Part shown: positions 1 through 64,000 of the stretch, piece by piece
Numbering within the stretch: the first letter of the stretch is position 1
Layout: the number at the start of each line of letters is the position of its first letter
Virus record (IMG/VR): IMGVR_UViG_3300043787_000046
Span: 4,833-68,832 of that record
DNA length: 64,000 nucleotides
Origin: a virus
Strand: one strand, 5' to 3'
The notes under the pieces: model-generated
What the model saw: only the letters and a program-made list of their open reading frames with translations
Database searches by the model: none
What the model was told of the DNA's origin: nothing
Position numbers and translations under genes: made by a program

Positions 1-23
1 TCGGCGCAGCAGCCCCCGTCGTC

Positions 24-2369
24 GTGCCCTCGGCAGCCGTCGCCAAGATGTCCGGCACCGGAGTCCCCCCGGGCATCGAGGCGTCCGAGGCGCTCCAGCA
101 GATGACCCCCGGGTCGCCGTTCGCCCCGGGTACGCCCCTCCCGCCGTTCGACGGGTACTCCCGCACCCCCCGCACCCGCGACTTCCCCGCCAGCGTCAAC
201 GTGGCGACCCGCCCGCGGCTCCACGAGCGGGTCAGCTTCGAGACGCTGCGGGGCCTTATCAGGGCCTATGACGTGGCGGGCATGTGCATCTGGCACCGCA
301 TCGACACGCTGCGGTCCGTCAAGTACCGGCTCGTCCCCGCCGACGGCTACAGCGGTGACGTGACCGGCGCTGTCGAGCTGGCCAAGCAGGTACTCCGCAA
401 GCCCGACGGGCGCCACCACTTCAAAAACTGGCTGGCGCGCTGGCTGTACGACGTCCTCGCCTACGACGCCGGGGCGCTCTTCCGCCTCCGGAACAGGGCC
501 GGCCGCTGCACCGGCCTGAAAACAATTGACGGCACGACTCTCGCGCCGCTCCTCGATTACTGGGGCGACGAGCCCGGGGCCCCGGCGCCAAGCCACGTCC
601 AGATCGTCAACGGGCTGATCTGGAACTGGCTGACACCCGACGACCTCATTTACGAGCCGATGCGCCCGGTCAATGACTCGATTTACGGGCAGCCGCCGAT
701 CGAGCTTGTCATCCTGAATGCCAACACGGACATCCGGACGCAGATCCACTTCCTTCAGAGATACACGGAAGGAAATATCCCGGAGGCTTTCGCAAGCTCG
801 CCGGAATCGTGGACACCGGATCAGATTGAGCTTTTCCAGGGCTACTGGGACAGTTTCATGTACGGAGACGCGGCGAGGAAACACCAGATCAGGTGGATGC
901 CCGGCGGGAGTTCCATTTCGTGGACTAACGAGCGGGATTTCACTGACGCGTTCTCGCTGTTCATGATGCGCAAGACCTGCGCCGGCTACCACGTCGTCCC
1001 GACAGACCTGGGATTCACGGACTCCTCGAATTACTCCACCGGGGAAAGCCAGGCAGACGTCGCCCACAAGGCCGGCGAGCTGCCGCTGATGGAATATACC
1101 GAGGAAATCCTCAGCCAGTTCCTTTATGACGACATCCGGGTGCCGGTTAAATTCGAGTGGGACCGCGGCGAAGACCAGGATGACCGTCTCGTGCAGGCGC
1201 AGTCGGACCAGATCTACATTCAGTCCGCCGTCGTGGACGCGGACGAGATCAGGGAAATGCGGTTCGGCCTCCCCGTCGACGAGCAGCGCAGGGTGGGCAG
1301 GATCTTCTTTACCGAACGCGGCGGCCCGATCCCGCTCAACTCGTTCCTCGCCCTGGCCGGCAAGATCGACCCGGAGACCGCCGCCCCCGCCGCCGATGCG
1401 GTGCTGCCGGACACGGCGTTCAGCGACGTTGAGGGGGTCATCTCCAACCCGCCTGTCCTCGGGACGCCGCTTGCGGTGGAAGAGTACGGGCCGGGCGCAC
1501 TGCCCCCGATGCCCCCGTCCCAGCCGATGCCGGCGGACGAGCCGGCAGGCGCGGACGACGGCGACGGCAGTAAGCCGGTGGCCAAGGAAGGCGACGGCGC
1601 GGCCCCGGCAACGGGGATCACGGCGGAGACCGGCCTGTACGGCTACGACCTTGACCGGGGCGATGAGGGCGAGGAAGACGGCGACCGCGAGCGGGTCGCC
1701 AAGTCCGAGCTCGCCGTGTTCTGCGCCTACCGGCAGGCGCGCCGCCGCGAGCGCGAGTGGCGCGACTTCCCGTTCACCGCCGTCGGCAAGACCGCCGCTC
1801 ATAACCTCAACGATTCCGGCCGGCTGGCCGTCCGCAAGGACGCCGGTGAAGTCGCGGTCGCCGGCCTGGCGGTCCTCGCCGCGGACACCGGCCGCGTGCT
1901 GATGCTCCAGCGGGCACTCTGTGCCGACGACCCGGCGGCGGGGACCTGGGAATTCCCGGGCGGCCACATCGAAGGCGATGAGTCGCCGCTGGCCGCCGCG
2001 TGGCGGGAGTGGCAGGAGGAAACGGGGACGGCGTGCGCCCCCGGAGTGCAGACCGGCTCGTGGACGTCCGGTATCTACCAGGGCATCGTGTGGACGATCG
2101 AGCGCGAGGCAATGGTGCCCGTCCGCTCGGGCACCATGATCCCGGACCCGGATGACCCCGATGGCGACCAGGCCGAATCCATTGCATGGTGGGATCCGGC
2201 GACAATCCCCGGCAACCCGGCGGTACGGCCCGAGCTGCTCGCCGGCATCGGCGCCGTGACGGCCGCTCTCGGCTGCGCTTCACCTGATGACAGTGTTGCG
2301 GCGCAGACCGGTAAGGTTGCCAAGGCGGCTGATGCGGCCCCAAAAGCGAGTGGCCCGGATGGGCTCTAG
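24..2369 (+). CDS. Phage portal protein with C-terminal NUDIX-like domain (may begin upstream of the window)
   Basis: Portal-like motifs (SIYGQPPIE, YTEGNIPEAF, YHVVPTDLG, EIREMRFGLP); NUDIX box GTWEFPGGHIEGDESPLAAAWREWQEETG; frame open to the window edge; first gene of the head operon. Confidence 0.85.
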   Translation: MPSAAVAKMSGTGVPPGIEASEALQQMTPGSPFAPGTPLPPFDGYSRTPRTRDFPASVNVATRPRLHERVSFETLRGLIRAYDVAGMCIWHRIDTLRSVKYRLVPADGYSGDVTGAVELAKQVLRKPDGRHHFKNWLARWLYDVLAYDAGALFRLRNRAGRCTGLKTIDGTTLAPLLDYWGDEPGAPAPSHVQIVNGLIWNWLTPDDLIYEPMRPVNDSIYGQPPIELVILNANTDIRTQIHFLQRYTEGNIPEAFASSPESWTPDQIELFQGYWDSFMYGDAARKHQIRWMPGGSSISWTNERDFTDAFSLFMMRKTCAGYHVVPTDLGFTDSSNYSTGESQADVAHKAGELPLMEYTEEILSQFLYDDIRVPVKFEWDRGEDQDDRLVQAQSDQIYIQSAVVDADEIREMRFGLPVDEQRRVGRIFFTERGGPIPLNSFLALAGKIDPETAAPAADAVLPDTAFSDVEGVISNPPVLGTPLAVEEYGPGALPPMPPSQPMPADEPAGADDGDGSKPVAKEGDGAAPATGITAETGLYGYDLDRGDEGEEDGDRERVAKSELAVFCAYRQARRREREWRDFPFTAVGKTAAHNLNDSGRLAVRKDAGEVAVAGLAVLAADTGRVLMLQRALCADDPAAGTWEFPGGHIEGDESPLAAAWREWQEETGTACAPGVQTGSWTSGIYQGIVWTIEREAMVPVRSGTMIPDPDDPDGDQAESIAWWDPATIPGNPAVRPELLAGIGAVTAALGCASPDDSVAAQTGKVAKAADAAPKASGPDGL

Positions 2370-3124
2370 ACCTCCCCGCCGCTGACTACTGGGGCGGCCA
2401 GATCACGCAAGCCCTGTCGGCGTCGCTCACCGAAGCGCAGGCGACCCGCCTCGCGGACGCCTACGCCGCGGCGAACCCGCCGCAGCAGGGCCAGAAGAAA
2501 CGCGACGCGACCGCCGCCGCAGCCTTGTGGCTCGGCAACAGCGGCCCGGATCTCGCCGCGGCGCTGGCCCCGCTGATGCCCGGCATCATCACGGACGGCT
2601 GGCTGATCGGCGCGGTCTCCGGCCAGGTGATGACGGACGGCGGCAAGCCGGCGGCCGGGAAGTGGAAGCCCGGCGCGTCGGCCGAGGCGACGGCGGCGGT
2701 CGGGAACCTCGGCATCGGCCCGCAGCTCGCCGCGGCGCTCGCCGGCGCAGGGCAGGCAGCGCAGCAGATGGCGCACGGCATCGCGGTCACGCTCGGGCGG
2801 CTGCTCGCCGAGGGCGCGGCGGCCGGGCTGTCCGCGGCGGCGGCCGGCAAGACGCTGATTACCGCACTGGCCGACACCGTGAAAGCGGCAGCCGGGGCGC
2901 TCGGGCAGATCGTGACCGCGATCGGCGCGGCGGCGCTGGCGTGGTACCGGCACCGGCAGGTTGAGCGCCATGCCTGGATCACGGAGGGGGACGCCGGAGT
3001 GTGTCCCGTTTGCGACGCGAACGCCGCAGCCGGGCCTGTCCGGGTGGGCGACCCGTTCCCGTCGGGTGACCTTACGGAACCTGCTCACGATGGCTGCCGG
3101 TGCGCAACGGTGCCGGCGTCATGA
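2339..3124 (+). CDS. MuF/gp7-like head morphogenesis domain, probably reached by -1 frameshift from the portal gene
   Basis: C-terminal WITEGDAGVCPVC...PAHDGCRC motif; frame open from the C CCA AAA heptamer (2339-2345), with TGA at 2330 and no start codon until TTG 2525. Confidence 0.7.
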   Translation, partial: PKSEWPGWALDLPAADYWGGQITQALSASLTEAQATRLADAYAAANPPQQGQKKRDATAAAALWLGNSGPDLAAALAPLMPGIITDGWLIGAVSGQVMTDGGKPAAGKWKPGASAEATAAVGNLGIGPQLAAALAGAGQAAQQMAHGIAVTLGRLLAEGAAAGLSAAAAGKTLITALADTVKAAAGALGQIVTAIGAAALAWYRHRQVERHAWITEGDAGVCPVCDANAAAGPVRVGDPFPSGDLTEPAHDGCRCATVPAS

Positions 3125-3474
3125 CCCGTCGCCATCCGGGCTAGCGGAACCACGTCCCTCGCCCGTCCCGGTGCCACGTCCCCTCGGGATGCGGCTCCAG
3201 AGCGCAGGCCAGCGGAGACGGTCCGTGCACGGGACCGCAGTAGCAGAGATCGTGCGAGGCGACCGGGATCTCATAGGCGGCCAGGCGCATGACCGGGATG
3301 CCCGGCTCGAACAGGCGGGTGCCGCACAGCCCCTTCTGGCTGTACTCGGTGACCGGCTCGTCGTCGCTCATGACTCCCACCATCGCATGACGGCAGCCAG
3401 GAGCCACCACAGCGCTATGCATCCGATCGCGGCGGCACCCATACCCGCATAGGCCTTGAGGACCCACAGGAGGC

Positions 3475-3918
3475 TCACGGTTTCCACTCCTCCCGCCACC
3501 CCGGACGGTGCCGGTAGCCGTAGCCGGGGTAGCGGACTGTACGGCACGGGAACGCCTCGACGGCACAGTGGACGCACTCGGGGTAACGCTCGTAATCGTT
3601 GCTGGCGTGCAGGTCCAGGATCGCAAGCTCTGCCTCGCACCGGGCGATCGTGTCACGCGGGTCGTTCGCCGCGATGAGCCGCGTCAGGCGCGAATCGCCC
3701 ATCGCCCACGTCCCGTACCAGGCATCATCCTCGCGGCCCTCACTGGTCACGAGGACGCCGCTGGACTGCTCGCGCCACGCCGACGAGGCGGCGGGAGGCC
3801 CGGCGGGAACGGTGACCGCCCCGGCATGCACATCCGCCTCGACCGTGACCGCGTTCAAGGCGAGTGCGCGCCGGCCCTCGATCTCGCGGCGCAGCCAGGT
3901 CACTAGCTCGTCGCTCAT
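3475..3918 (-). CDS. DUF6221-like protein (copy 1)
   Basis: LVTWLR...IAANDPRDTIARCEAELAILDLH...PCRTVR..YRHRPGWREEWKP pattern. Confidence 0.7.
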   Translation of the reverse strand: MSDELVTWLRREIEGRRALALNAVTVEADVHAGAVTVPAGPPAASSAWREQSSGVLVTSEGREDDAWYGTWAMGDSRLTRLIAANDPRDTIARCEAELAILDLHASNDYERYPECVHCAVEAFPCRTVRYPGYGYRHRPGWREEWKP

Positions 3919-4274
3919 CGCACCTCCGTGCATGAGTCGTGATGCGCCAGGATGCCGCCCACGAGCCCGCTCCCGCAGCTTGAGCACGTCCACAGCGGCG
4001 GGTCGGCAGAAAAGTTCCAGGTCAGGCGCTGGCGCTTGCCAGGGCCACCAGGCCCCCGCTTTACGATGATGCCGTCGAACACCTGTCCGGACATAACCAT
4101 CCGCCCGACCGAGTCCGTTTCACCCACCACCTCGAACGGCCCCAGGCAGGCGACGCCGTGCTTGTCGCGGATCACGTACGCGTTGCCGTCGCGGCGCATG
4201 GCTTCGGTCTGCTCGATGCGCTCCGCCGGCACCAGCAGCAGCTTGTAACCCTCCGGCGCGTCTTCTTCGCTCAT
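3915..4274 (-). CDS. Hypothetical protein with CxxC
   Basis: Compact ORF with ATGA overlap into the next gene. Confidence 0.5.
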   Translation of the reverse strand: MSEEDAPEGYKLLLVPAERIEQTEAMRRDGNAYVIRDKHGVACLGPFEVVGETDSVGRMVMSGQVFDGIIVKRGPGGPGKRQRLTWNFSADPPLWTCSSCGSGLVGGILAHHDSCTEVR

Positions 4275-4302
4275 GCGCCCGATTCTGCCAGGGGGTGACC
4301 GC

Positions 4303-4881
4303 ATGGACGGCATCCCCGGCTGCGAGGGCTCCATCGGCCCGTTCCCGAACGAGTACGCCGAGCCTCACGTCTACGCCCGGAGCGTCCAGTCGGGCACCGG
4401 GAACTGCGTGTGCGGGTGCGCTCTCGGCGAGGACATCCACACCGAGGCGGCACCCGGCGTGCCCGTCCCCGACTCGGCACGGATGGTCTGCAAGGCCGCT
4501 GAACCGCAGCGGTACGTCCTCGGGATCGCCTACCAGGCCGGCCGGGATGCTCGCATCGCCAAGGGGCAGGACGGCGCCCGGGACTTCTTCACCGCCGCCG
4601 AGCTCGAAAAAGCCGCATGGGAATTCCTGGCCAACGGCCCGCGCGTCGGGGCGTTCCATCTCGACGGCACCGACGAGGACGGCCTCGCGACCGTGGTCGA
4701 GTCCTACATCTACCGCGGCCCGGACTGGGATCTCGGTGACGGGATCGTCGCCAAGCCCGGCGACTGGCTCCTGGGTGCCATCCTCAGCCCGAAGGCGTGG
4801 GACATGCACCAGCGCGGGCTCGTAACAGGCTGGTCACCGCAGGGCGTGGCGCGGCGGCGCAAGTTCAGGACGGCGGCGTGA
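4303..4881 (+). CDS. XkdF-like putative prohead protease
   Basis: RYVLGIAY...ELEKAAWEFL...GAFH...VVESYIYRG...GDWLLG...TGWSPQG; position in head module. Confidence 0.75.
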   Translation: MDGIPGCEGSIGPFPNEYAEPHVYARSVQSGTGNCVCGCALGEDIHTEAAPGVPVPDSARMVCKAAEPQRYVLGIAYQAGRDARIAKGQDGARDFFTAAELEKAAWEFLANGPRVGAFHLDGTDEDGLATVVESYIYRGPDWDLGDGIVAKPGDWLLGAILSPKAWDMHQRGLVTGWSPQGVARRRKFRTAA

Positions 4882-5375
4882 CCGCCGGCTGCGCTCGCTG
4901 CGCCTCTTGCTGCGACCCGGTGCCGTTCACTGCCGCCGAGCACGAGACAGTCTCGGCATGGTCCGGCGCGGCAATGAAAGCCGCCGGCATCCCCGACCCG
5001 CGCACGGACGACGGCTGGGCATGGTGGCTGGACCACGGCTGGGACGCGGCCGAGCGGGACAAAGCGATCGGGCGCACCGACCCTTCCGGCCCATGGCGGC
5101 AGGACGCCGACTTCATCGCCGCGCACTGGACCCCGGACGGCGACAGCGGATGCAAGTGTGACGCCTTCGACCCGGCGACCGGATTGTGCGGCGCGCACGA
5201 CTCCCGGCCGCCCGTCTGCCGTAACTACCCGTGGTATAGCGGCGCCCCATGCGCAGAACGGGCAGCCAGCCTGCCCTCGCACTGCTCCTATCTCGCCGAT
5301 GTCCCCCGCGCGGAGCGCCCCGAGGGAAGCCGCCCGCTCATCCCGCTCACCGTGATCACGAGGGAGGCGGCGTGA
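4878..5375 (+). CDS. YkgJ-like (CxxCxxCC) cysteine-cluster protein
   Basis: CARCASCC...CDAFDPATGLCGAHDSRPPVCRNYP; GTGA overlaps on both sides. Confidence 0.75.
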   Translation: MTAGCARCASCCDPVPFTAAEHETVSAWSGAAMKAAGIPDPRTDDGWAWWLDHGWDAAERDKAIGRTDPSGPWRQDADFIAAHWTPDGDSGCKCDAFDPATGLCGAHDSRPPVCRNYPWYSGAPCAERAASLPSHCSYLADVPRAERPEGSRPLIPLTVITREAA

Positions 5376-7657
5376 CGATCGCGCCTGACGAGGACGACTT
5401 CACCGAGCTTGTCGACTTCCACCCCGACCGCGTGGACCTCGTCGGGAAAGCAGCGAACGGCATGAGATTCCTCATCGCCAAGCAGGACGCTTCCGTCGGC
5501 CTGCTGGAGCCGGAGTTCGTGCGCAGCCTCATCGGCAAGTCCGGACCTCAAGACACCACCACGGGAGGCTACGTGCCTGACTCGACTGCCACCAGGGAGC
5601 GGGAGCGGTTCGTCACCCCGAACGGCCTCACCCTGACCGGCTCCCCGGGAGACATCGCCTCGTTCATCCACAAGGCCGCGATCGCTGCGAGGGACCGGGA
5701 GGGCGCCGGCGGCGCAGACGGCTTCCGGCTCGCAACCGCCTACGTGAAGGCCGTCCCGGACACCGGCGAGCTCGCGGAGCAGCACCGCGCCGACGTGGCC
5801 AAGGCGGTCGCCGAGTACGAGCAGATCGTGAAGGCCAAGTACTCCGCCGGCGACAAGCGGAAGATGGCGGCCTCCGGCGAGGCCATGGATGACGGCTCCT
5901 ACCCGGTCAAGGATGAAGCCGACCTTGATCACGCTATCAAGGCGGTCGGTCGCGGCGGTGCCGACCACGACGCCATCAGGCGGCATGTCATCAAGCGCGC
6001 GAAGGCCCTCGGCAAGTCCTCCGAGATCCCGGGTAACTGGAACGCCGACGGCAGCCTCAAGCAGCCCGTGAGCAAGGAAGAGGAGCCGCCCGTGACTGCC
6101 GTCGCGAAGGACCTGATGGACGCCGCAGGCGACGCCGCCCCGCTAGATGACGGCATCGACGGCCTGGACCCGACGGTGCCGCTCGCCGCGCCGGATGACC
6201 CGGACGTTCCCGGCGACCCCACCGACCCCGGCTCCCCCGCATGGGAGGCCATCGACGCCGCAACCGCCTGCAAGTGGACCGCGATCCTGGCCAGGGCCGG
6301 GTACGCGATCGGGCTCCTCGCCGAGCGGGAAATGCTCGAGGCGGCCAGCGCGGACCCCGACGACCAGGAGAACGCCTGGGACCTGCAGGACGTGGGCTGC
6401 GCCCTCGACTACGCCATCAGCGTCCTGGCCCCGTACGCCGTCGGCGAGCAGTCCGAGGCTGACTGCGGGGCGATGGAGATGGAGGGCATCGCCAAGGCCG
6501 CCGGGTTCGTGCGGCCCGCCGACCTGAAGGTCATCGAGACGTTCGCCGCAGTCAAGAAGGCCGGCCGTGTCCTGTCCGCGCCGAACGAGGCCGCGATCCG
6601 CGGTGCCGTCGACTCCCTGCAGAAAGTTCTCGCCTCACTGCCTGATGCCCCAGTTGCCAAGTCCCAGAAGGAGGCGGGGATGCCCGCAGCCAAGACCGCA
6701 GGAGAGGCCCCGGCGGCGCCGGTGGCGAAGGAAGGCGCCGCAGCCGCGGCGCCGGAAGAGCAGGCCCGTAACACCGGCCCCGTCAATGCGGGCGGGACGA
6801 CCGGGACGGGGCAGCCGCGAGCCACGGGCCCTGACGCGGCACTCCCCGGCGACGGCCCGCAGGCCGCGCTCCCCGGTGACGCCGCGGGCCGGACGGTCGT
6901 CAAGTCGGCGCTCCAGGTCGTGGTCTACGACCGGGCCGGCCGCCAGTGCATCACCAGCCAGGACGTTATCCGCACCAGCATCGCCAAGGCTGACGGCGGC
7001 AGCTCCGGCGACACGCTGACCGCCGTGTTCGATCAGGACGGCGACCTCATCGGCGTGGTGCCCGCGAGCGCCATCCAGCCGGTCGCCGGGGCCGGCGCAC
7101 CGGACCCCGGGGACACGCAGGACGCCCCCGATCCCGCAGCCCAGGCCGCGGACCCCGACGACATGGAGCCGCAGCCGTCCGCCGACGCGGGAACCCCCGC
7201 CAGTGCCGTCGGCAAGTCGGCACGCAGCCCTGAGGAGGCAACGATGGAGAACATCCTGAAGGGCATCGCCGACGCGCAGGCCGCGTTCGCCGCCCAGCAG
7301 GCGCAGTACCTGGAGGCCGTCACCAAGGCGGTCACCGCAGGCAGCGACGCACAGGCCAGGGAAATAGAAGTCCTCAAGGCCCGCGTCGCCAACGTGGAAG
7401 AGCAGCCCGCGGTCCCCGGCGTGTTCAGCAACGGCGCGACACCGCCCCGGGATGCAGCGCCGCCGCCCGCGCCTCAGTTCCGCGGCCAGGACCACGGCGG
7501 CGCCTCGCAGGTCGACGTGGCCAAGGCCCTGGCCCGCAAGCGGGAACTGTACGAGGCCCCCGACGCGCGCCGGCAGGACCAGATCGCCAAGAGCATGCAG
7601 GGCGATGCGGCCGCGGCGCTCGCCGCGGTCCACGCCGCAGGCCCCCGCAAGCTCTAG
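5372..7657 (+). CDS. Putative capsid scaffold/maturation protein
   Basis: RVDLVGKAANG N-terminus, internal GSYP..DL..AI.AVGRG domain, low-complexity Ala/Pro/Asp tracts; directly before the capsid gene. Confidence 0.55.
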   Translation: MTIAPDEDDFTELVDFHPDRVDLVGKAANGMRFLIAKQDASVGLLEPEFVRSLIGKSGPQDTTTGGYVPDSTATRERERFVTPNGLTLTGSPGDIASFIHKAAIAARDREGAGGADGFRLATAYVKAVPDTGELAEQHRADVAKAVAEYEQIVKAKYSAGDKRKMAASGEAMDDGSYPVKDEADLDHAIKAVGRGGADHDAIRRHVIKRAKALGKSSEIPGNWNADGSLKQPVSKEEEPPVTAVAKDLMDAAGDAAPLDDGIDGLDPTVPLAAPDDPDVPGDPTDPGSPAWEAIDAATACKWTAILARAGYAIGLLAEREMLEAASADPDDQENAWDLQDVGCALDYAISVLAPYAVGEQSEADCGAMEMEGIAKAAGFVRPADLKVIETFAAVKKAGRVLSAPNEAAIRGAVDSLQKVLASLPDAPVAKSQKEAGMPAAKTAGEAPAAPVAKEGAAAAAPEEQARNTGPVNAGGTTGTGQPRATGPDAALPGDGPQAALPGDAAGRTVVKSALQVVVYDRAGRQCITSQDVIRTSIAKADGGSSGDTLTAVFDQDGDLIGVVPASAIQPVAGAGAPDPGDTQDAPDPAAQAADPDDMEPQPSADAGTPASAVGKSARSPEEATMENILKGIADAQAAFAAQQAQYLEAVTKAVTAGSDAQAREIEVLKARVANVEEQPAVPGVFSNGATPPRDAAPPPAPQFRGQDHGGASQVDVAKALARKRELYEAPDARRQDQIAKSMQGDAAAALAAVHAAGPRKL

Positions 7658-7762
7658 CAGCCCGGGCCGCCGACGGCCCGGCACCCCCCCGAACAGCATC
7701 AGCCGAGCCCTCACGGCCAGCGCGCCGCGGGGGCTTTCGCATGCCCCCGGAAGGAGGCACCG

Positions 7763-9256
7763 ATGACCGCAGGAATGCAGGAAATCACCCAGGAAACCCT
7801 GGAGGGCGCCGACAGGATCGCCAAGGCCGCCGCGGCGGCCGGGATCTACGCGTCGTCCGGCTTCTACGGCTACGACCTGTCGTCGCTGGTCTCGCTCGTC
7901 CCCGTCGTCACCCCGTTCCGCGACCTGGTCGCCCGGGAGACACCGGAAGACGGCAACCCGTTCGCGGTCTGGCGTAGCTTGATGAACGTCAACTCCAGCC
8001 AGCTCGACCCCGCCATGGGCGTCGACTACGCGGCGAACGAGGCGACGTTCCAAGAGCAGGACTTCCAGGCGAAGTACATGCCGACCGGCTACTCCGGGAA
8101 CGTCACGCAGGACTCCGTGGACTTCGCCCGCGGGTACACCGACCCCTACGCGCTGGCGACTTTCCAGACCCTGAACCAGTGCCTCATCGGGGACGACCGC
8201 AAGCAGCTCGGCGCGCAGTCCTTCCCTCTCGCCGCCGCCGCGGCACCGTCGATCACCCAGGTCGGCTCCGGCGGCTCCATCGGCGCCGTCCAGGTGTACG
8301 TCGGCGTCGCGGCCAGGACCGGCAGCGGCTACTACTACGGCTCCGGCAACAGCCAGGGCAACAGCAACAGCACCACGTTCGGGTCCGGGGCGGCCAACTC
8401 CCTCACCGCCTCCGCCGCCGCTATCCGCGGCGCCGTCCTGTACGACTGGTTCCAGTCCAGCAACGGCACGACCTGGTACTACTACACGTCGACGACCACC
8501 AACACGGTCACCATGACCAAGGTCATCACCCAGGCACAGGCGCTCCCGGGCCTCGCCGACCTGTCCACGATGTGGCAGGGCGCCGCCGGGACCCCGACCT
8601 ACAATGCGGCAGCCGACAACGGCTCCGGCAACCCGAAGGACTACGACGGGTTCCTCGCCAGCCTCAGCGGCGACTACACGGCCACCGGCCAGTGGGCGCA
8701 GCCCGGCACCGCCACCCCCAACCCGTCGGTGTGGACCTCGCTCAACGGCGCCGCGCTCACCCTCACCGGCGGCAGTGTCAACGAGATCGCCGAGTACATC
8801 TTCCTGACCTTGTGGAACAGCGTGAAGTGCTCCCCGACGGCACTGATGATGAACGCCGCGCAGGCACAGGAAATCGCCAACCTGATCGTCGGCTCAGGGT
8901 CGGCGACCACCTTCTTGAACACTGACGCCGCAGGCCGTATCTCGGTCACCGCCGGCGGCAGGGTCGGGGAGATCATCAACACCTCCGCCAACGTCACCGT
9001 CCCGATCGAGGTCCACGTCAGCCTGCCGCCGGGCACCATCATCGGCCGCACCGACCGGGTGCCGTTCCCGCAGGCCGAAATCGAGAACGTCATCGCCCAG
9101 CGCTGCCTCCGCGACACCGCCCAGTTCGACTACGGGATCTCGAGGGTCGCGGGCGTCAAGGGCGGCGGCCCGCGCCGCGAGTTCGAAATTCGCAGTGTCA
9201 GCGCGTTCTGCAATCGCGCCCCTGTTGCCATGGCAACGCTCAGCTGCGTTGCCTAA
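7763..9256 (+). CDS. Major capsid protein (with a probable inserted beta-rich domain)
   Basis: Strong RBS GGAAGGAGG, 497 aa, FYGYDLSSLVSLVPVVTPFRD N-terminus, position after scaffold. Confidence 0.75.
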   Translation: MTAGMQEITQETLEGADRIAKAAAAAGIYASSGFYGYDLSSLVSLVPVVTPFRDLVARETPEDGNPFAVWRSLMNVNSSQLDPAMGVDYAANEATFQEQDFQAKYMPTGYSGNVTQDSVDFARGYTDPYALATFQTLNQCLIGDDRKQLGAQSFPLAAAAAPSITQVGSGGSIGAVQVYVGVAARTGSGYYYGSGNSQGNSNSTTFGSGAANSLTASAAAIRGAVLYDWFQSSNGTTWYYYTSTTTNTVTMTKVITQAQALPGLADLSTMWQGAAGTPTYNAAADNGSGNPKDYDGFLASLSGDYTATGQWAQPGTATPNPSVWTSLNGAALTLTGGSVNEIAEYIFLTLWNSVKCSPTALMMNAAQAQEIANLIVGSGSATTFLNTDAAGRISVTAGGRVGEIINTSANVTVPIEVHVSLPPGTIIGRTDRVPFPQAEIENVIAQRCLRDTAQFDYGISRVAGVKGGGPRREFEIRSVSAFCNRAPVAMATLSCVA

Positions 9257-9616
9257 CTGGGAAAACGTGAATCGCCACATGCCATGCCACTCACTACGGT
9301 GGGATCTCGGTAGGAATGGGAGCGGCCCGGCCAGTGTGTCACCGCTGACCGGGCGTAGCCCGAAACCCCCGACCTAACCGGGAGAGACAGGCGTGGACCA
9401 CGCTACAGAAGGAACCCTGGCCCGTAAGGGCGACCCGTGCCCGATGATCGAGGACGGCATGCCATGCCGCAAGCCGGTCTTCGCGCGCGGCTGGTGCGAG
9501 AACCTGAGGCTGCGGAAGTACCGCCGCGATCCTGCGGCATAAGACCAAGACCCGCCATCAAGGCCCGGGAGGCTGATTCTCCCGGGCCTCCGCCATGCCC
9601 GAAGGAGCCATTGCCC

Positions 9617-10060
9617 ATGCGCCTGTACTCACTGATCGGCGCGATCGCCCACGAGGATCCCGGGTACGGCCACTTCGAGGCCGACCCGGACGACGGCTCG
9701 TTCGCCTTCCCTGACGACGTGTCGGACGTGCTGGCCACCACCGGCGTCAAGGGACGCAAGCTGTGGGAGACCGAGGAGGAGCGGGCCGGCCGGCTGCACG
9801 GCATGGAGATGGCCCGCCGCCGTGACCCGGCGTCGATGCTGGAGGTCATGGAGACCAACGCGGCCCTGACCCGGCAGCTCACTGAGGTCATGACGCAGCT
9901 CGCCGCCATGCAGCTCGCCCAGGGCGGCTCGCCTGCCGCCAGCGTCCCCGCAGCCCCGGAGCAGCCGGCGGAGGCCCCGGAGGGCGGCCCCTCAGATGAC
10001 GCCGGGGACACCGGGAGGTCCGCCGCGAAGCGCAAGACCCCGGCCCCCAAGGCCGGCTAG
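9617..10060 (+). CDS. Phage hypothetical protein (head module)
   Basis: RBS GAAGGAG; GC3-rich ORF in late operon. Confidence 0.55.
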   Translation: MRLYSLIGAIAHEDPGYGHFEADPDDGSFAFPDDVSDVLATTGVKGRKLWETEEERAGRLHGMEMARRRDPASMLEVMETNAALTRQLTEVMTQLAAMQLAQGGSPAASVPAAPEQPAEAPEGGPSDDAGDTGRSAAKRKTPAPKAG

Positions 10061-10117
10061 CCCCCGTTTCCCCTCTCCGCGCGGGCTTGCCCGCGCTGAC
10101 CTCATGGAGGTTCAATC

Positions 10118-10507
10118 ATGCCCACGGCAATCGTAGGCGGCGGCAACAACGGCCCCCTTCAGGCGGAGTCCTCCGGCAACCCCGAGACGCTGAACGGCGT
10201 GCAGTCCCTCAACGCGGGCACCAGCACCGCCGGGTCCGCGCCGGTCCTTGCTCCCGCCTTCGCGGCCGGCACCGCAGCGCAGCTCAGCGATACGACCCGG
10301 GATTACATGGTTTACCTGGCCGTCACCACCTCGGGGACGGCGACTACGGTCGCGATCGGTCCCACGTCGACGCCGGCGAACACGATCCTGCCCAGCTCGT
10401 CCGTGACCGCAGGGCAGCTGATCAGCTTCCGCCTCCCGGCCGGCTGGTACGTGAAGTGGGCCGGGACGACCACGGCGATCGCCACGCAGACGGCTATCGG
10501 CTGCTAG
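10118..10507 (+). CDS. Putative virion structural/decoration protein
   Basis: Thr/Ala/Gly-rich beta protein, RBS GGAGG. Confidence 0.55.
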   Translation: MPTAIVGGGNNGPLQAESSGNPETLNGVQSLNAGTSTAGSAPVLAPAFAAGTAAQLSDTTRDYMVYLAVTTSGTATTVAIGPTSTPANTILPSSSVTAGQLISFRLPAGWYVKWAGTTTAIATQTAIGC

Positions 10508-10535
10508 CGGACGCCCCCGTTTTCAAGGAGGACCG

Positions 10536-10970
10536 ATGCCCCCTGCCCGCGCCGGTGTTCCCGAGCCGGGTTTCACCGCCACGCAGGAACTGTTCCGTGC
10601 CTGCGAGCTGACTCTTGCCGCCAGCTCCGACACGGTGACAGCGGACATCACGAACCAGGTCAGCCAGGCCGGCGGCGGCGTGATCGACGTGTCGTCGGTG
10701 TCCAACGGGCTGCTGGTCGTCGGCGTCGCCGCCGTGTCGGGCACGACGCCGGAGCTGGCGGTGTTCTTCGATGTCGAGGATGCGTACGGGAACTGGTGCC
10801 TGGTCAGCAACGCGACCGCGATCTCGGGTGCGACGCTGGGTTTCCCCGGCACCGTGTACGGCAACATCTCCGACGGCTACAGCCTGACTTACAACGGGCG
10901 GATCCGGTGGGTGCTGACGGGGACGTCCCCGGTGTTCAGCGGCGTGTCGTTCAGCCTGTTCGGGCGGTGA
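10536..10970 (+). CDS. Putative virion structural protein
   Basis: RBS AAGGAGG; beta-rich composition. Confidence 0.55.
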   Translation: MPPARAGVPEPGFTATQELFRACELTLAASSDTVTADITNQVSQAGGGVIDVSSVSNGLLVVGVAAVSGTTPELAVFFDVEDAYGNWCLVSNATAISGATLGFPGTVYGNISDGYSLTYNGRIRWVLTGTSPVFSGVSFSLFGR

Positions 10971-11189
10971 CGGGTGGGCGCGCGGTTCCTCGTCGTCCAG
11001 GTTGAGCGGGATGACGGGGAGCCCCGGCGGGGAGACCTACGGCCCGTGGGCTGCCGCCGCCGACGACTCGCACCTGGCCGCGATCGGCGAGTTCATCAGG
11101 AGCTGGCCGGAACGCTCCGGGGTGATGCCGGAAAAGGTGACGCTGGTTCTGTGCACCGACCCGGGCGCGTGGCTGGCAGGCGACAGCGG

Positions 11190-11576
11190 CTAGACCGGCG
11201 GCAGCCCTGGCGACGGCACCGGGAGGGGATTGCGGGACCGGTCCTCGGTGAGCGCCTCGATCTCCTCCTGCATCGCGTAGTAAGCATCGCTGGCAGCCTG
11301 CCACCGGTCGCGCTGCTCCTGCGGGATGTCGAACACGCGGCAGGGGCTCTCGGATGACCCGGCATGGTAGTCGGTGAAGCCGGGGCCCGTGTAGTAGTCC
11401 TCGTTCAGCACGACCCGCGCCATGCCTGCGGGCAGCGGGCCGGGCACGTAGCGCGGCCGCGGCGATGCGGTGCCGGGCTTGCTCAGCGGCGTGAAGCGCG
11501 CGATGAGGGGGTATCCCGTCTCGCCGGGCCTCAGCGGCGGCTCAAGGTCGCAGGCATGGATGCCGGTCTCGCTCAC
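11190..11576 (-). CDS. Hypothetical protein (antisense cassette)
   Basis: GTGA coupling to upstream gene. Confidence 0.45.
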   Translation of the reverse strand: MSETGIHACDLEPPLRPGETGYPLIARFTPLSKPGTASPRPRYVPGPLPAGMARVVLNEDYYTGPGFTDYHAGSSESPCRVFDIPQEQRDRWQAASDAYYAMQEEIEALTEDRSRNPLPVPSPGLPPV

Positions 11577-12259
11577 CGCGGGCACCGGCAGGCGCTCGTG
11601 ACGTGAACAGGGAGGCCGCCGCTGGTCCGGTAGCACGCGCCGGGCACCAGCGCGGCACCGGGCGCGAGCATCTCCGGGGCTTCGATCTGCATGCGTCCCA
11701 TGATCCCCAGCCAGCAGGGATCGCATATGACGGCGAGTGCGCCCGGGTCGCTGAGCTGATCGGCCGGCAGCAGTGACCTGGCCTCGGCCATCGCCTCCTC
11801 ATCGCTCCGGCCCTTGGTGAACGCGCCTCCGCAGCTGGCGCAGGTGTATGACTCAGCGGTCTCGCACATGCGCTCCATCATCCCTGGGCCGGGGAGTCCC
11901 AGCGCGAACCGGATCCGCAGCATCGACGTGTCGCTGCCGACGTCGAAATGCCGTGCGTAACCGTAGACAGCCGCGAGGTCGTCCCGGCTGACGGTTACGG
12001 CTCCTGCTGCGTGCTCGCGAAGGCGCATCACCTCTTGCACCCATTCCAGCAGCGAGTGGGTTTCCAGGTGAGCCTGAACGATCTCTTCAAGGGCGGCGAA
12101 GTGCTCCGTCAGGATGCTCGTGACCGCCTCGTCGACGCTCGCCCCGGACCCTTCCGGCAGCGGGCCGTCCTCGTGCTGCCACGAGCATGCCGACAGCGGG
12201 CAGTACGAGAGGATCCGGACTCCGTACGGATACTGGCGTTGCGCGAGTGGTTCGCTCAT
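11573..12259 (-). CDS. Hypothetical Cys-rich protein (antisense cassette)
   Basis: CPLSACSW, CASC and CDPC motifs. Confidence 0.5.
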   Translation of the reverse strand: MSEPLAQRQYPYGVRILSYCPLSACSWQHEDGPLPEGSGASVDEAVTSILTEHFAALEEIVQAHLETHSLLEWVQEVMRLREHAAGAVTVSRDDLAAVYGYARHFDVGSDTSMLRIRFALGLPGPGMMERMCETAESYTCASCGGAFTKGRSDEEAMAEARSLLPADQLSDPGALAVICDPCWLGIMGRMQIEAPEMLAPGAALVPGACYRTSGGLPVHVTSACRCPR

Positions 12260-12279
12260 GGGGCCAATGCTAGGCGCGG

Positions 12280-12350
12280 GAGGCCGCGCGGGACTCGAAC
12301 CCGCAAACTCCGATCTCCGGGCGCCCGGCGACCTAGGCGCCTACCGGCCC
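12280..12350 (-). ncRNA. tRNA-like element / pseudo-tRNA
   Basis: Perfect T-arm GCGGG-TTCGAGT-CCCGC, 6/7 acceptor pairs, D-like stem GGCG/CGCC; no pairable anticodon arm. Confidence 0.45.
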
Positions 12351-12418
12351 GCACGGTGCCTGATTCCTGTACGGCCCCCGGCCTCCCGCGATCACGAGCA
12401 TAGGCGGCGGGGGGCAGC

Positions 12419-13342
12419 ATGGCAACGAGTTACATAACGCCGCAGATCCTCCTTAATCACCCCGCCGGACTGGCCTGGGATGTGGTCCCGGCCCTGACCG
12501 CCGACGCGGTAACGCGGCACGCGCAGCTCGCCATCACCTGCCAGACAGCCACGTCCCTGGTCGACGGCTACCTCGGGCAGCCCCTGCGTGCAGTAGCGGT
12601 CACCGAGCAGAACCCCGGGCCGGGAATGCCCCGCGTCGCAGTCGACCGGAACACGGGGATCGCCACGCTGATCACCCGCCAGTGGCCGGTGATCGCGGTC
12701 AACGCGGTCCAGGTGTCGCAGGCAAGAGCATTCCCGCCGCAGTGGACGCCGGTCCCCGCGAACCAGTGCCGGATCCGCACGCCGGTCCTCCAGCCAGCCT
12801 CAGGCAACCCGGTGTACGGGCCGTCCGGCGGCAGCGCGGTCGACATCGCGCCCCGCTACATCAACCGGGACTACGGCAGGGGCGGCCTGCTCGTCTCCCT
12901 GTCGGCCACCTCGGGCTACCCGCATGCCGGCGTCACAGGGCAGGTCGACGCGGGCGCGGAGTCCGTGCCGGTCGACGACGTGACCGGGTGGGACGGATGG
13001 GCCGGGTTCATTCTCGACGGCCCGGCGACCGAATGCGCGTCGGTCACCGCAGCGGCGGCGACCGCTCCGGTGCAGCTTCCCGGTGCCGGCGGCACGGTGC
13101 AGGCGGGACCGGGGACGCTCACCCTCGCGTCGCCGCTGGAGTACGCCCACGGCCCCGGCGCGGTGTTCACGGCGATCCCGCTCGCCGCCCTCCACGCCGC
13201 GGCCCTGACGGCGGCGGTGATGGCACTGGAGGCGATCACGGCGATCGCCGCCCAGTCCTCATCCGGGATGCTCCCCGGCGGCCTCGGGTCGCTGGCGACC
13301 GAGAGCGAGATGGCACTCGATCCGTTCAAACGGATTATGTGA
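12419..13342 (+). CDS. Head-to-tail adaptor-like protein
   Basis: YITP...TATSLVDGYLGQPL...ALDPFKRI pattern; position. Confidence 0.6.
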   Translation: MATSYITPQILLNHPAGLAWDVVPALTADAVTRHAQLAITCQTATSLVDGYLGQPLRAVAVTEQNPGPGMPRVAVDRNTGIATLITRQWPVIAVNAVQVSQARAFPPQWTPVPANQCRIRTPVLQPASGNPVYGPSGGSAVDIAPRYINRDYGRGGLLVSLSATSGYPHAGVTGQVDAGAESVPVDDVTGWDGWAGFILDGPATECASVTAAAATAPVQLPGAGGTVQAGPGTLTLASPLEYAHGPGAVFTAIPLAALHAAALTAAVMALEAITAIAAQSSSGMLPGGLGSLATESEMALDPFKRIM

Positions 13343-13764
13343 TGGCCAGGGCGCGGCCGCCGTCACCCGGCGGCGGAAGCCCCGGTTCCGGCGCCGGGTC
13401 GTCCTCGGTGCTGCGGTTCATGAACCGCAGGGTGACCGTTCTCCGCGGCACCACGGCGAACGCCTACGGCGACGAGTCTGACGTGGGCACGCCGTACCTG
13501 ACGGGGGTCCCGGCGGCCATCGCCGAGACGTCGCAGACCGCGTTCGACGCGGCCACCCAGCGGCTGTCCGTCATCCGGGCGATCAAGTGCATCATGCCCG
13601 GATGGGCCGGCGTCGAGGAGACGGACACGATCGTTGATCCCGCCACGGGATGGGCCTACATGATCGAGGACCTGCAGCAGGAGCCGGGTCTCGGGTACTA
13701 CCCGCCGCGCACCATCCTCACGCTGCGGCTCAGGTCCGGCGTCGCTGTCGCCGGGGACACGTAA
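13342..13764 (+). CDS. Head closure/stopper-like protein
   Basis: VTVLRGTTANAYGDE motif; follows adaptor. Confidence 0.55.
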   Translation: MARARPPSPGGGSPGSGAGSSSVLRFMNRRVTVLRGTTANAYGDESDVGTPYLTGVPAAIAETSQTAFDAATQRLSVIRAIKCIMPGWAGVEETDTIVDPATGWAYMIEDLQQEPGLGYYPPRTILTLRLRSGVAVAGDT

Positions 13765-13811
13765 CCGCCCGGCGTCACCAGCGCGGATGAGCCCGTAGAG
13801 ATCGGAGACTT

Positions 13812-14228
13812 ATGCCCCGCGAGGTCTTCAAGAGCCGTGACGAGGACGGCGCGGACTTCGAGGTCGCCTGGTCCGATGGCTGCTGCCAGGCTGGCGCGGG
13901 CCAGCCGGAGTTCTCGGCGCACGAACTGGACCGGCTGATCCTGTCGCTCCAGCGGGCACGCCGCGAGGCGTTCGGCGCTAAGCCCCCGCTCGCGGTGACC
14001 ATGGAGATCATCGAGCGCGGGCGGACCACCAGCGATGACAGCATGGCGTCGACGATCATCGTCCCGGACGACGTGCGGATCAACGGCGTCTCGGTGCTCA
14101 CCCAGGGCGGCATCAAGCTGCACGAGCTGGACTTTCATCCGCAGAGGGAAATGGTGACGGTCACCGTCACGCTGCCCGTGCGCATGCTGGCCGTCGGTGC
14201 CGAAGGTGACCTCCCGGCAGTCTCCTAG
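13812..14228 (+). CDS. Hypothetical protein
   Basis: RBS GGAGA; VPDDVRING motif. Confidence 0.45.
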   Translation: MPREVFKSRDEDGADFEVAWSDGCCQAGAGQPEFSAHELDRLILSLQRARREAFGAKPPLAVTMEIIERGRTTSDDSMASTIIVPDDVRINGVSVLTQGGIKLHELDFHPQREMVTVTVTLPVRMLAVGAEGDLPAVS

Positions 14229-14383
14229 GCCCGTCGCGCGGACTCGATCGCCGCAAGCCGTTCGGCCCGCAACTCCGCCTGGAGTTCACGTACATGATGA
14301 TGGCGACGATGATCGCCACCCCGGCCCACATGGCCACCAGGACCAGCCTGCTTCTCAGCATCCCGCTCCATTTCACCGCCGGG

Positions 14384-14791
14384 TCAGTCATTCCCGGTGA
14401 CCTGGCATGACGTGGCGGGCCCGGTGACCTGCTCCGTGAACGTCATCTTCTGCTGGGGCTGCACTTCGTTGTCGCCGATGTCGTAGTCGCCGTCATCGAG
14501 CGTGCCGATCTGCTGGCCGCCGTCGAACATCGGCACGACGAGATGCCAGGCTTGCTCCTGGACCGCCGAGATGTTCCATACCGTGACCGACAGGATGCCG
14601 CCAGACAGCGCGCAGCGGAACGCCAGCGCGTTCGCGTCCGGGGTGCTGACTGTCGTCCACCCGGCGGGCACATCGGAGGCACCCGCCGCCGAGGGGACCG
14701 GGGTAGCGGCATGAGCGGACGCGCACCCGGCCACGCTCATGGCCGCGGCGGCCAGCCCCAGCCCCATGGCCGCCCGTGCTTTGCTGATCAC
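14384..14791 (-). CDS. Putative lipoprotein
   Basis: Hydrophobic signal with lipobox VAGC; RBS AAGGAG. Confidence 0.5.
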   Translation of the reverse strand: MISKARAAMGLGLAAAAMSVAGCASAHAATPVPSAAGASDVPAGWTTVSTPDANALAFRCALSGGILSVTVWNISAVQEQAWHLVVPMFDGGQQIGTLDDGDYDIGDNEVQPQQKMTFTEQVTGPATSCQVTGND

Positions 14792-15170
14792 TGCTGTTTC
14801 TCCTTGGTGACGTAATCGAGCCGGATAGCAAGCTCGCCGAGCGTATGGCGGACGATCACCCGCTGCGCGGTCCCCATGGTCAGGATCGCCTCGTACACCT
14901 TGCACATCCCGACTCGCCGCTCTTGCGCGAGACGGTCTGCTTCCTCAACGGTCAGGTTTATCTTCACTGGCCGCCGGTTACCTGCCCGGGCGTGCTCTCG
15001 GCGGCCAGCAGCCCTGCGCCGCGCAGCACCCATTCGCAGCACATGTCGTGCCGGTGCCGGAACCGCCCGGGGCAGGTGCAGCCTTCGGTGATCGCCTGGT
15101 GATCCTCCGGCGGGTACCCGGTCGCGCGGTTCAGGTCCATGCTCTGACCGTACTGCGCGGGAGGTGCCCT

Positions 15171-15638
15171 ATGGCGCGTGTCGAGATCGACCCCGGATGG
15201 CGCGAGCAGGTCATGGTCGCGTGGGAGACGTTCGGCGACGAGCGCCTCGGCCCGGACATCGCCGACGATGCGCGCCGCTACTGCCCGGTGCGTACCGGCG
15301 CTCTCAAGGCCTCCATCGAGCATCACATGGAGGACGAGGACATCATCGTGTCGGCGTCCGGCGGCGGCGAGGACAGCGACGGGAACCTGTACGTCTCCCG
15401 CAGGCCGGGACGGCTCAGTGAGCGGACGGCATCGCTCACGCACCCGGACCCGGGACGGAACGCCGGGTCGCTGACGACGCGGGCCGTGCACCACGTCGAG
15501 GACGAAGGCCGCACGTATGCCCTTTTTGTAGAAATGGGACATAGGGTGTTTCACCCGTCAACTCGTGTCACAGGCCCCGAATCGGTCCCCCCGCACAGTT
15601 TCCTGCGCCCTGCGCTCTATCAAGAGCGCGGCGACTAG
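15171..15638 (+). CDS. HK97 gp10-like tail completion protein
   Basis: ARRYCPVRTGALKASI...YALFVEMG...FLRPAL. Confidence 0.75.
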   Translation: MARVEIDPGWREQVMVAWETFGDERLGPDIADDARRYCPVRTGALKASIEHHMEDEDIIVSASGGGEDSDGNLYVSRRPGRLSERTASLTHPDPGRNAGSLTTRAVHHVEDEGRTYALFVEMGHRVFHPSTRVTGPESVPPHSFLRPALYQERGD

Positions 15639-16101
15639 AGCGCGCTGCCGCGACCGCATCTGCCGCCAGTACCGCACACAGGACCTTGACGCAGGCGGCA
15701 GTCTTGTACGACGCGCCGGCGAGCCTGACCGGCTCCCAGCCGTGCAGGGATTCTTCGCGGGCCTCGATGCCGGGCGAGATGTCCCATGCGTGACTGCAGT
15801 GAAACCCCAGCCACCAGACCCGGTCAGGCTCGCCGGGCGCGGGGACATGGCAGATCGTCTCCGCCTCCGGGCCTTCCTGGCAGAGATCCGCGTAGTCGAC
15901 CTCGAAGGCAGTGCGGGTCTCCAGGTCGCCGGGGTCCTTCCCGAACCAGGGGTGACCCTCGCCGACGCCCACGTAACCGCACAGGGCGCCAGCTGAGTTC
16001 CGCACGATCAGGCACGGCAGGCCGGTGGCCTCGTCGGTGAACTGCTCCTTGTCGGGCTCATCCCGCCACGGCCCCGGACCCCACGCCGCCTTGTCCGTCA
16101 C
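15568..16101 (-). CDS. Conserved phage hypothetical protein (antisense)
   Basis: GPWRDEPD...GALCGYVGV..GHP...WWLGFHCSH motif. Confidence 0.5.
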   Translation of the reverse strand: MTDKAAWGPGPWRDEPDKEQFTDEATGLPCLIVRNSAGALCGYVGVGEGHPWFGKDPGDLETRTAFEVDYADLCQEGPEAETICHVPAPGEPDRVWWLGFHCSHAWDISPGIEAREESLHGWEPVRLAGASYKTAACVKVLCAVLAADAVAAARSSRRALDRAQGAGNCAGGPIRGL

Positions 16102-16166
16102 TGTCCATGTTCTGCGTTCCACCGGGCCATCGTAGACCGCGCTCACCTTAGCCAGGGAGGCGATCC

Positions 16167-16667
16167 ATGACCGCCCCCGCGCTCCCCCTCCTGGCGACCT
16201 CAGAACTGGTCGTGGCCGCGTGGATCGCCTCAATTGACGGTCTCTCGCCGCAGATGGTCGCCACGACCCTCCCCCCCGACGTGACACCTGCCGGCAAGCC
16301 TGCCCCGTGGATCCAGACCGGGTTCGTGACGATCTCCGTCGTCGGCGGCAGCCCTGACCCGTACCTGCCGGTGAAGAAACCCGTCCTCCAGGTCGACGCG
16401 TGGGCGGCCGTGCCCGGCAGTAACAAGCCCCCGTGGGGCATGGCGAACGTGCTGATCGAGACGATCCGCTACGCCACCCTGCAGCGCACCGGCTTCAACC
16501 GGCTGCTCACCCTGACCGCGAACGGCGTCGCCTACCCGTCCGCCGTCGTGGACAGCGCGTACTTCCTGACCGAGCCGCGCCGCGACTACGCCGACGCCGC
16601 CGACTACGCCCATTACCTGTGCGACATGCAGGTCGTGTGGCGGACCCCCGGCGACGTCCTGCCCTGA
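16167..16667 (+). CDS. Tail terminator-like protein
   Basis: VVAAWI...PVLQVDAWA motif; position before tail tube. Confidence 0.65.
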   Translation: MTAPALPLLATSELVVAAWIASIDGLSPQMVATTLPPDVTPAGKPAPWIQTGFVTISVVGGSPDPYLPVKKPVLQVDAWAAVPGSNKPPWGMANVLIETIRYATLQRTGFNRLLTLTANGVAYPSAVVDSAYFLTEPRRDYADAADYAHYLCDMQVVWRTPGDVLP

Positions 16668-16678
16668 ACGGAGCATCC

Positions 16679-16849
16679 ATGGCCAAGCAGAAGGTCCGGG
16701 TCACCATGTTCGCCGACCCGATCGAGGTGGAGGACCACGAGCTGCCGGGCCTGCGCAGCCAGGGACTCCTCATCGAGGACGAGAACCCCGCCGCGCCCCC
16801 GAAGACCGCCGCGGCGAAGCCGTCCGGCAAGACCACCGAAGGAGCCTGA
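16679..16849 (+). CDS. Small phage protein
   Basis: IEVEDHELPGLRSQGLLIE; RBS GGAG. Confidence 0.5.
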   Translation: MAKQKVRVTMFADPIEVEDHELPGLRSQGLLIEDENPAAPPKTAAAKPSGKTTEGA

Positions 16850-16852
16850 CCG

Positions 16853-17221
16853 ATGGCACTGCTGTCCCTCACCGCGACACAGCTCCCGAAGACGGGGGCG
16901 AGCGCGCCGCTGAACCTCACCAGCCTGCTGGCTGCCGGGGTGCTCACCGGCTACACGGGCGTCTCGTTCGTGAACACCGGCAAGGAAGTGCTGTACGCGA
17001 ACGTCACGTCGGGCGCCTCGACGTGCTCCATCGCGATCGGGACCACGGTCGAGGGCGAGCCGGTGACGTCCCTCACCCCGGCGCTGGTCTCGTCTGCGAT
17101 CAACGTGATCGGGCCGTTCCCCGGTGACGAGGACGTGCAGCCCGGGAACCTCATCGAGGTGACGTTCGGGACCGTCTCGGCGGTGACTGTCGCCCTGCTG
17201 CAGAACGTCGGCGTCTACTGA
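16853..17221 (+). CDS. Putative virion protein
   Basis: FVNTGKEVLYAN...IGPFP motif; RBS GAAGGAG. Confidence 0.55.
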   Translation: MALLSLTATQLPKTGASAPLNLTSLLAAGVLTGYTGVSFVNTGKEVLYANVTSGASTCSIAIGTTVEGEPVTSLTPALVSSAINVIGPFPGDEDVQPGNLIEVTFGTVSAVTVALLQNVGVY

Positions 17222-17247
17222 CCCGCTTACCGCACTCCCGTCTTCCG

Positions 17248-17271
17248 GCCCGCCAGCGTGCGGGCTTTTTT
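17248..17271 (+). terminator. Intrinsic terminator-like hairpin
   Basis: GCCCGC-cagcgt-GCGGGC followed by T6. Confidence 0.55.
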
Positions 17272-17302
17272 CATGCGCCGGTAAACGGCCCGCCCAAAGG
17301 GG

Positions 17303-17905
17303 ATGATCCCAATCGGAGTCAATGCGGTAAACCTGATTATGGGTCCGACGTCCGGATTCTTCGTCGCCCCGTTCGGCACCACCGAGCCGACCGATGCGGT
17401 CGTCTCCCCGCAGGGCTACACGACGCCTCCCGCGTCGCCGTGGGCAGACATCGGCGCGACTGACGGCGGCGTGACCTTCGAGGCGGATCTCACCTACACC
17501 GACTTCTCGGTCGACCAGCTCACCATGTCCCCGGGCGCGCGGCTGACCGAGACGAAGATCACGGTCGCCACGAAGATGTCGGAGATGACGCTGGCGAACC
17601 TGAACACGGCGATGAACGGCATCGGGATCACCGGCTCCGGCAGCGGCTACAACACGTTCGACATCCCGGTGGGCGCGACGTCCACGCAGCCGTCGTATGT
17701 GGCGCTGTGCATCTACGGGTGGGCACCCACCTTGTCGACGGGACTCCCTGCGCTCCGCCGCATCATCGTCCGCAAGGTGCTGTCGCAGGTCAAGGCGACG
17801 CTGGCGTATGACAAAAAGACGCAAGAGTCACTTGATGTGACGTTCACGGCGTATTTCGTGAGTACCTCAATCAACCCGGTGCACATCACCGATGAGGACA
17901 GTTAG
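17303..17905 (+). CDS. Major tail (tube) protein
   Basis: FVAPFGTTEP...WADIGATDGGV...VDQL...EMTLANL; precedes chaperones and tape measure. Confidence 0.75.
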   Translation: MIPIGVNAVNLIMGPTSGFFVAPFGTTEPTDAVVSPQGYTTPPASPWADIGATDGGVTFEADLTYTDFSVDQLTMSPGARLTETKITVATKMSEMTLANLNTAMNGIGITGSGSGYNTFDIPVGATSTQPSYVALCIYGWAPTLSTGLPALRRIIVRKVLSQVKATLAYDKKTQESLDVTFTAYFVSTSINPVHITDEDS

Positions 17906-18005
17906 GGCTAACGCACCCGTATCGTCCATCGCGGCCCGGTACCGGGAGCAGATCCCGCGCCGGGCTTCCGCATGTCCCAGTCCGCCGCGACCCGTAAAGG
18001 GAGCA

Positions 18006-18422
18006 ATGGCAGCAACAGTCAAGGCCGGGGCGAGATCGCGCCCGGCCCGCGCGCCCCGGGCAGCGATCCCCGCGGCACCCCCGCAGCCCCCGGCCGCCGG
18101 CGCGCCGCGCTTCACCATCCCCGCGGAGCCTCCCGAGGAGGAACGGGAGCCGCTGTTCTACGTCGACGACGTGGCGTGGACGATCCCCGCCGACCCGGGT
18201 CCCGGTATCGCCATCGAGGCGATGCACATCGGGGCGGTACGCGGCGAGGCGTACGCCGAGGACTACTTCATGGGCGCGATGCTCGGCGATGACGGGTGGG
18301 CGGTGCTGCGGCGGCTGATGCGGGAGAAAGCCGTGTCGTGGAAGGACTACCTGCGGCTCGTCGAGGTGTGCCGGGACAAGACGATGGGCGCGCTGGAGGA
18401 TGAGGAGTCCCCAAACCGCTGA
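18006..18422 (+). CDS. Tail assembly chaperone (gpG-like)
   Basis: Between tail tube and tape measure; ends at slippery C CCA AAC (18410-18416). Confidence 0.75.
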   Translation: MAATVKAGARSRPARAPRAAIPAAPPQPPAAGAPRFTIPAEPPEEEREPLFYVDDVAWTIPADPGPGIAIEAMHIGAVRGEAYAEDYFMGAMLGDDGWAVLRRLMREKAVSWKDYLRLVEVCRDKTMGALEDEESPNR

Positions 18423-18724
18423 CGCGCCGGATGGCGCAGCTGCAGTGGGTCCGTGATCATCTCGCCGACATCGAGTCGGATATGTCGGCGATCCACCGGG
18501 TGGATGACATCTGGTCGATGCCGGGTGCCCGGTTCTTCCGGCTGGCGTGGCGGCTGCCCGCGTACGAGGGCGTGATGCGGGCGCGGGTGATGCAAGCACA
18601 CGAGACACCCCGGGGAGCGCCGCCGGCCGCGCGCCGTGCCGCGCCGTCGCGGCAGGTCAATCCGGGGACGCGGGCGACGATCCAGGCCGACCCGGCGTTC
18701 CGCGGCATATTTTCCTTCGGCTGA
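18410..18724 (+). CDS. Tail assembly chaperone -1 frameshift extension (gpGT-like)
   Basis: -1 frame open from the heptamer; RFFRLAWRLPAYEGVM motif. Confidence 0.7.
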   Translation, partial: PKPLTRRMAQLQWVRDHLADIESDMSAIHRVDDIWSMPGARFFRLAWRLPAYEGVMRARVMQAHETPRGAPPAARRAAPSRQVNPGTRATIQADPAFRGIFSFG

Positions 18725-18760
18725 GGCGGCTGACCCCCGCTGGAGGGAGGTGATGTCAGG

Positions 18761-21700
18761 ATGCCGGAAGGCTTCCGATTAAGGCATTGCCAGTGCCTAC
18801 GTCACGGTATCGCCCGATCTGGACGGTTTCGCCGAGGAACTCGAAGCCAAGGTCCAGGAAGCGACCGAGGGCGTCGAGGGCAAGGTCAAGATCACCGTCA
18901 CCGCCGACACCGAGGAAGCGAAAGACGGCCTCGATGAGGTCAGGGAGAAAAAAGACGACCTCGACGGCAGCAAGGCCGAGATCAAGGTCACCGCCGACGC
19001 CGATGAGGCCAAGGCCGACCTTGATGACGTCAAGGCCAGCCGGAACGAGCTAGACGGCAGCGACGCCAGTCTCAAGGTCGCCGCCGACGCCGATGAGGCC
19101 AAGGCCGACCTTGATGACGTCAAGGCCAGCCGCGATGACCTTGACGGCTCCCATGCCGAGGTAGAGATCGGCGCGGACGACGCCTCCGCCAAGGGGGCGA
19201 TCGATGACCTGAAGATGCAGCTTGCGATCCTGCGGCTGCAGAAGCAGGGCATCACCATCGACGCGGACGCCACCCCGGCCGAGATGAAGATCGCCGCCCT
19301 GCAGGCGCAGATCAAGGCACTGCAGGACGAGGAAGACGAAAGCGGCGGCGGCTTCTCCGTGCCGGACTTTCCCGGCGGGATGATCGGCGGCATCGCGACC
19401 GGCCTCGCCGCCCTGTCGCCGGGGTTCGCGGGCGCGGCGACCGGGCTGGGACTGCTCGGCGGCACCGGGTACCTGGCGTTCTCCGGGATCGCGAAAGCTC
19501 TCGAGGCCAGCCATGAGGCGTCGCAGAACGTCGGGATGACGAGCCAGCAACTCGCCGCCCAGCAGTTCTCCGACTCCGTCCAGGTGCAGCAGGCGCAGCA
19601 GGGCGTCGCCCAGGCATCCGAGCAGTCCGCGCAGGACCAGATCACGTCCGCGCAGTCCATCGAGCAGGCGCAGATGAACCTGGCCAGCACCGAGCGGAAC
19701 GCCGCCGCGGCGCAGGTCCAGGCGATCCAGGCTGTCGGGCAGGCGCAGCAGCAGGTCCAGCAGTCCACGTACAACCTCGGCGAGGCGCAGTACACCCTCG
19801 GGCAGGCGTACGTGTCGGCCCGCGAGGCGATCGTCCAGGAAAACGACGCCCTGGCCGACGCGAAACTGAACGTGAAGTCCGCGAGCCTGGCGGTGCAGCA
19901 GGCGGAATACAACGAGCTGCTCGTCAATCAGAACGCCTACTCGACCGATCTTGACCGCGAGCAGGCGGCCCTGGCCGTGGCACAGGCCAAGCAGCAGGTC
20001 ACCGACGCGACCGCCAGCGAGTCGGACGCGCAGACCTCGGCGAACCTGGCCAACAGCCAGGGCGTCGACGGGTCGCAGGTGGTGATCCAGGCCAAGCAGG
20101 CGCTCCTGGCCGCGCAGGACTCCCTCACCGACTCACTGCAGTCCTACAAGGACGCCCAGGTCAACGTCACCAACGTTGAGCTCAACAACGCCGAGCAGGT
20201 CAAGCAGGCGCAGATGCAGGTGGCGTCGGCACAGGAGCAGGCGGCGTACCAGCAGAAGATGGACGCCCAGTCCGTCGCGATCGCCCAGCAGAACGTGACG
20301 AACACGATCAAGGAGCAGCAGCTCCAGTGGGCGTCGATGATGTCCACGGCCAACTCCAGCGCGAACCAGTTCGCCCTGGACATGAGCAAGCTCACCCCCG
20401 CCGGCCGGGCGTTCGTCAACGTCTTCCTCGGCCTCGAGCCCGCGTTCCGGACCCTGGAGAGCATCGCGCAGAACACGGTGCTGCCCGGCATGACGATCTG
20501 GCTGCAGGGCATCAAGTCGCTGCTGCCCTCGATCGAGTCCGGGGTAGGCCGGATGGGCGCCGCCATCTCGGGCGCGTTCGGGGCGTTCGGGAAGCAGATG
20601 CAGACGCCCGCGTTCGCGAAGGTCCTCGACGGGCTGATCAGCAACGGCATCCGGTTCACTGACATCGTGCTCCCGGCGTTCGCCGGGTTCATCCGGGAAC
20701 TCGCCGTCGTCGGCAGCAAGAAGGGCGCGGTCGACGGGCTGGCGAACCTGCTGGCCGGCCTGGCGGACGGCCTCACCGGGCTGGAGAAGGGCCTCGCCCC
20801 GTTCACCTCGTCGCTGTCGTCCGTGTTTTCTACCCTCGGGTCGGCCCTGGCCGCCATCGGCGGCCCGCTAGGGCAGGTGATCGGGGCACTGGCGTCCGCG
20901 CTGGCACCGGCCCTCTCGGCGCTCCTGCCCGGGTTCCGGGCGCTGACCGGGGCACTCGGCCAGGGCCTCGCCGCGGCACTTGTCGGGGTGGGCCCGCTGC
21001 TGGGTGTTCTCGGGCAGGCGGTGAGCAAGATCGCTGTCGCGCTCGCCCCGGTGCTGCCGCAGCTCGGGCAGATGATCGCGCAGCTCGCGACCGCGCTGGT
21101 GCCCGTGCTCCAGTCGCTGATGCCGCTGATCACCGGGTTCGCTGACATCCTCGCAGCGGGCCTGCGGGCGAACCTGCGGCTGACCTCCGCCGAGCTCGGG
21201 TTCATCCTGCCGCCGCTGGCACGGCTCGTCACCGGGACCGGCAAGGTGATCGACGTGATCGGCCGCGCGGTCGCGGCACTCCTCGGGCTCAGCACCGGCG
21301 GCCTCGCACCCGTCGCGAAGGCCTTCGGCGAGTTCACGTCCGGGGCGCTGGACGAGCTGAGCACGGACTTCGGGACCGGGTTCCGCCAGATCGGCGACGT
21401 GGCGGACTGGCTGTGGCATGACGTGCTCGACCCGGTATGGCAGGGGATCTCGGCGGGGGCGCAGCGGCTGTACTCCAGCGGCATCGCGCCGGTCATCCAG
21501 GACATCAAGACCGATATCGCCGGGCTGGAGAACGCGGCCCTGTGGATGTGGCACAACGTTTTCGACCCGGTATGGCAGGGCATCGAGTCGGGGGCGCGCA
21601 CGTTCGTCTCCGGGTTCGGCACGGTGTGGGGCAAACTCGAATCTGTCTTCAAGACGCCGGTGAACTTCCTGATCAGCACCGTGTACGACGACGGCATCGC

Positions 21701-22979
21701 GAAGCTGTGGGATTCGGTCGTCAAGGCGATCGGCCTCGGGTCGCTGAAGCTCCCGGTCATCCCCGCGCTGGCGCACGGCGGCGTCGTGCCCGGCTGGTCG
21801 CCGGGGAGGGACAATCACCTGGCGGCGGTGAGCGGCGGTGAGGGGATCCTGACCCCGCAGGCGACCCGGGCGGTCGGCGGGAAGCCCACGATCGACGCGC
21901 TCAACAAGGCGTACCCGCCGTCATCGGCGGCACCGGGCGGTCACGACGCGGTGGCGAAGATGGCGGTGAAGCTGCCGCTGAAAGAACTGCGCAAGCACAC
22001 CGTCGAGCGTCCTGCCGAGCACGTGGCGACGGCGGGGATGTTCGCCGGTGGCGGCCTTGTCCCGGGCTGGCTGTCGCACGCTGCCAGCGACGCCGGGCAT
22101 GCGGTCTCCGGCGCAATCGGCGGGGCGCTCGACATCGCGAAGATGGTCGCGGCCATCGCGACGGGCAACACGGCGGCGTTCACGAACGCGGCTGCGAAGA
22201 TGATCGGCACCGGCGCCGCCGGTGATCTGGGCAAGATCATGACCGGCATCCCGAAGGCGCTGATCACCGATCTGGCGCGGAAGCTGTCCGGGTCGGTGTC
22301 CGGCGGAGGCGGGAGCCTGCCGGGCGGCAGCAGCGGGGCGACCGGGAGCCTGCCGGCCAACTGGAAGCCGATCGCGTCGTTCCTCGCCTCCCACGGTGCG
22401 ACAAAGTACGCAGCGGCGGGCATAACAGGAAATATCGACGCCGAGTCGGGTGGCGACCCGGAGATCCTGGAGACCGGAGGCGGCGGCGGAGGCGGCCTGA
22501 TCCAGTGGACGCCCTACCCGCCCGGCTACATCACCGGCAATGCGCAGGCGGACCTGATGACGCAGCTCAACGCGATCCTGTCGTGGGGCGGCGGCCTCGG
22601 GATCGTCAACCGGGCCACGTCGCCGAGCAACGCGGCGCTGCTGTACCAGGACTACTACGAGAAGCCCGCGAACCTGTCCGCGTCACTGCCGCAGCGGATG
22701 TCCTCGGCCAACGCCGTCTACCACGCGATGGGCTGGGGCTCGTTCGACAGCGGAGGGTGGATGACGGGACCGCCGAACCTCACCGGGCAACCGGAAGCGG
22801 TCCTGACCCCGGACCAGTCGGTCGCGTTCCTCAGGCTCGTGCAGCAGATGACCTCGGGGCAGTCCGGCGGCGGGACCCGGCCGCCAGTGACGGTGAACTT
22901 CGTGGGCACGCAGCTGCCGAACGCGGAGCAGATGGCGGAGATCGAGCGGCGCCTGGCCATGGCAGTCGGCGGGGCGTAA
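18761..22979 (+). CDS. Tape measure protein with C-terminal phage tail lysozyme-like domain; 5' end frameshifted
   Basis: Ala/Gln/Gly helical repeats; AAAGITGNIDAESG...GLIQW motif; ATG 18761 (MPEGFR) is out of frame with IASAYVTVSPD... starting at 18786. Confidence 0.85.
18991..19132 (+). repeat. Intragenic 90-bp-period repeat in tape measure N-terminus
   Basis: 52 identical bases at 18991-19042 and 19081-19132. Confidence 0.85.
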
Positions 22980-23018
22980 AGAGCACGGTCTTGACTTCAA
23001 CCCGAAGAAGGGCGCGAT

Positions 23019-23213
23019 ATGGCAGAGGCGCAGGCACCGGGAATCCCCGTCTACATGCGGGTCGGAGACGGCCCGGAGGTCCACGTCGGGACGATCACCC
23101 CGGAACTGTCACGCGACGACGAGGGGACGGCGACGCTGCTCGCGACCGTCCCGTCACTGGCCACGGTTCTGCGCGCAACTGCCGACGCGATGGATGAGGC
23201 GGAGGGCAGTTAG
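23019..23213 (+). CDS. Small hypothetical protein
   Basis: IPVYMRVGDGPEVHVGTI..LRATAD; compact ORF. Confidence 0.5.
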   Translation: MAEAQAPGIPVYMRVGDGPEVHVGTITPELSRDDEGTATLLATVPSLATVLRATADAMDEAEGS

Positions 23214-23342
23214 GCGGCGGCGCCCCGGCATGCCAAGCCGGCCGGCTGCTCTGCAACCTCTGTTGCGGGCGCGGTTTCCCCTCGCGGTTCCGTTCTCCGC
23301 CGCCTGCGCCGCCGCGATCCTGAGCGTACAGGGGGGTGAGCC

Positions 23343-24548
23343 GTGAACGCGACCATCCCGCCCGACACGCGCCAGACGGGGCAGGGCAATCCCGCCGCTG
23401 ACATGGATGACGTGGCGGATGTCCTGGCCCGCGTCACGAACTCACCACCCGGAAGCGCGCTGCCGCCCGGCTACTTCATGCGGCGGGACGCCGGGGACGG
23501 TGCCCAGCGGATCGTCGTCCCCCTCTACGAGTACCCGACGTACTACCTGGCCTCCGGCGACTACCAGACGATCCAGGCCGCCGGCCCGGTCGCGTCCATT
23601 GTCATCCTCAACGCCGACAGCGGGCCCGGCACCTACACCGATGACTGGACCGCGCAGATCAGCGAGCTGCACGCGGCCGGGATCTATGCGCTGGGCTACG
23701 TGCCCACCGGCTACGGGGACGACGTCCTCGCGACCGTCGAGAGCATGGTCGACACGTGGTACTCGTACTACCCGGCGCTCGACGGCATCTTCTACGACGA
23801 GGGCGCCTACCTGATCGCGAGCCAGCCGTACTACCTGTCGCTTTACAACTACGTGAAGGCCAAGAACACCGGCGAATGCATCGTCCTCCTCAACTGCGGA
23901 GACATCCCGGACCAGTCATACATGAGCACGTGCGACATCCTGTGCACCTGCGAGGAGACGTACACGTACTACACGACGGAGTACGCCGCGTCGCAGCCGG
24001 ACTGGCTGCCCTATTACGCGGCGTCGCGGTACTTCCATATTATCGAGGAAGTCGCGACGCTGGCGCAGCTCGGCGAGGTCCTGGCGCTCAGCAGGACGTT
24101 CCGGGCCGGCTACGTGTACGTGATCGACAGCCTGGGCGGCTACACGACGCTGGCGGGCAACGCCACGTCCAACCCGCTGTTCTGGTCCCATCAGGTCGCC
24201 TGGTGCCGGAGCGGGTTCGCTCCCGGTCCCGCCGCGACGGCGACGCTCACGACGGGCGCCGCGATCACCTGGAACTACCAGTACGACTCGTACCCGCTGA
24301 CCGCCGCGGGGGCCGTGACCGGGCTGATCCTGTCCGCCCCGTCGCTGACGGCCGCGCCGCCCGCGCTGACCGCCCCGGTGGCGGCGTCCATCCGGGTCAC
24401 CCTGATCAACACGAGCGCGTACAGCATGACGTTCGCCGCCGCGGGGACCAGCAACGTGGCGGACGGGACGAGCGACGTGATCGCGGCCGGGACCGCGGTC
24501 ACCTACATCTGGGAGCCTGCCGCGAGCCTGTGGTACCGGGTGGCGTGA
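23343..24548 (+). CDS. Spherulin-4/GH135-like glycoside hydrolase tail-module protein
   Basis: VVPLYEYP, VILNADSGPG, LGYVPTGYG, DGIFYDE motifs. Confidence 0.75.
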   Translation: MNATIPPDTRQTGQGNPAADMDDVADVLARVTNSPPGSALPPGYFMRRDAGDGAQRIVVPLYEYPTYYLASGDYQTIQAAGPVASIVILNADSGPGTYTDDWTAQISELHAAGIYALGYVPTGYGDDVLATVESMVDTWYSYYPALDGIFYDEGAYLIASQPYYLSLYNYVKAKNTGECIVLLNCGDIPDQSYMSTCDILCTCEETYTYYTTEYAASQPDWLPYYAASRYFHIIEEVATLAQLGEVLALSRTFRAGYVYVIDSLGGYTTLAGNATSNPLFWSHQVAWCRSGFAPGPAATATLTTGAAITWNYQYDSYPLTAAGAVTGLILSAPSLTAAPPALTAPVAASIRVTLINTSAYSMTFAAAGTSNVADGTSDVIAAGTAVTYIWEPAASLWYRVA

Positions 24549-24551
24549 CGC

Positions 24552-26060
24552 GTGGGCGTCTACACCCCGGAATACGGGCCGACTTATGGCGAGACGGAGA
24601 CGACCGGGGTTGCCGGGCAGCCGGTCACCCTCACCGTGGACTTCTGGATCGGCGGCGTCCTCGCCGACCCCTCCTCGGTGCAGCTGGACATCACGTACGG
24701 GTCGGAGCTGGGCTTCGCCCCCGACGTCGCGGGCCCGTTCACCTACCAGGGCGCATCGTCCGAGACCGCCGGCCAGGTGTGGCGGGTCAGCACGGGCGTC
24801 TACTCGTGCACCTGGCAGATCCCCGCCAGCGTCCCCGAGGGCAGCTACGTCGCGAACTGGAGCATCGGCTACGGCGACGGCTCATACCCGGGCAGCGAGA
24901 ACTTCTGGGTCAGCGGCGGCTACGCGCCGCCGGTGCCCGCAGGGGACCTCGGGTACTGGACCGGCGGACTGATCTATCCCGCCGCCGGGCTTGATATCGA
25001 GTTCGGGACCGTCGACAGCAACGGCATCGCGTGGCTGTGGCAGAAGATCACCGGATGGGACGGCCCTCCCGTGCAGGGCGCCGGAGTGATCCCCCGCTCC
25101 GGCGACCACGGCGCGTGGGCGTCCCCGCAGTACTATGCCGCGCGGACGCTGACGCTGACGGTCACCGCGTCGGCCCCGACGCAGGCCCTGCGGGATGTGG
25201 CACGGGCGCTGCTCCAGCAGGCCGTCCCGGTGTCGGACCTGGCGACACTCCGGTATGACGAGCCGGTCAGCAAGGTCGCCCGCGTGCGCCGGTCCGGGCA
25301 GCTCACCGAGGCGTACCCGACCTTGTGCGACGTGACGTTCACCATCGGGCTCGTCGCGCCTGACATGCGCAAGTACGCGACGGCAGGCAAGACGCTGACG
25401 ATCACCCCGGTGCCGTCCGGCGGCGGCGGCGGGATGACGGTGCCGTTCACGGTCCCGTTCACCCTGGACTCAAGCGCGCCGCCGGGGTCGGCGGTCGCGG
25501 TCAATCTCGGGAACTTCGGCTCGCCGCCGGTCGCGGTGATCACCGGCCCGGTCACCGGGCCGGCCCTGGCGAACCTCACGACCGGCGAGACCGTGTCGTG
25601 GTCGACGCTGACGCTCCCCTCGGGCAGCATCGCCGTCGTCGACTTCCTCAACCGCGAGACCTGGGTGAATCCGTCCGCCGTGTCGACGGTGCCGGGCATG
25701 CCGTCCGGTACCGGCACCTACTGGCCGGCGGACATCAGCAGCGCATGGTGGGACCTGGAGCCGGGAAGCAACGCGATCGAGCTGGGCGGCAGCACCGGGA
25801 GCGGGTGCAGCGCCACGCTGTATTTCGCGGATGCGTGGTCCTTAGGGCACTCACGGCTTCCGGATACTGCGGATGCGCACCGCCTCAGCCGGCGGAAAGC
25901 CTCGCACCTGCTCGCGCCATTCCGCGCAGCACCGGGCGCACAGGCCGTACTCGCCTCCGTGCGACCCGGTCCAGATGTATTCCGGCGCGGCGGTGCACGT
26001 ACCTGCCCGGCCAGAGCAGTGACCGCGCGACTCGTTCACGGCTTCCGTTCCTGCCGGTAG
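24552..26060 (+). CDS. Distal tail (Dit-like) protein; last ~70 aa probably read-through
   Basis: ITGWDGPP...ARTLTLT...LVAPD...WWDLEPGSN...YFADAWS. Confidence 0.7.
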   Translation: MGVYTPEYGPTYGETETTGVAGQPVTLTVDFWIGGVLADPSSVQLDITYGSELGFAPDVAGPFTYQGASSETAGQVWRVSTGVYSCTWQIPASVPEGSYVANWSIGYGDGSYPGSENFWVSGGYAPPVPAGDLGYWTGGLIYPAAGLDIEFGTVDSNGIAWLWQKITGWDGPPVQGAGVIPRSGDHGAWASPQYYAARTLTLTVTASAPTQALRDVARALLQQAVPVSDLATLRYDEPVSKVARVRRSGQLTEAYPTLCDVTFTIGLVAPDMRKYATAGKTLTITPVPSGGGGGMTVPFTVPFTLDSSAPPGSAVAVNLGNFGSPPVAVITGPVTGPALANLTTGETVSWSTLTLPSGSIAVVDFLNRETWVNPSAVSTVPGMPSGTGTYWPADISSAWWDLEPGSNAIELGGSTGSGCSATLYFADAWSLGHSRLPDTADAHRLSRRKASHLLAPFRAAPGAQAVLASVRPGPDVFRRGGARTCPARAVTARLVHGFRSCR

Positions 26061-26240
26061 TCCGGGTGGGTCGCGCCGGGATCGCCGTACCGGCTCGACA
26101 GGTAACCGGGACCGATGACCGGCTCGTGAAGCGCCCCGCACGGCACGCATTGCGCCCGGCGCGTCCAGCCGCCATCCAGTGAGACTGAGACCCAGCGCGG
26201 AGACTGGCAGCGGGGACACTTCGGCTCTCTCGCGATCAGC

Positions 26241-26732
26241 TCATCCAGGGCTGTCCTCCGGTGCCCAGCCGGGGCGGTAATCGGGGTGGTCGCTGAACTC
26301 GGTCCCGAGCTGGCGTGCAGTGACGCACGGCCGGCCGGCCGGCCGGACCTCTCCGCAATCGCGGTCCCAGTCGCACACCCGGCATCCGGTGGCCCCTTCT
26401 TCGTCTTCTTCGTCGCTGTCCGCCCTGACTTGCGCGTGCTCGGCGAGGATGGCGCGCTTGAGCGCGATGTCCCGCAGCCGGTGCGCCGGGTCGCACGCGG
26501 CGATGAAGTCGGGATCCGGGATGCCTGTCGAGGGCATCCACCCGATCCCGGCGTCTCCGATCATCACGCCGTACGGGCTGCTCCTGCCGCACATGACCCA
26601 CTCCCGGTGCCCCTCGTCGCGGCGGAACACCTGGTACTTCCACGGGCCGGCCGTCGCCGCCTGCGCCAGCGCCCCGGCCTCGTCGTAGCGGGCATCCAGG
26701 AACGCCGCGAAGTCTCCGTCCACGTCCACCAC
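26241..26732 (-). CDS. DUF6221-like protein (copy 2)
   Basis: AAFLDARYDE...IAACDPAHRLRDIALKRAIL...DHPDYRPGWAP. Confidence 0.75.
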   Translation of the reverse strand: MVDVDGDFAAFLDARYDEAGALAQAATAGPWKYQVFRRDEGHREWVMCGRSSPYGVMIGDAGIGWMPSTGIPDPDFIAACDPAHRLRDIALKRAILAEHAQVRADSDEEDEEGATGCRVCDWDRDCGEVRPAGRPCVTARQLGTEFSDHPDYRPGWAPEDSPG

Positions 26733-26753
26733 TCTGCCTGAAACGGGGGTCCG

Positions 26754-27806
26754 GTGGCGACTTCAGTTGTGACCAGCGAGCCGCAATGGCTCGAAGGCTG
26801 CACGTACGACGGCAACGGCGGCAACGACCTGCGCCTCAGCGGCCCCGCGGCCTACTTCTACGACGAGGGCATCGTCACCGGGTCCGTCACCGGCGTGCTC
26901 AGCGGCGTGATCGGCGGCGCGGGCCTTCAGGTGTCCGCAGGCGGCGCGATGACCGTCGCCGTGCAGCCAGGCGGGTACGTCGTCCAGAACACCGGCACCC
27001 CGGCGGCGGGCGGCTACGTGTCGAAACTCGCCCAGCAGGCGACCCTCACCGTGCAGACCGCCGACCCCGCCAACCCGCGCATCGACATCGTGGTCGCCTA
27101 CGTCTCCGACGTCGGCACGTCCTCATCGTCCGGCGCGGTGGAGATCATCACCGGCACTGCCGCCGCGTCACCGTCCGCGCCGTCCGCGCCGGCGAACAGC
27201 ATCACCCTCGCGCAGCTCACCATCCCGGCGGCCACCACGACGGTCACCAGCGGGATGATTACTGACGAACGGCCGTTCACTACCGCGGCGGGCGGCGTCC
27301 TGGTGGCCCCGAAGGGCAGCGTCACCGGGTACGTCGGGCAGCTCGGCTACGACAAGCCATCAGGCAGCTTTTATCACAACACGAACACGGGCGGCAGCAA
27401 GCAGGCGCGCGTCCTGCCGTGGGCTCCGGTCCATGAGATCCTCACCACCAGCTTCGAGCTCCACACCGGTGAGTTGACGGTCCTGAGTGCGACCGTCACC
27501 ACAGACGGCCTGACCGACCTGAAGATCAGCTGGCGCATCCCGCAGATCAACTGCACCAGCGCGACCACCGTCGCGGTTCACACCGCGATCGACGGCACCG
27601 ACATCGAGGTGGCGCAGCAGGGCGACCCGGCTACCCAGTGGACGTCCATGGGCGCGACCGTCTACACGTCCTCGGCCGCGGGCACCACGCCGTCCAGCGG
27701 CACCCATACGGTCACTCTCGGGGTCTCCGGGTCGACGGGAACCATCAACCAGGACGGGATCGACGTTGCCGCCTGCTACCTGCGGGTCGAACCGGTCGTG
27801 CTCTAG
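26754..27806 (+). CDS. Minor tail protein
   Basis: MTVAVQPG...ADPANPRIDIVVA...LAQLTIPA..ITDER motif. Confidence 0.7.
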   Translation: MATSVVTSEPQWLEGCTYDGNGGNDLRLSGPAAYFYDEGIVTGSVTGVLSGVIGGAGLQVSAGGAMTVAVQPGGYVVQNTGTPAAGGYVSKLAQQATLTVQTADPANPRIDIVVAYVSDVGTSSSSGAVEIITGTAAASPSAPSAPANSITLAQLTIPAATTTVTSGMITDERPFTTAAGGVLVAPKGSVTGYVGQLGYDKPSGSFYHNTNTGGSKQARVLPWAPVHEILTTSFELHTGELTVLSATVTTDGLTDLKISWRIPQINCTSATTVAVHTAIDGTDIEVAQQGDPATQWTSMGATVYTSSAAGTTPSSGTHTVTLGVSGSTGTINQDGIDVAACYLRVEPVVL

Positions 27807-29005
27807 TGGCCGACTGGAAATACGCGGCGACGGACCTGCTCTCGGGGCAGCTGCTGTGCGACGACCTGCCGCTGGACGTGCAGTCGCTGAGCGCGAACCT
27901 CAACGGCACGGGCACGCTCAACGGCAGCCTGAACCTGAACGAGCTGCCCGCGGTGAACACCCCGTACATCACCGCGCTCACCCCCAGGCGCGCCGTCTTG
28001 TGGGCGCTCGCGGACGGGTGGCCGGTGTGGGCCGGGATCGTCTGGGACTGGCCGCAGATGTCCATGGCGCAGGGCACGCTCAGCATCAGCGCCCAGACAA
28101 TGGACTCCCTCTGGTCGCACCGGCTGATCACTGACACCCTGGAATACCCGGAAACCGACCTGTTCACCACCTTCCTGGACCTGGTCAGCTACGGGACGAG
28201 CAAGGACAGCTCCTATATCGAGACGGGCGTCTCACCCGCCCAGACCCGCGATCCTGCCTACCTGGCGATGTTCGCCACCCAGGGGAAGGTTGCCCGGCTG
28301 GCACTGCCGTCCGGCCTCACGTCCGGGGTCCCGTGGACCGCCAGCTACACGTACTCAGACCTGACGCAGGTCTCCAGCGCGTGGAGCGACATGACGGCGA
28401 GCGGGAACCTCGAGTACGTCTTCGCCGCCGGCCTCGACACCGCCGGGGAACTGACCGTGTTCCTGCAGCTCGGGTACACCGCGCTCGGCCGCCCCCTCGC
28501 CGACTCCGGGATCGTCTTCTCCTATCCGGGCAACTGCACCGACTACGGGTGGCCTGTCACCGGGTCGCAGTCGGCCAACATGATCTTCGCCACGGCACCC
28601 CCGAACGGCAGCGAGCTGACCTGGGAAAGCACCTACCCGCACGGGGCCGACACCTCCGACCTCGCGTCATTCCCGGTGCTCGAGTCGACGGTGAGCTGGG
28701 ACGGGTCGTACGTCACGAGCCAGTCGCAGGTCAACTCGTTCGCTGACGGTCAGGTCGCCCTGATGACCGCGGGGATGACCACGCCGACCGTGAACGTCGG
28801 AGGGGCCGGGTACCCGAGGCTGCAGAACGTACAGCTCGGGGACGGCTGCCTGCTGGCGATCACGTCCCCGCTGCATCCGCCGCAGGCGGACGGGTCGCCG
28901 GGTGTCCAGCAGGAGATGCGCGTCACCGGGTGGACCGCCTACCCTCCGGGGCCGCAGCAGGCAGAGTACGTCCAGTACAGCCTCAGCGGCGTGGTGGCGT
29001 CGTGA
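27806..29005 (+). CDS. Minor tail (hub-like) protein; contains the protospacer at 28204-28236
   Basis: ATDLLSG...LNGTGTL...PVWAGIVW; position in tail module. Confidence 0.7.
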   Translation: MADWKYAATDLLSGQLLCDDLPLDVQSLSANLNGTGTLNGSLNLNELPAVNTPYITALTPRRAVLWALADGWPVWAGIVWDWPQMSMAQGTLSISAQTMDSLWSHRLITDTLEYPETDLFTTFLDLVSYGTSKDSSYIETGVSPAQTRDPAYLAMFATQGKVARLALPSGLTSGVPWTASYTYSDLTQVSSAWSDMTASGNLEYVFAAGLDTAGELTVFLQLGYTALGRPLADSGIVFSYPGNCTDYGWPVTGSQSANMIFATAPPNGSELTWESTYPHGADTSDLASFPVLESTVSWDGSYVTSQSQVNSFADGQVALMTAGMTTPTVNVGGAGYPRLQNVQLGDGCLLAITSPLHPPQADGSPGVQQEMRVTGWTAYPPGPQQAEYVQYSLSGVVAS

Positions 29006-29307
29006 CGAACTACCCGCGGCCTTTGCTGCAGCGGTTCCAGGCCACCCTGACCGCGATCCAGGCGGACGTCAGGAAGCTGAAGACGCGCACAGCGGGGATC
29101 GACAGCGGGATGCCGCTGATGATGCTCCCCGGCGTGGTCTCCGGCACGTACACGTCGGGGAACCCGCAGGTCTACGTGAACGGGTCGTCGGCCCTGAGCG
29201 GGCCGTTCCAGTACCTCGCGAGCTACACGCCGGCGGCGAATGACGCGGTGATCCTCGCACCGGTCGGGGCGCTGCAGTCGTACGTAATCATGGGCAAACT
29301 GGCCTGA
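29002..29307 (+). CDS. Small minor tail protein
   Basis: YLASYTPAANDAV...YVIMGKL motif; GTGA overlap. Confidence 0.6.
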   Translation: MTNYPRPLLQRFQATLTAIQADVRKLKTRTAGIDSGMPLMMLPGVVSGTYTSGNPQVYVNGSSALSGPFQYLASYTPAANDAVILAPVGALQSYVIMGKLA

Positions 29308-29338
29308 GACGGGGCTGCGGCCGGCGTCGCGGAAGCGG

Positions 29339-29644
29339 TCACGTCCGCTTCGGGCTGGGCGCGTCGTGCGGCACGTAAGGGAACTCGCACCCGAGGGCGT
29401 GCCGCGCGCCCTCGACGGCGCCCCGGAGCTTGGCTGCCTCGGTCAGGGCCCGGTCCCGCTCGGCCAGGGCGGTCTCAAGCTGCTCTTTCAGCTGCTCGTC
29501 GGCCTTCTTGCGGCGCACGGAGCCTATCTCCAGGATGGCGTCGGCTGACAGCCCGCAGAAGGGGCACGGGAGGTCGTCGTTGACGGCCATGAGTATGCTG
29601 CTGCTTTCGGCGTGGCAGCCGGGGCAGGTCATCTTGTCGCTCAC
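29339..29644 (-). CDS. Hypothetical Zn-ribbon/coiled-coil protein
   Basis: CPGC...CPFC; coupled to upstream gene. Confidence 0.45.
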   Translation of the reverse strand: MSDKMTCPGCHAESSSILMAVNDDLPCPFCGLSADAILEIGSVRRKKADEQLKEQLETALAERDRALTEAAKLRGAVEGARHALGCEFPYVPHDAPSPKRT

Positions 29645-30045
29645 GGCTTCAGCTCCTGCGGGTAGTCCGGGTGGTCGCTCCAGGCGGATAGTGCGTCGGC
29701 CAGCTCGGCGCACCCGCCGTCGTCCCGGTCGTGGCCGCCGTCAGCGCAATAGCCGAAGCCGTCTCCGCATCCGCGATGCCGCTCCAGGATGCGCCGCTTA
29801 GCCTCGATCTCGCGGAGGGTGCGCGCCGGGTCGTGTCGGGCGATGTGGGCGGCGGCGTAGCTGCCCCTGATCACGCCGACCGACTCATCGCGGGAGTCGT
29901 AGAGGGTCACCGCTGACAGCAGCGGCGAGTTCGTGTTCTCTGCCTGTTCCCACGGGCCGGGGAAGCGAAGCTGTGCTGCCTTCGCTGGCGCCTCGTCCTC
30001 GGCTAGCCGGGCCTCGGCGAACGCGATCACCGCTGCCATGTCCAT
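29641..30045 (-). CDS. DUF6221-like protein (copy 3)
   Basis: FAEARLAEDE...HIARHDPARTLREIEAKRRILERH...DHPDYPQELKP. Confidence 0.8.
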   Translation of the reverse strand: MDMAAVIAFAEARLAEDEAPAKAAQLRFPGPWEQAENTNSPLLSAVTLYDSRDESVGVIRGSYAAAHIARHDPARTLREIEAKRRILERHRGCGDGFGYCADGGHDRDDGGCAELADALSAWSDHPDYPQELKP

Positions 30046-30073
30046 CCCGTCAGCTTAGAGGGGGGATGGGGCC

Positions 30074-31903
30074 GTGGTCGCGAACGTGTACGGTTTCGGC
30101 GGCGCGGAGATGGGCGTCTCCCCGGTAGCCGTCCAGTCCTCGGCGTACTCCGCGGTGCCCGGCAACCTGGTGCCGTGCAACATCTCCGGCGGCGGCTTCA
30201 CGGTCACGCTCCCCGAGTCCCCGGCTGACGGGTCACGCGTCGCGGTGAAGATCATCGCGACCAACGCGGCCGGGACCAATGTCCTGACTGTGGCGACCCT
30301 GGGCACCGACCGGTTCAACGAGTCCGGGGGCGCCGCCGCCGTGGCCCTCACATTGGCGAACCAGGGCCAGGTCTACCAGTACAGCGCCACGTACGGCCTG
30401 TGGTACATCATGGACGACTCGCTGCCGCTCGGCGGCCTCAAGTCCCTGTTCCGCTACGTCTTCCCGTCCGGCGACTCGACCGGGGCGACGGACACGGCAG
30501 CGATCAACGCAGGGCTTGCGAGCGGCGGTGCGGTGCAGCTCGTCGCCGCGCCATTGAGCGCCCCGTATTACATCAACGCGCCGATCACGCCGGTGACGCA
30601 GTCGCGGCTCTGGGGTGCCCAGTGGTGGTCGGCGTCGGAGAACGACAACTACTCGGCCGGCGTCGGTGCCAGCGGCGGCACCACGATCGTGATGGTGGCC
30701 GGGTTCACCGGGTCCGCCGCGATCGACATGACCAACACGACCGGCACCCAGTATTACGGGGTGGACCTCGCCGGGTTCACGATCGAGGGCTACGAGCTCA
30801 GCAGCGGCACCGTCTACGGCATCCTCGTGGACGGGGCATGGGGCGCGGGGTTCATCCGGGGCGTGTGCGTCCACCGGCCGCCCGCCGACTGCATCAGGTT
30901 CGTGACCGACACGACGAGCGGCAAGATCCCCGACGACTGGCAGGTCACGAACTGCAAGTTCAGCGCCTCCCGCAACGGCTACGGGGTGTACGCGGCCGAG
31001 CTGGCCGACTCCTGGTTCACCGACTGCGAGTCGAGCGAGAACGATCTTGACGGCTGGCTGGTCAACTACGGCGTGAACACGAGGTTCTCCGGCTGCAAAG
31101 GCGAGAACAACTCGGCTAACGGCTGGCATTTCACCGGGGTGGGCGCGCACCAGGTGCAATGGCTGACCGGGTGCTCGTCGCACATCAACCAGCACAACGG
31201 GTTCCTGTTCGACAACACCGGCCCCGCCGGCGGCGGCTCGGGCGGCGTCTACCTGCTGACGGGGTGCGTGGCGCAGCAGGACGGGCAGGCCAGCACCAGC
31301 GGCGGCTACGCGGGGTTCGCCGCCTCGGGCTGCGCCGCCCTCGTGATCGGCACCGGGTGCGTGGCCCAGGAAGACTCCACCACCGACTACCCGCAGTACG
31401 GGGCAAGCCAGGTCAGCAGCTCGGCCGGGATGTGCTTCACCGGGAGCTACCTCAAGACCTCGGCGGGCGTCACGCACGACGATGCCAGCAACACGATTGC
31501 CCTGGTCAGCCAGGGCGTGCCGTTCAGCGGCCCCTGGCTGCCGGAGGCCGGCGGCACGCTGACGGGCGCGCTCGCTCCCGCCGTGGCGCCCCTCACGTAC
31601 GGCACGTCGGTGGCGGTCAACGCCGCCCTGGGCAACGTCTTCACGCTGACCCTCACCGCGTCGACGGCGACGATCGCCGCGCCGGGCAACCCGGTAAGCG
31701 GTCAGGTGATCGAGTTCGACCTGACTCAGGGCACCGGAGGCAGCTTCACCGTGGCGTGGGCGTCCGGCTCCGGGGGCTTCGACTTCGGGACGGCCGGCGC
31801 GCCGACGCTGTCCACGACGGCGGGCGACGTCGACGCCGTGAGCTTCCGCTACTCGGCGTCCAAGGGCAAGTGGCTGTGCCTCGGCTACGCCCTGGGATTC
31901 TGA
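30074..31903 (+). CDS. Tail fibre/spike with right-handed beta-helix (putative depolymerase)
   Basis: GDSTGATDTAAINA motif and repeated N..GW/F beta-helix rungs. Confidence 0.7.
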   Translation: MVANVYGFGGAEMGVSPVAVQSSAYSAVPGNLVPCNISGGGFTVTLPESPADGSRVAVKIIATNAAGTNVLTVATLGTDRFNESGGAAAVALTLANQGQVYQYSATYGLWYIMDDSLPLGGLKSLFRYVFPSGDSTGATDTAAINAGLASGGAVQLVAAPLSAPYYINAPITPVTQSRLWGAQWWSASENDNYSAGVGASGGTTIVMVAGFTGSAAIDMTNTTGTQYYGVDLAGFTIEGYELSSGTVYGILVDGAWGAGFIRGVCVHRPPADCIRFVTDTTSGKIPDDWQVTNCKFSASRNGYGVYAAELADSWFTDCESSENDLDGWLVNYGVNTRFSGCKGENNSANGWHFTGVGAHQVQWLTGCSSHINQHNGFLFDNTGPAGGGSGGVYLLTGCVAQQDGQASTSGGYAGFAASGCAALVIGTGCVAQEDSTTDYPQYGASQVSSSAGMCFTGSYLKTSAGVTHDDASNTIALVSQGVPFSGPWLPEAGGTLTGALAPAVAPLTYGTSVAVNAALGNVFTLTLTASTATIAAPGNPVSGQVIEFDLTQGTGGSFTVAWASGSGGFDFGTAGAPTLSTTAGDVDAVSFRYSASKGKWLCLGYALGF

Positions 31904-31904
31904 C

Positions 31905-32582
31905 ATGTCCCGCACCGTCACCGCCACGGCGTCCGGGTCGGGCTCCGAGAACGGCATCCTGCTAGTCGTCAAGGTCCTCGACAACGCCGCCGTCACGCAG
32001 AACGGGGCGACCGGGAACAGCGACGCCTTCACGGTGCCCGAGCAGTCGATCACCCCCGATGACACCGGATCGTGGATCTACGGTGCCGTGATCCAGGGCG
32101 ACAACGACACGACGTTCACTGCCGCGTCCACCACGACGTTCTCTGCCAACGTCGCGGACTCGGTTCACGGCGCCGCGTACGGAGCATTCCGCAGCACCAG
32201 CACCACCACGTCCGGCACGCCCGTGACCGCAGGCGCGAGCGGCCCGACGATTCCGAGCGGCGAAGGAAACATAGCCCTCGCCGAGATCCTCGCCGCGGGG
32301 ACGCTGGCCGAGGACGCCTCGTCACCTACGGGAGTGTCCACCACGTCGGCCAAGACGATCACCACCGCGTCGTTCACGCCGCCGGCCGGGACCTTGCTGG
32401 TCGCGATGGTCTCGGCGGACTACAGCGGCTCCGGGTCCGTCACCGTGGCCGTCAGCGACACCGGAGACCTCACCTGGGACAAGCTCGCCGCGGACCCGGT
32501 CGGGCTGGCAAGCGTGTGGATCGCGCAGGTCCCGTCCGCCGCCGGCCGCGCCTCCGGGGCGATGACCGGGGGCTTCCCCTGA
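31905..32582 (+). CDS. Thr/Ser-rich tail accessory protein
   Basis: TTASFTPPAGTLLVAMV motif; follows fibre gene. Confidence 0.55.
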   Translation: MSRTVTATASGSGSENGILLVVKVLDNAAVTQNGATGNSDAFTVPEQSITPDDTGSWIYGAVIQGDNDTTFTAASTTTFSANVADSVHGAAYGAFRSTSTTTSGTPVTAGASGPTIPSGEGNIALAEILAAGTLAEDASSPTGVSTTSAKTITTASFTPPAGTLLVAMVSADYSGSGSVTVAVSDTGDLTWDKLAADPVGLASVWIAQVPSAAGRASGAMTGGFP

Positions 32583-32642
32583 CGGGCCGTGATCACGTGC
32601 AGCCCGGCTATCGCCTGCGTCACCACGCCTGAGCGGGGGCAC

Positions 32643-32963
32643 ATGGCAGTCGACTCCGGCATCCTCACCGGCATCCTGTCCTCAGCCGGCGCGGGCACCG
32701 CCATCATCGTGATCCTGCTGCTGACCGGCATCCTCGTCACCAAGCCGTACGCCGAACGAGTCGATCGCGATGCCGCGGACTGGAAAGCGGCCTACGAGGC
32801 GGAAAAGAACGCGCGCGAGACGGAGAGGCGCGCTAACGACGAGCTGCGGGCCGCCGCCCTGGTGCAGAGCCAGCGGGCCGACGCGGCGGTGGAGACCGCG
32901 AAACTCGCCCAGGCGCTGCTGGAGGACCTCCGGAAGAGGACAGCCGATGCGCCTCACCCGTAG
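32643..32963 (+). CDS. Membrane-anchored coiled-coil protein (lysis module)
   Basis: N-terminal TM segment followed by coiled coil. Confidence 0.5.
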   Translation: MAVDSGILTGILSSAGAGTAIIVILLLTGILVTKPYAERVDRDAADWKAAYEAEKNARETERRANDELRAAALVQSQRADAAVETAKLAQALLEDLRKRTADAPHP

Positions 32964-33189
32964 AAAGCGCGCATCGCAGCCGGGTGACGCGAAGGCCGCC
33001 GTCAGCAGCGCCATCACGGCCGGGGCGGAAGCTAGCGAGCGGCTCGCCAGCGCCAGCGAGACGCACGCCGCGGCGGCAGAGACGGCTGCCCATGAGCAGC
33101 GCACCGTCATCTCCGAGCTCCGGGCGATGCGCCGGGAAAACCACCTGGCCGAGATGATCCTTGCCAGCGTCAGGCGGGAGCGGCCGTGA
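32947..33189 (+). CDS. Small lysis-module protein
   Basis: RRENHLAEMI motif typical next to actinophage holins. Confidence 0.5.
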   Translation: MRLTRRKRASQPGDAKAAVSSAITAGAEASERLASASETHAAAAETAAHEQRTVISELRAMRRENHLAEMILASVRRERP

Positions 33190-33518
33190 CACAGGCACAG
33201 CTCGTGACGGATCTCGGCAACGACGCGGTGTTCGCCGCGTGCGCCGGGAGCGTGGCGTTCCTGGCCGCGTACATCCTGCTGGCGCGCGGGTACCGGACGG
33301 AGATCGGCCGGGCGCTCATCGTCATGGACGCCGGGCTGACGCTGGCGCTGGGGCCGTCCGTCGTGCACCGGCTCACCGGCCTGTCCCTGGCGAGCATCGG
33401 TTACGCCTGGTATTTCGTCGCCTCTATCGCCGTGGTCGGTCTCGCCACCTGGTGGCGGGTGTGGTTCGTGCTCAAGGTCCAGTGGCGCGGGCGGCCGAAA
33501 CCTCCGGAAGACCCGTGA
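33186..33518 (+). CDS. Putative holin
   Basis: Three TM segments; YRTEIGRALIV motif. Confidence 0.55.
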   Translation: MTQAQLVTDLGNDAVFAACAGSVAFLAAYILLARGYRTEIGRALIVMDAGLTLALGPSVVHRLTGLSLASIGYAWYFVASIAVVGLATWWRVWFVLKVQWRGRPKPPEDP

Positions 33519-33877
33519 TGCCGCCCGGCATCCTCACCAGCGCCGTGTTCGTGGCGGCGTTCGCCGCCCTGAGCGTTTTCGGGTCGGCTTACATGCTCCT
33601 GGCCCCCTGGTTCAGGAACCCGGCCGGGCGCGCCCTGATGGTCATGTCGACCGGGTTCTGGCTCGTGTCGCTGGCGGAGCTTCTCCGGCACCCGTTCGGG
33701 CTGTCCACCGCCGACAGCGCCCCGTTCGCCTGGTTCCAGGTCGCGGCGGTATCCGTGGCCGTCGTAGGGATCGGCTGGATCACGAAGGTGCTCATCAAGG
33801 CGCAGTGGCACGGAAGACGGCGCGGGCGCCGGTACTTCGAGGACAGCGGCGAGAGGCGGCATGATGGCCATCCCTGA
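33518..33877 (+). CDS. Putative holin (paralogue)
   Basis: Three TM segments; PWFRNPAGRALM motif. Confidence 0.55.
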   Translation: MPPGILTSAVFVAAFAALSVFGSAYMLLAPWFRNPAGRALMVMSTGFWLVSLAELLRHPFGLSTADSAPFAWFQVAAVSVAVVGIGWITKVLIKAQWHGRRRGRRYFEDSGERRHDGHP

Positions 33878-34075
33878 ACCGGTAGCCGCAGCCGAGCAGG
33901 CAGAGTCGAATCACACGGAGCGCGAGGATGAGCCCTGGTCGATCGAGATCCCTGACCATCCGGGCCGCACGGAGTCACCAGGCTTCCGCCGGGCAAAGGA
34001 AGCGATGCACAGGATCCTCGCCGCGATAGCCGGGCAGGCTCCGGGCGGCTTCAGCCTGATAGGGGCGATCTCCGA

Positions 34076-34705
34076 ATGACGGCACCCGTCCAGGCCCATC
34101 ATGCCGGGAGCCTGTGGGTTTTCGACGGCGAATGGTTCCTGCTCCTGAACATCGCCGGGGTGGAGTGGTCCGCCCAGTGGTCCGCCGACCCGGCGAAGGT
34201 CGATGCCCTCCGGCAGAACGCGCAGCGGCTCTACGCGCGGTTCCCGGAGACGCTCGACGAGATGGAACGCCTCGGCTACGCCGAGTGCCGCAAGATCCTT
34301 GCCGCGCCGATCACGGACCATCCCGGCGTCGCGCGGTGGACCGACAGCCTGTTCAACGCCTGCGTCCCGCTCTCACCGGGGATGCACCAGGGCGTCGTGT
34401 CCGATCATCAGGCGGTCGGCGGCTGGCATCACTACCCCAAGAGCATCTGGGATATCCAGCTCACCAGGCGCGACGATTTCCGGCTCTGGGTGACCGACGA
34501 GGAGGGGCATCCCGCGGCCGTCGCTCCCGCCGGCCCTCGCGGATCCGGGGACGGCCGGGTGCATGTCCTGTGGGCCACGCCCGGCTCGGCGCTCCACGGT
34601 GAGCACGCCGCCGCCGAGGCGGCGGCCGTACCGCACATCCTCGACGCCTGTCACCCGCTGGCCGTGCAGGCGTTCGCGGCGCAGGCAGCGGCGCCGTCGA
34701 AGTGA
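34076..34705 (+). CDS. His/Trp-rich hypothetical protein (possibly split from 33864-34079)
   Basis: QAHHAGSLW...GWHHYPK; ATGA overlap with upstream ORF. Confidence 0.5.
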   Translation: MTAPVQAHHAGSLWVFDGEWFLLLNIAGVEWSAQWSADPAKVDALRQNAQRLYARFPETLDEMERLGYAECRKILAAPITDHPGVARWTDSLFNACVPLSPGMHQGVVSDHQAVGGWHHYPKSIWDIQLTRRDDFRLWVTDEEGHPAAVAPAGPRGSGDGRVHVLWATPGSALHGEHAAAEAAAVPHILDACHPLAVQAFAAQAAAPSK

Positions 34706-35044
34706 GCGGCTGGACCTGCTACCGGTGCGGGCGCTGGTTCGTCCATGCCCGGTTTCTCGCCACGCACCTGATCGAGATGCACGGGGAGGCGTCGAGGTGA
34801 AGCACCATCCCGGCCCGGCGCCCGACCACCGCCCCGGTGAGACCTGCACGCGCACGGTCACCTGCCAGGCAACAGGCCCCGAGGAATCTGACTACTGGGA
34901 GCTGGACGAGAGGGCGCTGCCCCGGCGCCGGTACACGCTGGCCGACGTAGAGGCGTGGTGCGAGGAGCTGCGGAGACTCGGGGTGCCCGGTGACCTCGTG
35001 CTACCGGAAGCGGGCGGGCTGGTCGTGACGCTGGACGTGCAGGC

Positions 35045-35608
35045 ATGACGACCGGCATCCCGCTCCGCATCGCCGAGCCCACCGGACGCTACCGGCGCTC
35101 GCTGCGGCGGTACGTGCTCTCCGCCGACCGCGACTGTGCCGCTGGCGGCTACCACAATGCGAGCGCCGACATAGGCGACGTCGACGAGTCCGAACGCGCA
35201 GAAGCATCCGGCGACAACTGGCCGCACGATGATCCCCGCTGGCCGTCCGCGTGCGGATGCGGTTACGTGTTCGCCGCCGAGGATCGCTGGCAGCGGAACG
35301 ACAGCGGGATCTACCGGCTGCCTGATGGTGCCGAGTTCACCTTCCGCGGCTCGTTCGGGAGCACCGCGCCGCCAGGCGCGATGATCCGGGCGTCCTGGTG
35401 CGACGAGTACGCCGGGCAGCCCGGCGAGTCGTGGATCATCGCGCTCCCCGGCGGCGGTGAGTGGATCACCACCCAGAAAGCCAGGGGCGGCGGCTTCTGG
35501 GCAGTCACCGGAACGCCGCCGGGTATCACCGTCAGCCCGTCGATCTGGCACAACGCGCCGACGGGCTGGCATGGCTGGATTCGCGACGGAAAGCTGGTGG
35601 ACGTGTGA
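35045..35608 (+). CDS. Hypothetical Cys/His protein
   Basis: WPSACGCGY and TVSPSIW...WHGWIRDG motifs. Confidence 0.55.
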   Translation: MTTGIPLRIAEPTGRYRRSLRRYVLSADRDCAAGGYHNASADIGDVDESERAEASGDNWPHDDPRWPSACGCGYVFAAEDRWQRNDSGIYRLPDGAEFTFRGSFGSTAPPGAMIRASWCDEYAGQPGESWIIALPGGGEWITTQKARGGGFWAVTGTPPGITVSPSIWHNAPTGWHGWIRDGKLVDV

Positions 35609-36045
35609 GGCAGGAAGCCCCCGACCCGGAGCCGCTGAAATACCTGGTCGACCGGCTGAGGTACCGGCCCGGCTGGACATTCGAACTGGCCGACATCGAC
35701 CGCGGGCAGGGCAGTGCGGGCCTGACCCTGATCATCACCACCCGCGGCTACGACAGCTATCATCCGGGGCGCGGCGAGAACTACCGCGTCAACCACTACA
35801 TGCCCGTCCCCCCTGCCGCCTTCGATGCCAGGTCGTGGCAGCGGTGGCTGTTCGATCAGTTCCTGCTCGTGGAGCGGCACGAGGCGATGGAGTTCTTCGC
35901 GATTCGCGACTCGCCGGGCAGCGAGCACGCCGTCAGGCCGTACGCGCCGAGTCACGGCCCCGGCAACGACCCGTACCTCGTCCGCGAGTTCGGCACCGGT
36001 GTGGACCGGCGCACATCGTTCCGCGGCGACATCAACCCCGAGTGA
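35605..36045 (+). CDS. Conserved actinophage hypothetical protein
   Basis: LRYRPGWTF...VERHEAMEFF...PSHGPG. Confidence 0.55.
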   Translation: MRQEAPDPEPLKYLVDRLRYRPGWTFELADIDRGQGSAGLTLIITTRGYDSYHPGRGENYRVNHYMPVPPAAFDARSWQRWLFDQFLLVERHEAMEFFAIRDSPGSEHAVRPYAPSHGPGNDPYLVREFGTGVDRRTSFRGDINPE

Positions 36046-36482
36046 AGGCTTCCCTCACCCGCCCGGCCGTGCTCGGGAGCTTCGACGGCTGCGCGAGCCT
36101 GCTCGGCGTCATCATCTACCTGCTGATCACTCATCCGGCGCTGATCTTCCCCACGGCAGTCTCCGGAGCCCTCAGCAGCGCGGTGAGCATGGGAGGCGGG
36201 GAGTTCCTCTCCGACTCCGACAGTGGCCTGCCAGCGTCCGGCGTGATGGCGCTGGCGACCTTCGCCGGGGCGGCGCTGCCCGCTGTCCCGTTCGCGTTCG
36301 GCACCGGCCCGGCGGAGATCGCCGCGTCGGCCCTGTTCATCGCCGCGATCGGTATCGCGGTCGCCGGGATGCGGCCTAACCGCGGCCTCGGCCTCGCGCT
36401 GCTGGAGACGTTCGCCCTGCTCGCCGCTGTCGCCCTGGTCGTGGTGGCGTGCAGCTTGCTACTGCCCGGAGGTGCCGCATGA
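36042..36482 (+). CDS. VIT1/CCC1-like membrane protein
   Basis: AVLGSFDG...ALSSAVSMGGGEFLS motif; ~5 TM segments. Confidence 0.65.
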   Translation: MKASLTRPAVLGSFDGCASLLGVIIYLLITHPALIFPTAVSGALSSAVSMGGGEFLSDSDSGLPASGVMALATFAGAALPAVPFAFGTGPAEIAASALFIAAIGIAVAGMRPNRGLGLALLETFALLAAVALVVVACSLLLPGGAA

Positions 36483-36955
36483 CGGATCCCGCGAAGCAAG
36501 ACGCCCCCGAGCGGGAGTCGGCGTTCCTGAAGGTCGCGGACTATGTTTCCGCGGCGATGGGACGCCCCGCCAACATCATGATCTGGCTGCTGGCGGTGAT
36601 CGCGTGGACGGGGATCTTCGCGTTCGGCGGGTCCCGCATCGCGGCCGGCACGTGGCTGCCCGCGTGGTTCACCAGCCAGGGATTCAACTTCCCCTTGAAT
36701 CTCATAACTACCGTAGCTGAGCTCTTCATCGGGTTTCTGGTGGCCGCCGCGTCGAACCGCAGCGAGCGGAACCTTGAGGCGACTCTCGCAGGGATCCAGG
36801 CAGCCGAGGACCGGGACGCCGAGCTTGAGTCGGGCCTGACGGCGGCGATCGCGGCGAACACGGAGCTGACGCAGAAGGTCCATGATCTCACCGCCGCGGT
36901 CCACCAGCTTCTCAGCGCGCAGGCCGCGGGGAGTCCGGGCGCTGCGCCGGCATGA
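36479..36955 (+). CDS. Two-TM membrane protein (DUF1003/low-affinity iron permease-like)
   Basis: ADYVSAAMG...LNLITT...AASNR plus coiled coil. Confidence 0.5.
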   Translation: MTDPAKQDAPERESAFLKVADYVSAAMGRPANIMIWLLAVIAWTGIFAFGGSRIAAGTWLPAWFTSQGFNFPLNLITTVAELFIGFLVAAASNRSERNLEATLAGIQAAEDRDAELESGLTAAIAANTELTQKVHDLTAAVHQLLSAQAAGSPGAAPA

Positions 36956-37038
36956 CCGTCGCGCTCTGGATCGCTATCGCGGTCGTCATCGTCATCACCA
37001 TGTGGCCCCGGCCACCCCGTACATGAGAGGCCCGTCAC

Positions 37039-37890
37039 ATGACTGCTAGCGCGCAGGGGATCGATGTCTCGGCCTATCAGCCTCCGCTGACCCCGGCCGC
37101 CCTGGAAGGGCTCGACTTCGCGTTCTGCAAGGCCACGAACGGCGACCAGCTCGCGGACGCGAACTTCGCCCGGAACTGGGCGGCGGTGAAGGCGGCGGGC
37201 ATCCGCAGAGGTGCCTACCACGAGCTGGTGTCCCCGGCTGCGGCGTCCGGGCTGGTCCAGGCCCGGTACTTCCTGGCGACCGTGATCGCGGAGGGCCTGG
37301 AGGCTGGCGACATGCTGGCGGTCGTTGTCTCGGACTACCAGGGCGTGACGGACAGCGAAGTCAAAGCGTTCTGCGATTCTGTCCATGCTGCCGCCCCGGC
37401 TTCCCCGGTGCTGGTCTACTCGGACCTGACCGTGGCGAAGGCGCTGACCTCGTGCACCGGCTATGACCTGTGGGTGGCGTGGCCGTCAGCTACCGCCCCG
37501 GCGCTGGTCGCACCGTGGGGCACCTGGCGTTTCTGGCAGTGGGGTTCACCGGGGAACCTCGACCACGACGCGTTCAACGGGACGAGGGCGGAGCTTGACG
37601 CGTGGATCGCGGGGCGTGCGGGGAAGCCCGCGCCGGCCGGCCCGCGTCCCGTACCTGACTGGCAGGAGGCCATGATGCAGCAGCTACCCGAGGTCACAGC
37701 CGGAAGTGCCGACGCCGCCGCTGTGCGGACCGTACAGGGGCTCTGCGTCTCGCGAGGGCACCTGATCGCCGTCGACGGGGATTTCGGGCCTGTGACCCAG
37801 ATGGCGGTCAGGAACGTTCAGTCGGGCGCCGGGATCGTCGCCGACGGGGTGGTCGGGCCGGCGACCTGGCCTGTGCTGCTCGGGGTGTGA
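37039..37890 (+). CDS. Endolysin, GH25 muramidase plus peptidoglycan-binding domain
   Basis: GIDVSAYQ, KATNG, RGAYH, WRFWQW, VDGDFGP/ADGVVGPATW. Confidence 0.9.
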   Translation: MTASAQGIDVSAYQPPLTPAALEGLDFAFCKATNGDQLADANFARNWAAVKAAGIRRGAYHELVSPAAASGLVQARYFLATVIAEGLEAGDMLAVVVSDYQGVTDSEVKAFCDSVHAAAPASPVLVYSDLTVAKALTSCTGYDLWVAWPSATAPALVAPWGTWRFWQWGSPGNLDHDAFNGTRAELDAWIAGRAGKPAPAGPRPVPDWQEAMMQQLPEVTAGSADAAAVRTVQGLCVSRGHLIAVDGDFGPVTQMAVRNVQSGAGIVADGVVGPATWPVLLGV

Positions 37891-38237
37891 GCCGCGCCGT
37901 TCGCGTGCGGCGGCGCGTCCTGGTCCCCCGGCTTCCGCTCGGCTCGCGGCCTGCCGGTGATCGCCCAGTACCGGTTCCGTGCGCCCGTCGCCGACATGCC
38001 GGTGAGGGCAGCTATCGCGGCGAACGACAGGCCCTCCCGCTCGCGCAGCTCGACGATCTTGCTGTCGGGCACATCGGGGCGCTTGCGCGGACCGCGCGGG
38101 CGCGTCGCGTCGCCGAGCCACCGCTGCACTGTACGCGGGTCGACGCCGAGCCGGGCGGCGATGGCCCGCGTGGTCAGCGTCGTCGCGTAGAGCTGCCGGG
38201 CTTGCGCCCGCTTGCCTTCGTCCGTCTTGCGGGTCAC
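37818..38237 (-). CDS. Double helix-turn-helix protein
   Basis: TRAIAARLGVDPRTVQRWL and LSFAAIAALTGMSATGARNRY. Confidence 0.7.
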   Translation of the reverse strand: MTRKTDEGKRAQARQLYATTLTTRAIAARLGVDPRTVQRWLGDATRPRGPRKRPDVPDSKIVELREREGLSFAAIAALTGMSATGARNRYWAITGRPRAERKPGDQDAPPHANGAAHTPSSTGQVAGPTTPSATIPAPD

Positions 38238-38536
38238 GGCACCAGGACCGCGCCGGTCACGACGGCGGTAACGGTCTGGCCGTAGGGGGTGACGGTCAGC
38301 TCGGCGGTGTCGGCGGGGCTGCCGGTGACCCGGAGTTGCCATGTCTCGCGGAGTTCCTCGGACCTGCCGCTGGCGCGCCGGACGTGGAGTTTGCCCTCGG
38401 CCGTGATGATGTCGCCCGGCACGGCGTCGATCTCGCGGGCGGTGGTGCTGGCATAGGTCGCGCCGATCCGGATCCAGCACGGGCCGGCCATCTTGCTGCG
38501 GCTCGGGATGCCTGTCTGGGTGATGGTGACGGTCAT
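38234..38536 (-). CDS. Hypothetical protein
   Basis: Coupled to neighbouring genes in a small minus-strand operon. Confidence 0.55.
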   Translation of the reverse strand: MTVTITQTGIPSRSKMAGPCWIRIGATYASTTAREIDAVPGDIITAEGKLHVRRASGRSEELRETWQLRVTGSPADTAELTVTPYGQTVTAVVTGAVLVP

Positions 38537-38537
38537 G

Positions 38538-38823
38538 TCATGCCCGCCCGTCGCGACGGTAGAAGGTCACGGAGCGGTCAGAGCGGTCGGTGACGCGCAT
38601 CCACGGGTCGCCGTCGCCGGCTTCCATATCCCGCGCGCGCCCGGCGGGGATGGTGAGACGCCCGTCTCGATATAGGAGCTGTCCCCATATCCCGCGCGCG
38701 CCCGGCGGGGATGCCTCGCGAGTAGCTGACTTCGACTATCTGCCCCGTGTTGCGTGCGGGGGTGGTAAATACGATGCTGTCCGGGACTTCGGAGGCCGGG
38801 ACAGCGCGGTACGTCCAGCTCAT
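38538..38823 (-). pseudogene. 74-aa hypothetical gene frameshifted by a 61-bp insertion
   Basis: Removing one 28-bp copy plus the 33-bp insert restores MSWTY...RDMEAGDGDPWMRVTDRSDRSVTFYRRDGRA*, ending 1 nt before the next ATG; RBS GAGGAG. Confidence 0.85.
38624..38712 (-). CRISPR. Ectopic single-spacer unit: 28-bp duplication / 33-bp self-derived spacer / 28-bp duplication
   Basis: ccatatcccgcgcgcgcccggcggggat at 38624-38651 and 38685-38712; the insert at 38652-38684 is the exact reverse complement of 28204-28236. Confidence 0.9.
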
Positions 38824-38914
38824 CTGGTGCTCCTCGGGTTGCTCTTTGCTGACATCACCAATAATGCCGCAATGGAGCGCGCATGTCAACCGAAGTAGCG
38901 AAGCCACCGGGGAG

Positions 38915-39358
38915 TTAGCTGCCCCCGAGCACCTTCCAGATCTTCCGGGTCTCCGACGCCCTGGCGGCGGCTGCGCACGACCGCAGGGCACGCTCCTGCC
39001 GCTGCGCGAACTCCGGTGTGGCTTCGATCGCCGCGGCCCTCTGGACGCGCCACAGCCTCATCGGGGCGGCGCTGGAGACGTGCGGGTTCTTCACGTGCAG
39101 ATCCGGGGCGCCGAGCAGGTCCCGGATCATCGCCTCTGTCCAGCCGCGTTTCTTCAGCCCGGCCGCGCCGGTGCACTCGGTCGCCGCCTTGATCTCGGGC
39201 CACCGTTCACGGATGTCTTCTGCTGCCTCAGCCGACCAGCGTCCGCGCGGCCGGTCGGGTGCCGGGAGCAGCCCGAAGTCCCGCGCCCGGTCGACCTGGC
39301 TGTGCCAGGTGCCGAGATGGTCCGCTAGCTGGTGCGGCCCGTAATCACGCGACGGCAT
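38915..39358 (-). CDS. Hypothetical protein (possible DNA-binding)
   Basis: LKKRGWTEAMIRDLLGAPD..NPH..AAPMRLW motif. Confidence 0.55.
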   Translation of the reverse strand: MPSRDYGPHQLADHLGTWHSQVDRARDFGLLPAPDRPRGRWSAEAAEDIRERWPEIKAATECTGAAGLKKRGWTEAMIRDLLGAPDLHVKNPHVSSAAPMRLWRVQRAAAIEATPEFAQRQERALRSCAAAARASETRKIWKVLGGS

Positions 39359-39410
39359 AGAAGCCACGATAACGCCCCTCACTGACATTCCACCGACGAA
39401 AGGAACCCCC

Positions 39411-39695
39411 ATGACCGACACTGCCGGATCAGCCGCAGAGACACCGGGGCCGCTAGCGCACATCCGCTCCTGGTTCGAACGGGACATCGCCCCGGAACTG
39501 GCCGCCCTCCGCGCCGACGTGGCCAAGCTCCGCGAGGCCGCCCCGTCCCTGGCGACCGTCGCGACCACCCTCGAAACGGTCGTGAAGACGATCGACCCGG
39601 CCGCGTCCCCGGAAGTGGCAGCGGCAAGCGCCGCGCTCGGCGACGCCGTGAAGGTGATCACGCGGATCGCCGGGGAGCTTGCCCCTGGCATGTAG
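39411..39695 (+). CDS. Hypothetical helical protein
   Basis: RBS AAAGGAA; followed by terminator. Confidence 0.55.
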   Translation: MTDTAGSAAETPGPLAHIRSWFERDIAPELAALRADVAKLREAAPSLATVATTLETVVKTIDPAASPEVAAASAALGDAVKVITRIAGELAPGM

Positions 39696-39727
39696 GCACC
39701 GGACGCGGCCAGCAGCCCTCACGCATG

Positions 39728-39774
39728 CCGCCCCCCGCCGCCGGTCCTCGCGGACTGGCGGCGGGGGCGGTTTT
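39728..39774 (+). terminator. Intrinsic terminator
   Basis: Long GC hairpin ccgccccccgccgccgg...ctggcggcgggggcgg then TTTT. Confidence 0.65.
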
Positions 39775-39818
39775 CTGCGTTCCGGGATAAGGGCGATGCG
39801 GGACTACGATCTGTACCC

Positions 39819-40553
39819 ATGACGAGACTCAGCCAGATCATCGCCGTCGAGAAGGGCGTCAAGTCCGACGCCTCCCGGCGCATCACCGACCTGCACCGGG
39901 ACGTGCAGAAACCCCAGCTACTGTCCGGCATCTCGCGCACCTACCAGCCGCGCGCCGACGACGGCGACCAGCTCCCCGCAGAATCCACGAGGGTCCAGGC
40001 CACCGCGCCGGACGTGCTGGCGGAAGCCGCGGCGGCGATGACGCGGCTGTTCGACATCACGTTGACGAAGGACCACGCCAACACGGCGGCCCGCGCCGAC
40101 GTCACCGTCGAAGGGGAGACGATCCTGCGCGACGTGCCGGTCACCTACCTGCTGTTCCTGGAGAAGCAGCTCACCGACCTGCACACCTTCGTCGCCAAGC
40201 TCCCCGTGCTCGACCCCTCGGAAGAGTGGGCGTTCGACTCGGCGCGGGGCTGCTACGCGACGCCTCCCGTCAAGACGGTGCGCGGCAAGAAGATCCCCCG
40301 CAACCACACTCTCGCCGAGGCGACCAAGGAACACCCGGCGCAGGTGCAGGTGTACATGGAGGACGTGCCCGAGGGTGACTGGACGACAGTTAAGTTCTCC
40401 GGCGCCCTCCCCGCGTCGCGGGTCCGGACGCTGCTGGGCCGCGTCACGGCGCTCCAGCATGCGGTGAAGTTCGCCCGCGAGGAGGCCAACGGCGTCGAGG
40501 TCGCCGATCAGAAGGCCGGCGAGGCTGTCTTCTCCTGGCTGTTCGCCGCGTAG
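39819..40553 (+). CDS. Uncharacterised protein upstream of tRNA-mimic RNA
   Basis: 244-aa ORF MTRLSQIIAVEKGVKS...YLLFLEKQL...KFAREEAN with strong coding bias; function not recognised. Confidence 0.8.
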   Translation: MTRLSQIIAVEKGVKSDASRRITDLHRDVQKPQLLSGISRTYQPRADDGDQLPAESTRVQATAPDVLAEAAAAMTRLFDITLTKDHANTAARADVTVEGETILRDVPVTYLLFLEKQLTDLHTFVAKLPVLDPSEEWAFDSARGCYATPPVKTVRGKKIPRNHTLAEATKEHPAQVQVYMEDVPEGDWTTVKFSGALPASRVRTLLGRVTALQHAVKFAREEANGVEVADQKAGEAVFSWLFAA

Positions 40554-40559
40554 ACTTCT

Positions 40560-40886
40560 CCGCGAGCGCAAGCTGAAACTGAAGATCACACCTGAATCAG
40601 GTACGCCCGGACCAAGCGGAGGTTCGACTCCTCCCCGGCCAACTCGATGGCCGGTAGCCCACCCGGTAGAGGCATCCGGCAACCGCCAGGCTCAGATTCT
40701 CGCTCCAGGCTCAGCATTGCCGCTTAACGCCAGATCGACCGACCGCAGGCAACGCTTCCGGAGGTTGAGGGTTCGAGCCCTTCCGGCGCCTCCACGTGGC
40801 GCTGTAGCTCAATAGGCAGAGCACCGGGCCTGAGAGATGACCTGCGGTCTTAAACGCCGCTGGCGTGCGCAGATGGGCGGATACAA
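40560..40886 (+). ncRNA. Structured ncRNA with two circularly permuted tRNA-like modules
   Basis: Modules 40607-40679 and 40758-40827: T-arm, loop-closed acceptor stem, D-arm; enclosing long-range stems. Confidence 0.75.
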
Positions 40887-40918
40887 GAGCCCCCGGCATC
40901 GGGTAATGCCGGGGGCTC
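40887..40918. terminator. Hairpin closing the ncRNA (possibly bidirectional)
   Basis: gagcccccggcat-cgggta-atgccgggggctc 13-bp stem. Confidence 0.65.
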
Positions 40919-41026
40919 ACTCCATTCCTCGTGGCCCCGTACGGCACGAGGGGGGGTGTGCCGTACGGGGCCGGCACCGGGGCGCTCATCAGACGCGCCG
41001 GGCCGCGTGCAGGTTGCCTTACCGGA

Positions 41027-41595
41027 TCAGCCCGGATCAGGCCGTGCCGGAATCCCGACGCCGAGCAGCGCGGTCACGATCGCATCGAGCGCAGACGGGA
41101 CAGTACCGGAGACGCCGGGTTTCCCCGGCCCCGGGTACGTGACCGATGTCCGCACGTCGTCCTGGCCGCGCACCTGCGCCGCGCTGTAGGTGATCCCGGC
41201 GCGGTCCACTGCGAGCATGGTCCGCGCTTCGATCCGGTCGGGGCGCATGTGCAGCCGGTGCGCCCTGGCGTCCGCCCTGATGCCGTCGGTCTCCGGCGTT
41301 CCCGGCGCACCCTCGGCAACCATCCATGACTCGCAGCGGAACGCCGCGCCGTGCAGCCCTTCCGGCGCATGCGCCTGGAGCAGCGGGCCGAAGTCGCCGA
41401 GACTGGCGGCCATGTACGCCAGGACCAGAGGGGGCCGGTCCTGCGCCCAGAACGCGGGAGGTACCGGGATTTCCCGGATCCGGGGCTCCCCCCCCGCAGG
41501 TACAGGAAGTACAGCCCGGGGGCCTCGTCCCACCCGGTGCGGCTCTTGATCTCCGCAGCGAGCGCGCCGGCGATGATGTCCGGGATGCGTGCCAT
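41027..41595 (-). pseudogene. Hypothetical gene frameshifted at a G8 tract
   Basis: MARIPD...YLRGG continues as EPRIREIPVPP... in another frame at C8 (41488-41495). Confidence 0.6.
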
Positions 41596-41647
41596 GGGTC
41601 CCTTCCTCCTTTCGTTGCTGTCTTCCGGACGCCCCCGCGCGGGGGGC

Positions 41648-41941
41648 TCACCGTGTTCCCGGACGCGGCCTGACCATCAGCGTCAGCCCCTCGAAGTCCG
41701 CCGCCGTCCACCGTCCCGCCCCGGCCGTCAGGATCTCGCAGCCTTGCTCCCTGCCCCGGTCAGTGACCACCATGACCGCCGACCCTCCTTGCAGGACGCC
41801 GAACCGGACCCGGCGCCACAGGTGCTCCCGGACACGCCGCGATACTTTCCCGGTGAACACGCCCGGGGCGATCTCCAGGAGCCACCGGGACAGGTCGCCG
41901 CGCAGCCCCGGCGGCACCGAAGTGAGGACAAGGACGATCAC
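41648..41941 (-). CDS. cas2: Type I-E CRISPR-associated Cas2
   Basis: MIVLVLTSVPPGLRGDLSRWLLEIAPGVFTGKVSRRVREHLW, EQG, DFEGLTL. Confidence 0.95.
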   Translation of the reverse strand: MIVLVLTSVPPGLRGDLSRWLLEIAPGVFTGKVSRRVREHLWRRVRFGVLQGGSAVMVVTDRGREQGCEILTAGAGRWTAADFEGLTLMVRPRPGTR

Positions 41942-42942
41942 GGCCCGTCCTCCCCGTAGCTGACGCCGCCCGGCACAGTGCCGTGGTCGTCGATCAGGTC
42001 CGGCACCGCGATCCCCGCGACTGTCTCGCCGTCATCTCCGGGGGCGCCGAGCAGTCCCCGGATGTCATCGGCGATGCGGGGCAGCAGCCGCGCTGAGACG
42101 ATCGCGTCCCGCACCGCGCGCCTGGTCTTAGCCCCGAGATCCCGGCCGCCTTCCGCGGCGATCCCGAACGCCGCCGGGATCGTGACCTCCGCCTTGTACA
42201 GGTCCGCGATGTCGTACACGAAGGACAGCTGGTGCCCGGTGTGGACGAATCCGAGCCCTGGACTGCACCCGAGGTGCAGGATCGCGGCGTGGGTGATGCC
42301 GTAGAGGGCGGAGTTCGCGGCCGACAGGCACCTGTTCACCGGGTCACCCGCGCTCCAGTCCTTCGGGTCGTATCTCCGGCCGCGCCATGCGGTGCCGGTT
42401 TTCTCTGCGTGCAGCCGGTAGCAGGCGCGGACCCGGGCGCCTTCCCGGCCGCGCAGTTGCTGCATGCTCAGCCGGGAGACATCCTCGCCGGGGAACCGCA
42501 TCGCGTACATCTGCCGGGCGACGGCGATGCGGGTTTTCTGCCCGGTGACGAGCGCGGCCTGCCGTTGCAGCAGCACCGACGATGCCGCTGCTGCCGTGGT
42601 GCCGGCGTAGAGGCGGACGCCTTCCTCGCCCACCCACGCGACGGTGCACCCGCTGCCGGCCAGGAGCGAGATGGCGGCGTGGGTGATCGTCACGCCGGGG
42701 CCGAGGAGAAGCGCCGCGAGCACAGCAGCGGGGATGCTCGCGACCCCTTCGGCTTGCCAGATGGTGACTGCGTTCAGGTCGCGGTCGATCCTTGCATGCT
42801 CAACGTGCAGGAAGCTGAGCCGGTCGCTGATGCGGCTGAGTTCCGTCGCTTTGGCCGGTAATGCGCCTTTCATTTGTCGCGCTCCCCTCTGCCAGTCAAG
42901 GAACCCGCCGCCCCCTGGACCCTCCTGCAACTCGGCCGTCAT
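41938..42942 (-). CDS. cas1: Type I-E CRISPR-associated Cas1
   Basis: LLLGPGVTITHAA, WVGEEGVRLYA, LRGREGARVR, LGFVHTG, SFVYDIADLYK. Confidence 0.97.
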   Translation of the reverse strand: MTAELQEGPGGGGFLDWQRGARQMKGALPAKATELSRISDRLSFLHVEHARIDRDLNAVTIWQAEGVASIPAAVLAALLLGPGVTITHAAISLLAGSGCTVAWVGEEGVRLYAGTTAAAASSVLLQRQAALVTGQKTRIAVARQMYAMRFPGEDVSRLSMQQLRGREGARVRACYRLHAEKTGTAWRGRRYDPKDWSAGDPVNRCLSAANSALYGITHAAILHLGCSPGLGFVHTGHQLSFVYDIADLYKAEVTIPAAFGIAAEGGRDLGAKTRRAVRDAIVSARLLPRIADDIRGLLGAPGDDGETVAGIAVPDLIDDHGTVPGGVSYGEDGP

Positions 42943-43027
42943 CCCGCGCGCCAGATTCCGGGTCGGCCAGACCCGGATCTGCGGGCCGCGCCTGCTAATG
43001 CCGGACAGGCGCCCCTTGCTGACCAGA

Positions 43028-43782
43028 CCGTCGCCCCTGCGGGCCGCACGCGTGGCTCCTTGCCTCGATTACCCACCTTGTACCGCCGTCCCCGCGCCCG
43101 CAGGCCGGCACGACGAAGGCACTAACACCCAGCAAAATATCAAACCGTCGCCCCAGCGCCCGTGGGCCGCACATCGCGCTGCTGGCCGTGCCCGGCAGCG
43201 TCATCCCGTCGCCCCAGCGCCTGTGGGCCGCACTCCGGCGTGCGTTTCACCCCGGTGCCCGGTGGCCCGTCGCCCCAGCGCCCGTGGGCCGCACCTGGCG
43301 TCACGGACGATGTAGCGGGCCGACCTCCCGTCGCCCCAGCGCCCGTGGGCCGCACACAGCACGCTGTTGCCAGTCCCGAGTTCTCAGACCGTCGCCCCAG
43401 CGCCCGTGGGCCGCACACGAAGCCTCGATCGCGAACGCGGCACGCCGGTCCGTCGCCCCAGCGCCCGTGGGCCGCACACCAACCGCTCATGGTGGGGGCT
43501 GCGCCTTGGCCCGTCGCCCCAGCGCCCGTGGGCCGCACCTTCGGCCTCCATCACCATCTGAGTCAGGTTCACCGTCGCCCCAGCGCCCGTGGGCCGCACC
43601 TCCCGTCCCTAGCCAACCGACGGGCCGACATACCGTCGCCCCAGCGCCCGTGGGCCGCACCACATTCTGAGCAAAGAGTAGCAATGTTCATTCCCGTCGC
43701 CCCAGCGCCCGTGGGCCGCACGCCATCTCGATGGCGCAGGATATGAGCGGTGTCCCGTCGCCCCAGCGCCCGTGGGCCGCAC
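43028..43782 (-). CRISPR. CRISPR array: 13 repeats (11 intact or near-intact, 2 degenerate), 12 spacers of 33 bp
   Basis: Repeat GTGCGGCCCACGGGCGCTGGGGCGACGG (28 bp, minus strand), 61-bp period from 43145 to 43755; degenerate copies at 43028 and 43083 mark the trailer end. Confidence 0.97.
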
Positions 43783-43844
43783 CCTGTCCTCATCAGGTGT
43801 TCTCTCGCCGGCTGTTACGTCAGCCGGGACGCATCATTCGCGGA

Positions 43845-44081
43845 TCACCAGGCCAGCGTCCAGTAGCCGCAGAACATGGCACCGAGGAGGACGCCGGGCC
43901 AGTTGCCGCCGGCCACGGAGGCCAGGGTCAGGACGGCGCCCGCCAGGTAGGCCAGCACGGCGAAGGCCCCCGCCAGCACGGGGTCATGACCGTTGAGTGC
44001 CGCATGGATGATGCAGCAGCCCAGGGCGGCGACGGCCATCATGAGCGGGACCTCCGCTGTCGCCACCAGTCCAGCGGCCAT
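43845..44081 (-). CDS. Small membrane protein
   Basis: Hydrophobic ORF; start uncertain. Confidence 0.45.
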   Translation of the reverse strand: MAAGLVATAEVPLMMAVAALGCCIIHAALNGHDPVLAGAFAVLAYLAGAVLTLASVAGGNWPGVLLGAMFCGYWTLAW

Positions 44082-44293
44082 ATCACCGACAGCACGGCGT
44101 TCTCGGCAGCGGCAACCCAGTCCCCCGACAGCAGGCAGGCGGGGACCAGGATCCAGCTCGTCACGGCCAGGATGCCCGAGGACCAGTACTCAAGGTCGCT
44201 GAGGCCGCGCACCCACGCGACGATATTCACCGCCAGCGCACCCAGGCCGCCGGCAATGCAAAAGGCGGCGCCGCCGACGAGCAGCCCGTTCAC
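44039..44293 (-). CDS. Small membrane protein
   Basis: Three hydrophobic segments. Confidence 0.5.
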   Translation of the reverse strand: MNGLLVGGAAFCIAGGLGALAVNIVAWVRGLSDLEYWSSGILAVTSWILVPACLLSGDWVAAAENAVLSVIWPLDWWRQRRSRS

Positions 44294-44565
44294 TGCCCGC
44301 TCCCGGTGATATCAGGGGCGTAGTACTCGGTCAGCGGGACCGGACCCGTATAGCGGACGCAAGCGCACTCGCCATCCCCAACCGCTACCTGACACTCGCC
44401 CGTCTTCGGGTCGTGCATCGAGTAATGGTGGGTGCAGCCGCATACAGGCCGGGGCTGCTCCAGCGCGGGAAGCTGCCGGGTCCGTTGCCCCAGGACCCAG
44501 CCGACGATGACGCCGAGCGCGACCTGTATTCCGCTCACGAGGATGATCGCCAGCACGCTGACCAT
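44290..44565 (-). CDS. Small membrane-anchored Cys/His protein
   Basis: TM segment plus CGCTHHYSMH...CACVRY. Confidence 0.55.
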   Translation of the reverse strand: MVSVLAIILVSGIQVALGVIVGWVLGQRTRQLPALEQPRPVCGCTHHYSMHDPKTGECQVAVGDGECACVRYTGPVPLTEYYAPDITGSGQ

Positions 44566-44654
44566 CGCTTCCCCCCTCTCTGCACATCTCCGTGCGCTTG
44601 CAATAGGGCGGCTGCGGGCACCGGGAAGGCGGTACCCGCAGCCGCGTTCAGGGG

Positions 44655-45527
44655 TTAATACGGGGCTTCCCAGTCGGAGTCGAACGCCTGGCCGCCTTCG
44701 AGGCCGGTCGGGACGTCCATGATGTGGTCGTACTCCATGACCACATCGTCGGCGGTCCAGTCCGCCGACGACGCGAGCGTCCCGGAGATCCCGGAGCCTG
44801 CGACGGTCGCGGCGGTGAAGCCGGTCTGGCCGAAGTCGGCGAGGTTGTAGCCGCCGCCGGGACCGCCGCCGGGGGCCTCGTCGACCACCTCAGCCGACGA
44901 GTCATGGCACACCGACCCGGACGGGCAGCCCTCGTACACCGAGATCTCGCCATCGATCGTCACGTCCTTCAGCACCAGGTGATACAGCCTGGTGGACGTG
45001 CTGTAGGTCACCGACACGTCGATGGCGTCGCCGGGGCGCACCCCGGAGTAGGCGACCGGGTTCAGCGGGTACATCTCGTACCAGGCGTAGAGGCCGGTGC
45101 CGCCGCCTGCGTAGCAGTAGTCCGCGGTGCCTGTCTGCTCGACGGTCCCGTCACTGAACCCGTCGAGGCCTACCCAGTCGGAGTTGTATGCGTAGCCGGA
45201 CGTGCCCGGCGTGCACTTCCCGCTGTCGAGCGACGGGATGGTGTAGTTCACGCTGGCCGACGTGATCGTCTTGCCTGAGCGGGCGGCGGCCACCCAGCCT
45301 GACCAGTTCGAGCTGTAGTAGGTGCTGGACCGCTGGGGCTTCACTGCGGGCAGGTGGGTGCGGGGCAGTTCCGCTGCCGGGGCGGCCCTCAGCGGGCCGC
45401 TGACCGTCACCCGGGGGCTGGCTGACGGCACCGCTGCCGGGCTTGCTGATGCCGCTGCGGGCGCGAGCGCCAGTCCGGCCGTGAGGGCGACGGCTGATGC
45501 TGCCGCCAGGATCCTTGCTGTTCTCAA
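44655..45527 (-). CDS. Secreted G1 (peptidase A4) glutamic endopeptidase
   Basis: Signal peptide; SSNWSGW, WVGLDG, VEQTGT, AWYEMYP, SAEVVDEAP. Confidence 0.85.
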   Translation of the reverse strand: MRTARILAAASAVALTAGLALAPAAASASPAAVPSASPRVTVSGPLRAAPAAELPRTHLPAVKPQRSSTYYSSNWSGWVAAARSGKTITSASVNYTIPSLDSGKCTPGTSGYAYNSDWVGLDGFSDGTVEQTGTADYCYAGGGTGLYAWYEMYPLNPVAYSGVRPGDAIDVSVTYSTSTRLYHLVLKDVTIDGEISVYEGCPSGSVCHDSSAEVVDEAPGGGPGGGYNLADFGQTGFTAATVAGSGISGTLASSADWTADDVVMEYDHIMDVPTGLEGGQAFDSDWEAPY

Positions 45528-45556
45528 GGGGCTAGTTCCTTTGTGTCGTGGTCGTG

Positions 45557-46018
45557 CTAGGTCGCCCGGCCGGGGGTCCCGGCCGGGTCGTCTTGTGTGT
45601 GCCATCCGAGGAACCGGGCCTGCTCGTCATGCATCCCGTCCGGCGCGGCCGTGAACCATCCCGCGTCCAGCGCCCCGGCCACCGGCACCGGATCCCCGTC
45701 CCAGTCCGCCTCGAACGCCGCCCCCACCGGGGTATCGGTGCCCTCCAGGTAGTGGGACGGGTACTCGATGAACCCTGCGTGGCGGGAGGCTGTGACGGTC
45801 ACGCCGAGTTTGTCCCGCGCGACGCGTTCCACGGCCTGGTGCAGCGGTTCGGCGAAGCGGACGGTGCCGCCGGGGATGTGCCAGCGGCCGGCGCACGGCC
45901 CTGAATCGCGGCGGGTGAGGAACACGCCGCGGTGGTCGCGGAGGATGACCTCCACGGTCAGGCGCGGGACGCGGGCGTAGATCGCGTCGAATTCCTCCGT
46001 GGTGAGGGGATGGGTCAC
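45557..46018 (-). CDS. NUDIX hydrolase (GDP-mannose hydrolase-like)
   Basis: VPRLTVEVIL...WHIPGGTVRFAEPLHQAVERVARDKLG (atypical NUDIX box). Confidence 0.7.
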   Translation of the reverse strand: MTHPLTTEEFDAIYARVPRLTVEVILRDHRGVFLTRRDSGPCAGRWHIPGGTVRFAEPLHQAVERVARDKLGVTVTASRHAGFIEYPSHYLEGTDTPVGAAFEADWDGDPVPVAGALDAGWFTAAPDGMHDEQARFLGWHTQDDPAGTPGRAT

Positions 46019-46929
46019 CGTGCCGCCTTGACCGCAGCCCGGTACGCGGCGAGCGCAGGCGGGTCATTTTCCAGCCGCCAGTCCTGGTGATAGACGCCCT
46101 TGTCCTGCTTCTCGTCGAACCACACCAGGCCGAGCAGCTTGTCTGCCTTCACCCCGGCGAACAGGCCTGTGATCTGCGCGTCACGGTCAGCCGTCGTCCC
46201 CACCGCGGTCTCCGCGATCAGGACCGGGGCGGTGGTGAACTTCCGTACCTGCGCGACGGTCGCGCCGAACACCGACGCGAAGGTGTCGGTGGAGTAGTAG
46301 TAATAGCCGTCGATCCCGACCCAGCCGACGTAGGCGGATCCTGGCCACCACTGGCGCAGGGAATCCGTGGCCACGTTGGTTGAGTTGACAGTCCACATCC
46401 ACGTCACGTTTGATGCGCCGACGGCGCGGAAGACGCCCACGACGTGCCGCCATGCCGCGATGTATACGGCGGGAGCGGTGTGACCGGCACCCCAGGGGTA
46501 CCAGCCTCCGTTCATCTCGTGATCGAAGCTGAGGACCACCGGATGCCCGTACGCCTTCACCGAGAGGGCGTAGGCCCGCAGGAAGGCGTCGAAGCGTCCC
46601 GCCGTGATCCCCGCCAGCGGCTCGCGGCCGGACTGGATCTGGACGAACGGGACCGCGCCGTGAGCGTGCGCCTGCGCGGCGAACCCCGCGGCGAACCGCT
46701 CGAACCACGCCGAGTAGTAGAGGGCCAGCTCCGGCGCGGCGCCAGTCGCCGCAGCGAACCGGGTGATCCCGGCATAGGAGGCGGGGGCGCCGGGCTCGTA
46801 CACGCCGTTGAGGGAATCCGGGATCGCGGGGATCGTCACCGGGCGAGGGGCCGGCGGGACAGGTGCCGTCGCCGCGCAGCCTGTGAGGGCGGCGGACAGG
46901 GCGATGCCTGCGAGGGCGGCGAGTTTCAC
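46015..46929 (-). CDS. GH26 glycoside hydrolase lipoprotein
   Basis: Lipobox LTGC; HEMNGGWYPW, WWPGSAYVGWVGIDGY, VLIAET. Confidence 0.85.
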   Translation of the reverse strand: MKLAALAGIALSAALTGCAATAPVPPAPRPVTIPAIPDSLNGVYEPGAPASYAGITRFAAATGAAPELALYYSAWFERFAAGFAAQAHAHGAVPFVQIQSGREPLAGITAGRFDAFLRAYALSVKAYGHPVVLSFDHEMNGGWYPWGAGHTAPAVYIAAWRHVVGVFRAVGASNVTWMWTVNSTNVATDSLRQWWPGSAYVGWVGIDGYYYYSTDTFASVFGATVAQVRKFTTAPVLIAETAVGTTADRDAQITGLFAGVKADKLLGLVWFDEKQDKGVYHQDWRLENDPPALAAYRAAVKAAR

Positions 46930-48464
46930 GAGACGTCCTTTCCGGGGAATGCGATGCGGCCGATGATGACCGCGTTGACGATGCCGAAGGCGGCGACGAT
47001 GGCGAACCGGTCGCTGCCGGTCTGCGCGATGCGCCAGGCGGCGAGGGCGAGCCACGCGACGGCCAGCGTCCCGTTCCAGGCGACGAGGCACTTGCGGAAG
47101 CGCCGCGCGGCGTCTTTCGGGCCGCGGGTCGGCTGCCACGACATGACGTTGCCGCGGGCGAAATCCCACAAGGCGAGGGCCTGCGCCCAGCCGACGGCGA
47201 TGGCCAGCGGCCATGTCCCGAGCGGCCACTTCGTGTTGTGCCACAGCGGGTACAGCACGGTGCCGGTGATGACGGCGGGTATGAGCAGCAGCGCGTTGCG
47301 GAGCTGGATCTCGGCGGGCAGGAACGCCAGCAGGACCACGGGGATCAGCGGGATGATGACGGTGCGCAGTGCAGTGGTGAAGTTCCACATCCACCCGGCG
47401 ACGTACGGGAGCCGCGACTTCCAGGGCATCGGCACCCGCCACATGTGCTTGGTCCACACCAGGGACGTGGCTCCGCAGCACCACCGGTACTGCTGGCCCA
47501 TGAACTTGTCGATGCCGGACGGGCACACCCCGGCCGCCAGCGGGACGGGCAGGTACTTCAGCGCGTAGCCGGCCCGCCTCGCGTCGAGCCCGGTGTGGGA
47601 GTCCTCCGCGTACGGGATGAGAGTACAGCCGCCCACGGCCTCGAGCGCGGCACGGCGGTAGACGGCGTTGGACCCGACGCACAGCGCCGACCCGAACCGG
47701 TCGCGGGACTGCTGCACCGACCGGTAGAAGACCTCCAGCGTCGCCGCTGCGGCCTTCTCCACCCACGTCTGCCCCTTGGCGACGCGGAAGTACTGGGGGG
47801 TCTGCACGATCCCGGTCGCAGGGTCGTCCATGTACGGCAGCGTCTCGGCGAGGAAATCGGGGCGGGGCCGGAAGTCCGCATCGAAGATCACGATGTGCTC
47901 GCCGCGGGTCCGGGCGAACGCGTGCCGGATGTTCCCCGCCTTCTTGTGGATCCGCTCGGAGCGGCGTCCGTACCCGAAGCCGACCCGGCGCGCCAGTGCG
48001 GCCACGCCGTCGTCGTGGGCGTCGTCGAGGACGTACGGGCGCACGTCGCCGGGGTAGGAATCGCGCATCTCCGCGACGCCCTCCCACGTGTTGGCCAGCA
48101 CCGCGAGCGGCTCCCCGCACACCGGCAGGAACACGTCGACGTCCGGGTAGCGCTCCGGCTGCCAGGTCATCACCCGCAGCTCGTGCTCTTCGAGGTCGAA
48201 GCTGCCCCCGGTGAAGTTCACCGGGACGGACAGGCACTGGTAGGCGAGGTAGGCGAGCGTGTAGACGGCGAACGGCAGCGCAACCAGGTACTTGGCCTCA
48301 AGCCACGCCTGGGCGATGATGATGCACAGGGCGCTGACGGTGATCGCGCCGGTCAGCAGCGGAAGCGAGCGCCACGCGTACGACGTCTTCTCGTCGGCGT
48401 CCGGAGCAGAGGGAAGGATCAGGCTCCGGGCTGACCGGTGACGCCCGGCAGCAGCCGCGGTCAC
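46926..48464 (-). CDS. GT2 cellulose-synthase-like membrane glycosyltransferase
   Basis: VDVFLPVCGE, KKAGN, IFDADF, QTPQYF, AED, QQYRW; several TM segments. Confidence 0.9.
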   Translation of the reverse strand: MTAAAAGRHRSARSLILPSAPDADEKTSYAWRSLPLLTGAITVSALCIIIAQAWLEAKYLVALPFAVYTLAYLAYQCLSVPVNFTGGSFDLEEHELRVMTWQPERYPDVDVFLPVCGEPLAVLANTWEGVAEMRDSYPGDVRPYVLDDAHDDGVAALARRVGFGYGRRSERIHKKAGNIRHAFARTRGEHIVIFDADFRPRPDFLAETLPYMDDPATGIVQTPQYFRVAKGQTWVEKAAAATLEVFYRSVQQSRDRFGSALCVGSNAVYRRAALEAVGGCTLIPYAEDSHTGLDARRAGYALKYLPVPLAAGVCPSGIDKFMGQQYRWCCGATSLVWTKHMWRVPMPWKSRLPYVAGWMWNFTTALRTVIIPLIPVVLLAFLPAEIQLRNALLLIPAVITGTVLYPLWHNTKWPLGTWPLAIAVGWAQALALWDFARGNVMSWQPTRGPKDAARRFRKCLVAWNGTLAVAWLALAAWRIAQTGSDRFAIVAAFGIVNAVIIGRIAFPGKDVS

Positions 48465-50245
48465 TTTGAGGCCCCTTCCCGGACCCAGATCCGGAATGCG
48501 CTCTGCCATCCCGCCACCCGGTACGGGAGCACCGACACCAGCCGGTAGCCGCCGTAAGCGCGGATGTCGGCACTGATCTCTACGTCAACGGGCTGCGAGT
48601 CGGAGAACGACAGTGCGACGACGGAGAAGTACCGGTGCCGGACCGCATCCGCGAACCCGGGAGCGTCGACAAGGTGCTTGCCCGTCTCCGGATCCCGGTA
48701 GTCGAAGAACCATGGCCCGTAGAAGACAACGCCCCCGGCCTCGCCGGGCAGGTAGTACTCGATCACGTTGCCGTTATCGGCCGCCAGCACCGGCCCCCGC
48801 TCGCCAGCCAGGACTGTCCGCAGCTTCGCCGTGAATTGCGCGCTGTCCGGCCATGACCCGAAATGAGTCGCGGCCAGCGCAGCACCCAGCAGCGCGGCCC
48901 CCGCAATCGCCCCTCCAGCAGCCCGGAGTGCGCTGTGGCGCTTCGCTGCGGGCACCGCATCGGCCAGCGACGCGAGCGCGTATCCCGCAGCGGCCGCAGC
49001 GAACCACGCCCCGAACCCCACGTGCTTGAACAAGCTGGTGAACACGTGAATCCGGGCCTGGTTCGCAGGTGCGAGGATGATGGCGCCAGCCAGCACCCAC
49101 GTGGTCAGCCTCAGCGGCAGGTCGCGGCTCCGGACGGTCATGATTACCGCGCCGAGCGCGGCGAGGACCCCCGCTACGCCAACCCAGCCGAGGCTGTCCG
49201 CGGCGATCCCGGCCGCCGACGACGACCCGTGAGCGCGGCCCAGGGTGGTGAATGTGATGCCCCGCCAGTAGGGATGCCCTGCGAGCTCCAGTGCGGCGGC
49301 GACAGCAGCGGCGAGCACCGCTGCGCACAGGGCACCTGCGGCGACGCCGGCACGGAGGCCTCGCGCCCGCCACGCGAGCAGGATCACCAGTGCGACCACC
49401 ACTGGATTCCAGAGGGCTGCCGCATACTTCGCCGCGTCGGCCACCGCCAGCACTGCCCCGCAGCTACCTGCGATCCCGAAGGCCGCGACGGCGGAACCGC
49501 GTTCGGCCGCCTTTACAGCAAGCCATGCGGCGAATGCCAGCAGCGTCAGCGCCATCGAGTCATAAGTGGCGAACGCTCCGAGGAACTGCGTCGCCGCAGT
49601 TGCCGCGAACATGCCCGCCGCAAGCAGAGCCGCACGCCGGCCGAACAGGCTCCGCGTTAGCGAGTGCAGGAGACATGTCGCCGTCAGCATGAAGCACAGG
49701 GACAGGATCCGGGCGCCGGCCAGTCCGCCGAGAGAGTCGGCTAGCGCGCCGACCGGCGGATACACGACCGGGGCTCCGGAGAAATACGTCGGGAAGGCGG
49801 GCAGCGGCGCGCCGTGCAGCCAGTGCGCCCACTCCAGGTGCCCGGCCCACAGGTACAGCGCCTCGTCGGGGAACGCCGTGTTCGACCAGATGAGCCTTAG
49901 CGACAGCGCCGCCTGAACGATCAGGATCAGTCCCAGCGCGACCGCGGACCGGCTGACCCGGTGAATCCCCGTCCGGAACACGCCCCGGTGCTGCAAGAAC
50001 GGGGACGCCGAGGGCGCGCGGTCAAGCCGCTGCGTCTCACCCAGCGCCTCCAGTACCGCGAGCGAGTCAAGCTGGTCCCCGGTCACCGGTCCCGTGTACG
50101 GCACGTCCGGCACCGGCGTCATCCGTCCCCGCCGTACCAGCTCCGCCAGTTCCTCATGCGGGCCGAGGGCGATCTGCTGCCCCGTCGCCGGGAAGTCGTC
50201 GTCCCGTGCGGCCCGGAAGCCGTTCGGCAGCGTCGGGGCGCTCAC
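48461..50245 (-). CDS. ArnT/PMT-like (GT-C) membrane glycosyltransferase
   Basis: FPDEALYL..G, AGARILSL, ATYD, AKY motifs; many TM segments. Confidence 0.75.
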   Translation of the reverse strand: MSAPTLPNGFRAARDDDFPATGQQIALGPHEELAELVRRGRMTPVPDVPYTGPVTGDQLDSLAVLEALGETQRLDRAPSASPFLQHRGVFRTGIHRVSRSAVALGLILIVQAALSLRLIWSNTAFPDEALYLWAGHLEWAHWLHGAPLPAFPTYFSGAPVVYPPVGALADSLGGLAGARILSLCFMLTATCLLHSLTRSLFGRRAALLAAGMFAATAATQFLGAFATYDSMALTLLAFAAWLAVKAAERGSAVAAFGIAGSCGAVLAVADAAKYAAALWNPVVVALVILLAWRARGLRAGVAAGALCAAVLAAAVAAALELAGHPYWRGITFTTLGRAHGSSSAAGIAADSLGWVGVAGVLAALGAVIMTVRSRDLPLRLTTWVLAGAIILAPANQARIHVFTSLFKHVGFGAWFAAAAAGYALASLADAVPAAKRHSALRAAGGAIAGAALLGAALAATHFGSWPDSAQFTAKLRTVLAGERGPVLAADNGNVIEYYLPGEAGGVVFYGPWFFDYRDPETGKHLVDAPGFADAVRHRYFSVVALSFSDSQPVDVEISADIRAYGGYRLVSVLPYRVAGWQSAFRIWVREGASK

Positions 50246-50835
50246 GACGCGGCCCCCTTCCGCATGTAAGCGGTCAGGTAGCAATGGATGCCCCAGTGGC
50301 TGACGTGCTGCGGAGCGACGCCGGACTCTTCCCATTCGGCGTCAAGCAGCTTGAAGAACTCGTCATCAGCGGCGCACCCGCCTTCCGGCTCTCCCGCGAA
50401 GATCAGCAGGTCACCGTCGTAGCAGGCCAGGGACTGCGCTGCCCCCGTCTCCACGACGCCCTTCCCGCCGAGGATGTCCCGCATCCACGCGATATCCCCT
50501 GGCGACGGAATCGACCAGGAGAACGTCCGGCAGAGGGAGAACCGGTCAGCGAAGACGCGGAGATCGTTCCCCGGCGTGCCCGTGAACAGGTGCGTCATAG
50601 GCTCGGGCCGCGTTTCCCGCGGGAACGGTATGTCCGACAGCGGGAGCTGGCGGATGATTTCCCAGTACGGGTTCCGGGTCCCGACCGGGACTTCCTGATC
50701 CCATTTGCCGCCGGCGATCCTGGCGGGGATGTTGCGCGAGTAGTGGTCCGGTTCCGGATCCTGCCACCACGCGGCGAGTTCCGCTAGCAGGGCATCCGCG
50801 TCGACGGGGTCCGCGTTCCATCCGGCCGCGCTCAC
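50242..50835 (-). CDS. Methyltransferase-like hypothetical protein, apparent internal deletion
   Basis: FSWSIP...GVVETGA then directly YDGD..I..GE..GGC. Confidence 0.45.
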   Translation of the reverse strand: MSAAGWNADPVDADALLAELAAWWQDPEPDHYSRNIPARIAGGKWDQEVPVGTRNPYWEIIRQLPLSDIPFPRETRPEPMTHLFTGTPGNDLRVFADRFSLCRTFSWSIPSPGDIAWMRDILGGKGVVETGAAQSLACYDGDLLIFAGEPEGGCAADDEFFKLLDAEWEESGVAPQHVSHWGIHCYLTAYMRKGAAS

Positions 50836-50911
50836 CGGTCACCGCCCCGCGCCGCGAGGACGATGAGCACGATCACGACGACCCCGGCGGCAGCAGTGAA
50901 GAAGATCCGCA

Positions 50912-51520
50912 TCACCGCTCCAGCGCGTCAGCAACCGGGGCGACGACCGCGCTGAACTCGGCGGCCAGCACGCTGACCGCCTCACGGGCCGTCTCCTCGA
51001 CCTCGCCGGGCCGGCGGTACGCGCCAGGCGCATCCGGGAGCCGCCCCAGCGGCACCGCGAACACCAGGCGCACCGACGAGAGGGCGTAGCAGTTGCCCCG
51101 GGTCACCTCGTCAGCCCACGGCTCGCGCGGGCAGTCCTCGTCGCTGGCGAACGAGTGCTCGCGCGGCCACGGGTGCCACGACTCCCCGAGCTGGTAGCGG
51201 CGGTCCCGCAGGCCCTGCGGCCACGGGGACGCCAGCTCCACCGCGGCGATGAGCCCGGGGCCGCCGTTATCGTCGAGGCTGAGCCGCACGTCCAGGACCG
51301 GCGCGTGCCAGTCCGCGTACGGGGGCGACATCACCGGGCCGGTCGCGCAGGACCAGGCCAGTTTCGCGAACCGCTCCCTCAGCCGGTCCTCGAACGTCCC
51401 GTCCCACAGCTCGGCGAAGCCGCCCGGGATCCGGTCGCGGACGTAATGGCCGTACCGCGAGACCCCGTCCGAGGCGGACAGGCGGTCACCTTCGCGGTCG
51501 ACCGTGAACAAGGCCGTCAT
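50912..51520 (-). CDS. Hypothetical protein
   Basis: SDGVSRYGHY...AWSCATGPVMSP motif; coding bias. Confidence 0.55.
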   Translation of the reverse strand: MTALFTVDREGDRLSASDGVSRYGHYVRDRIPGGFAELWDGTFEDRLRERFAKLAWSCATGPVMSPPYADWHAPVLDVRLSLDDNGGPGLIAAVELASPWPQGLRDRRYQLGESWHPWPREHSFASDEDCPREPWADEVTRGNCYALSSVRLVFAVPLGRLPDAPGAYRRPGEVEETAREAVSVLAAEFSAVVAPVADALER

Positions 51521-51655
51521 GACTGCCTCGCAGCGGCAGTGATGGCCATTGGCCGTGATATTTCCGGCGCTCCCGGCGCAGGGGTATCCATGGACTCGCA
51601 CCTTTCGGGGGTTGCGGCCGCCCGTCCGGGCGGCGCGGGACAGGGGTTCGGGGGG

Positions 51656-51904
51656 TTATGCGGCGGAGTGCTTGCGGCCTGCGTCGCCGGATGCTTCGCC
51701 GTACTGCTCGGTCTCAAGCTCGCTGACGTACCGCTCGCACTCGGCGAGCGAGATGCGCCGCACCTGCGGGGCCAGCTCGAGCTTGCGGATCTTCCCCTGG
51801 CGCATGAGCCGGTAGAGCTGCGAGATGGAAACGCCGATCTTGCGGCGCGCCTCGTCGTAGGTCAGCAGCAGCGACCCGTCCGGGGTGTCACCCGCGTCCG
51901 TCAT
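51656..51904 (-). CDS. Excisionase-like HTH protein
   Basis: LLTYDEARRKIGVSISQLYRLMRQGKI...RRIS; divergent from repressor. Confidence 0.8.
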   Translation of the reverse strand: MTDAGDTPDGSLLLTYDEARRKIGVSISQLYRLMRQGKIRKLELAPQVRRISLAECERYVSELETEQYGEASGDAGRKHSAA

Positions 51905-52033
51905 CGGCTTCTCCTGTCGTGATAGCCAGATCGCATCACCTGTGATGCCGGCGTGCGTTCACACGGTACTGCCAACGACAGCCAATAGCAACCTGCGATT
52001 GCCAGTGACTCTCAACTGCTATACGGTGACGGC

Positions 52034-52609
52034 GTGACATCAGGGCGGGAAAGCGGTGACGAGTGGTTCGGCGCGAACCTCCGCGCCGGGAGAGACCGGC
52101 TGGGCATCGGCCAGCGCGAGCTGGCACGCCTCATGACCGAGGACGGCCATGCGTGGTTCCAGTCGACCGTCGCCCGCGCCGAGGCCGGCCGCCAGGCGGT
52201 GCGCGTCATGGAAGCCGCGTCGCTGGCCCGCATCCTCGCGACCACGGTCGACATGCTGACCAGGCCCCCGCCCGAGACCGCGGCACTCATGATGGCCGAC
52301 CACGCTCTCGGGCGCCTGCACTCGGGCCGCGCGCAGGTGATCCGGTCGGTCGCGGCATACCTGCGCGCCAGGGACGGCGCCGTACGGGCGGTCAGTGCCG
52401 CGCAGGACAGCCCGTACGAGAGCGTCCGCGGCCAGGCCGCCGAGCTGGCCGCCGAGCTCGGCGAGGGCGGCCTCGACGAGGCGGTAGAGGACGGCATCTG
52501 GAAGTACGAGCACCCCGAGGGGGCCGAAGACGATGACGGAGACGGGACCGGGACCGAAGCGGACACGGAAAGCGAACCTGGAGTCGTGGGTCAGCCAGGT
52601 CCCGAATGA
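52034..52609 (+). CDS. XRE-family HTH repressor
   Basis: FGANLRAGRDRLGIGQRELA...QSTVARAEAGRQAV. Confidence 0.8.
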   Translation: MTSGRESGDEWFGANLRAGRDRLGIGQRELARLMTEDGHAWFQSTVARAEAGRQAVRVMEAASLARILATTVDMLTRPPPETAALMMADHALGRLHSGRAQVIRSVAAYLRARDGAVRAVSAAQDSPYESVRGQAAELAAELGEGGLDEAVEDGIWKYEHPEGAEDDDGDGTGTEADTESEPGVVGQPGPE

Positions 52610-54011
52610 CCGCGGCTACTACGAGGCCAAGGTCTGGATGGGGATCAAGCCTGACGGGAAACCGGACCGCCGCCACCTCCAGCGCAAGTCCCTCCCTCAA
52701 CTCAGGAAGGCGGTCCGCGTACTGGAGAACAGGCGCGACGCAGGCCAGGGCGGGAAACCCGGCAAGCTCCCCACCGTGGAGGAGATGCTCACCCGGCACC
52801 TGGCCGTCGTCCTGCCGGCCAAAGGGCGCGCCCCGCGCACGATCTCCGACTACTGGTCGAAGTGCCGCAACGACATCTTCCCCCGGTGGGGCGGCTGCCG
52901 CATCGACCGGCTGCTCCCCGAGTGGCTCGAGGACGGCTACGCCGACATGCTCGCCGCAGGCCACGCACCCTCGCACGTCGTCAAGGTCCACGTCATCCTC
53001 AGCTCCGCCTATAAGGTCCAGGCTGAGCGCTCCCAGAAGTACGGCCTCGCCGGCGGGACGGTCATCGTGAACCCGTGCGACTATGTCGACCCCCCCGAGC
53101 TGTCGGCGACAGAGAAGAAATCACTGACCAAGAGGCAGGCGCGGGCCGTCCTCGCCCAGGCGGAGAAAAGCGGGAACTGGCTCCGGTGGGCCTATGGCAT
53201 GTCGGTCGGCAACCGGCAGGGCGAGGTACTCGGGCTCCGCTGGGAGTACATGAACATCGACGTTCCCGAGGGAGAGCCCGGCGAGGCGAGGATCTCCTGG
53301 CAGCTCCAGCGGCTCACCTGGGAGCACGGCTGCGCTGACGAGACGGAGAAGGCGCTGCGGAAGAAGGGGGCGGCCAAGGCCGAGACCGATAAGGCCGCGG
53401 CGAAACGGCGCCACGAGTGCGCGGCAAAGCACTGCAAGAAGAAACCGTGCCCGGCCAGGTGCAAGAAGCACACCAGGGCGTGCCCGTCGCCGTGCCCGGA
53501 TGACTGCGAAAGCCACGCCCGCGACTGCCCGGACCGCAAGCTCCCGCAGGGCTGCGTCCCGGTGTCCGGTGCCCTCGTGCTGCGCGAGATCAAGGAGAAG
53601 CGCCGCGCCAGGGTCAAGACCGTCCCCATCCCCCCCGAGCTGTGCGCGCCGTTCCGTGAGCACCGGGAGAAGCAGTTCGAGGCGAAGATGCTCGCCGGAT
53701 CCGAGTGGACGGAGCACGACCTCGTCTTCACCCGGTGGAACGGGAGCCCGGTCGACCCGCGGCAGGACTGGGAGGAGTGGAAGCGGCTGCAGGAGGCCTC
53801 GGGCGTCGCGCACCGCGGCGTCCACGGCACCCGGCACACCGCCGCGACCCTCGCCGTCGATGAAGGGGTCGCGATCACGGTCGTCAAGGAGATGCTCGGC
53901 CACTCCGACATCCGCGTCACGGAGGGTTACATCGAGACTGCGTCGCCTCAGGCGCAGCGGGCGGCGCGGACGATCGGGAAGGCTCTTTTCGGGAGGGACT
54001 CGGGGACGTGA
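52533..54011 (+). CDS. int: Tyrosine integrase
   Basis: GNRQGEVLGLRW, HGTRHT, MLGHSDIRVTEGY catalytic motifs. Confidence 0.95.
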   Translation: MTETGPGPKRTRKANLESWVSQVPNDRGYYEAKVWMGIKPDGKPDRRHLQRKSLPQLRKAVRVLENRRDAGQGGKPGKLPTVEEMLTRHLAVVLPAKGRAPRTISDYWSKCRNDIFPRWGGCRIDRLLPEWLEDGYADMLAAGHAPSHVVKVHVILSSAYKVQAERSQKYGLAGGTVIVNPCDYVDPPELSATEKKSLTKRQARAVLAQAEKSGNWLRWAYGMSVGNRQGEVLGLRWEYMNIDVPEGEPGEARISWQLQRLTWEHGCADETEKALRKKGAAKAETDKAAAKRRHECAAKHCKKKPCPARCKKHTRACPSPCPDDCESHARDCPDRKLPQGCVPVSGALVLREIKEKRRARVKTVPIPPELCAPFREHREKQFEAKMLAGSEWTEHDLVFTRWNGSPVDPRQDWEEWKRLQEASGVAHRGVHGTRHTAATLAVDEGVAITVVKEMLGHSDIRVTEGYIETASPQAQRAARTIGKALFGRDSGT

Positions 54012-54087
54012 AAGCGCTCGCCAAGGACGGCCGGCGCCGGTCGCGTTCGAACGCGTCTAGGAGCTAGATAGCCGGGCCGATTTTCAA

Positions 54088-54310
54088 AACTGGTCCCAGA
54101 ACTGGTCCCATCCGCCGATCCGCGAAGATCGCAACATGGGCCTGACCTGTGAGCCGCCTATCGGAATCGAACCGATGACCTACGCATTACGAGTTCGCGG
54201 TAACCCGCATTCAGGGGCGTTCAACAGCATCCGGTCACGCCGTTTCACCTGCTCAGATAGCCGTTGCAATTCGCTGGACGCGGTTGCGACTGTCCCCAGA
54301 ATTGTCCCCA
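54088..54310. other. attP: core identical in form to the 3' half of tRNA-Thr(CGT), with arm-type repeats
   Basis: 54151-54194 reverse complement reads ACTCGTAATGCGTAGGTCATCGGTTCGATTCCGATAGGCGGCTC; repeats aactggtccca x2 (54088-54110) and a(c/t)tgtcccca x2 (54289-54310). Confidence 0.85.
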
Positions 54311-55223
54311 CGGCATGCGCGGTCCCGTTCGAACGCCCCGCGCGGCTCCATCGCCCGCTCGAGCGCGGGCGGCGGCACGGGACAGTATTACCCCGCGCGC
54401 TGTACGGTCAGCACATGACGACGATCGACCTGCGCACGCTCGGTCTCGTCGCCCGGCTCGCGGACCAGAGCCTCGCGGGGAGCCTGCTCGCGTGGCGGGA
54501 CAGGATGGTGGCCGCGTTCGGCGTGCCGGAGGGCGCGGTGGCGTTCATCGTCCCGGCCTGGGCGCTGACCGGCGTGACTCATCTCGCCGGGTCCCCGGTA
54601 GTTCACAGCGGGGACGTGTCCGTGCCGGTGGTGGCTCTCGCGCCGGACGGGCCGTCCGGTGTCGCGATGATGAGTTAAAGATGTCGCCGAGGGGGAAGCG
54701 TCGGAATCCCGGAGGTGCCGGGCGGCACCGCGCCGGGCGGGTAGGCGCTGTCCGGCAGCGGCGGGAGCGGCTCGCCCGGTCGTGCGCTGCGCATCGCGGC
54801 TTCCTGTTCTTCGCGCATCCTGCGCAGGCGCGGCGACGGGCCGAGGGTGAGGTAGCCGAAGCCGCGGGTGAGCCAGTGCCACATGACCTAAGCGGACGGG
54901 GGCGGGGCGCGGCGTCGGGTGATCAGCCCCCCTGCGTGAAGTTATTGCCGGGCATCCGCCGGTCCCGTCCGGCGGCTGACCTTCCGCCGGGCTGTCCGCG
55001 CCATGCCTGGCGCCGGGCGTGCATACGGTCTTGGCGGGCGGGTTTAGCCCGGTGCGCTGTGCTCGGGCTAGCCTCTCCGTCCCGAGGTCCGGTGCTTGCC
55101 CTGCGGTTCCCGCGCTGTCCGTAGCCCCTCCCGGTGTCATCCGGTACTCACTGCGGCTTGCGGCTAGGATAGCGCGGTGCCGGGCGTCGCGGCACGCCTG
55201 GGTCTAGACGTGGCGGCCGAGAT

Positions 55224-55760
<537 letters not shown>

Positions 55761-55780
55761 TGCGCGGCTCCGTCCGCTCG

Positions 55781-55814
55781 ACTAGTTCACTTGTATACTA
55801 GTTCACATGTGAAC
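55781..55814. promoter_or_regulatory. Operator-like repeats
   Basis: actagttcac x2 and palindrome gttcacatgtgaac in an AT-rich patch. Confidence 0.5.
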
Positions 55815-55940
55815 CTGTCTCAAGGGGGTTCTGGCAGATTCGGCAGATTCCGGCAGCTTGACGCGATGGACCTCAGCTTCTCCGGCCCGTTGATGACAAG
55901 CGGGCCGTGATCTCATCGCGGGGCCAGGTCGGTCCCGATC

Positions 55941-56384
55941 TCAATGGGCGGCTGGTGATACCTTCACAAGCCGGACCACTATCTGTCCTTCTTCCTCACC
56001 CACGGTGGCATTCCAGCCTTCGCGGGCCTCGACCCTGATCATGCTCTCCTCCGGGCCGGGCTGGCCGGAGGTCGCTGACACGGTAGCCAGGACACCGGGA
56101 GTGCTCACCGTCACCCACCGGTACAGGCCGAACGGGGCAACCAAGCCGACCCGGTTGGGTTCTCTCACCGCATTCCGCCACGCCACGGCATCGTCAAGCA
56201 TGCTCTCCAGGCACCCGCAGTCACTGGCCCCCATATGGTGGAACCCGTTCGCGCAGCGGTCATCGAGACACCCGCAGGCGTCACCGCCCCACTCACCCCG
56301 GTAGCCCCACATGACCGCCCACTGGGCCGGGGTGAAACCAGCATCACGGAGGGCGGCCTTTGCGGCGGCATTAAGCTTGGCCAT
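55941..56384 (-). CDS. Cys-rich hypothetical protein
   Basis: GDACGCLDDRC..FHH..DCGCL. Confidence 0.55.
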   Translation of the reverse strand: MAKLNAAAKAALRDAGFTPAQWAVMWGYRGEWGGDACGCLDDRCANGFHHMGASDCGCLESMLDDAVAWRNAVREPNRVGLVAPFGLYRWVTVSTPGVLATVSATSGQPGPEESMIRVEAREGWNATVGEEEGQIVVRLVKVSPAAH

Positions 56385-56769
56385 CACGAACCTCCTCTCC
56401 GAAGAGTGCCTTCGCCGCAATCGTGTAGGTATTGCACGGCCATTCCTCCGCATCCGTCGGGTCTATCAGGTTCTCCCGGCACCACCCGCAGGCGAAACCC
56501 TCAGGCTGGCATAGGCACAGGCTGTCTCCGTTGCCGCCCTCGTCGTGGCAGCCCGCGTCGAAGTCATGACCGCAGTCGCAAGGCTTGTCGCGCGGCCCGG
56601 CAGCGTACAGCGGTACCGGCTTGTGGTCGTCGAGGAGAGCAGTGATCGTCTCCACGAGGCGAGGCACGTCGGCCCCGGATTCAGCCATCCCCTTCGGGCT
56701 TGCGTAGGCGAGCGCGGCGCGGTCGCGGATCTCGTCCAGCTCCAGGCGCACAGGATCGTCGTCAGCCAT
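56371..56769 (-). CDS. Cys-rich hypothetical protein
   Basis: DVPRL..., WPCNT motif. Confidence 0.55.
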   Translation of the reverse strand: MADDDPVRLELDEIRDRAALAYASPKGMAESGADVPRLVETITALLDDHKPVPLYAAGPRDKPCDCGHDFDAGCHDEGGNGDSLCLCQPEGFACGWCRENLIDPTDAEEWPCNTYTIAAKALFGEEVRDGQA

Positions 56770-57136
56770 GATCGTCCTCCTTCACGGGCCTGACCTCGCA
56801 CACGATGTACCGGTCACGGCGTCCCGCCTGGTCGGCCTTGTCGGTGTGGAGGTCCCGTTCCCAGCCGGCGTCCTCCGGGTTGAAGTGCAGCACCTGGGAG
56901 GCGAGCAGGTCTTCTATCTGTCCGCTGGCCGCGCCGATCACGGCGACCACGTAATAGGGGCGCTCAGGCGGCGCAGCAGGATCGGAGCGCTCGATGACGA
57001 TCTCGTACTGGTCGCTGCCCGTCTCGATCTCGCGGATGCGGACGGTACCGCCTGATACTTCCGCCACAGCGGCAGCCAGGGCGGCAAGGTCCGGCTGCTC
57101 CCGGTAATCCCAGGTGAGGGTTTTAACAGTCATCAT
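56762..57136 (-). CDS. Hypothetical protein
   Basis: TWDYREQPD motif; coupled operon. Confidence 0.5.
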   Translation of the reverse strand: MMTVKTLTWDYREQPDLAALAAAVAEVSGGTVRIREIETGSDQYEIVIERSDPAAPPERPYYVVAVIGAASGQIEDLLASQVLHFNPEDAGWERDLHTDKADQAGRRDRYIVCEVRPVKEDDHG

Positions 57137-57656
57137 CTACCTCGGTTCCAGGGAGGACGCGCCCCTCATCTCCAGCATCCAGCGCGCACCGGTGACAGGT
57201 TGCCGGGTCACCGGGGATGAAATCCGGGTGACTGTGACCGGCCTCGGGGACCGGTGGTTCAAGCCCCAGGCCGGCCGCCGACGCGAACGCCTGCGCCACA
57301 GCACGTTTATGCGCACGACCGAAACCGCCCAACGCGAACTGGTCCTCCCCCAGCGCCACAGCGAAATCAAGGATGCGCAGCTCTGAGGAGGCAGCAGGCA
57401 GCGGCCGATCCTGGCCTTTGCGCCGGTAGCCGCAGTCGATGAACTCGCGGGCCTCCTCCCAGTTGATCCGGGCGATAAGGCCCGGCGCGTACTGGGTGAT
57501 GCACGCACCTTTGAAGTCAGGACGCCGCAGCCACGTCGAATGCCAGATCAGCAACTCGACGGCTGCCCGCTCATGGTCTGTCCTGCCGCGCACCCAGCCC
57601 CGGAGACCCTTAGCGAGATCTTCTGGGCCGATCTCGGCCACCTTGTTGTTATCCAT
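57123..57656 (-). CDS. Hypothetical protein
   Basis: AAVELLIWHSTWLRRPDF motif. Confidence 0.55.
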   Translation of the reverse strand: MDNNKVAEIGPEDLAKGLRGWVRGRTDHERAAVELLIWHSTWLRRPDFKGACITQYAPGLIARINWEEAREFIDCGYRRKGQDRPLPAASSELRILDFAVALGEDQFALGGFGRAHKRAVAQAFASAAGLGLEPPVPEAGHSHPDFIPGDPATCHRCALDAGDEGRVLPGTEVDDDC

Positions 57657-57963
57657 CGCTAGTCCTCTCCCGCCGTCAGAACGGCGATTCACAGTCGCAT
57701 TCGCCGCCGTCATGAACATTGGCGCGGTGGCGTTCTGCCACGGCAGCCCACTCCGCGTCGATCTCAGCCTGAGACGGGGGCGGGCAGTCACACGCCGCAC
57801 CGAAGTGGGCTTCGTCGCAGTGCTTCGCGTACCCGATCGCGTCCCAGTCGGGTTCGGGTGGTTCGCGCTGAGTACCGTCCGGGTTGATGTAACCCATCGC
57901 CACGCTGTCTTTGTATTCCTCGTAGTGGTCATCGCCGTCATCGTCGTAACCGGTGCTCACCGT

Positions 57964-58323
57964 TCACTCCTCTCCCTCCATGACGGTCAGCTCAGCGACC
58001 GCCTCTTCAACGGTCGCGCGGATCATGAAGACCCTCTCCAGCCCGCTGGCGGCGAACATGGCCGCCAGGTGCGAGCCCTCCCGTATCACCAGGGTGACCC
58101 CTCCGTCATGCCTGCGGGCGCGGCTGAGCGCCCCGACGATGACGCCGAGGCCGATGGAGTCCGCGTACGGGACAGCTGACAGGTCCAGGACGAGGAAGTG
58201 CCGGCCTGCGGCTATCAGGCTGATGGTCAGGGTCCGGAGGGCCGGGGCGGTTCCGGCGTCGAGGTCCCCCCGGACGGTGATGACCTCTGCGGGGCCGGAG
58301 GGGTAGTGGGTGGGGGCGGTCAC
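57964..58323 (-). CDS. Anti-sigma-factor antagonist (STAS domain)
   Basis: VRGDLDAGTAPAL...LVLDLSAVPYADSIGLGVIV. Confidence 0.85.
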   Translation of the reverse strand: MTAPTHYPSGPAEVITVRGDLDAGTAPALRTLTISLIAAGRHFLVLDLSAVPYADSIGLGVIVGALSRARRHDGGVTLVIREGSHLAAMFAASGLERVFMIRATVEEAVAELTVMEGEE

Positions 58324-58964
58324 GGCGCGCATTTCTCGCCATCCTCGATGCACATGCAGCCATCGAGGTCGTCCTCGTCGTTGTGTACCCAGCCGTCCCA
58401 GGTCTGCTTGATCTCGTGCGAGCAGGTGAAGCACCACTTATCGGTCCACATCGGCTCTCCCCTCGGGCCTCATGTCGCTATCCACCTGGTCGCCGCGCGC
58501 CCTGCGGGCGACCCCGCCACCTTCTCGGCCCCCCTTCGCGGCTGCCTCCTGCTCGCCGAGCGCAGCCTCAAGCGTCATGCCGTGCTCCAACTCGTTCATC
58601 CGGGCCAGCGTGTAGCGGGCGTGCTTCTCCCGCGCCTTCGCGTCGCGGTAGGCCTTCGCGCCGAGCGCGAACTCGCTCGCCGACGCGCCCGCGAGAACGA
58701 GGGCGTCCATCTCGGAGCGGATCGAGTCCCACCAGCGGCGGGGCACTGCATCGCCGGGCAGCTCCGGAGCGGGCGTCTCGGCAGTCACCGCGACCGCCTC
58801 CTTCCGCCACGCTTGCCAACGGGGGCCGACACGCCGAGGCGGCCGATCCCGTCCCTTGTGCCGGCACCCACCCAGGTACGGCCTTTGCCGAGGGGGACGG
58901 AGACACGGAAGCGGAACGGGCCGAAGCCGAAGGACTGGGAGATGCGGAGGCGAGGTGCCATGAG

Positions 58965-59351
58965 TCAGCCCTCCTTTGTCTCGGGCGCGAACGTGCGGAC
59001 CGGCACGAAGCCGGGAGCGGCGAAGTCCTCCAGCTCGGGATTGGAGCAACTGGAGCCGTTCCAGTAGACGCGGGGCGCGAACAGGTGCTTGCGCTCATAG
59101 GCGTCAAGGTTGTCGATGCCGTGCGTGTCCAGGCGGACAGACGCTCCGGTGACCTCATGGCGGAAGGTGAATCCCCATCGCCCGTCGCCGTGGTCCTCGC
59201 CGCCATCCAGCAGCGTGACGCCGGTCAGCCCCTCGGCGTGCATCGCGGCGAGCCACTCCTCTGCCGTGGCGCGGGCCGTGGCGTACGTGTTCGCCCACCC
59301 GTCACCCGGTTCCCCGATGCGGGAGCCGGGGTTGATGATCACCGCAGTCAC
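58965..59351 (-). CDS. Hypothetical protein
   Basis: Coupled ORF, PRVYWNGSS motif. Confidence 0.5.
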   Translation of the reverse strand: MTAVIINPGSRIGEPGDGWANTYATARATAEEWLAAMHAEGLTGVTLLDGGEDHGDGRWGFTFRHEVTGASVRLDTHGIDNLDAYERKHLFAPRVYWNGSSCSNPELEDFAAPGFVPVRTFAPETKEG

Positions 59352-59770
59352 CGGTCAGCCCTCCAGCATCCGCTTGCGCCACGCGATGATCCGGTGCGCG
59401 TGCCGCAATGCCCGGGGTTGCCCCTCAGGAACGCCGGCGTCTCGTCGTAGCCGACTCGCTGGAATGCCGCCGCATCGCGGGCCTCGGACGGCAGGTGGCC
59501 GCGGGCTTCGTACCATTCGACGAGACTGTCGCGCGGTGTCTCGCCGTCCTCGTCGCCGCCATCGCCGTCCTCTGCCATCTCCTGCTCGCAGGCGATGATG
59601 GCCGCTTCCGCGTCGTCGAGGATCTTGCGGAGGGCCGGGAACTGGTCCCGTTCGATCTGCACCGAGGGCAGTTCCAGGGTCGTGTAGTCACGGCGGACCG
59701 TGACCTCGGTTCCCTCGAAGCCGGTCAGGGTGCCGATCTTGACGTGGGCGTTCGGGTCGGAGTTGGTCAT
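59348..59770 (-). CDS. Hypothetical protein
   Basis: RBS GGAAAGG; coupled ORF. Confidence 0.5.
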   Translation of the reverse strand: MTNSDPNAHVKIGTLTGFEGTEVTVRRDYTTLELPSVQIERDQFPALRKILDDAEAAIIACEQEMAEDGDGGDEDGETPRDSLVEWYEARGHLPSEARDAAAFQRVGYDETPAFLRGNPGHCGTRTGSSRGASGCWRADR

Positions 59771-60089
59771 GGTCAGTTCTGCCTTTCCTGCCGGGCCAGC
59801 CGCTCGCCCTCGTCGTCGAGCTGGCCGGGTGAGGTTGCGGTGATGCCTGCGGCGGTCGCGGCGGCACGGAGGGGGGCGAGGGGGTCGGGCCGCTCGGCGT
59901 CCACCTCGTCCTGGCAGGCGTCGCAGATCAGCTCTCCGGGCTCGTCCATGTCGTTGGCGAGCCTCGGGTACTGGCCGGGCTCGTACATCAGGTCGAACGT
60001 CTTGCGGCAGAGTCCGCAGGTGTCCGAGATGCCGGTACCGGGACCCTGGTAGGCGGGAACGCTGAGGTCGGTAACTGTCAAGGTCATTG

Positions 60090-60491
60090 TCAGGCCGCCT
60101 TCGTCATCGAGCGGCGGACCCGCCGCGCCGGGATCGCCATGAGCCGCACCGCGCCGATGTGCGCGCAGGGCTTGACGGTCGCGCTGGACCGGCGGACACC
60201 CCACGGGCAGGTGCAGATGCCGGACTCGTGGATCTTGTAGGTCCGGTCACCGGAGGGGACCAGCCACACGCCGGGACGGGCTGAGCGGATGACGGCCTTG
60301 TCGGCGACGAGATCCAGTGCCTTCTCCCGCTGCGTGTCGTTCAGGCCGTCGAGGGCGTGCTCGCGGGCCTCTCGGCGGATGCGGGCGCGGCAGCCGGGGC
60401 CGTAGCCCGCGGCGACCGATCCGGCGGACCGGATTTTCCGGCCGCAGCGCAGGCACCTGGCCTCGTGGCTGGCGGTGGTACCGGTGGTCAT
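60090..60491 (-). CDS. Zn-ribbon plus SWIM zinc-finger protein
   Basis: CLRCGRKI...GYGPGC and CTCPWG...CAH. Confidence 0.7.
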   Translation of the reverse strand: MTTGTTASHEARCLRCGRKIRSAGSVAAGYGPGCRARIRREAREHALDGLNDTQREKALDLVADKAVIRSARPGVWLVPSGDRTYKIHESGICTCPWGVRRSSATVKPCAHIGAVRLMAIPARRVRRSMTKAA

Positions 60492-60514
60492 CGCTGCCCT
60501 CCCCTTGTCGTTTC

Positions 60515-60582
60515 TGTACTTACACTTTAGCATGTAAGTGTAAGTACAAGTCAAGGGGTGATGATGGATTCCCGTAAGTACA
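60515..60582. promoter_or_regulatory. Inverted-repeat operator in a divergent promoter
   Basis: tgtacttacactt-N8-aagtgtaagtaca perfect 13-bp inverted repeat plus extra gtaagtaca at 60574-60582. Confidence 0.7.
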
Positions 60583-60599
60583 CGTGCGATAATCAGCCG

Positions 60600-60797
60600 G
60601 TGCCCAGACCGCCGACAGGCAAGACGCCCAACCGCAACCTCCGCGTCGTCGACGAGGTATGGAAGCCGGCGCTCGCCAGTGCCAAGACCCAAGGGCAGAC
60701 CATCACCGACGTGATCACGCAGTTCCTGCGCTGGTACCTGCGGCATCCCGGTGCGAAGCTCCCCGAGCGCCCTCCACGTCAGCCTCCCGCCGCCTAG
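60600..60797 (+). CDS. Ribbon-helix-helix-like DNA-binding protein
   Basis: TPNRNLRVVDEVW..A...G.TITDVITQFLRWY. Confidence 0.7.
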   Translation: MPRPPTGKTPNRNLRVVDEVWKPALASAKTQGQTITDVITQFLRWYLRHPGAKLPERPPRQPPAA

Positions 60798-61115
60798 CCC
60801 GTTCACGCCTGCCCGCGCTCCCCGCTCACGGCCTGAACGACCCGTCGGGCACGACCTCGGCAAGCTTCCGCGCCTCCCGCCCCCGCTCGCACTGCCTGCG
60901 CCACGCCAGGTCCTCGATGCTCATCGACGGCGGCCGGGTCTTCTCCTCGGCGCGGACGAGGACCTCTTCCAGCGTCTCGCCGCCGAAGCTCCTGCCGCAG
61001 AACGGGTTGCCGAACTGGCCACGCGGCCACCACAGGACCAGCGGGCCGTCGCCGCCCTGGTGGATGCGGGCGACTCCCCGCGCGTTCAGGCGCCGCCATG
61101 CACGGTCGGCGGGAG

Positions 61116-61349
61116 TCACGGAGCACTTCCGCACTCGGCGCACAGCCAGCAGCCGTCACCATCGGCGCGGATCTGGTCACCGGCCTTGATGTCCTCCCAG
61201 CACCCGGAGCACATGCCGGGATGGCCCGCAGTGATCCAGGGACCGTAAACGCCGGGTTCGGCGGACTCCTTCTCAAGCCTCTTCTCCGCTCCGGTGCAGT
61301 GGCCGCACTGATCTACCAGGAGGTCTGTGAGGTCGCAGCGCACCGTCAT
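61116..61349 (-). CDS. Small Zn-binding protein
   Basis: RCDLTDLLVDQCGHC...CSGC...CAEC. Confidence 0.6.
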   Translation of the reverse strand: MTVRCDLTDLLVDQCGHCTGAEKRLEKESAEPGVYGPWITAGHPGMCSGCWEDIKAGDQIRADGDGCWLCAECGSAP

Positions 61350-62704
61350 GCCGCCTCCCCATCCCGGCCGCACGCAAGCGCCTTGAAGATGCCGGGGAAT
61401 TCCAGGTGCCAGTGGAAGAACTGGTGCTGCCGTTTCAGGTCCGCGAGAACGGCTTCAGCTTCCGGGGACAGCTGCCCTCCGGCGGCGATGTGCAGGAGCG
61501 TCCCCGTGGTCACGGGCTCGGCGTTCCCGTCGTGAGGCCACATGAATGCCGCGCACCATGCGTCGGCGACACGCTTGGCGAGTCGCACCGGGGCCGCGTC
61601 CTCGAGTATCCGGTGCGCTATCGCCGGAGTAGGAGCGGCGAGCGCGCAAGCGCGTGCCTCGTCCATCCTTGCCGGCGCGTCCATGGCGGCCGGCAGCCCG
61701 TTCAGCATCGCCTGCCGCTCTGCCTTGTTCTTGCGCCGCGCTGCCGTGACGAGCTCCCGGCGGTCCCCTCCGATGACCGTGTACGCCTTGTCGGGGATGC
61801 CCTTGGCCAGCAGCGCGGGCGTGGACCCGATCAGGGCATTGCCGCACTTGACGTGATGCCCCAGGTACGGGCTGGGGAGCCCGGGAACGTAGGCTTCGGC
61901 GGCCAGGACCAGGCGGGTGAGGTCGACCGTAAGCGGATTCAGGTCGACGGCGTGGATCAGCTCCGTAATCACGTCGCGCCGGGCTCTGGGAAGTTCTTCT
62001 TCGATGCTGCGGTCGTGGCCTGCCCGGAACATCGCGAGGTGCCAGGCGATGAGGCGGGCTGCCCGGAGCGGGAAGATCCCGGCCCCGCACGCCGGGTCGC
62101 AGACAGTCAGCTCCTGGAACGCTTCTTCCGGGGTGCCCGGCATTATCCGGGGGGCCGTATATCGCGTTCCGTTGCCGCTGCTCACCAGCGGCGCGTCGCG
62201 GACGCCGCCGTCGGCGGTCAGCGCCTCCAGGATCTGCGGCAAGAGGGTGGTCTGGAGCAGACGGTCGACTAGCTCGGGGTTGGTGTAGAAGGAGCCGGTC
62301 TTCTTCCGGAGGTAGCGGGTTCCCAGGTCACTGCACACTGCCCCGGCAGCCGCCGCCTCCGTGACGCAGCACCTGGTGTCGTGCGCCGCACACCAGTGGC
62401 GCCCGGCGAAGTCGATGCCCCGCGGGCAGGTGGCCAGGACTGCCAGCACCCGGGCCATCGCTGTCAGCACCGCTTCCCCGTCGCTGGTCTCACCGAAAAT
62501 GGCCTTGTCGGCGGAGCACGCGATGATGTCGGCATCTCCGCTGAGATCATCCGCTGACACGCCGGACGCTGTGGCCTTCTCCACGGCCGCTTCCAGGCGC
62601 TCGCCGAAGTCCTCGCGGATGGCGATCAGGTCGGGGTCTCCGGCGCTGGCAAGAGGGTCGTCTGCTAGCCGGAGGACAAGCAGCTGACCGCGCGGTTCGC
62701 TCAC
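61346..62704 (-). CDS. N6-adenine DNA methyltransferase-like protein lacking the NPPY/W half
   Basis: GSFYT, VCDPACGAGIF, AVDLNP, KCGNAL, FHWHLEFP; stops before motif IV. Confidence 0.75.
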   Translation of the reverse strand: MSEPRGQLLVLRLADDPLASAGDPDLIAIREDFGERLEAAVEKATASGVSADDLSGDADIIACSADKAIFGETSDGEAVLTAMARVLAVLATCPRGIDFAGRHWCAAHDTRCCVTEAAAAGAVCSDLGTRYLRKKTGSFYTNPELVDRLLQTTLLPQILEALTADGGVRDAPLVSSGNGTRYTAPRIMPGTPEEAFQELTVCDPACGAGIFPLRAARLIAWHLAMFRAGHDRSIEEELPRARRDVITELIHAVDLNPLTVDLTRLVLAAEAYVPGLPSPYLGHHVKCGNALIGSTPALLAKGIPDKAYTVIGGDRRELVTAARRKNKAERQAMLNGLPAAMDAPARMDEARACALAAPTPAIAHRILEDAAPVRLAKRVADAWCAAFMWPHDGNAEPVTTGTLLHIAAGGQLSPEAEAVLADLKRQHQFFHWHLEFPGIFKALACGRDGEAA

Positions 62705-63150
62705 AGGAGCCCTCCAGCCATTGTCAGGTCATCGATGAGCGGCGGAACGTCCAGAGGCTCCCCGTGGATGTCCCTGAGCCAGGTGACTTCGACGGAGCTG
62801 GTCCGGGAGCTGAACCGCGGGTGTCCCGGCGGGCGCATCACCAGCTCACCGTCGTCGCGGACGCCGGCGTCCCAGTGCACCTCGGCAGCGATCGACGGGA
62901 TGCGGCGCTCCTTGCCGAACTGGCGTCGCTGAAGTTCCCGCGGCGTCGGCGGATCCTCATGGTCGGTCTCCTTGTGCAGGAACGGCAGGCAGCGGCCCTT
63001 CAGGCCCCGTTCCCACGCCTCGACGTTCACCTGCTCGGGCAGGTATCCGCAGTAGTCCCCGGCACGCTCCTGCGCGGCCCGCGCCTCGGCCCCGGTGCAG
63101 TGGCCGCACTGCTCGACGAGGAGGTCAGTAAGGTCGCAGCGCTCAGCCAT
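62701..63150 (-). CDS. Zn-binding hypothetical protein
   Basis: MAERCDLTDLLVEQCGHCTGAE. Confidence 0.55.
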   Translation of the reverse strand: MAERCDLTDLLVEQCGHCTGAEARAAQERAGDYCGYLPEQVNVEAWERGLKGRCLPFLHKETDHEDPPTPRELQRRQFGKERRIPSIAAEVHWDAGVRDDGELVMRPPGHPRFSSRTSSVEVTWLRDIHGEPLDVPPLIDDLTMAGGLL

Positions 63151-63701
63151 CACAGGAGTCCCGTCGTCGAGACTGTCGTGACCCTGCGCGGCAGTTCCGT
63201 CTTCTCGTCGCCCCACTCGCCGCATTCGCCGTTATGCGCCCGGTAGCAGCCGTTACGCTGCCACGACTCCGCTGGGCAGGTGCACCATCCGGGCTGGCCA
63301 GGGCAGCGCGGGCAGCCGGGGTGCGGGCAGGCGCACCAGTGCTGCCCGGCGAACGTGACTCCGCCGGGCTGGCAGGCCAGCACCGCGAGCCCGCGGGCGA
63401 GGAAGTTGAAGACCTCGCCGGGGCTGTACGTCGCCTGGCCGCGAGCACAGACGGGGCACCTGCTCGCGGCACGATCCTCGGCGGTGACGGCAGGCGGGTG
63501 CGCCTCATGCGCGGCCAACTCCTTAGCGCCGTGGCCGAACCTGACCGACGAACCGTACTGGAGGGTGTCACCCTGGCTCCCGACCGCGCTGCTGCACGTC
63601 TTCGCGATCTGCTGCCGGATTTCAGCGGGCAGCCCCCGGACCTCCTCGATGTACAGCGGGACGATCGCCTCCAGGCTGCCGGTGAGCACGTCGTCATTCA
63701 C
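63150..63701 (-). CDS. Hypothetical protein, paralogous to the N-terminus of the MTase-like ORF
   Basis: LARGLAVLACQPGGVTFAGQHWC versus MARVLAVLATCPRGIDFAGRHWC. Confidence 0.55.
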   Translation of the reverse strand: MNDDVLTGSLEAIVPLYIEEVRGLPAEIRQQIAKTCSSAVGSQGDTLQYGSSVRFGHGAKELAAHEAHPPAVTAEDRAASRCPVCARGQATYSPGEVFNFLARGLAVLACQPGGVTFAGQHWCACPHPGCPRCPGQPGWCTCPAESWQRNGCYRAHNGECGEWGDEKTELPRRVTTVSTTGLL

Positions 63702-64000
63702 GCAGATTCCCCTTCCCTGTGCGCTTTCGCCGCGTACCGCGCCCGGTTGTAGGCGTTGTGCGCCTCGCGGCACCCGCACCCCTCCGTGGACTCCCCGCGC
63801 TTCTGGTGCGCCCAGTAGCCCTTTTTCGTCCCGCACGGGGGACGGGTGCCCTCGCGGGGCGCGCGGGAGAACACGGCGCTTCCCGCGCCGCTCAGGGACC
63901 CTCCCGGAGGACGGGCATCTCCCCGGAGTGCCGGGCCTCCTCGATCGCGGCGAGCACCGCGGCTTTCCCCCGCGCGGCGACTTCCGCCCCCGTCGCGGGC

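Follow-up and report, generated by a model that had tools for sequence, protein, structure and literature searches.

The window analysed here is a stretch of 64,000 nt from the IMG/VR virus record IMGVR_UViG_3300043787_000046, whose full length is 68,832 nt. On its minus strand lies a small gene broken by an insertion of 61 bp. The insertion consists of an exact 28-nt duplication and a 33-nt insert, and its total size equals that of the unit found throughout the CRISPR array of the same phage. The features of the locus, of the donor sequence and of the neighbouring cas genes are collected in Table 1.

Table 1 Features of the disrupted locus, the donor sequence and the phage cas region (window coordinates)
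Feature	Position	Strand	Remarks
Disrupted small gene	38538-38823	-	74 codons without the 61 bp; with them, frame shifts after codon 46, stop at 38578, 81 aa
Next gene, 100 aa, no family	38234-38536	-	originally began 1 nt past the stop of the small gene
Upstream ('leader-side') copy of the 28-nt target-site duplication	38685-38712	-	same as 38624-38651; sole copy in empty alleles; encodes IPAGRARDM of the small protein
Inserted spacer, 33 nt	38652-38684	-	starts with the G that ends the donor AAG; missing in L004 and in contigs of X6 and X7
Downstream copy of the 28-nt target-site duplication	38624-38651	-	exact repeat of the upstream copy
Donor protospacer (28204-28236) with AAG PAM (28202-28204)	28202-28236	+	within the minor tail protein gene 27638-29005
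cas1, type I-E (Cas1e), candidate integrase	41938-42942	-	TIGR03638, 361 bits (cut-off 215.6)
cas2, type I-E (Cas2e)	41648-41941	-	TIGR01873, 64.4 bits (cut-off 33.15)
CRISPR array	43083-43782	-	11 exact or near-exact 28-nt repeats, 33-nt spacers, period 61; low-coordinate end with 11th spacer and degenerate terminal repeat
Tyrosine integrase gene	52533-54011	+	PF00589, 52.6 bits, over the cut-off; record 58424-58771, window 53592-53939

The arrangement predicted on the minus strand, an exact 28-bp duplication around a 33-mer, was recovered in our analysis. The 28-mer has two matches in the window, a number reached by none of 100 dinucleotide shuffles. A repeat search returned it in a 29-nt form (38624-38652 and 38685-38713, spacing 61): a C precedes each copy, so that the event can be parsed as either 28+33 or 29+32. 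The duplicated target has the length of the array repeat, 28 nt (29 with the ambiguous C), and the 33-nt insert that of all 11 array spacers. Outside the array, it is the only direct repeat with a spacing of 61 in the window. The 4.8 kb of the record to the left of the window contain no further one, which makes a single such unit in 68.8 kb.

The insert, read from 38684 to 38652 on the minus strand, is identical at 33 of 33 positions to 28204-28236 on the plus strand. These are its only two matches in the window at up to three mismatches, where chance would provide none. The gene holding the donor matches the minor tail protein family phrog_1885 (E 8.7e-36). Both this self-origin and the AA that precedes the donor, at 28202-28203, had been predicted and were reproduced; the two bases complete an AAG whose G is kept beside the upstream repeat copy. 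AAG occupies 962 of 127,996 trinucleotide positions (0.75%). It is the PAM of the type I-E system of E. coli and may not be the PAM proper to the phage system; more broadly, the 28+33 geometry and an AAG PAM are general features of type I-E. In the phage array, only 6 of 10 scored spacers begin with G, and the three newest of the 11 spacers have no exact protospacer in IMG/VR.

When the 61 bp are taken out in silico, a frame of 74 codons runs from the ATG at 38823 to a stop that ends at 38538, one base before the next ATG at 38536, which bears out the original prediction. The peptide IPAGRARDM is common to the two halves of the gene, which tile one uninterrupted domain in homologues, the comparison set being P0001 and 33 family representatives, 15 of which were aligned. 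None of these 15 has a frameshifting break at the insertion site; one carries an in-frame insertion of 6 residues nearby. The expected intact gene exists in relatives: the 61 bp are missing from the homologues, no frameshift interrupts the 15 aligned ones at the site, and the site is empty in near-identical copies of the phage.

The phage encodes, beside its 28+33 array, an intact pair of Cas1e and Cas2e. Both proteins align over their full length to solved integrase subunits: Cas1e scores 322 bits against the solved Cas1 8hi1_A, in a match that spans residues 24-331 and includes a conserved GFVHTGH...YDIADLYK stretch, and Cas2e matches solved Cas2 chains with E values of 1e-15 to 1e-17. With cas1e and cas2e adjoining an array of ~28-nt repeats and 32-33-nt spacers, the region has the make-up of a type I-E adaptation module. 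Searches of the 68.8-kb record for the effector genes cas3, cse1, cas7e and cas6e gave no match (cse2 and cas5e lay outside the search). The nearest bacterial Cas1e proteins are 48-62% identical and belong mostly to Actinomycetota. As for the array, the 28+33 geometry given by the original prediction stands, and we corrected its make-up to 11 spacers followed by a degenerate terminal repeat near 43083-43111, the leader being on the 43783-43844 side. None of the 11 spacers is self-derived, each being at least 10 mismatches away from anything else in the 68,832-nt record. The array repeat has no exact match in IMG/VR, in a scan that may omit records of the window's own genome. The tyrosine integrase gene suggests that the phage is temperate. 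It is a soil phage.

Other data hold both forms of the site. Contigs from two public runs, X6 (2,258 nt) and X7 (293 nt), join 38623 directly to 38685 and skip exactly 38624-38684, with two other differences in the former and none in the latter. In X7 the donor is present, its flanks in the tail gene being matched, while the target site is empty. A metagenome contig, L004, aligns at 99.5% to 31825-38652 and 38685-39736, with one repeat copy shared between the two segments. The inserted form, in turn, is seen in independent Logan contigs that enter a repeat copy from the flank and continue into the 33-mer: they cover 38200-38681 and 38655-39100 in X1, 38500-38655 and 38670-38910 in X5, and confirm both junctions in each case. 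The insertion is therefore polymorphic in nature, three other data sets holding the empty ancestral allele. Given this polymorphism and flanks that are 99.5-100% identical to those of the empty alleles, the event is recent. In X1, the unitig of the 33-mer has a depth of 24.8, roughly that of the site flanks (11.8-14.2) and of the tail-gene unitigs (10.4-14.1) summed. By these depth sums the insertion is fixed in X1, or nearly so, which implies that the mutant phage is viable. A blastn search with 37800-39700 against 50,697 GenBank phage records returned nothing, and no exact copy of the 28-mer turned up in IMG/VR, again in a scan that may omit records of the window's own genome.

We consider it very probable that the insertion was made by a type I-E Cas1-Cas2 acting off the array, whichever enzyme was responsible. 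This is the footprint originally predicted, and it is supported by the 28+33 geometry, the PAM, the retained G and the presence of Cas1e-Cas2e in cis, all of which fit type I-E. The integrase would have taken its prespacer, 33 nt long, from the minor tail gene of the phage itself, with the cut beside the AAG PAM and the G retained. Insertion would then have taken place not at the leader-repeat junction of the array but in ordinary coding sequence of the small phage gene. Two staggered attacks 28 nt apart, with repair of the resulting gaps, would duplicate those 28 nt and yield a 61-bp repeat-spacer-repeat unit that shifts the frame of the gene.

As to the enzyme, we lean towards the phage's own Cas1e-Cas2e, encoded ~3 kb from the site and beside an array whose units have this 28+33 geometry too. 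A host type I-E Cas1-Cas2 would leave the mechanism unchanged; it could have acted during an infection that yielded progeny or on the prophage, a stage made likely by the tyrosine integrase. The geometry and the AAG PAM, common to type I-E, would suit such an enzyme too. The target site was compared with repeats of both origins. It matches the array repeat at 15 of 28 positions in the orientation of the insertion, the value originally predicted, and at 12 of 28 when reversed; however, 1,513 of the 126,448 28-mers in the window (1.2%) match the repeat at 15 or more of 28 positions and some reach 20 of 28. The most frequent repeat at the closest Cas1e loci, a common bacterial I-E repeat, agrees with the site at 16 of 28 positions, which 0.29% of sites reach, and over 63 bacterial I-E repeats the agreement ranges from 15 to 17 of 28. 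The site is thus as close to the ordinary repeats of actinobacterial I-E systems as to the unusual one of the phage, so that the acting enzyme is not assignable from it.

The site had been described as a GC palindrome, a view that our analysis does not sustain: it folds no better than its composition predicts (z = -0.35), and 73 of 200 shuffles fold equally well. Its predicted stem (positions 4-10 / 15-22, with a 4-nt loop) sits at the place of the canonical I-E stem (5-11 / 16-22), which speaks for a host enzyme, whereas the A-GG that ends both the site and the phage repeat, in place of the ATCC of bacterial repeats, speaks against it. A crude filter for similarity plus hairpin passes 161 28-mers, 4 of them at the site itself; statistics of this kind neither single out the site nor separate the phage enzyme from that of a host. 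No similarity to the leader is evident at the site. Likeness to the repeat may still have guided the choice of the target. Three further points go against a host enzyme, which on the whole we regard as rather unlikely: none of 185,579 species genomes contains the array repeat, the phage has an intact Cas1e-Cas2e pair of its own in cis, and donor and target are both phage DNA.

An origin independent of Cas proteins is improbable. Template switching during replication, MMBIR-type break repair or some undescribed process common to the lineage would have to duplicate 28 nt and copy 33 nt from 10 kb away. Such processes can produce a duplication with a templated insert, and one junction does have a 1-nt ambiguity, the C. 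However, the other junction has no microhomology, and there is a single unit of this kind in the 68.8 kb. The length of the repeat, the length of the resident spacers and a correctly oriented, AAG-flanked donor (background 0.75%) would moreover all have to coincide by chance.

Virus-borne mini-CRISPR arrays and solitary repeat units have been described (Faure et al. 2019; Medvedeva et al. 2019, summarised in PMC11656645), and the present one resembles them as a repeat-spacer-repeat unit with one spacer that lies in a viral genome. Its size would fit the one- or two-spacer arrays of that summary, and it might in principle be a functional mini-array that uses a host Cas effector against related phages. 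We hold this to be very unlikely. According to the same source, the repeats of mini-arrays equal those of the host and their spacers mostly target related viruses, whereas here the 'repeat' belongs to the reading frame for a conserved small protein and occurs once in the empty alleles. Its best agreement with the 63 bacterial I-E repeats is 17 of 28 positions, and with the phage's own repeat it is 15 of 28. The spacer is self-derived, matching the carrier's tail gene at 33 of 33 positions next to a PAM of functional type, and the unit is a recent insertion that breaks a gene. It does not belong to the class itself, though it may illustrate how a mini-array is born.

An assembly chimera placing the tail-gene 33-mer in the small gene is hardly credible: the record is indeed a metagenome assembly and the repeated 33-mer exceeds common k-mer sizes, but independent Logan contigs cross both junctions, entering the 33-mer from each flank (X1 contigs reach 38681 from one side and 38655 from the other; those of X5 reach 38655 and 38670), the depths in X1 add up, and a chimera does not make an exact 28-nt target duplication.

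Returning to integration by a type I-E Cas1-Cas2, the question arises of why the phage tolerates the unit. It could be processed into a self-targeting crRNA; we infer instead that it is tolerated because the pseudo-repeat would not be processed into crRNA. The absence of self-derived spacers among the 11 of the array fits the purging of self-targeting spacers that can be processed and the survival of one that cannot. We tentatively propose a wider picture, which we would not yet back at even odds: the adaptation-only Cas1e-Cas2e of a temperate actinobacterial phage may sample the phage's own DNA and occasionally integrate it into the phage genome at sites that are not CRISPR, with self-derived spacers surviving only off the array, where the pseudo-repeat is left unprocessed. 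Such off-array-only survival would explain why there is one ectopic spacer of this type and none in the array.

Non-canonical integration by Cas1-Cas2, giving rise to neo-CRISPR units, was reported in E. coli over-producing the two proteins; two other species offered circumstantial evidence for it (Nivala, Shipman and Church 2018, Nat Microbiol 3:310). On our reading, the phage unit shares with those units a type I-E integrase, an insert of spacer size, a duplication of repeat length at a non-CRISPR target and possible effects on fitness. It differs from the cases described there in being natural, with no over-expression and with both alleles in environmental populations, and in that donor and target belong to one phage genome that encodes its own Cas1e-Cas2e. 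Set against that report, the mechanism is already known from E. coli, and the phage provides a new and unusually well supported natural example.

Other systems resemble it in part. Vibrio phage ICP1 carries a type I-F CRISPR-Cas with an adaptation module (PMC11656645), and our phage likewise has cas1, cas2 and an array; compared with the systems of the ICP1 type as presented there, its module is of type I-E, its genome is of ordinary size, cas3, cse1, cas7e and cas6e find no match, and what matters here is mis-integration rather than interference. In the type II-A systems of Streptococcus, ectopic spacer acquisition within arrays is described (PMC7999890, PMC5338259). There, too, Cas1-Cas2 inserts a spacer away from the leader-proximal repeat, but the targets in those accounts are genuine internal repeats of the array, whereas here the target is non-CRISPR coding sequence ~4.4 kb from the array. 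The open-access literature that we searched yielded no description of off-array integration into a phage genome.

According to papers citing Nivala et al. 2018, natural cases of off-array integration have so far rested on circumstantial scars. Here, a 100% identical donor with its PAM, the geometry of the resident array, integrase genes in cis and the ancestral allele in three data sets are found together. The empty site and the native leader-repeat form a defined pair of substrates, so that the strictness of natural I-E site choice becomes testable. The same holds for the laxity of integrases borne by mobile elements and for the seeding of new arrays, or of viral mini-arrays, by such accidents. 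If our reading is correct, a virus-borne CRISPR integrase would act as an insertional mutagen of its carrier, and mutagenesis of its own genome would be a cost of carrying an adaptation module. Such events would also be a natural source of one-spacer units and a plausible route by which viral mini-arrays are born.

Neither the product of the broken gene nor that of the next gene matches a Pfam family, and the next gene and the homologue P0001 have no PHROG match. For the neighbouring 100-aa protein we found one weak relative, L003, with 37% identity over 46 residues.

Two exact copies of a 28-nt sequence flank a 33-nt insert on the minus strand, within a small phage gene (see table). A scan for direct repeats reports the pair as 29 nt with a spacing of 61, because a C precedes each copy, so that 28+33 and 29+32 are both valid readings of the event. 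At up to three mismatches the 28-mer has two matches in the window, while two matches arise in none of 100 shuffles. No further 61-spaced direct repeats outside the CRISPR array were found, either in the window or in the 4.8 kb that precede it in the record.

The 33-mer occurs at exactly two places in the window, the second being on the plus strand in an ORF that matches PHROG 1885 'minor tail protein' (E = 8.7e-36). AA stands directly 5' of this donor copy and the first G of the 33-mer completes AAG, a motif found at 962 of the window's 127,996 trinucleotide positions (0.75%). In the ectopic unit, this G is retained and adjoins the upstream repeat copy.

From its ATG at 38823 (minus), the small gene reads for 46 residues before the insertion shifts the frame, giving a product of 81 residues that ends at 38578. 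Deleting the 61 bp in silico yields a 74-codon frame whose stop has its last base at 38538, leaving a single base before the next gene's ATG at 38536; with the insertion, this 1-nt gap becomes 41 nt. The original prediction, made from the sequence by eye, had described a 28-bp duplication around a 33-mer from the minor tail gene with an AAG, and a restored 74-aa ORF ending 1 nt before the next start. The exact copies, the two locations of the 33-mer and the AA 5' of the donor bear out the former, and the in-silico removal reproduces the latter.

A search with the first 46 residues returned one protein, P0001 (73 aa, 69% identity). Its residues 3-41 align to the upstream half (38685-38823, minus) and its residues 37-68 to the frame starting at the downstream repeat copy (38539-38651, minus); matching both halves, it is continuous across the point of interruption. 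A complete search of 1.84 billion representatives using P0001 as query yielded 33 proteins at E <= 1e-3, four of them at E <= 1e-10. In an alignment of the two window halves with 15 of these proteins, the halves together cover a single domain, their overlap being IPAGRARDM. None of the 15 has a frameshifting break at the site; one, P0017, carries an in-frame six-residue insertion nearby. The small gene is truncated by the insertion. Its domain of about 70 aa, without a Pfam or PHROG family, stands alone in some of the homologues P0002-P0034 and C-terminally in others of 140-200 aa, and is repeated 3-5 times in two proteins of about 515-546 aa.

The source record is a linear viral sequence of 68,832 nt, estimated to be 55% complete. 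Twenty public sequencing runs hold at least part of 38300-39000, and four (X1, X5, X6 and X7) were compared over 38200-39100. In X6, from soil and from another sample and study, a 2,258-nt contig covers 38200-38623 and 38685-39063 with exactly 61 bases absent and two other differences from the window. In X7 (peat, another year), a 293-nt contig lacks exactly the same 61 bases with zero other differences, and a 1,237-nt contig places the 33-mer within the tail gene, with loose ends that match the tail-gene flanks: this population has the donor but an empty target. Among metagenome contigs scanned for the 28-mer, one (L004) carried it, in a single copy. Aligned to 31825-38652 and 38685-39736 at 99.5% identity, the two pieces sharing 29 nt of L004, it is a third independent empty allele.

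In X1, possibly the source sample, contigs covering 38200-38681 and 38655-39100 each enter the 33-mer via a repeat copy and end inside it, as assembly on a de Bruijn graph should when it meets a repeat of 33 nt. The depth of the 33-nt unitig (24.8) is close to that of the site flanks (14.2, 11.8) and that of the tail-gene unitigs (14.1, 10.4) added together. X1 moreover yielded no contig skipping the 61 bases. The inserted form has therefore reached, or almost reached, fixation there, and the small gene is dispensable in at least this one population. Both junctions are also backed in X5, another sample, by contigs 38500-38655 and 38670-38910. Comparing alleles across the junctions at contig level, we find the inserted one in X1 and X5 and the empty one in X6, X7 and L004; together, these results reject both an assembly chimera and a conserved ancestral sequence.

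Features of the ectopic unit, its donor and the phage integration genes
Feature	Position	Strand	Remarks
Upstream repeat copy	38712-38685	minus	28 nt
Insert	38684-38652	minus	33 nt
Downstream repeat copy	38651-38624	minus	28 nt
Donor copy of the 33-mer	28204-28236	plus	33 nt
Minor tail protein ORF	27638-29005		contains donor
cas2e	41648-41941	minus	TIGR01873, 64 bits (cut-off 33)
cas1e	41938-42942	minus	TIGR03638, 361 bits (cut-off 215.6)
Degenerate terminal repeat	near 43083-43111	minus	closes eleventh spacer, low-coordinate array end
CRISPR array	directly upstream of cas1e	minus	28-nt repeats, 33-nt spacers, period 61
Tyrosine integrase, 492-aa ORF	52533-54011		PF00589, 52.6 bits

The phage, of ordinary size, carries an adaptation-only type I-E module at 41648-43844, ordered leader, array, cas1e, cas2e on the minus strand. 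In the whole 68.8-kb record, possibly incomplete, the four effector families searched, cas3, cse1, cas7e and cas6e, had no match. Phage Cas1 residues 24-331 align with the solved Cas1 8hi1_A (322 bits) and E. coli Cas1 (225 bits), with conservation of the GFVHTGH...YDIADLYK region, which we take to hold the catalytic His and Asp; the phage Cas2 matches solved Cas2 chains. Judging by the degenerate low-coordinate repeat, the leader lies towards 43783-43844 and the array runs along the minus strand, that of the ectopic unit. With its AT-richer eleventh spacer, the 43083-43144 segment is leader-like at first sight but marks the trailer end.

The array repeat is an unusual variant, identical at 17/28 positions to the common actinobacterial I-E repeat and absent from 185,579 species genomes and IMG/VR. 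None of the 11 spacers is self-matching, each lying at least 10 mismatches from anything else in the record, and the three newest have no exact target in IMG/VR. Among spacers in 43173-43754, the first base (minus orientation) is G in only six of ten scored; PAM-derived first bases are more uniform in E. coli.

The ectopic unit shows every mark of type I-E integration: a repeat-length duplication, a spacer-length insert, an AAG donor, a kept G and the strand sense of the best match to the array repeat (15/28 positions, against 12/28 for the reverse complement). Together with the empty alleles, these support the original reading of off-array integration, and Cas1-Cas2 very probably made the unit. 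We propose that Cas1-Cas2, loaded with a prespacer out of replicating or broken phage DNA, would have made two attacks at a non-CRISPR location, on phosphodiesters separated by 28 nt, and that repair of the gaps would have duplicated this stretch.

As to the enzyme, we lean towards the phage's own Cas1e-Cas2e, the simplest source because it is encoded in cis, intact, and beside an array of the same 28+33 geometry. A host type I-E integrase is the main, less probable alternative: the site agrees with the commonest bacterial repeat in 16/28 positions (15-17/28 over 63 repeats), its predicted stem-loop lies at the canonical I-E position, and the phage may have a prophage stage, its tyrosine integrase gene suggesting a temperate lifestyle. 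However, site and phage repeat both end in A-GG, whereas the 63 bacterial I-E repeats beside the closest Cas1e genes end ATCC-like. A Cas-independent duplication with templated insert is improbable, as it requires three coincidences (28, 33 and a correctly oriented AAG) with microhomology of at most 1 nt. A functional viral mini-array is contradicted by a 'repeat' that is coding sequence, a self-matching spacer and a broken gene, and an assembly artefact by the X1, X5, X6 and X7 contigs.

The weight first placed on 15/28 identity plus a palindrome proved unjustified: 1,513 of 126,448 28-mers (1.2%) resemble the array repeat as closely or more so, some at 20/28, and the site folds no better than its composition predicts (z = -0.35), its fold being equalled by 5.5% of 5,000 random window 28-mers. 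A crude combined similarity and hairpin filter passes 161 28-mers, four at the site itself. Site choice therefore appears relaxed or largely stochastic, in agreement with a rare accident. Inside the tape-measure-like gene, the 28-mer 20667-20694 (plus) matches the common bacterial I-E repeat at 22/28 with a central hairpin: a far better repeat mimic than the hit site, yet without insertion.

Were the unit transcribed and processed as a CRISPR repeat is, the guide would match the tail gene beside a proper PAM. Persistence of the inserted allele, alongside the lack of self-derived spacers in the array, suggests purging of self-targeting spacers that can be processed, and tolerance of the ectopic one because its pseudo-repeat goes unrecognised.

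Off-array integration as a kind is not new. According to papers citing Nivala, Shipman and Church 2018, over-produced E. coli Cas1-Cas2 integrates off-array, spawning neo-CRISPR units; natural evidence in two other species is called circumstantial in one of these citing papers. PMC11656645 reviews viral mini-arrays as well as CRISPR systems borne by phages. In the present case, donor, target and candidate integrase share one phage genome and the ancestral allele still circulates: the distinction lies in the completeness of evidence and the single-genome setting.

Elsewhere in the window, four tandem copies of a 90-nt unit (18865-19224, 60-100% identity) lie just before an ORF of 1,254 aa and extend into its start; this ORF contains a tail lysozyme domain and presumably encodes the tape measure protein. 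Next to the array on its leader side, 44655-50335 (minus) encodes a peptidase A4 family protein, a NUDIX hydrolase, a family 2 glycosyltransferase and a PMT_2-like membrane transferase, and looks like a surface-glycan cassette carried by the phage.

Follow-up and report, generated by a model that had tools for sequence, protein, structure and literature searches.

In the genome of a temperate soil actinophage we identified a CRISPR array followed by intact cas1 and cas2 genes. Our preferred reading, to which we assign a probability of about 0.6, is that this locus is the array and adaptation half, with Cas1-Cas2 of type I-E ancestry, of an actinophage-borne type V-N-like (Cas12n-associated) system from which the nuclease is missing. 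We analyzed a stretch of 64,000 nucleotides (the window) together with the whole source record, which is 68,832 bp long and has a CheckV completeness of 55%. A preliminary description of this DNA had presented the locus as an adaptation-only type I-E module that borrows host Cascade; we retain its account of the anatomy and revise its account of type and function.

The module occupies the minus strand of an accessory region internal to the contig, with lysis genes on one side and the integrase on the other. One flank encodes terminase, portal, tape measure and minor tail proteins as well as a GH25 endolysin, and the other an integrase and an HTH protein, in agreement with the earlier view that phage genes border the module on both sides. 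We found no tRNAs and no terminal repeat in the contig, and a megablast search with the 30-50 kb portion of the window against phage and plasmid collections returned zero matches. Arrays often break metagenome assemblies, and the contigs of five relatives (G001, G002, G004, L009 and L008) end inside their arrays with the leader sides outside the sequence, so we considered whether the locus could be an assembly error or a piece of host DNA captured very recently. Several observations make this highly improbable. The module lies away from the contig edges, GC content is uniform at ~70%, and both junctions are present in other runs: a contig from run X1 (record 2) corresponds to 38685-43171, and contigs from runs X1 and X5 join the first repeat to the ORFs upstream of it. 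Moreover, the module or its array recurs among late or accessory genes in four other phage contigs, next to lysis and tail genes in L009, G001 and G002 and next to a glycan cassette in G005, and the Cas1 clade described below is distinct from host loci. The module is therefore phage-borne, as had been proposed.

Read along the minus strand, the locus begins with a leader of 62 nt (43783..43844) between the stop codon of an upstream 78-aa ORF and the first repeat, which matches the ~60 bp given previously. The leader holds a perfect 7-bp palindrome (CCGGCTG..CAGCCGG), and a consensus scan found no sigma-70-like promoter within it or near the array. The array itself (43112..43782, minus strand) consists of 11 repeats of 29 nt and 32-nt spacers with a 61-nt period, the newest spacer lying at the 43782 end. 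The 11 repeats, which run from 43782 to 43144 with 10 spacers between them, are nearly identical: their first 28 nt agree in 10 of 11 copies, the remaining copy having a single G>A change, while base 29 is variable (G in six, T in four and A in one). Next to cas1 lies a trailer (42990..43111, minus strand) with spacer 12 and two decayed repeat units; these two units flank spacers 11 and 12 and reach to ~42990. The earlier count of 12 spacers is fair provided that the decayed units are included (10 spacers between good repeats and two beside degenerate ones). Decay of the array towards cas1 is also seen in the relatives L088, L089 and L009, and sequence from run X10 carries a 35-nt variant of the trailer stretch. 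Compared with the phage collection, the whole array gave only partial matches (E 0.06-0.7), which we take as chance.

Following the array, the cas1 gene (41938..42873, minus strand) encodes an I-E-like protein of 311 aa, counted from an ATG at 42873. Although the longest ORF spans 41938-42942, this ATG, which follows a GGGGAG ribosome-binding site, is probably the true start, as homologues cover 93% of the long ORF. The cas2 gene (41648..41941, minus strand) overlaps the cas1 stop codon by 4 nt and specifies an I-E-like protein of 97 aa. Cas1 matches Pfam Cas_Cas1 (2.2e-16) and PADLOC Cas1e (8.5e-128), and Cas2 matches Pfam Cas_Cas2CT1978 (5.4e-29) and PADLOC Cas2e (1.7e-33). Both genes are full length and directly downstream of the array, as originally noted. 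The order leader, array, cas1, cas2, rather than the usual cas1-cas2-leader-array, was likewise as first reported. Residues E144, H211, D221 and D224 of Cas1, which are the presumed counterparts of the catalytic residues of the E. coli enzyme, are invariant in 31 of 31 clade members. Sequence from run X10 has an in-frame 9-nt indel in the tail of cas1. RNA contigs of run X16 gave no coverage of cas1, of cas2 or of most of the array, to which we attach no weight either way.

We searched the whole 68,832-bp record for effector genes. Profiles for Cas7e, Cse1, Cas6e, Cas5, cas3_core and Cas3_HD gave zero matches. The control loci G003, G007 and G008 yielded Cas7e and Cas6e with the same profiles, and G003 also Cas5; Cse1, cas3_core and Cas3_HD are weak tests, because the first two missed the positive control G003 and the third had no control record. 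The best match to the Cas12/TnpB TNB domain reached only E 0.96, PADLOC assigned no Cas family to the 73 other ORFs of at least 70 aa, and tblastn with the effectors of the loci L108 and L006 gave zero matches in the record (G000). Where relatives carry a Cas12n-like gene and a scaffold RNA, the window has three small overlapping ORFs of 78, 84 and 91 aa (43845..44565, minus strand), none of which belongs to a Pfam or PADLOC family. The earlier statement that cas3, cas5, cas6, cas7, cas8e and cas11 are lacking thus stands, with the models for Cse1 and cas3 being weak, and extends beyond the window: the record, which is ~55% complete, yielded no effector belonging to any Cas type. As the nuclease is absent, the phage seems to be a writer that records targets it is unable to cut by itself.

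The relationships of Cas1 set this locus apart from canonical type I-E systems. Its homologues include many metagenomic proteins at 62-99% identity, with close variants (86-99%) occurring in other samples, and named cultured actinobacteria at no more than ~62%, mostly 52-60%. In a tree of 121 rows, the Cas1 proteins of the window, L009, L089, L008 and L088 fall into one starred clade (97*/96*), and all canonical loci fall inside a separate clade of 89 rows (100*). A phage-specific Cas1 clade had been suggested as something to look for; what we recovered is an uncultured clade that is distinct from every canonical I-E locus and has a phage-gene context. Gene order separates the loci as well. 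Among 96 Cas1e loci, the array is directly upstream of cas1 in seven, only downstream in 75, and in neither position in 14 (an apparent upstream array in L067 was a slicing artefact), whereas in all five members of the window clade with visible context cas1 follows the array, and tape-measure and endolysin genes are neighbors of the locus.

Two loci linked to this clade also carry a Cas12n-like gene. The phage G005 (132 kb, CheckV 100%) has in common with the window phage the portal (63%), a capsid-like protein (75%) and the glycan cassette (GT2 74%), and it carries the same kind of array in the same place, followed by a cas1 remnant of 17 codons. Directly upstream of that array is a gene for a 494-aa protein that matches PADLOC Cas12u4 (7e-107) and whose best match among solved structures is RdCas12n (9J09, 4e-43), ahead of ISDra2 TnpB (2e-31). 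The PADLOC scan of G005 took in 149 of 174 called ORFs, a 1154-aa ORF across the locus boundary being left out, and with 25 of 141 matched families among the matches listed it is uninformative on Cas families. In L124, a protein 54% identical to that of G005 is followed by an array of 7-8 repeats and then by a cas1 fragment, left by an internal cas1-cas2 deletion, for which 23 of 23 best matches lie within the window clade. In the more distant G006 a Cas12n-like gene again sits directly upstream of the array, its product has RdCas12n as best structural match, and it is intact together with cas1-cas2; the Cas1 of this locus falls outside the window clade. Two apparent further cases of effector-less loci were dropped on inspection: L006/G006 has a 595-aa Cas12n-like ORF upstream of the array, and within the group L093-L097 both L094 and L095 encode a Cas12f-like protein adjoining cas1. 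More broadly, we found 14 distinct Cas12n/TnpB-like loci in IMG/VR, five of which have an array with a 61-nt period starting 100-200 nt downstream. The closest relatives of the G005 protein (L118 and L119, 56% identity) are both array-less, so an IS-borne TnpB may instead have landed beside the array in G005.

Upstream of their arrays, L108, L124 and L006 have in common a scaffold motif (AACTCAA.AG) located 22-60 nt before the first repeat. The window leader contains nothing comparable and did not align with the scaffold region of L108, L006 or L118; the idea that the leader is a remnant of the nuclease scaffold RNA was dropped, as that alignment had no support. In L108, the best duplex between a tracrRNA anti-repeat and the repeat was ~2.3 sd below the local mean, which is not significant.

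These loci resemble type V-N (formerly V-U4), examples of which are RdCas12n of Rothia dentocariosa (PDB 9J09) and AcCas12n of Actinomadura craniellae, with a 5'-AAN PAM (PMC12216341, PMC11641405). The similarities comprise a high-GC actinobacterial setting, an array downstream of a 400-700-aa TnpB-like nuclease in G005, L124 and G006, RdCas12n as best structure match for the G005 and G006 proteins, a 5'-AAN PAM at three of three protospacers, and repeats that form no strong hairpin. The window differs in lacking a Cas12n gene and a recognizable scaffold or tracr region, in being phage-borne, and in combining 29-nt repeats and 32-nt spacers with Cas1-Cas2 of I-E origin; in the portions of PMC12216341 and PMC11641405 that we consulted, Cas12n is not described as having an adaptation module of this kind. 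Since Cas12n is present in G005, L124 and G006 and absent from the window, we regard the window locus as a derivative of the type V-N family rather than a complete member.

The competing interpretation put forward in the preliminary description was that this is a type I-E module for which host Cas6e processes the crRNAs and host Cascade-Cas3 turns them on rival elements. We consider it unlikely, close to a long shot. It accords with the Cas1e and Cas2e scores and with the 29-nt repeat and 32-nt spacer geometry, which the window shares with canonical type I-E systems such as those of E. coli K-12 and Streptomyces avermitilis. Further points of similarity are a 33-nt prespacer, a PAM G that becomes the last repeat base, flipped insertions and an AAG PAM. 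The S. avermitilis type I-E system, with eight cas genes, is described as taking the PAM G into the repeat and as making flipped insertions (PMC4762764); the notion that this organism lacks cas1-cas2 is wrong. The repeat, however, argues against Cascade. Its predicted fold (-10.7 kcal/mol, z +0.57, computed on a string shifted 2 nt relative to the true repeat) is no better than that of shuffles, which bears out the earlier remark that the hairpin is only a bulged one, and the same holds for L088 and L090. The canonical CCCCGC..GCGGGG stem is degraded in all three, which fits a tracrRNA-dependent system, whereas the L008 repeat keeps a perfect I-E-type hairpin, a point in favor of Cascade.

The window repeat is identical at 24 of 29 positions to the repeats of G005 and L124, and at 19 of 29 at most to four canonical I-E repeats. 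In almost all canonical arrays for which we recovered the full repeat, the 6-bp stem is perfect and the repeat finishes with ..GGGG(A/G)TGA(T/G)CC; compared by hand, the window repeat departs from this actinobacterial end at ~4 of its last 8 nt. A comparison with host arrays had been proposed. We searched 185,579 representative genomes, and none of their arrays contains the exact 24-nt repeat core (a single match to the core was due to chance, the genome having no array there). In addition, the window has no cas3, cse1, cse2, cas7, cas5 or cas6e, its array precedes cas1 instead of following cas2, and clade-linked loci bear a Cas12n-like gene at the leader. Given the separate Cas1 clade, the array-first order found in Cas12n-like loci, the repeat similarity to G005 and L124 and the atypical 3' repeat end, we do not retain the label type I-E, and the degraded Cas6e-type hairpin and Cas12n-linked relatives speak against the use of host Cascade.

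We next considered what the spacers record. Three protospacers were found, all with a 5'-AAN PAM: AAG for spacer 5, AAA for spacer 10, and AAG (flipped) for a spacer outside the array. At one protospacer with AAG, the PAM G was taken into the repeat, as in S. avermitilis (PMC4762764). As AAG is also a type I-E PAM, the PAM does not separate the type V-N reading from the I-E reading. Spacers 5 and 10 are absent from IMG/VR as exact sequences, and 30 spacers from six arrays (only one of them from L009), compared with all sequence at hand, matched their own arrays only, with no cross-targeting and no shared spacer.

The spacer outside the array marks an integration footprint (38624..38713, plus strand), in which a perfect 29-bp duplication, its copies 61 bp apart, surrounds a 32-nt spacer within a phage gene. 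Its source is a 33-nt exact match in the phage's own minor tail gene (28204..28236, minus strand), where the CTT flank on this strand equals AAG on the opposite strand, and we accordingly read the insertion as flipped, as seen in S. avermitilis (PMC4762764). A contig from run X10 lacks the 61-bp insertion, which is thus polymorphic, and sequence from that run has a different spacer after a repeat compared with the window array; this between-sample evidence consists of single assembled contigs at a depth of ~2-6. Together, the polymorphic insertion and the array differences suggest recent activity, that is, recent integration by the phage's own Cas1-Cas2 or by a host I-E enzyme. Non-canonical, off-array integration by Cas1-Cas2 has reportedly been studied by Nivala, Shipman and colleagues. 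The footprint resembles such events in that a repeat-like off-array site carries a 29-bp duplication and a 32-nt spacer, and differs in being a natural event in a phage gene that is polymorphic between samples. In contrast to the off-array spacer, none of the 11 main-array spacers matches the phage's own 68.8 kb (best off-array match, 15 nt). This would be unexpected without counter-selection, given that the phage's own DNA is evidently a source of spacers, and suggests that some interference machinery reads the array, which the Cascade interpretation would also provide.

The same data bear on the possibility that the locus is a decaying remnant, in which the nuclease has been lost and the array and cas1-cas2 have no interference role beyond, at most, side integration. 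We judge this unlikely, though a serious alternative. Related loci do break in different ways (the 17-codon cas1 of G005, the internal deletion of L124, and no cas1 in L123 or L128 in the sequence examined), and the phage tolerates its only self-derived spacer, which sits at the off-array site. Against decay, neither cas1 nor cas2 is truncated, the presumed catalytic positions of Cas1 are invariant, variants 86-99% identical persist in other samples, the repeats are nearly identical, the array differs between samples, and self-derived spacers are absent from the main array. A split system is rather doubtful: here writer phages with an array and active Cas1-Cas2 would be complemented by reader phages such as G005 and L124, with a Cas12n-like gene and an array, and immunity would arise only where the two meet in one cell through polylysogeny, co-infection or recombination at the shared locus.

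We return to the type V-N-like reading. The full layout of the family would be a nuclease gene with its scaffold or tracr RNA, followed by array, cas1 and cas2. In the window phage, the nuclease and RNA are absent both from the site they would occupy upstream of the array and from the 68.8 kb, while leader, array and intact cas1-cas2 are kept. Array transcripts would guide interference only with a Cas12n-like nuclease and matching tracrRNA from elsewhere. These might come from the host, from a second prophage in the same cell or from genome sequence outside the present assembly. Counting against this reading, none of the compared loci combines a Cas12n-like gene and cas1-cas2 of the window clade in intact form, the adaptation genes being decayed in G005 and L124.

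Faure 2019 and Medvedeva 2019 are said to describe phage and prophage arrays that rely on host Cas proteins. The window locus is similar to such arrays and mini-arrays in being a virus-borne CRISPR part that could not act alone and likely has a role in inter-element conflict, and it differs in that its repeat core is in no representative-genome array. Those loci keep an array and/or effector without cas1-cas2, and here the reverse is found. Surveys agree with the earlier statement that most phage CRISPR loci retain arrays or effectors and lack Cas1-Cas2 (PMC11656645, PMC7145637). We found no paper on a phage with an array and cas1-cas2 and no effector, although the supplementary V-U4 tables of PMC10691335 and Chen et al. 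2023 may cover Cas1-Cas2 beside Cas12n.

The window locus reverses the published pattern, in that Cas1-Cas2 and the array are kept and the effector is absent. Through it, an entire uncultured clade of I-E-like Cas1 becomes linked with the small Cas12n-like nucleases of actinophages, and the locus would be a natural example of a TnpB-like nuclease with a borrowed adaptation module, in which the choice of AAG fits the AAN PAM. Across the loci, the system occurs in a series of natural part-forms, having the effector alone, the writer alone or both. They also offer field evidence of recent spacer integration in a phage lineage, whether by its own Cas1-Cas2 or a host I-E enzyme, that can be traced in soil metagenomes, and they would be relevant to the question of how type V systems come by adaptation genes and to the sharing of immune parts among mobile elements.

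The CRISPR module lies on the minus strand of a linear IMG/VR record of 68,832 bp, of which the window covers bases 4833-68832 and whose G+C content of ~70% is even along its whole length, and runs in the order leader, array, cas1, cas2. The 62-nt leader (43844-43783) starts past the stop codon of a 78-aa ORF and leads into an array (43782-43144) in which 11 repeats, each 29 nt long, recur every 61 nt; two decayed repeat units extend down to ~42990 and bring the total to 12 spacers. Ten of the 11 repeats are identical over their first 28 nt and the remaining one carries a single G>A change, with base 29 being G in six, T in four and A in one. Located 3' of the array, cas1 has a putative ATG start at 42873 behind GGGGAG and specifies 311 aa; cas2 (97 aa) overlaps its stop codon. 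PADLOC identified the two products as Cas1e (8.5e-128) and Cas2e (1.7e-33), and they also matched Pfam Cas_Cas1 and Cas_Cas2CT1978, respectively. Residues E144, H211, D221 and D224 are invariant among 31 aligned relatives of this Cas1, at positions that we take to be those of the E. coli Cas1 catalytic residues. The repeat count, the ORFs and the PADLOC and Pfam scores bear out the preliminary description of an array 5' of cas1 accompanied by intact cas1 and cas2.

Phage genes on the same record include those for a large terminase, for a portal protein with a NUDIX domain fused to its C terminus (4283-7201 in record numbering, up to 2369 in the window), for tape measure and minor tail proteins, and for a GH25 endolysin that also has a peptidoglycan-binding domain (37039-37890). 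The CRISPR module shares the accessory region with a peptidase A4 gene, a second NUDIX gene (45557-46018) and a glycan cassette of GH26, GT2 and PMT-like genes (45557-50335), and an HTH protein and a tyrosine integrase follow at 52533-54011; the early genes run leftward. Since lysis genes lie to one side and the integrase to the other, the module is internal to the phage and not in a host flank. Both of its sides are reproduced by contigs from other sequencing runs: record 2 of metagenome run X1, possibly the source sample, covers 38685-43171, and contigs of X1 and X5 extend from the first repeat through into the upstream ORFs. The proposal that the module is phage-borne therefore stands. Within the region mapped, the highest RNA-library contig depth (26.7) fell at 40478-40873, which comprises the 3' end of a DUF7873 gene and an adjoining non-coding stretch and includes a 95-nt segment that is diverged in run X10. 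At 40920-41675, an X10 contig has 29 other letters in place of the 168-aa ORF downstream of cas2, indicating that this gene is variable and outside the CRISPR module.

Six-frame profile searches of the whole 68.8-kb record found no match to Cas7e, Cse1, Cas6e, Cas5, cas3_core or Cas3_HD. Control records were positive for Cas7e and Cas6e (strongly, in G003, G007 and G008) and for Cas5 (in G003); the Cse1 and cas3_core models missed their control and Cas3_HD was run without one, making these three weak tests. The Cas12/TnpB zinc-ribbon domain was absent from the whole record (best E-value 0.96), and tblastn with the nucleases of two related IMG/VR records, G005 and G006, found no match in it. 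Among 73 other ORFs of at least 70 aa, taken from a GC3-based gene caller, PADLOC recognized no Cas family and only PDC-S07 twice (the portal fusion and the second NUDIX gene) and mad1 once. The site that a nuclease gene occupies in G005 and in the related locus L124 is filled in the window by three small ORFs, the peptidase A4 and the NUDIX gene. The claim that interference genes are missing thus holds across the whole record, including the part beyond the window, at a CheckV completeness of 55%.

The type I-E label given to the module fared differently. Metagenomes contain many homologues of the window's Cas1, at 62-99% identity. Its identity to proteins of named cultured actinobacteria is mostly 52-60% and peaks at ~62%, and one MAG labelled Streptosporangiaceae has a Cas1 that is 70% identical. 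We compared 96 loci of Cas1e relatives, the window included, from metagenome and IMG/VR contigs, some on the same contig. The canonical layout, with an array only downstream of cas2, was present in 75, and 14 had an array on neither side, mostly through too little sequence. In the remaining seven (window, L009, L089, L008, L088, L090 and L006) the array is directly upstream of cas1. A quick IQ-TREE phylogeny of 121 rows placed the window, L009, L089, L008, L088 and 17-21 proteins lacking context in one clade (starred values, 97/96), set apart from an 89-row clade (starred value, 100) to which every canonical locus and all the cultured actinobacteria belong, which argues against the label; L090 sits on a long branch beside the canonical clade and L006 is an outlier. 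These relatives resemble phages: in L009, cas2 is adjoined by a tape measure gene and an endolysin gene, L088 has a tape-measure-like gene and L089 an endolysin, and the relatives' backbones have little in common with the window phage beyond cas1 and cas2 (and, for G002, the lysin). Five relatives' contigs (G001, G002, G004, L009 and L008) stop within the array, so that the leader side is beyond the contig end. At L008 1-270, on a 1.7-kb metagenome contig, one 32-nt spacer occurs four times consecutively, probably because the assembly looped through the repeat.

Several related arrays lie beside a gene for a Cas12n-like (type V-N, formerly V-U4) nuclease. Record G005 (132,427 bp, CheckV 100%), found in IMG/VR using a pattern built from two clade repeats, is akin to the window phage in its portal (63%), capsid-like protein (75%), GT2 (74%) and PMT-like protein (52%), and in both phages a GT2-GH26 cassette (G005 6211-10673) adjoins the CRISPR array. 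The five repeats of G005 are identical to those of G001 and G002; past them come a junction with homology to its counterpart in L089 and a cas1 remnant of only 17 codons (~370-420 of the G005 locus, L108), beyond which lies an excisionase-like HTH gene. Directly upstream of this array is a 494-aa protein that matches PADLOC Cas12u4 over its full length (7e-107) and has as its top solved relative 9J09 (4.4e-43, versus 2e-31 for ISDra2 TnpB), which is RdCas12n (PMC12216341). Profile searches of G005 found no Cas7e, Cas6e or Cas3_HD above cut-off. In G006 (locus L006), a 595-aa protein (Cas12u4, 1.4e-143; 9J09, 1.1e-60) is followed by eight repeats and then by a cas1e-like gene. Scanning IMG/VR with an alignment of Cas12n-like proteins yielded 14 distinct loci, five of which (G005, L123, L124, L128 and G006) have an array of 61-nt period 100-200 nt past the gene. 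In L124 (~6100-6700) the array precedes the first ~92 residues of Cas1, an internal deletion and the C-terminal part of cas2, and the best 23 matches of the Cas1 fragment are all within the window's clade. Adaptation genes thus decay in nuclease-bearing loci (L124 and L108), and none of the loci examined combines an intact nuclease with intact cas1 and cas2 from the clade to which the window belongs.

Nearest to the G005 protein (L108 881-2365), at 56% identity, are the Cas12n/TnpB-like proteins of L118/L119 (5001-6452). An array follows the gene in L108 only; it is therefore possible that an IS-borne TnpB inserted next to arrays. Both members of this pair have a common RNA-like scaffold 3' of the gene (GGGCGTCCCC, a hairpin, then AACTCAA.AG), and the pair may capture the transition from TnpB to Cas12 in progress. 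Elsewhere in IMG/VR, L094 (7769-11118) and L095 (8139-11016) each have a Cas12f-like gene (PADLOC Cas12_x2, 5e-158 and 2e-211) and beyond it an array and genes resembling those for Cas1e and Cas2e. They appear to be a further type V lineage that is paired with I-E-like adaptation genes.

As to kinship of the window with type V-N-like loci, its repeat agrees with the L124 and G005 repeats in 24 of 29 positions and with the L008 repeat in 25, versus at most 19 for the four canonical I-E repeats compared. Where the full repeat of a canonical array was recovered, it almost always has a perfect CCCCGC..GCGGGG stem and terminates in GGGG(A/G)TGA(T/G)CC. The repeats of the window, L088 and L090 fold no better than their own shuffles, and that of L008 folds well. 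The hairpin weakness first noted is thus upheld. No array among 185,579 representative genomes contains the exact 24-nt core of the window repeat. The scaffold motif AACTCAA.AG lies 22-60 nt 5' of the first repeat in nuclease-bearing relatives, including G005 and L124. The window leader does not align with this scaffold region, and the best anti-repeat duplex, sought in L108, was not significant.

Three protospacers were identified. Spacer 10 occurs with non-array flanks in an X5 contig, AAA being immediately 5', and spacer 5 together with the last repeat G occurs in an RNA-library contig of X16, where a preceding AA gives AAG (one gap, depth 2.4). Outside the array, at 38624-38713, a perfect 29-bp duplication surrounds a 32-nt spacer that originates from a 33-nt match in the phage's own minor tail gene (28236-28204). 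This spacer has C as its last base on that strand, followed by TT, and our analysis points to a flipped insertion of an AAG-flanked 33-nt fragment, a signature known in type I-E of S. avermitilis (PMC4762764). AAG fits types I-E and V-N alike and does not discriminate between them. The insertion is polymorphic, since precisely these 61 bp are absent from an X10 contig (depth 4.7, with 29 nt ambiguous). In X10, one repeat is also followed by a different spacer and the tail of cas1 has an in-frame deletion of 9 nt; the read evidence, here and for the protospacers, consists of single low-depth contigs. Spacers 2 (43661-43692; 38% G+C) and 11 (43112-43143; 44% G+C) indicate that some spacers at least derive from DNA of much lower G+C than the phage.

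Cas12n is described from actinobacteria, with a 5'-AAN PAM and a tracrRNA overlapping its own ORF (PMC12216341, PMC11641405), and an I-E-type Cas1-Cas2 choosing AAG would supply spacers that it could use. Phage DNA is evidently a spacer source, yet the 11 spacers of the main array have no match in the 68.8 kb of the phage itself, which hints that the main array may be read by some nuclease. Adaptation genes are described as mostly missing from phage CRISPR loci (PMC11656645, PMC7145637), and Cas12 lineages are reported to have captured adaptation modules on 12 or more occasions, the arrays lying 3' of cas12 (PMC10691335). Our search of the main texts of articles found no description of an effector-less array with cas1-cas2 on a phage, or of actinophages on which Cas12n is joined by a module derived from type I-E. 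The original observation is confirmed and its interpretation partly supported: the locus, whose CRISPR system may be decaying, is best filed not as a type I-E module but as an effector-less variant of type V-N-like systems that are carried by phages and have borrowed their adaptation module from type I-E. With nuclease and scaffold missing at their usual place and no nuclease in the record, the phage has retained writer and memory without the cutter, which could be supplied from an unassembled part of its genome, a co-resident prophage or the host.
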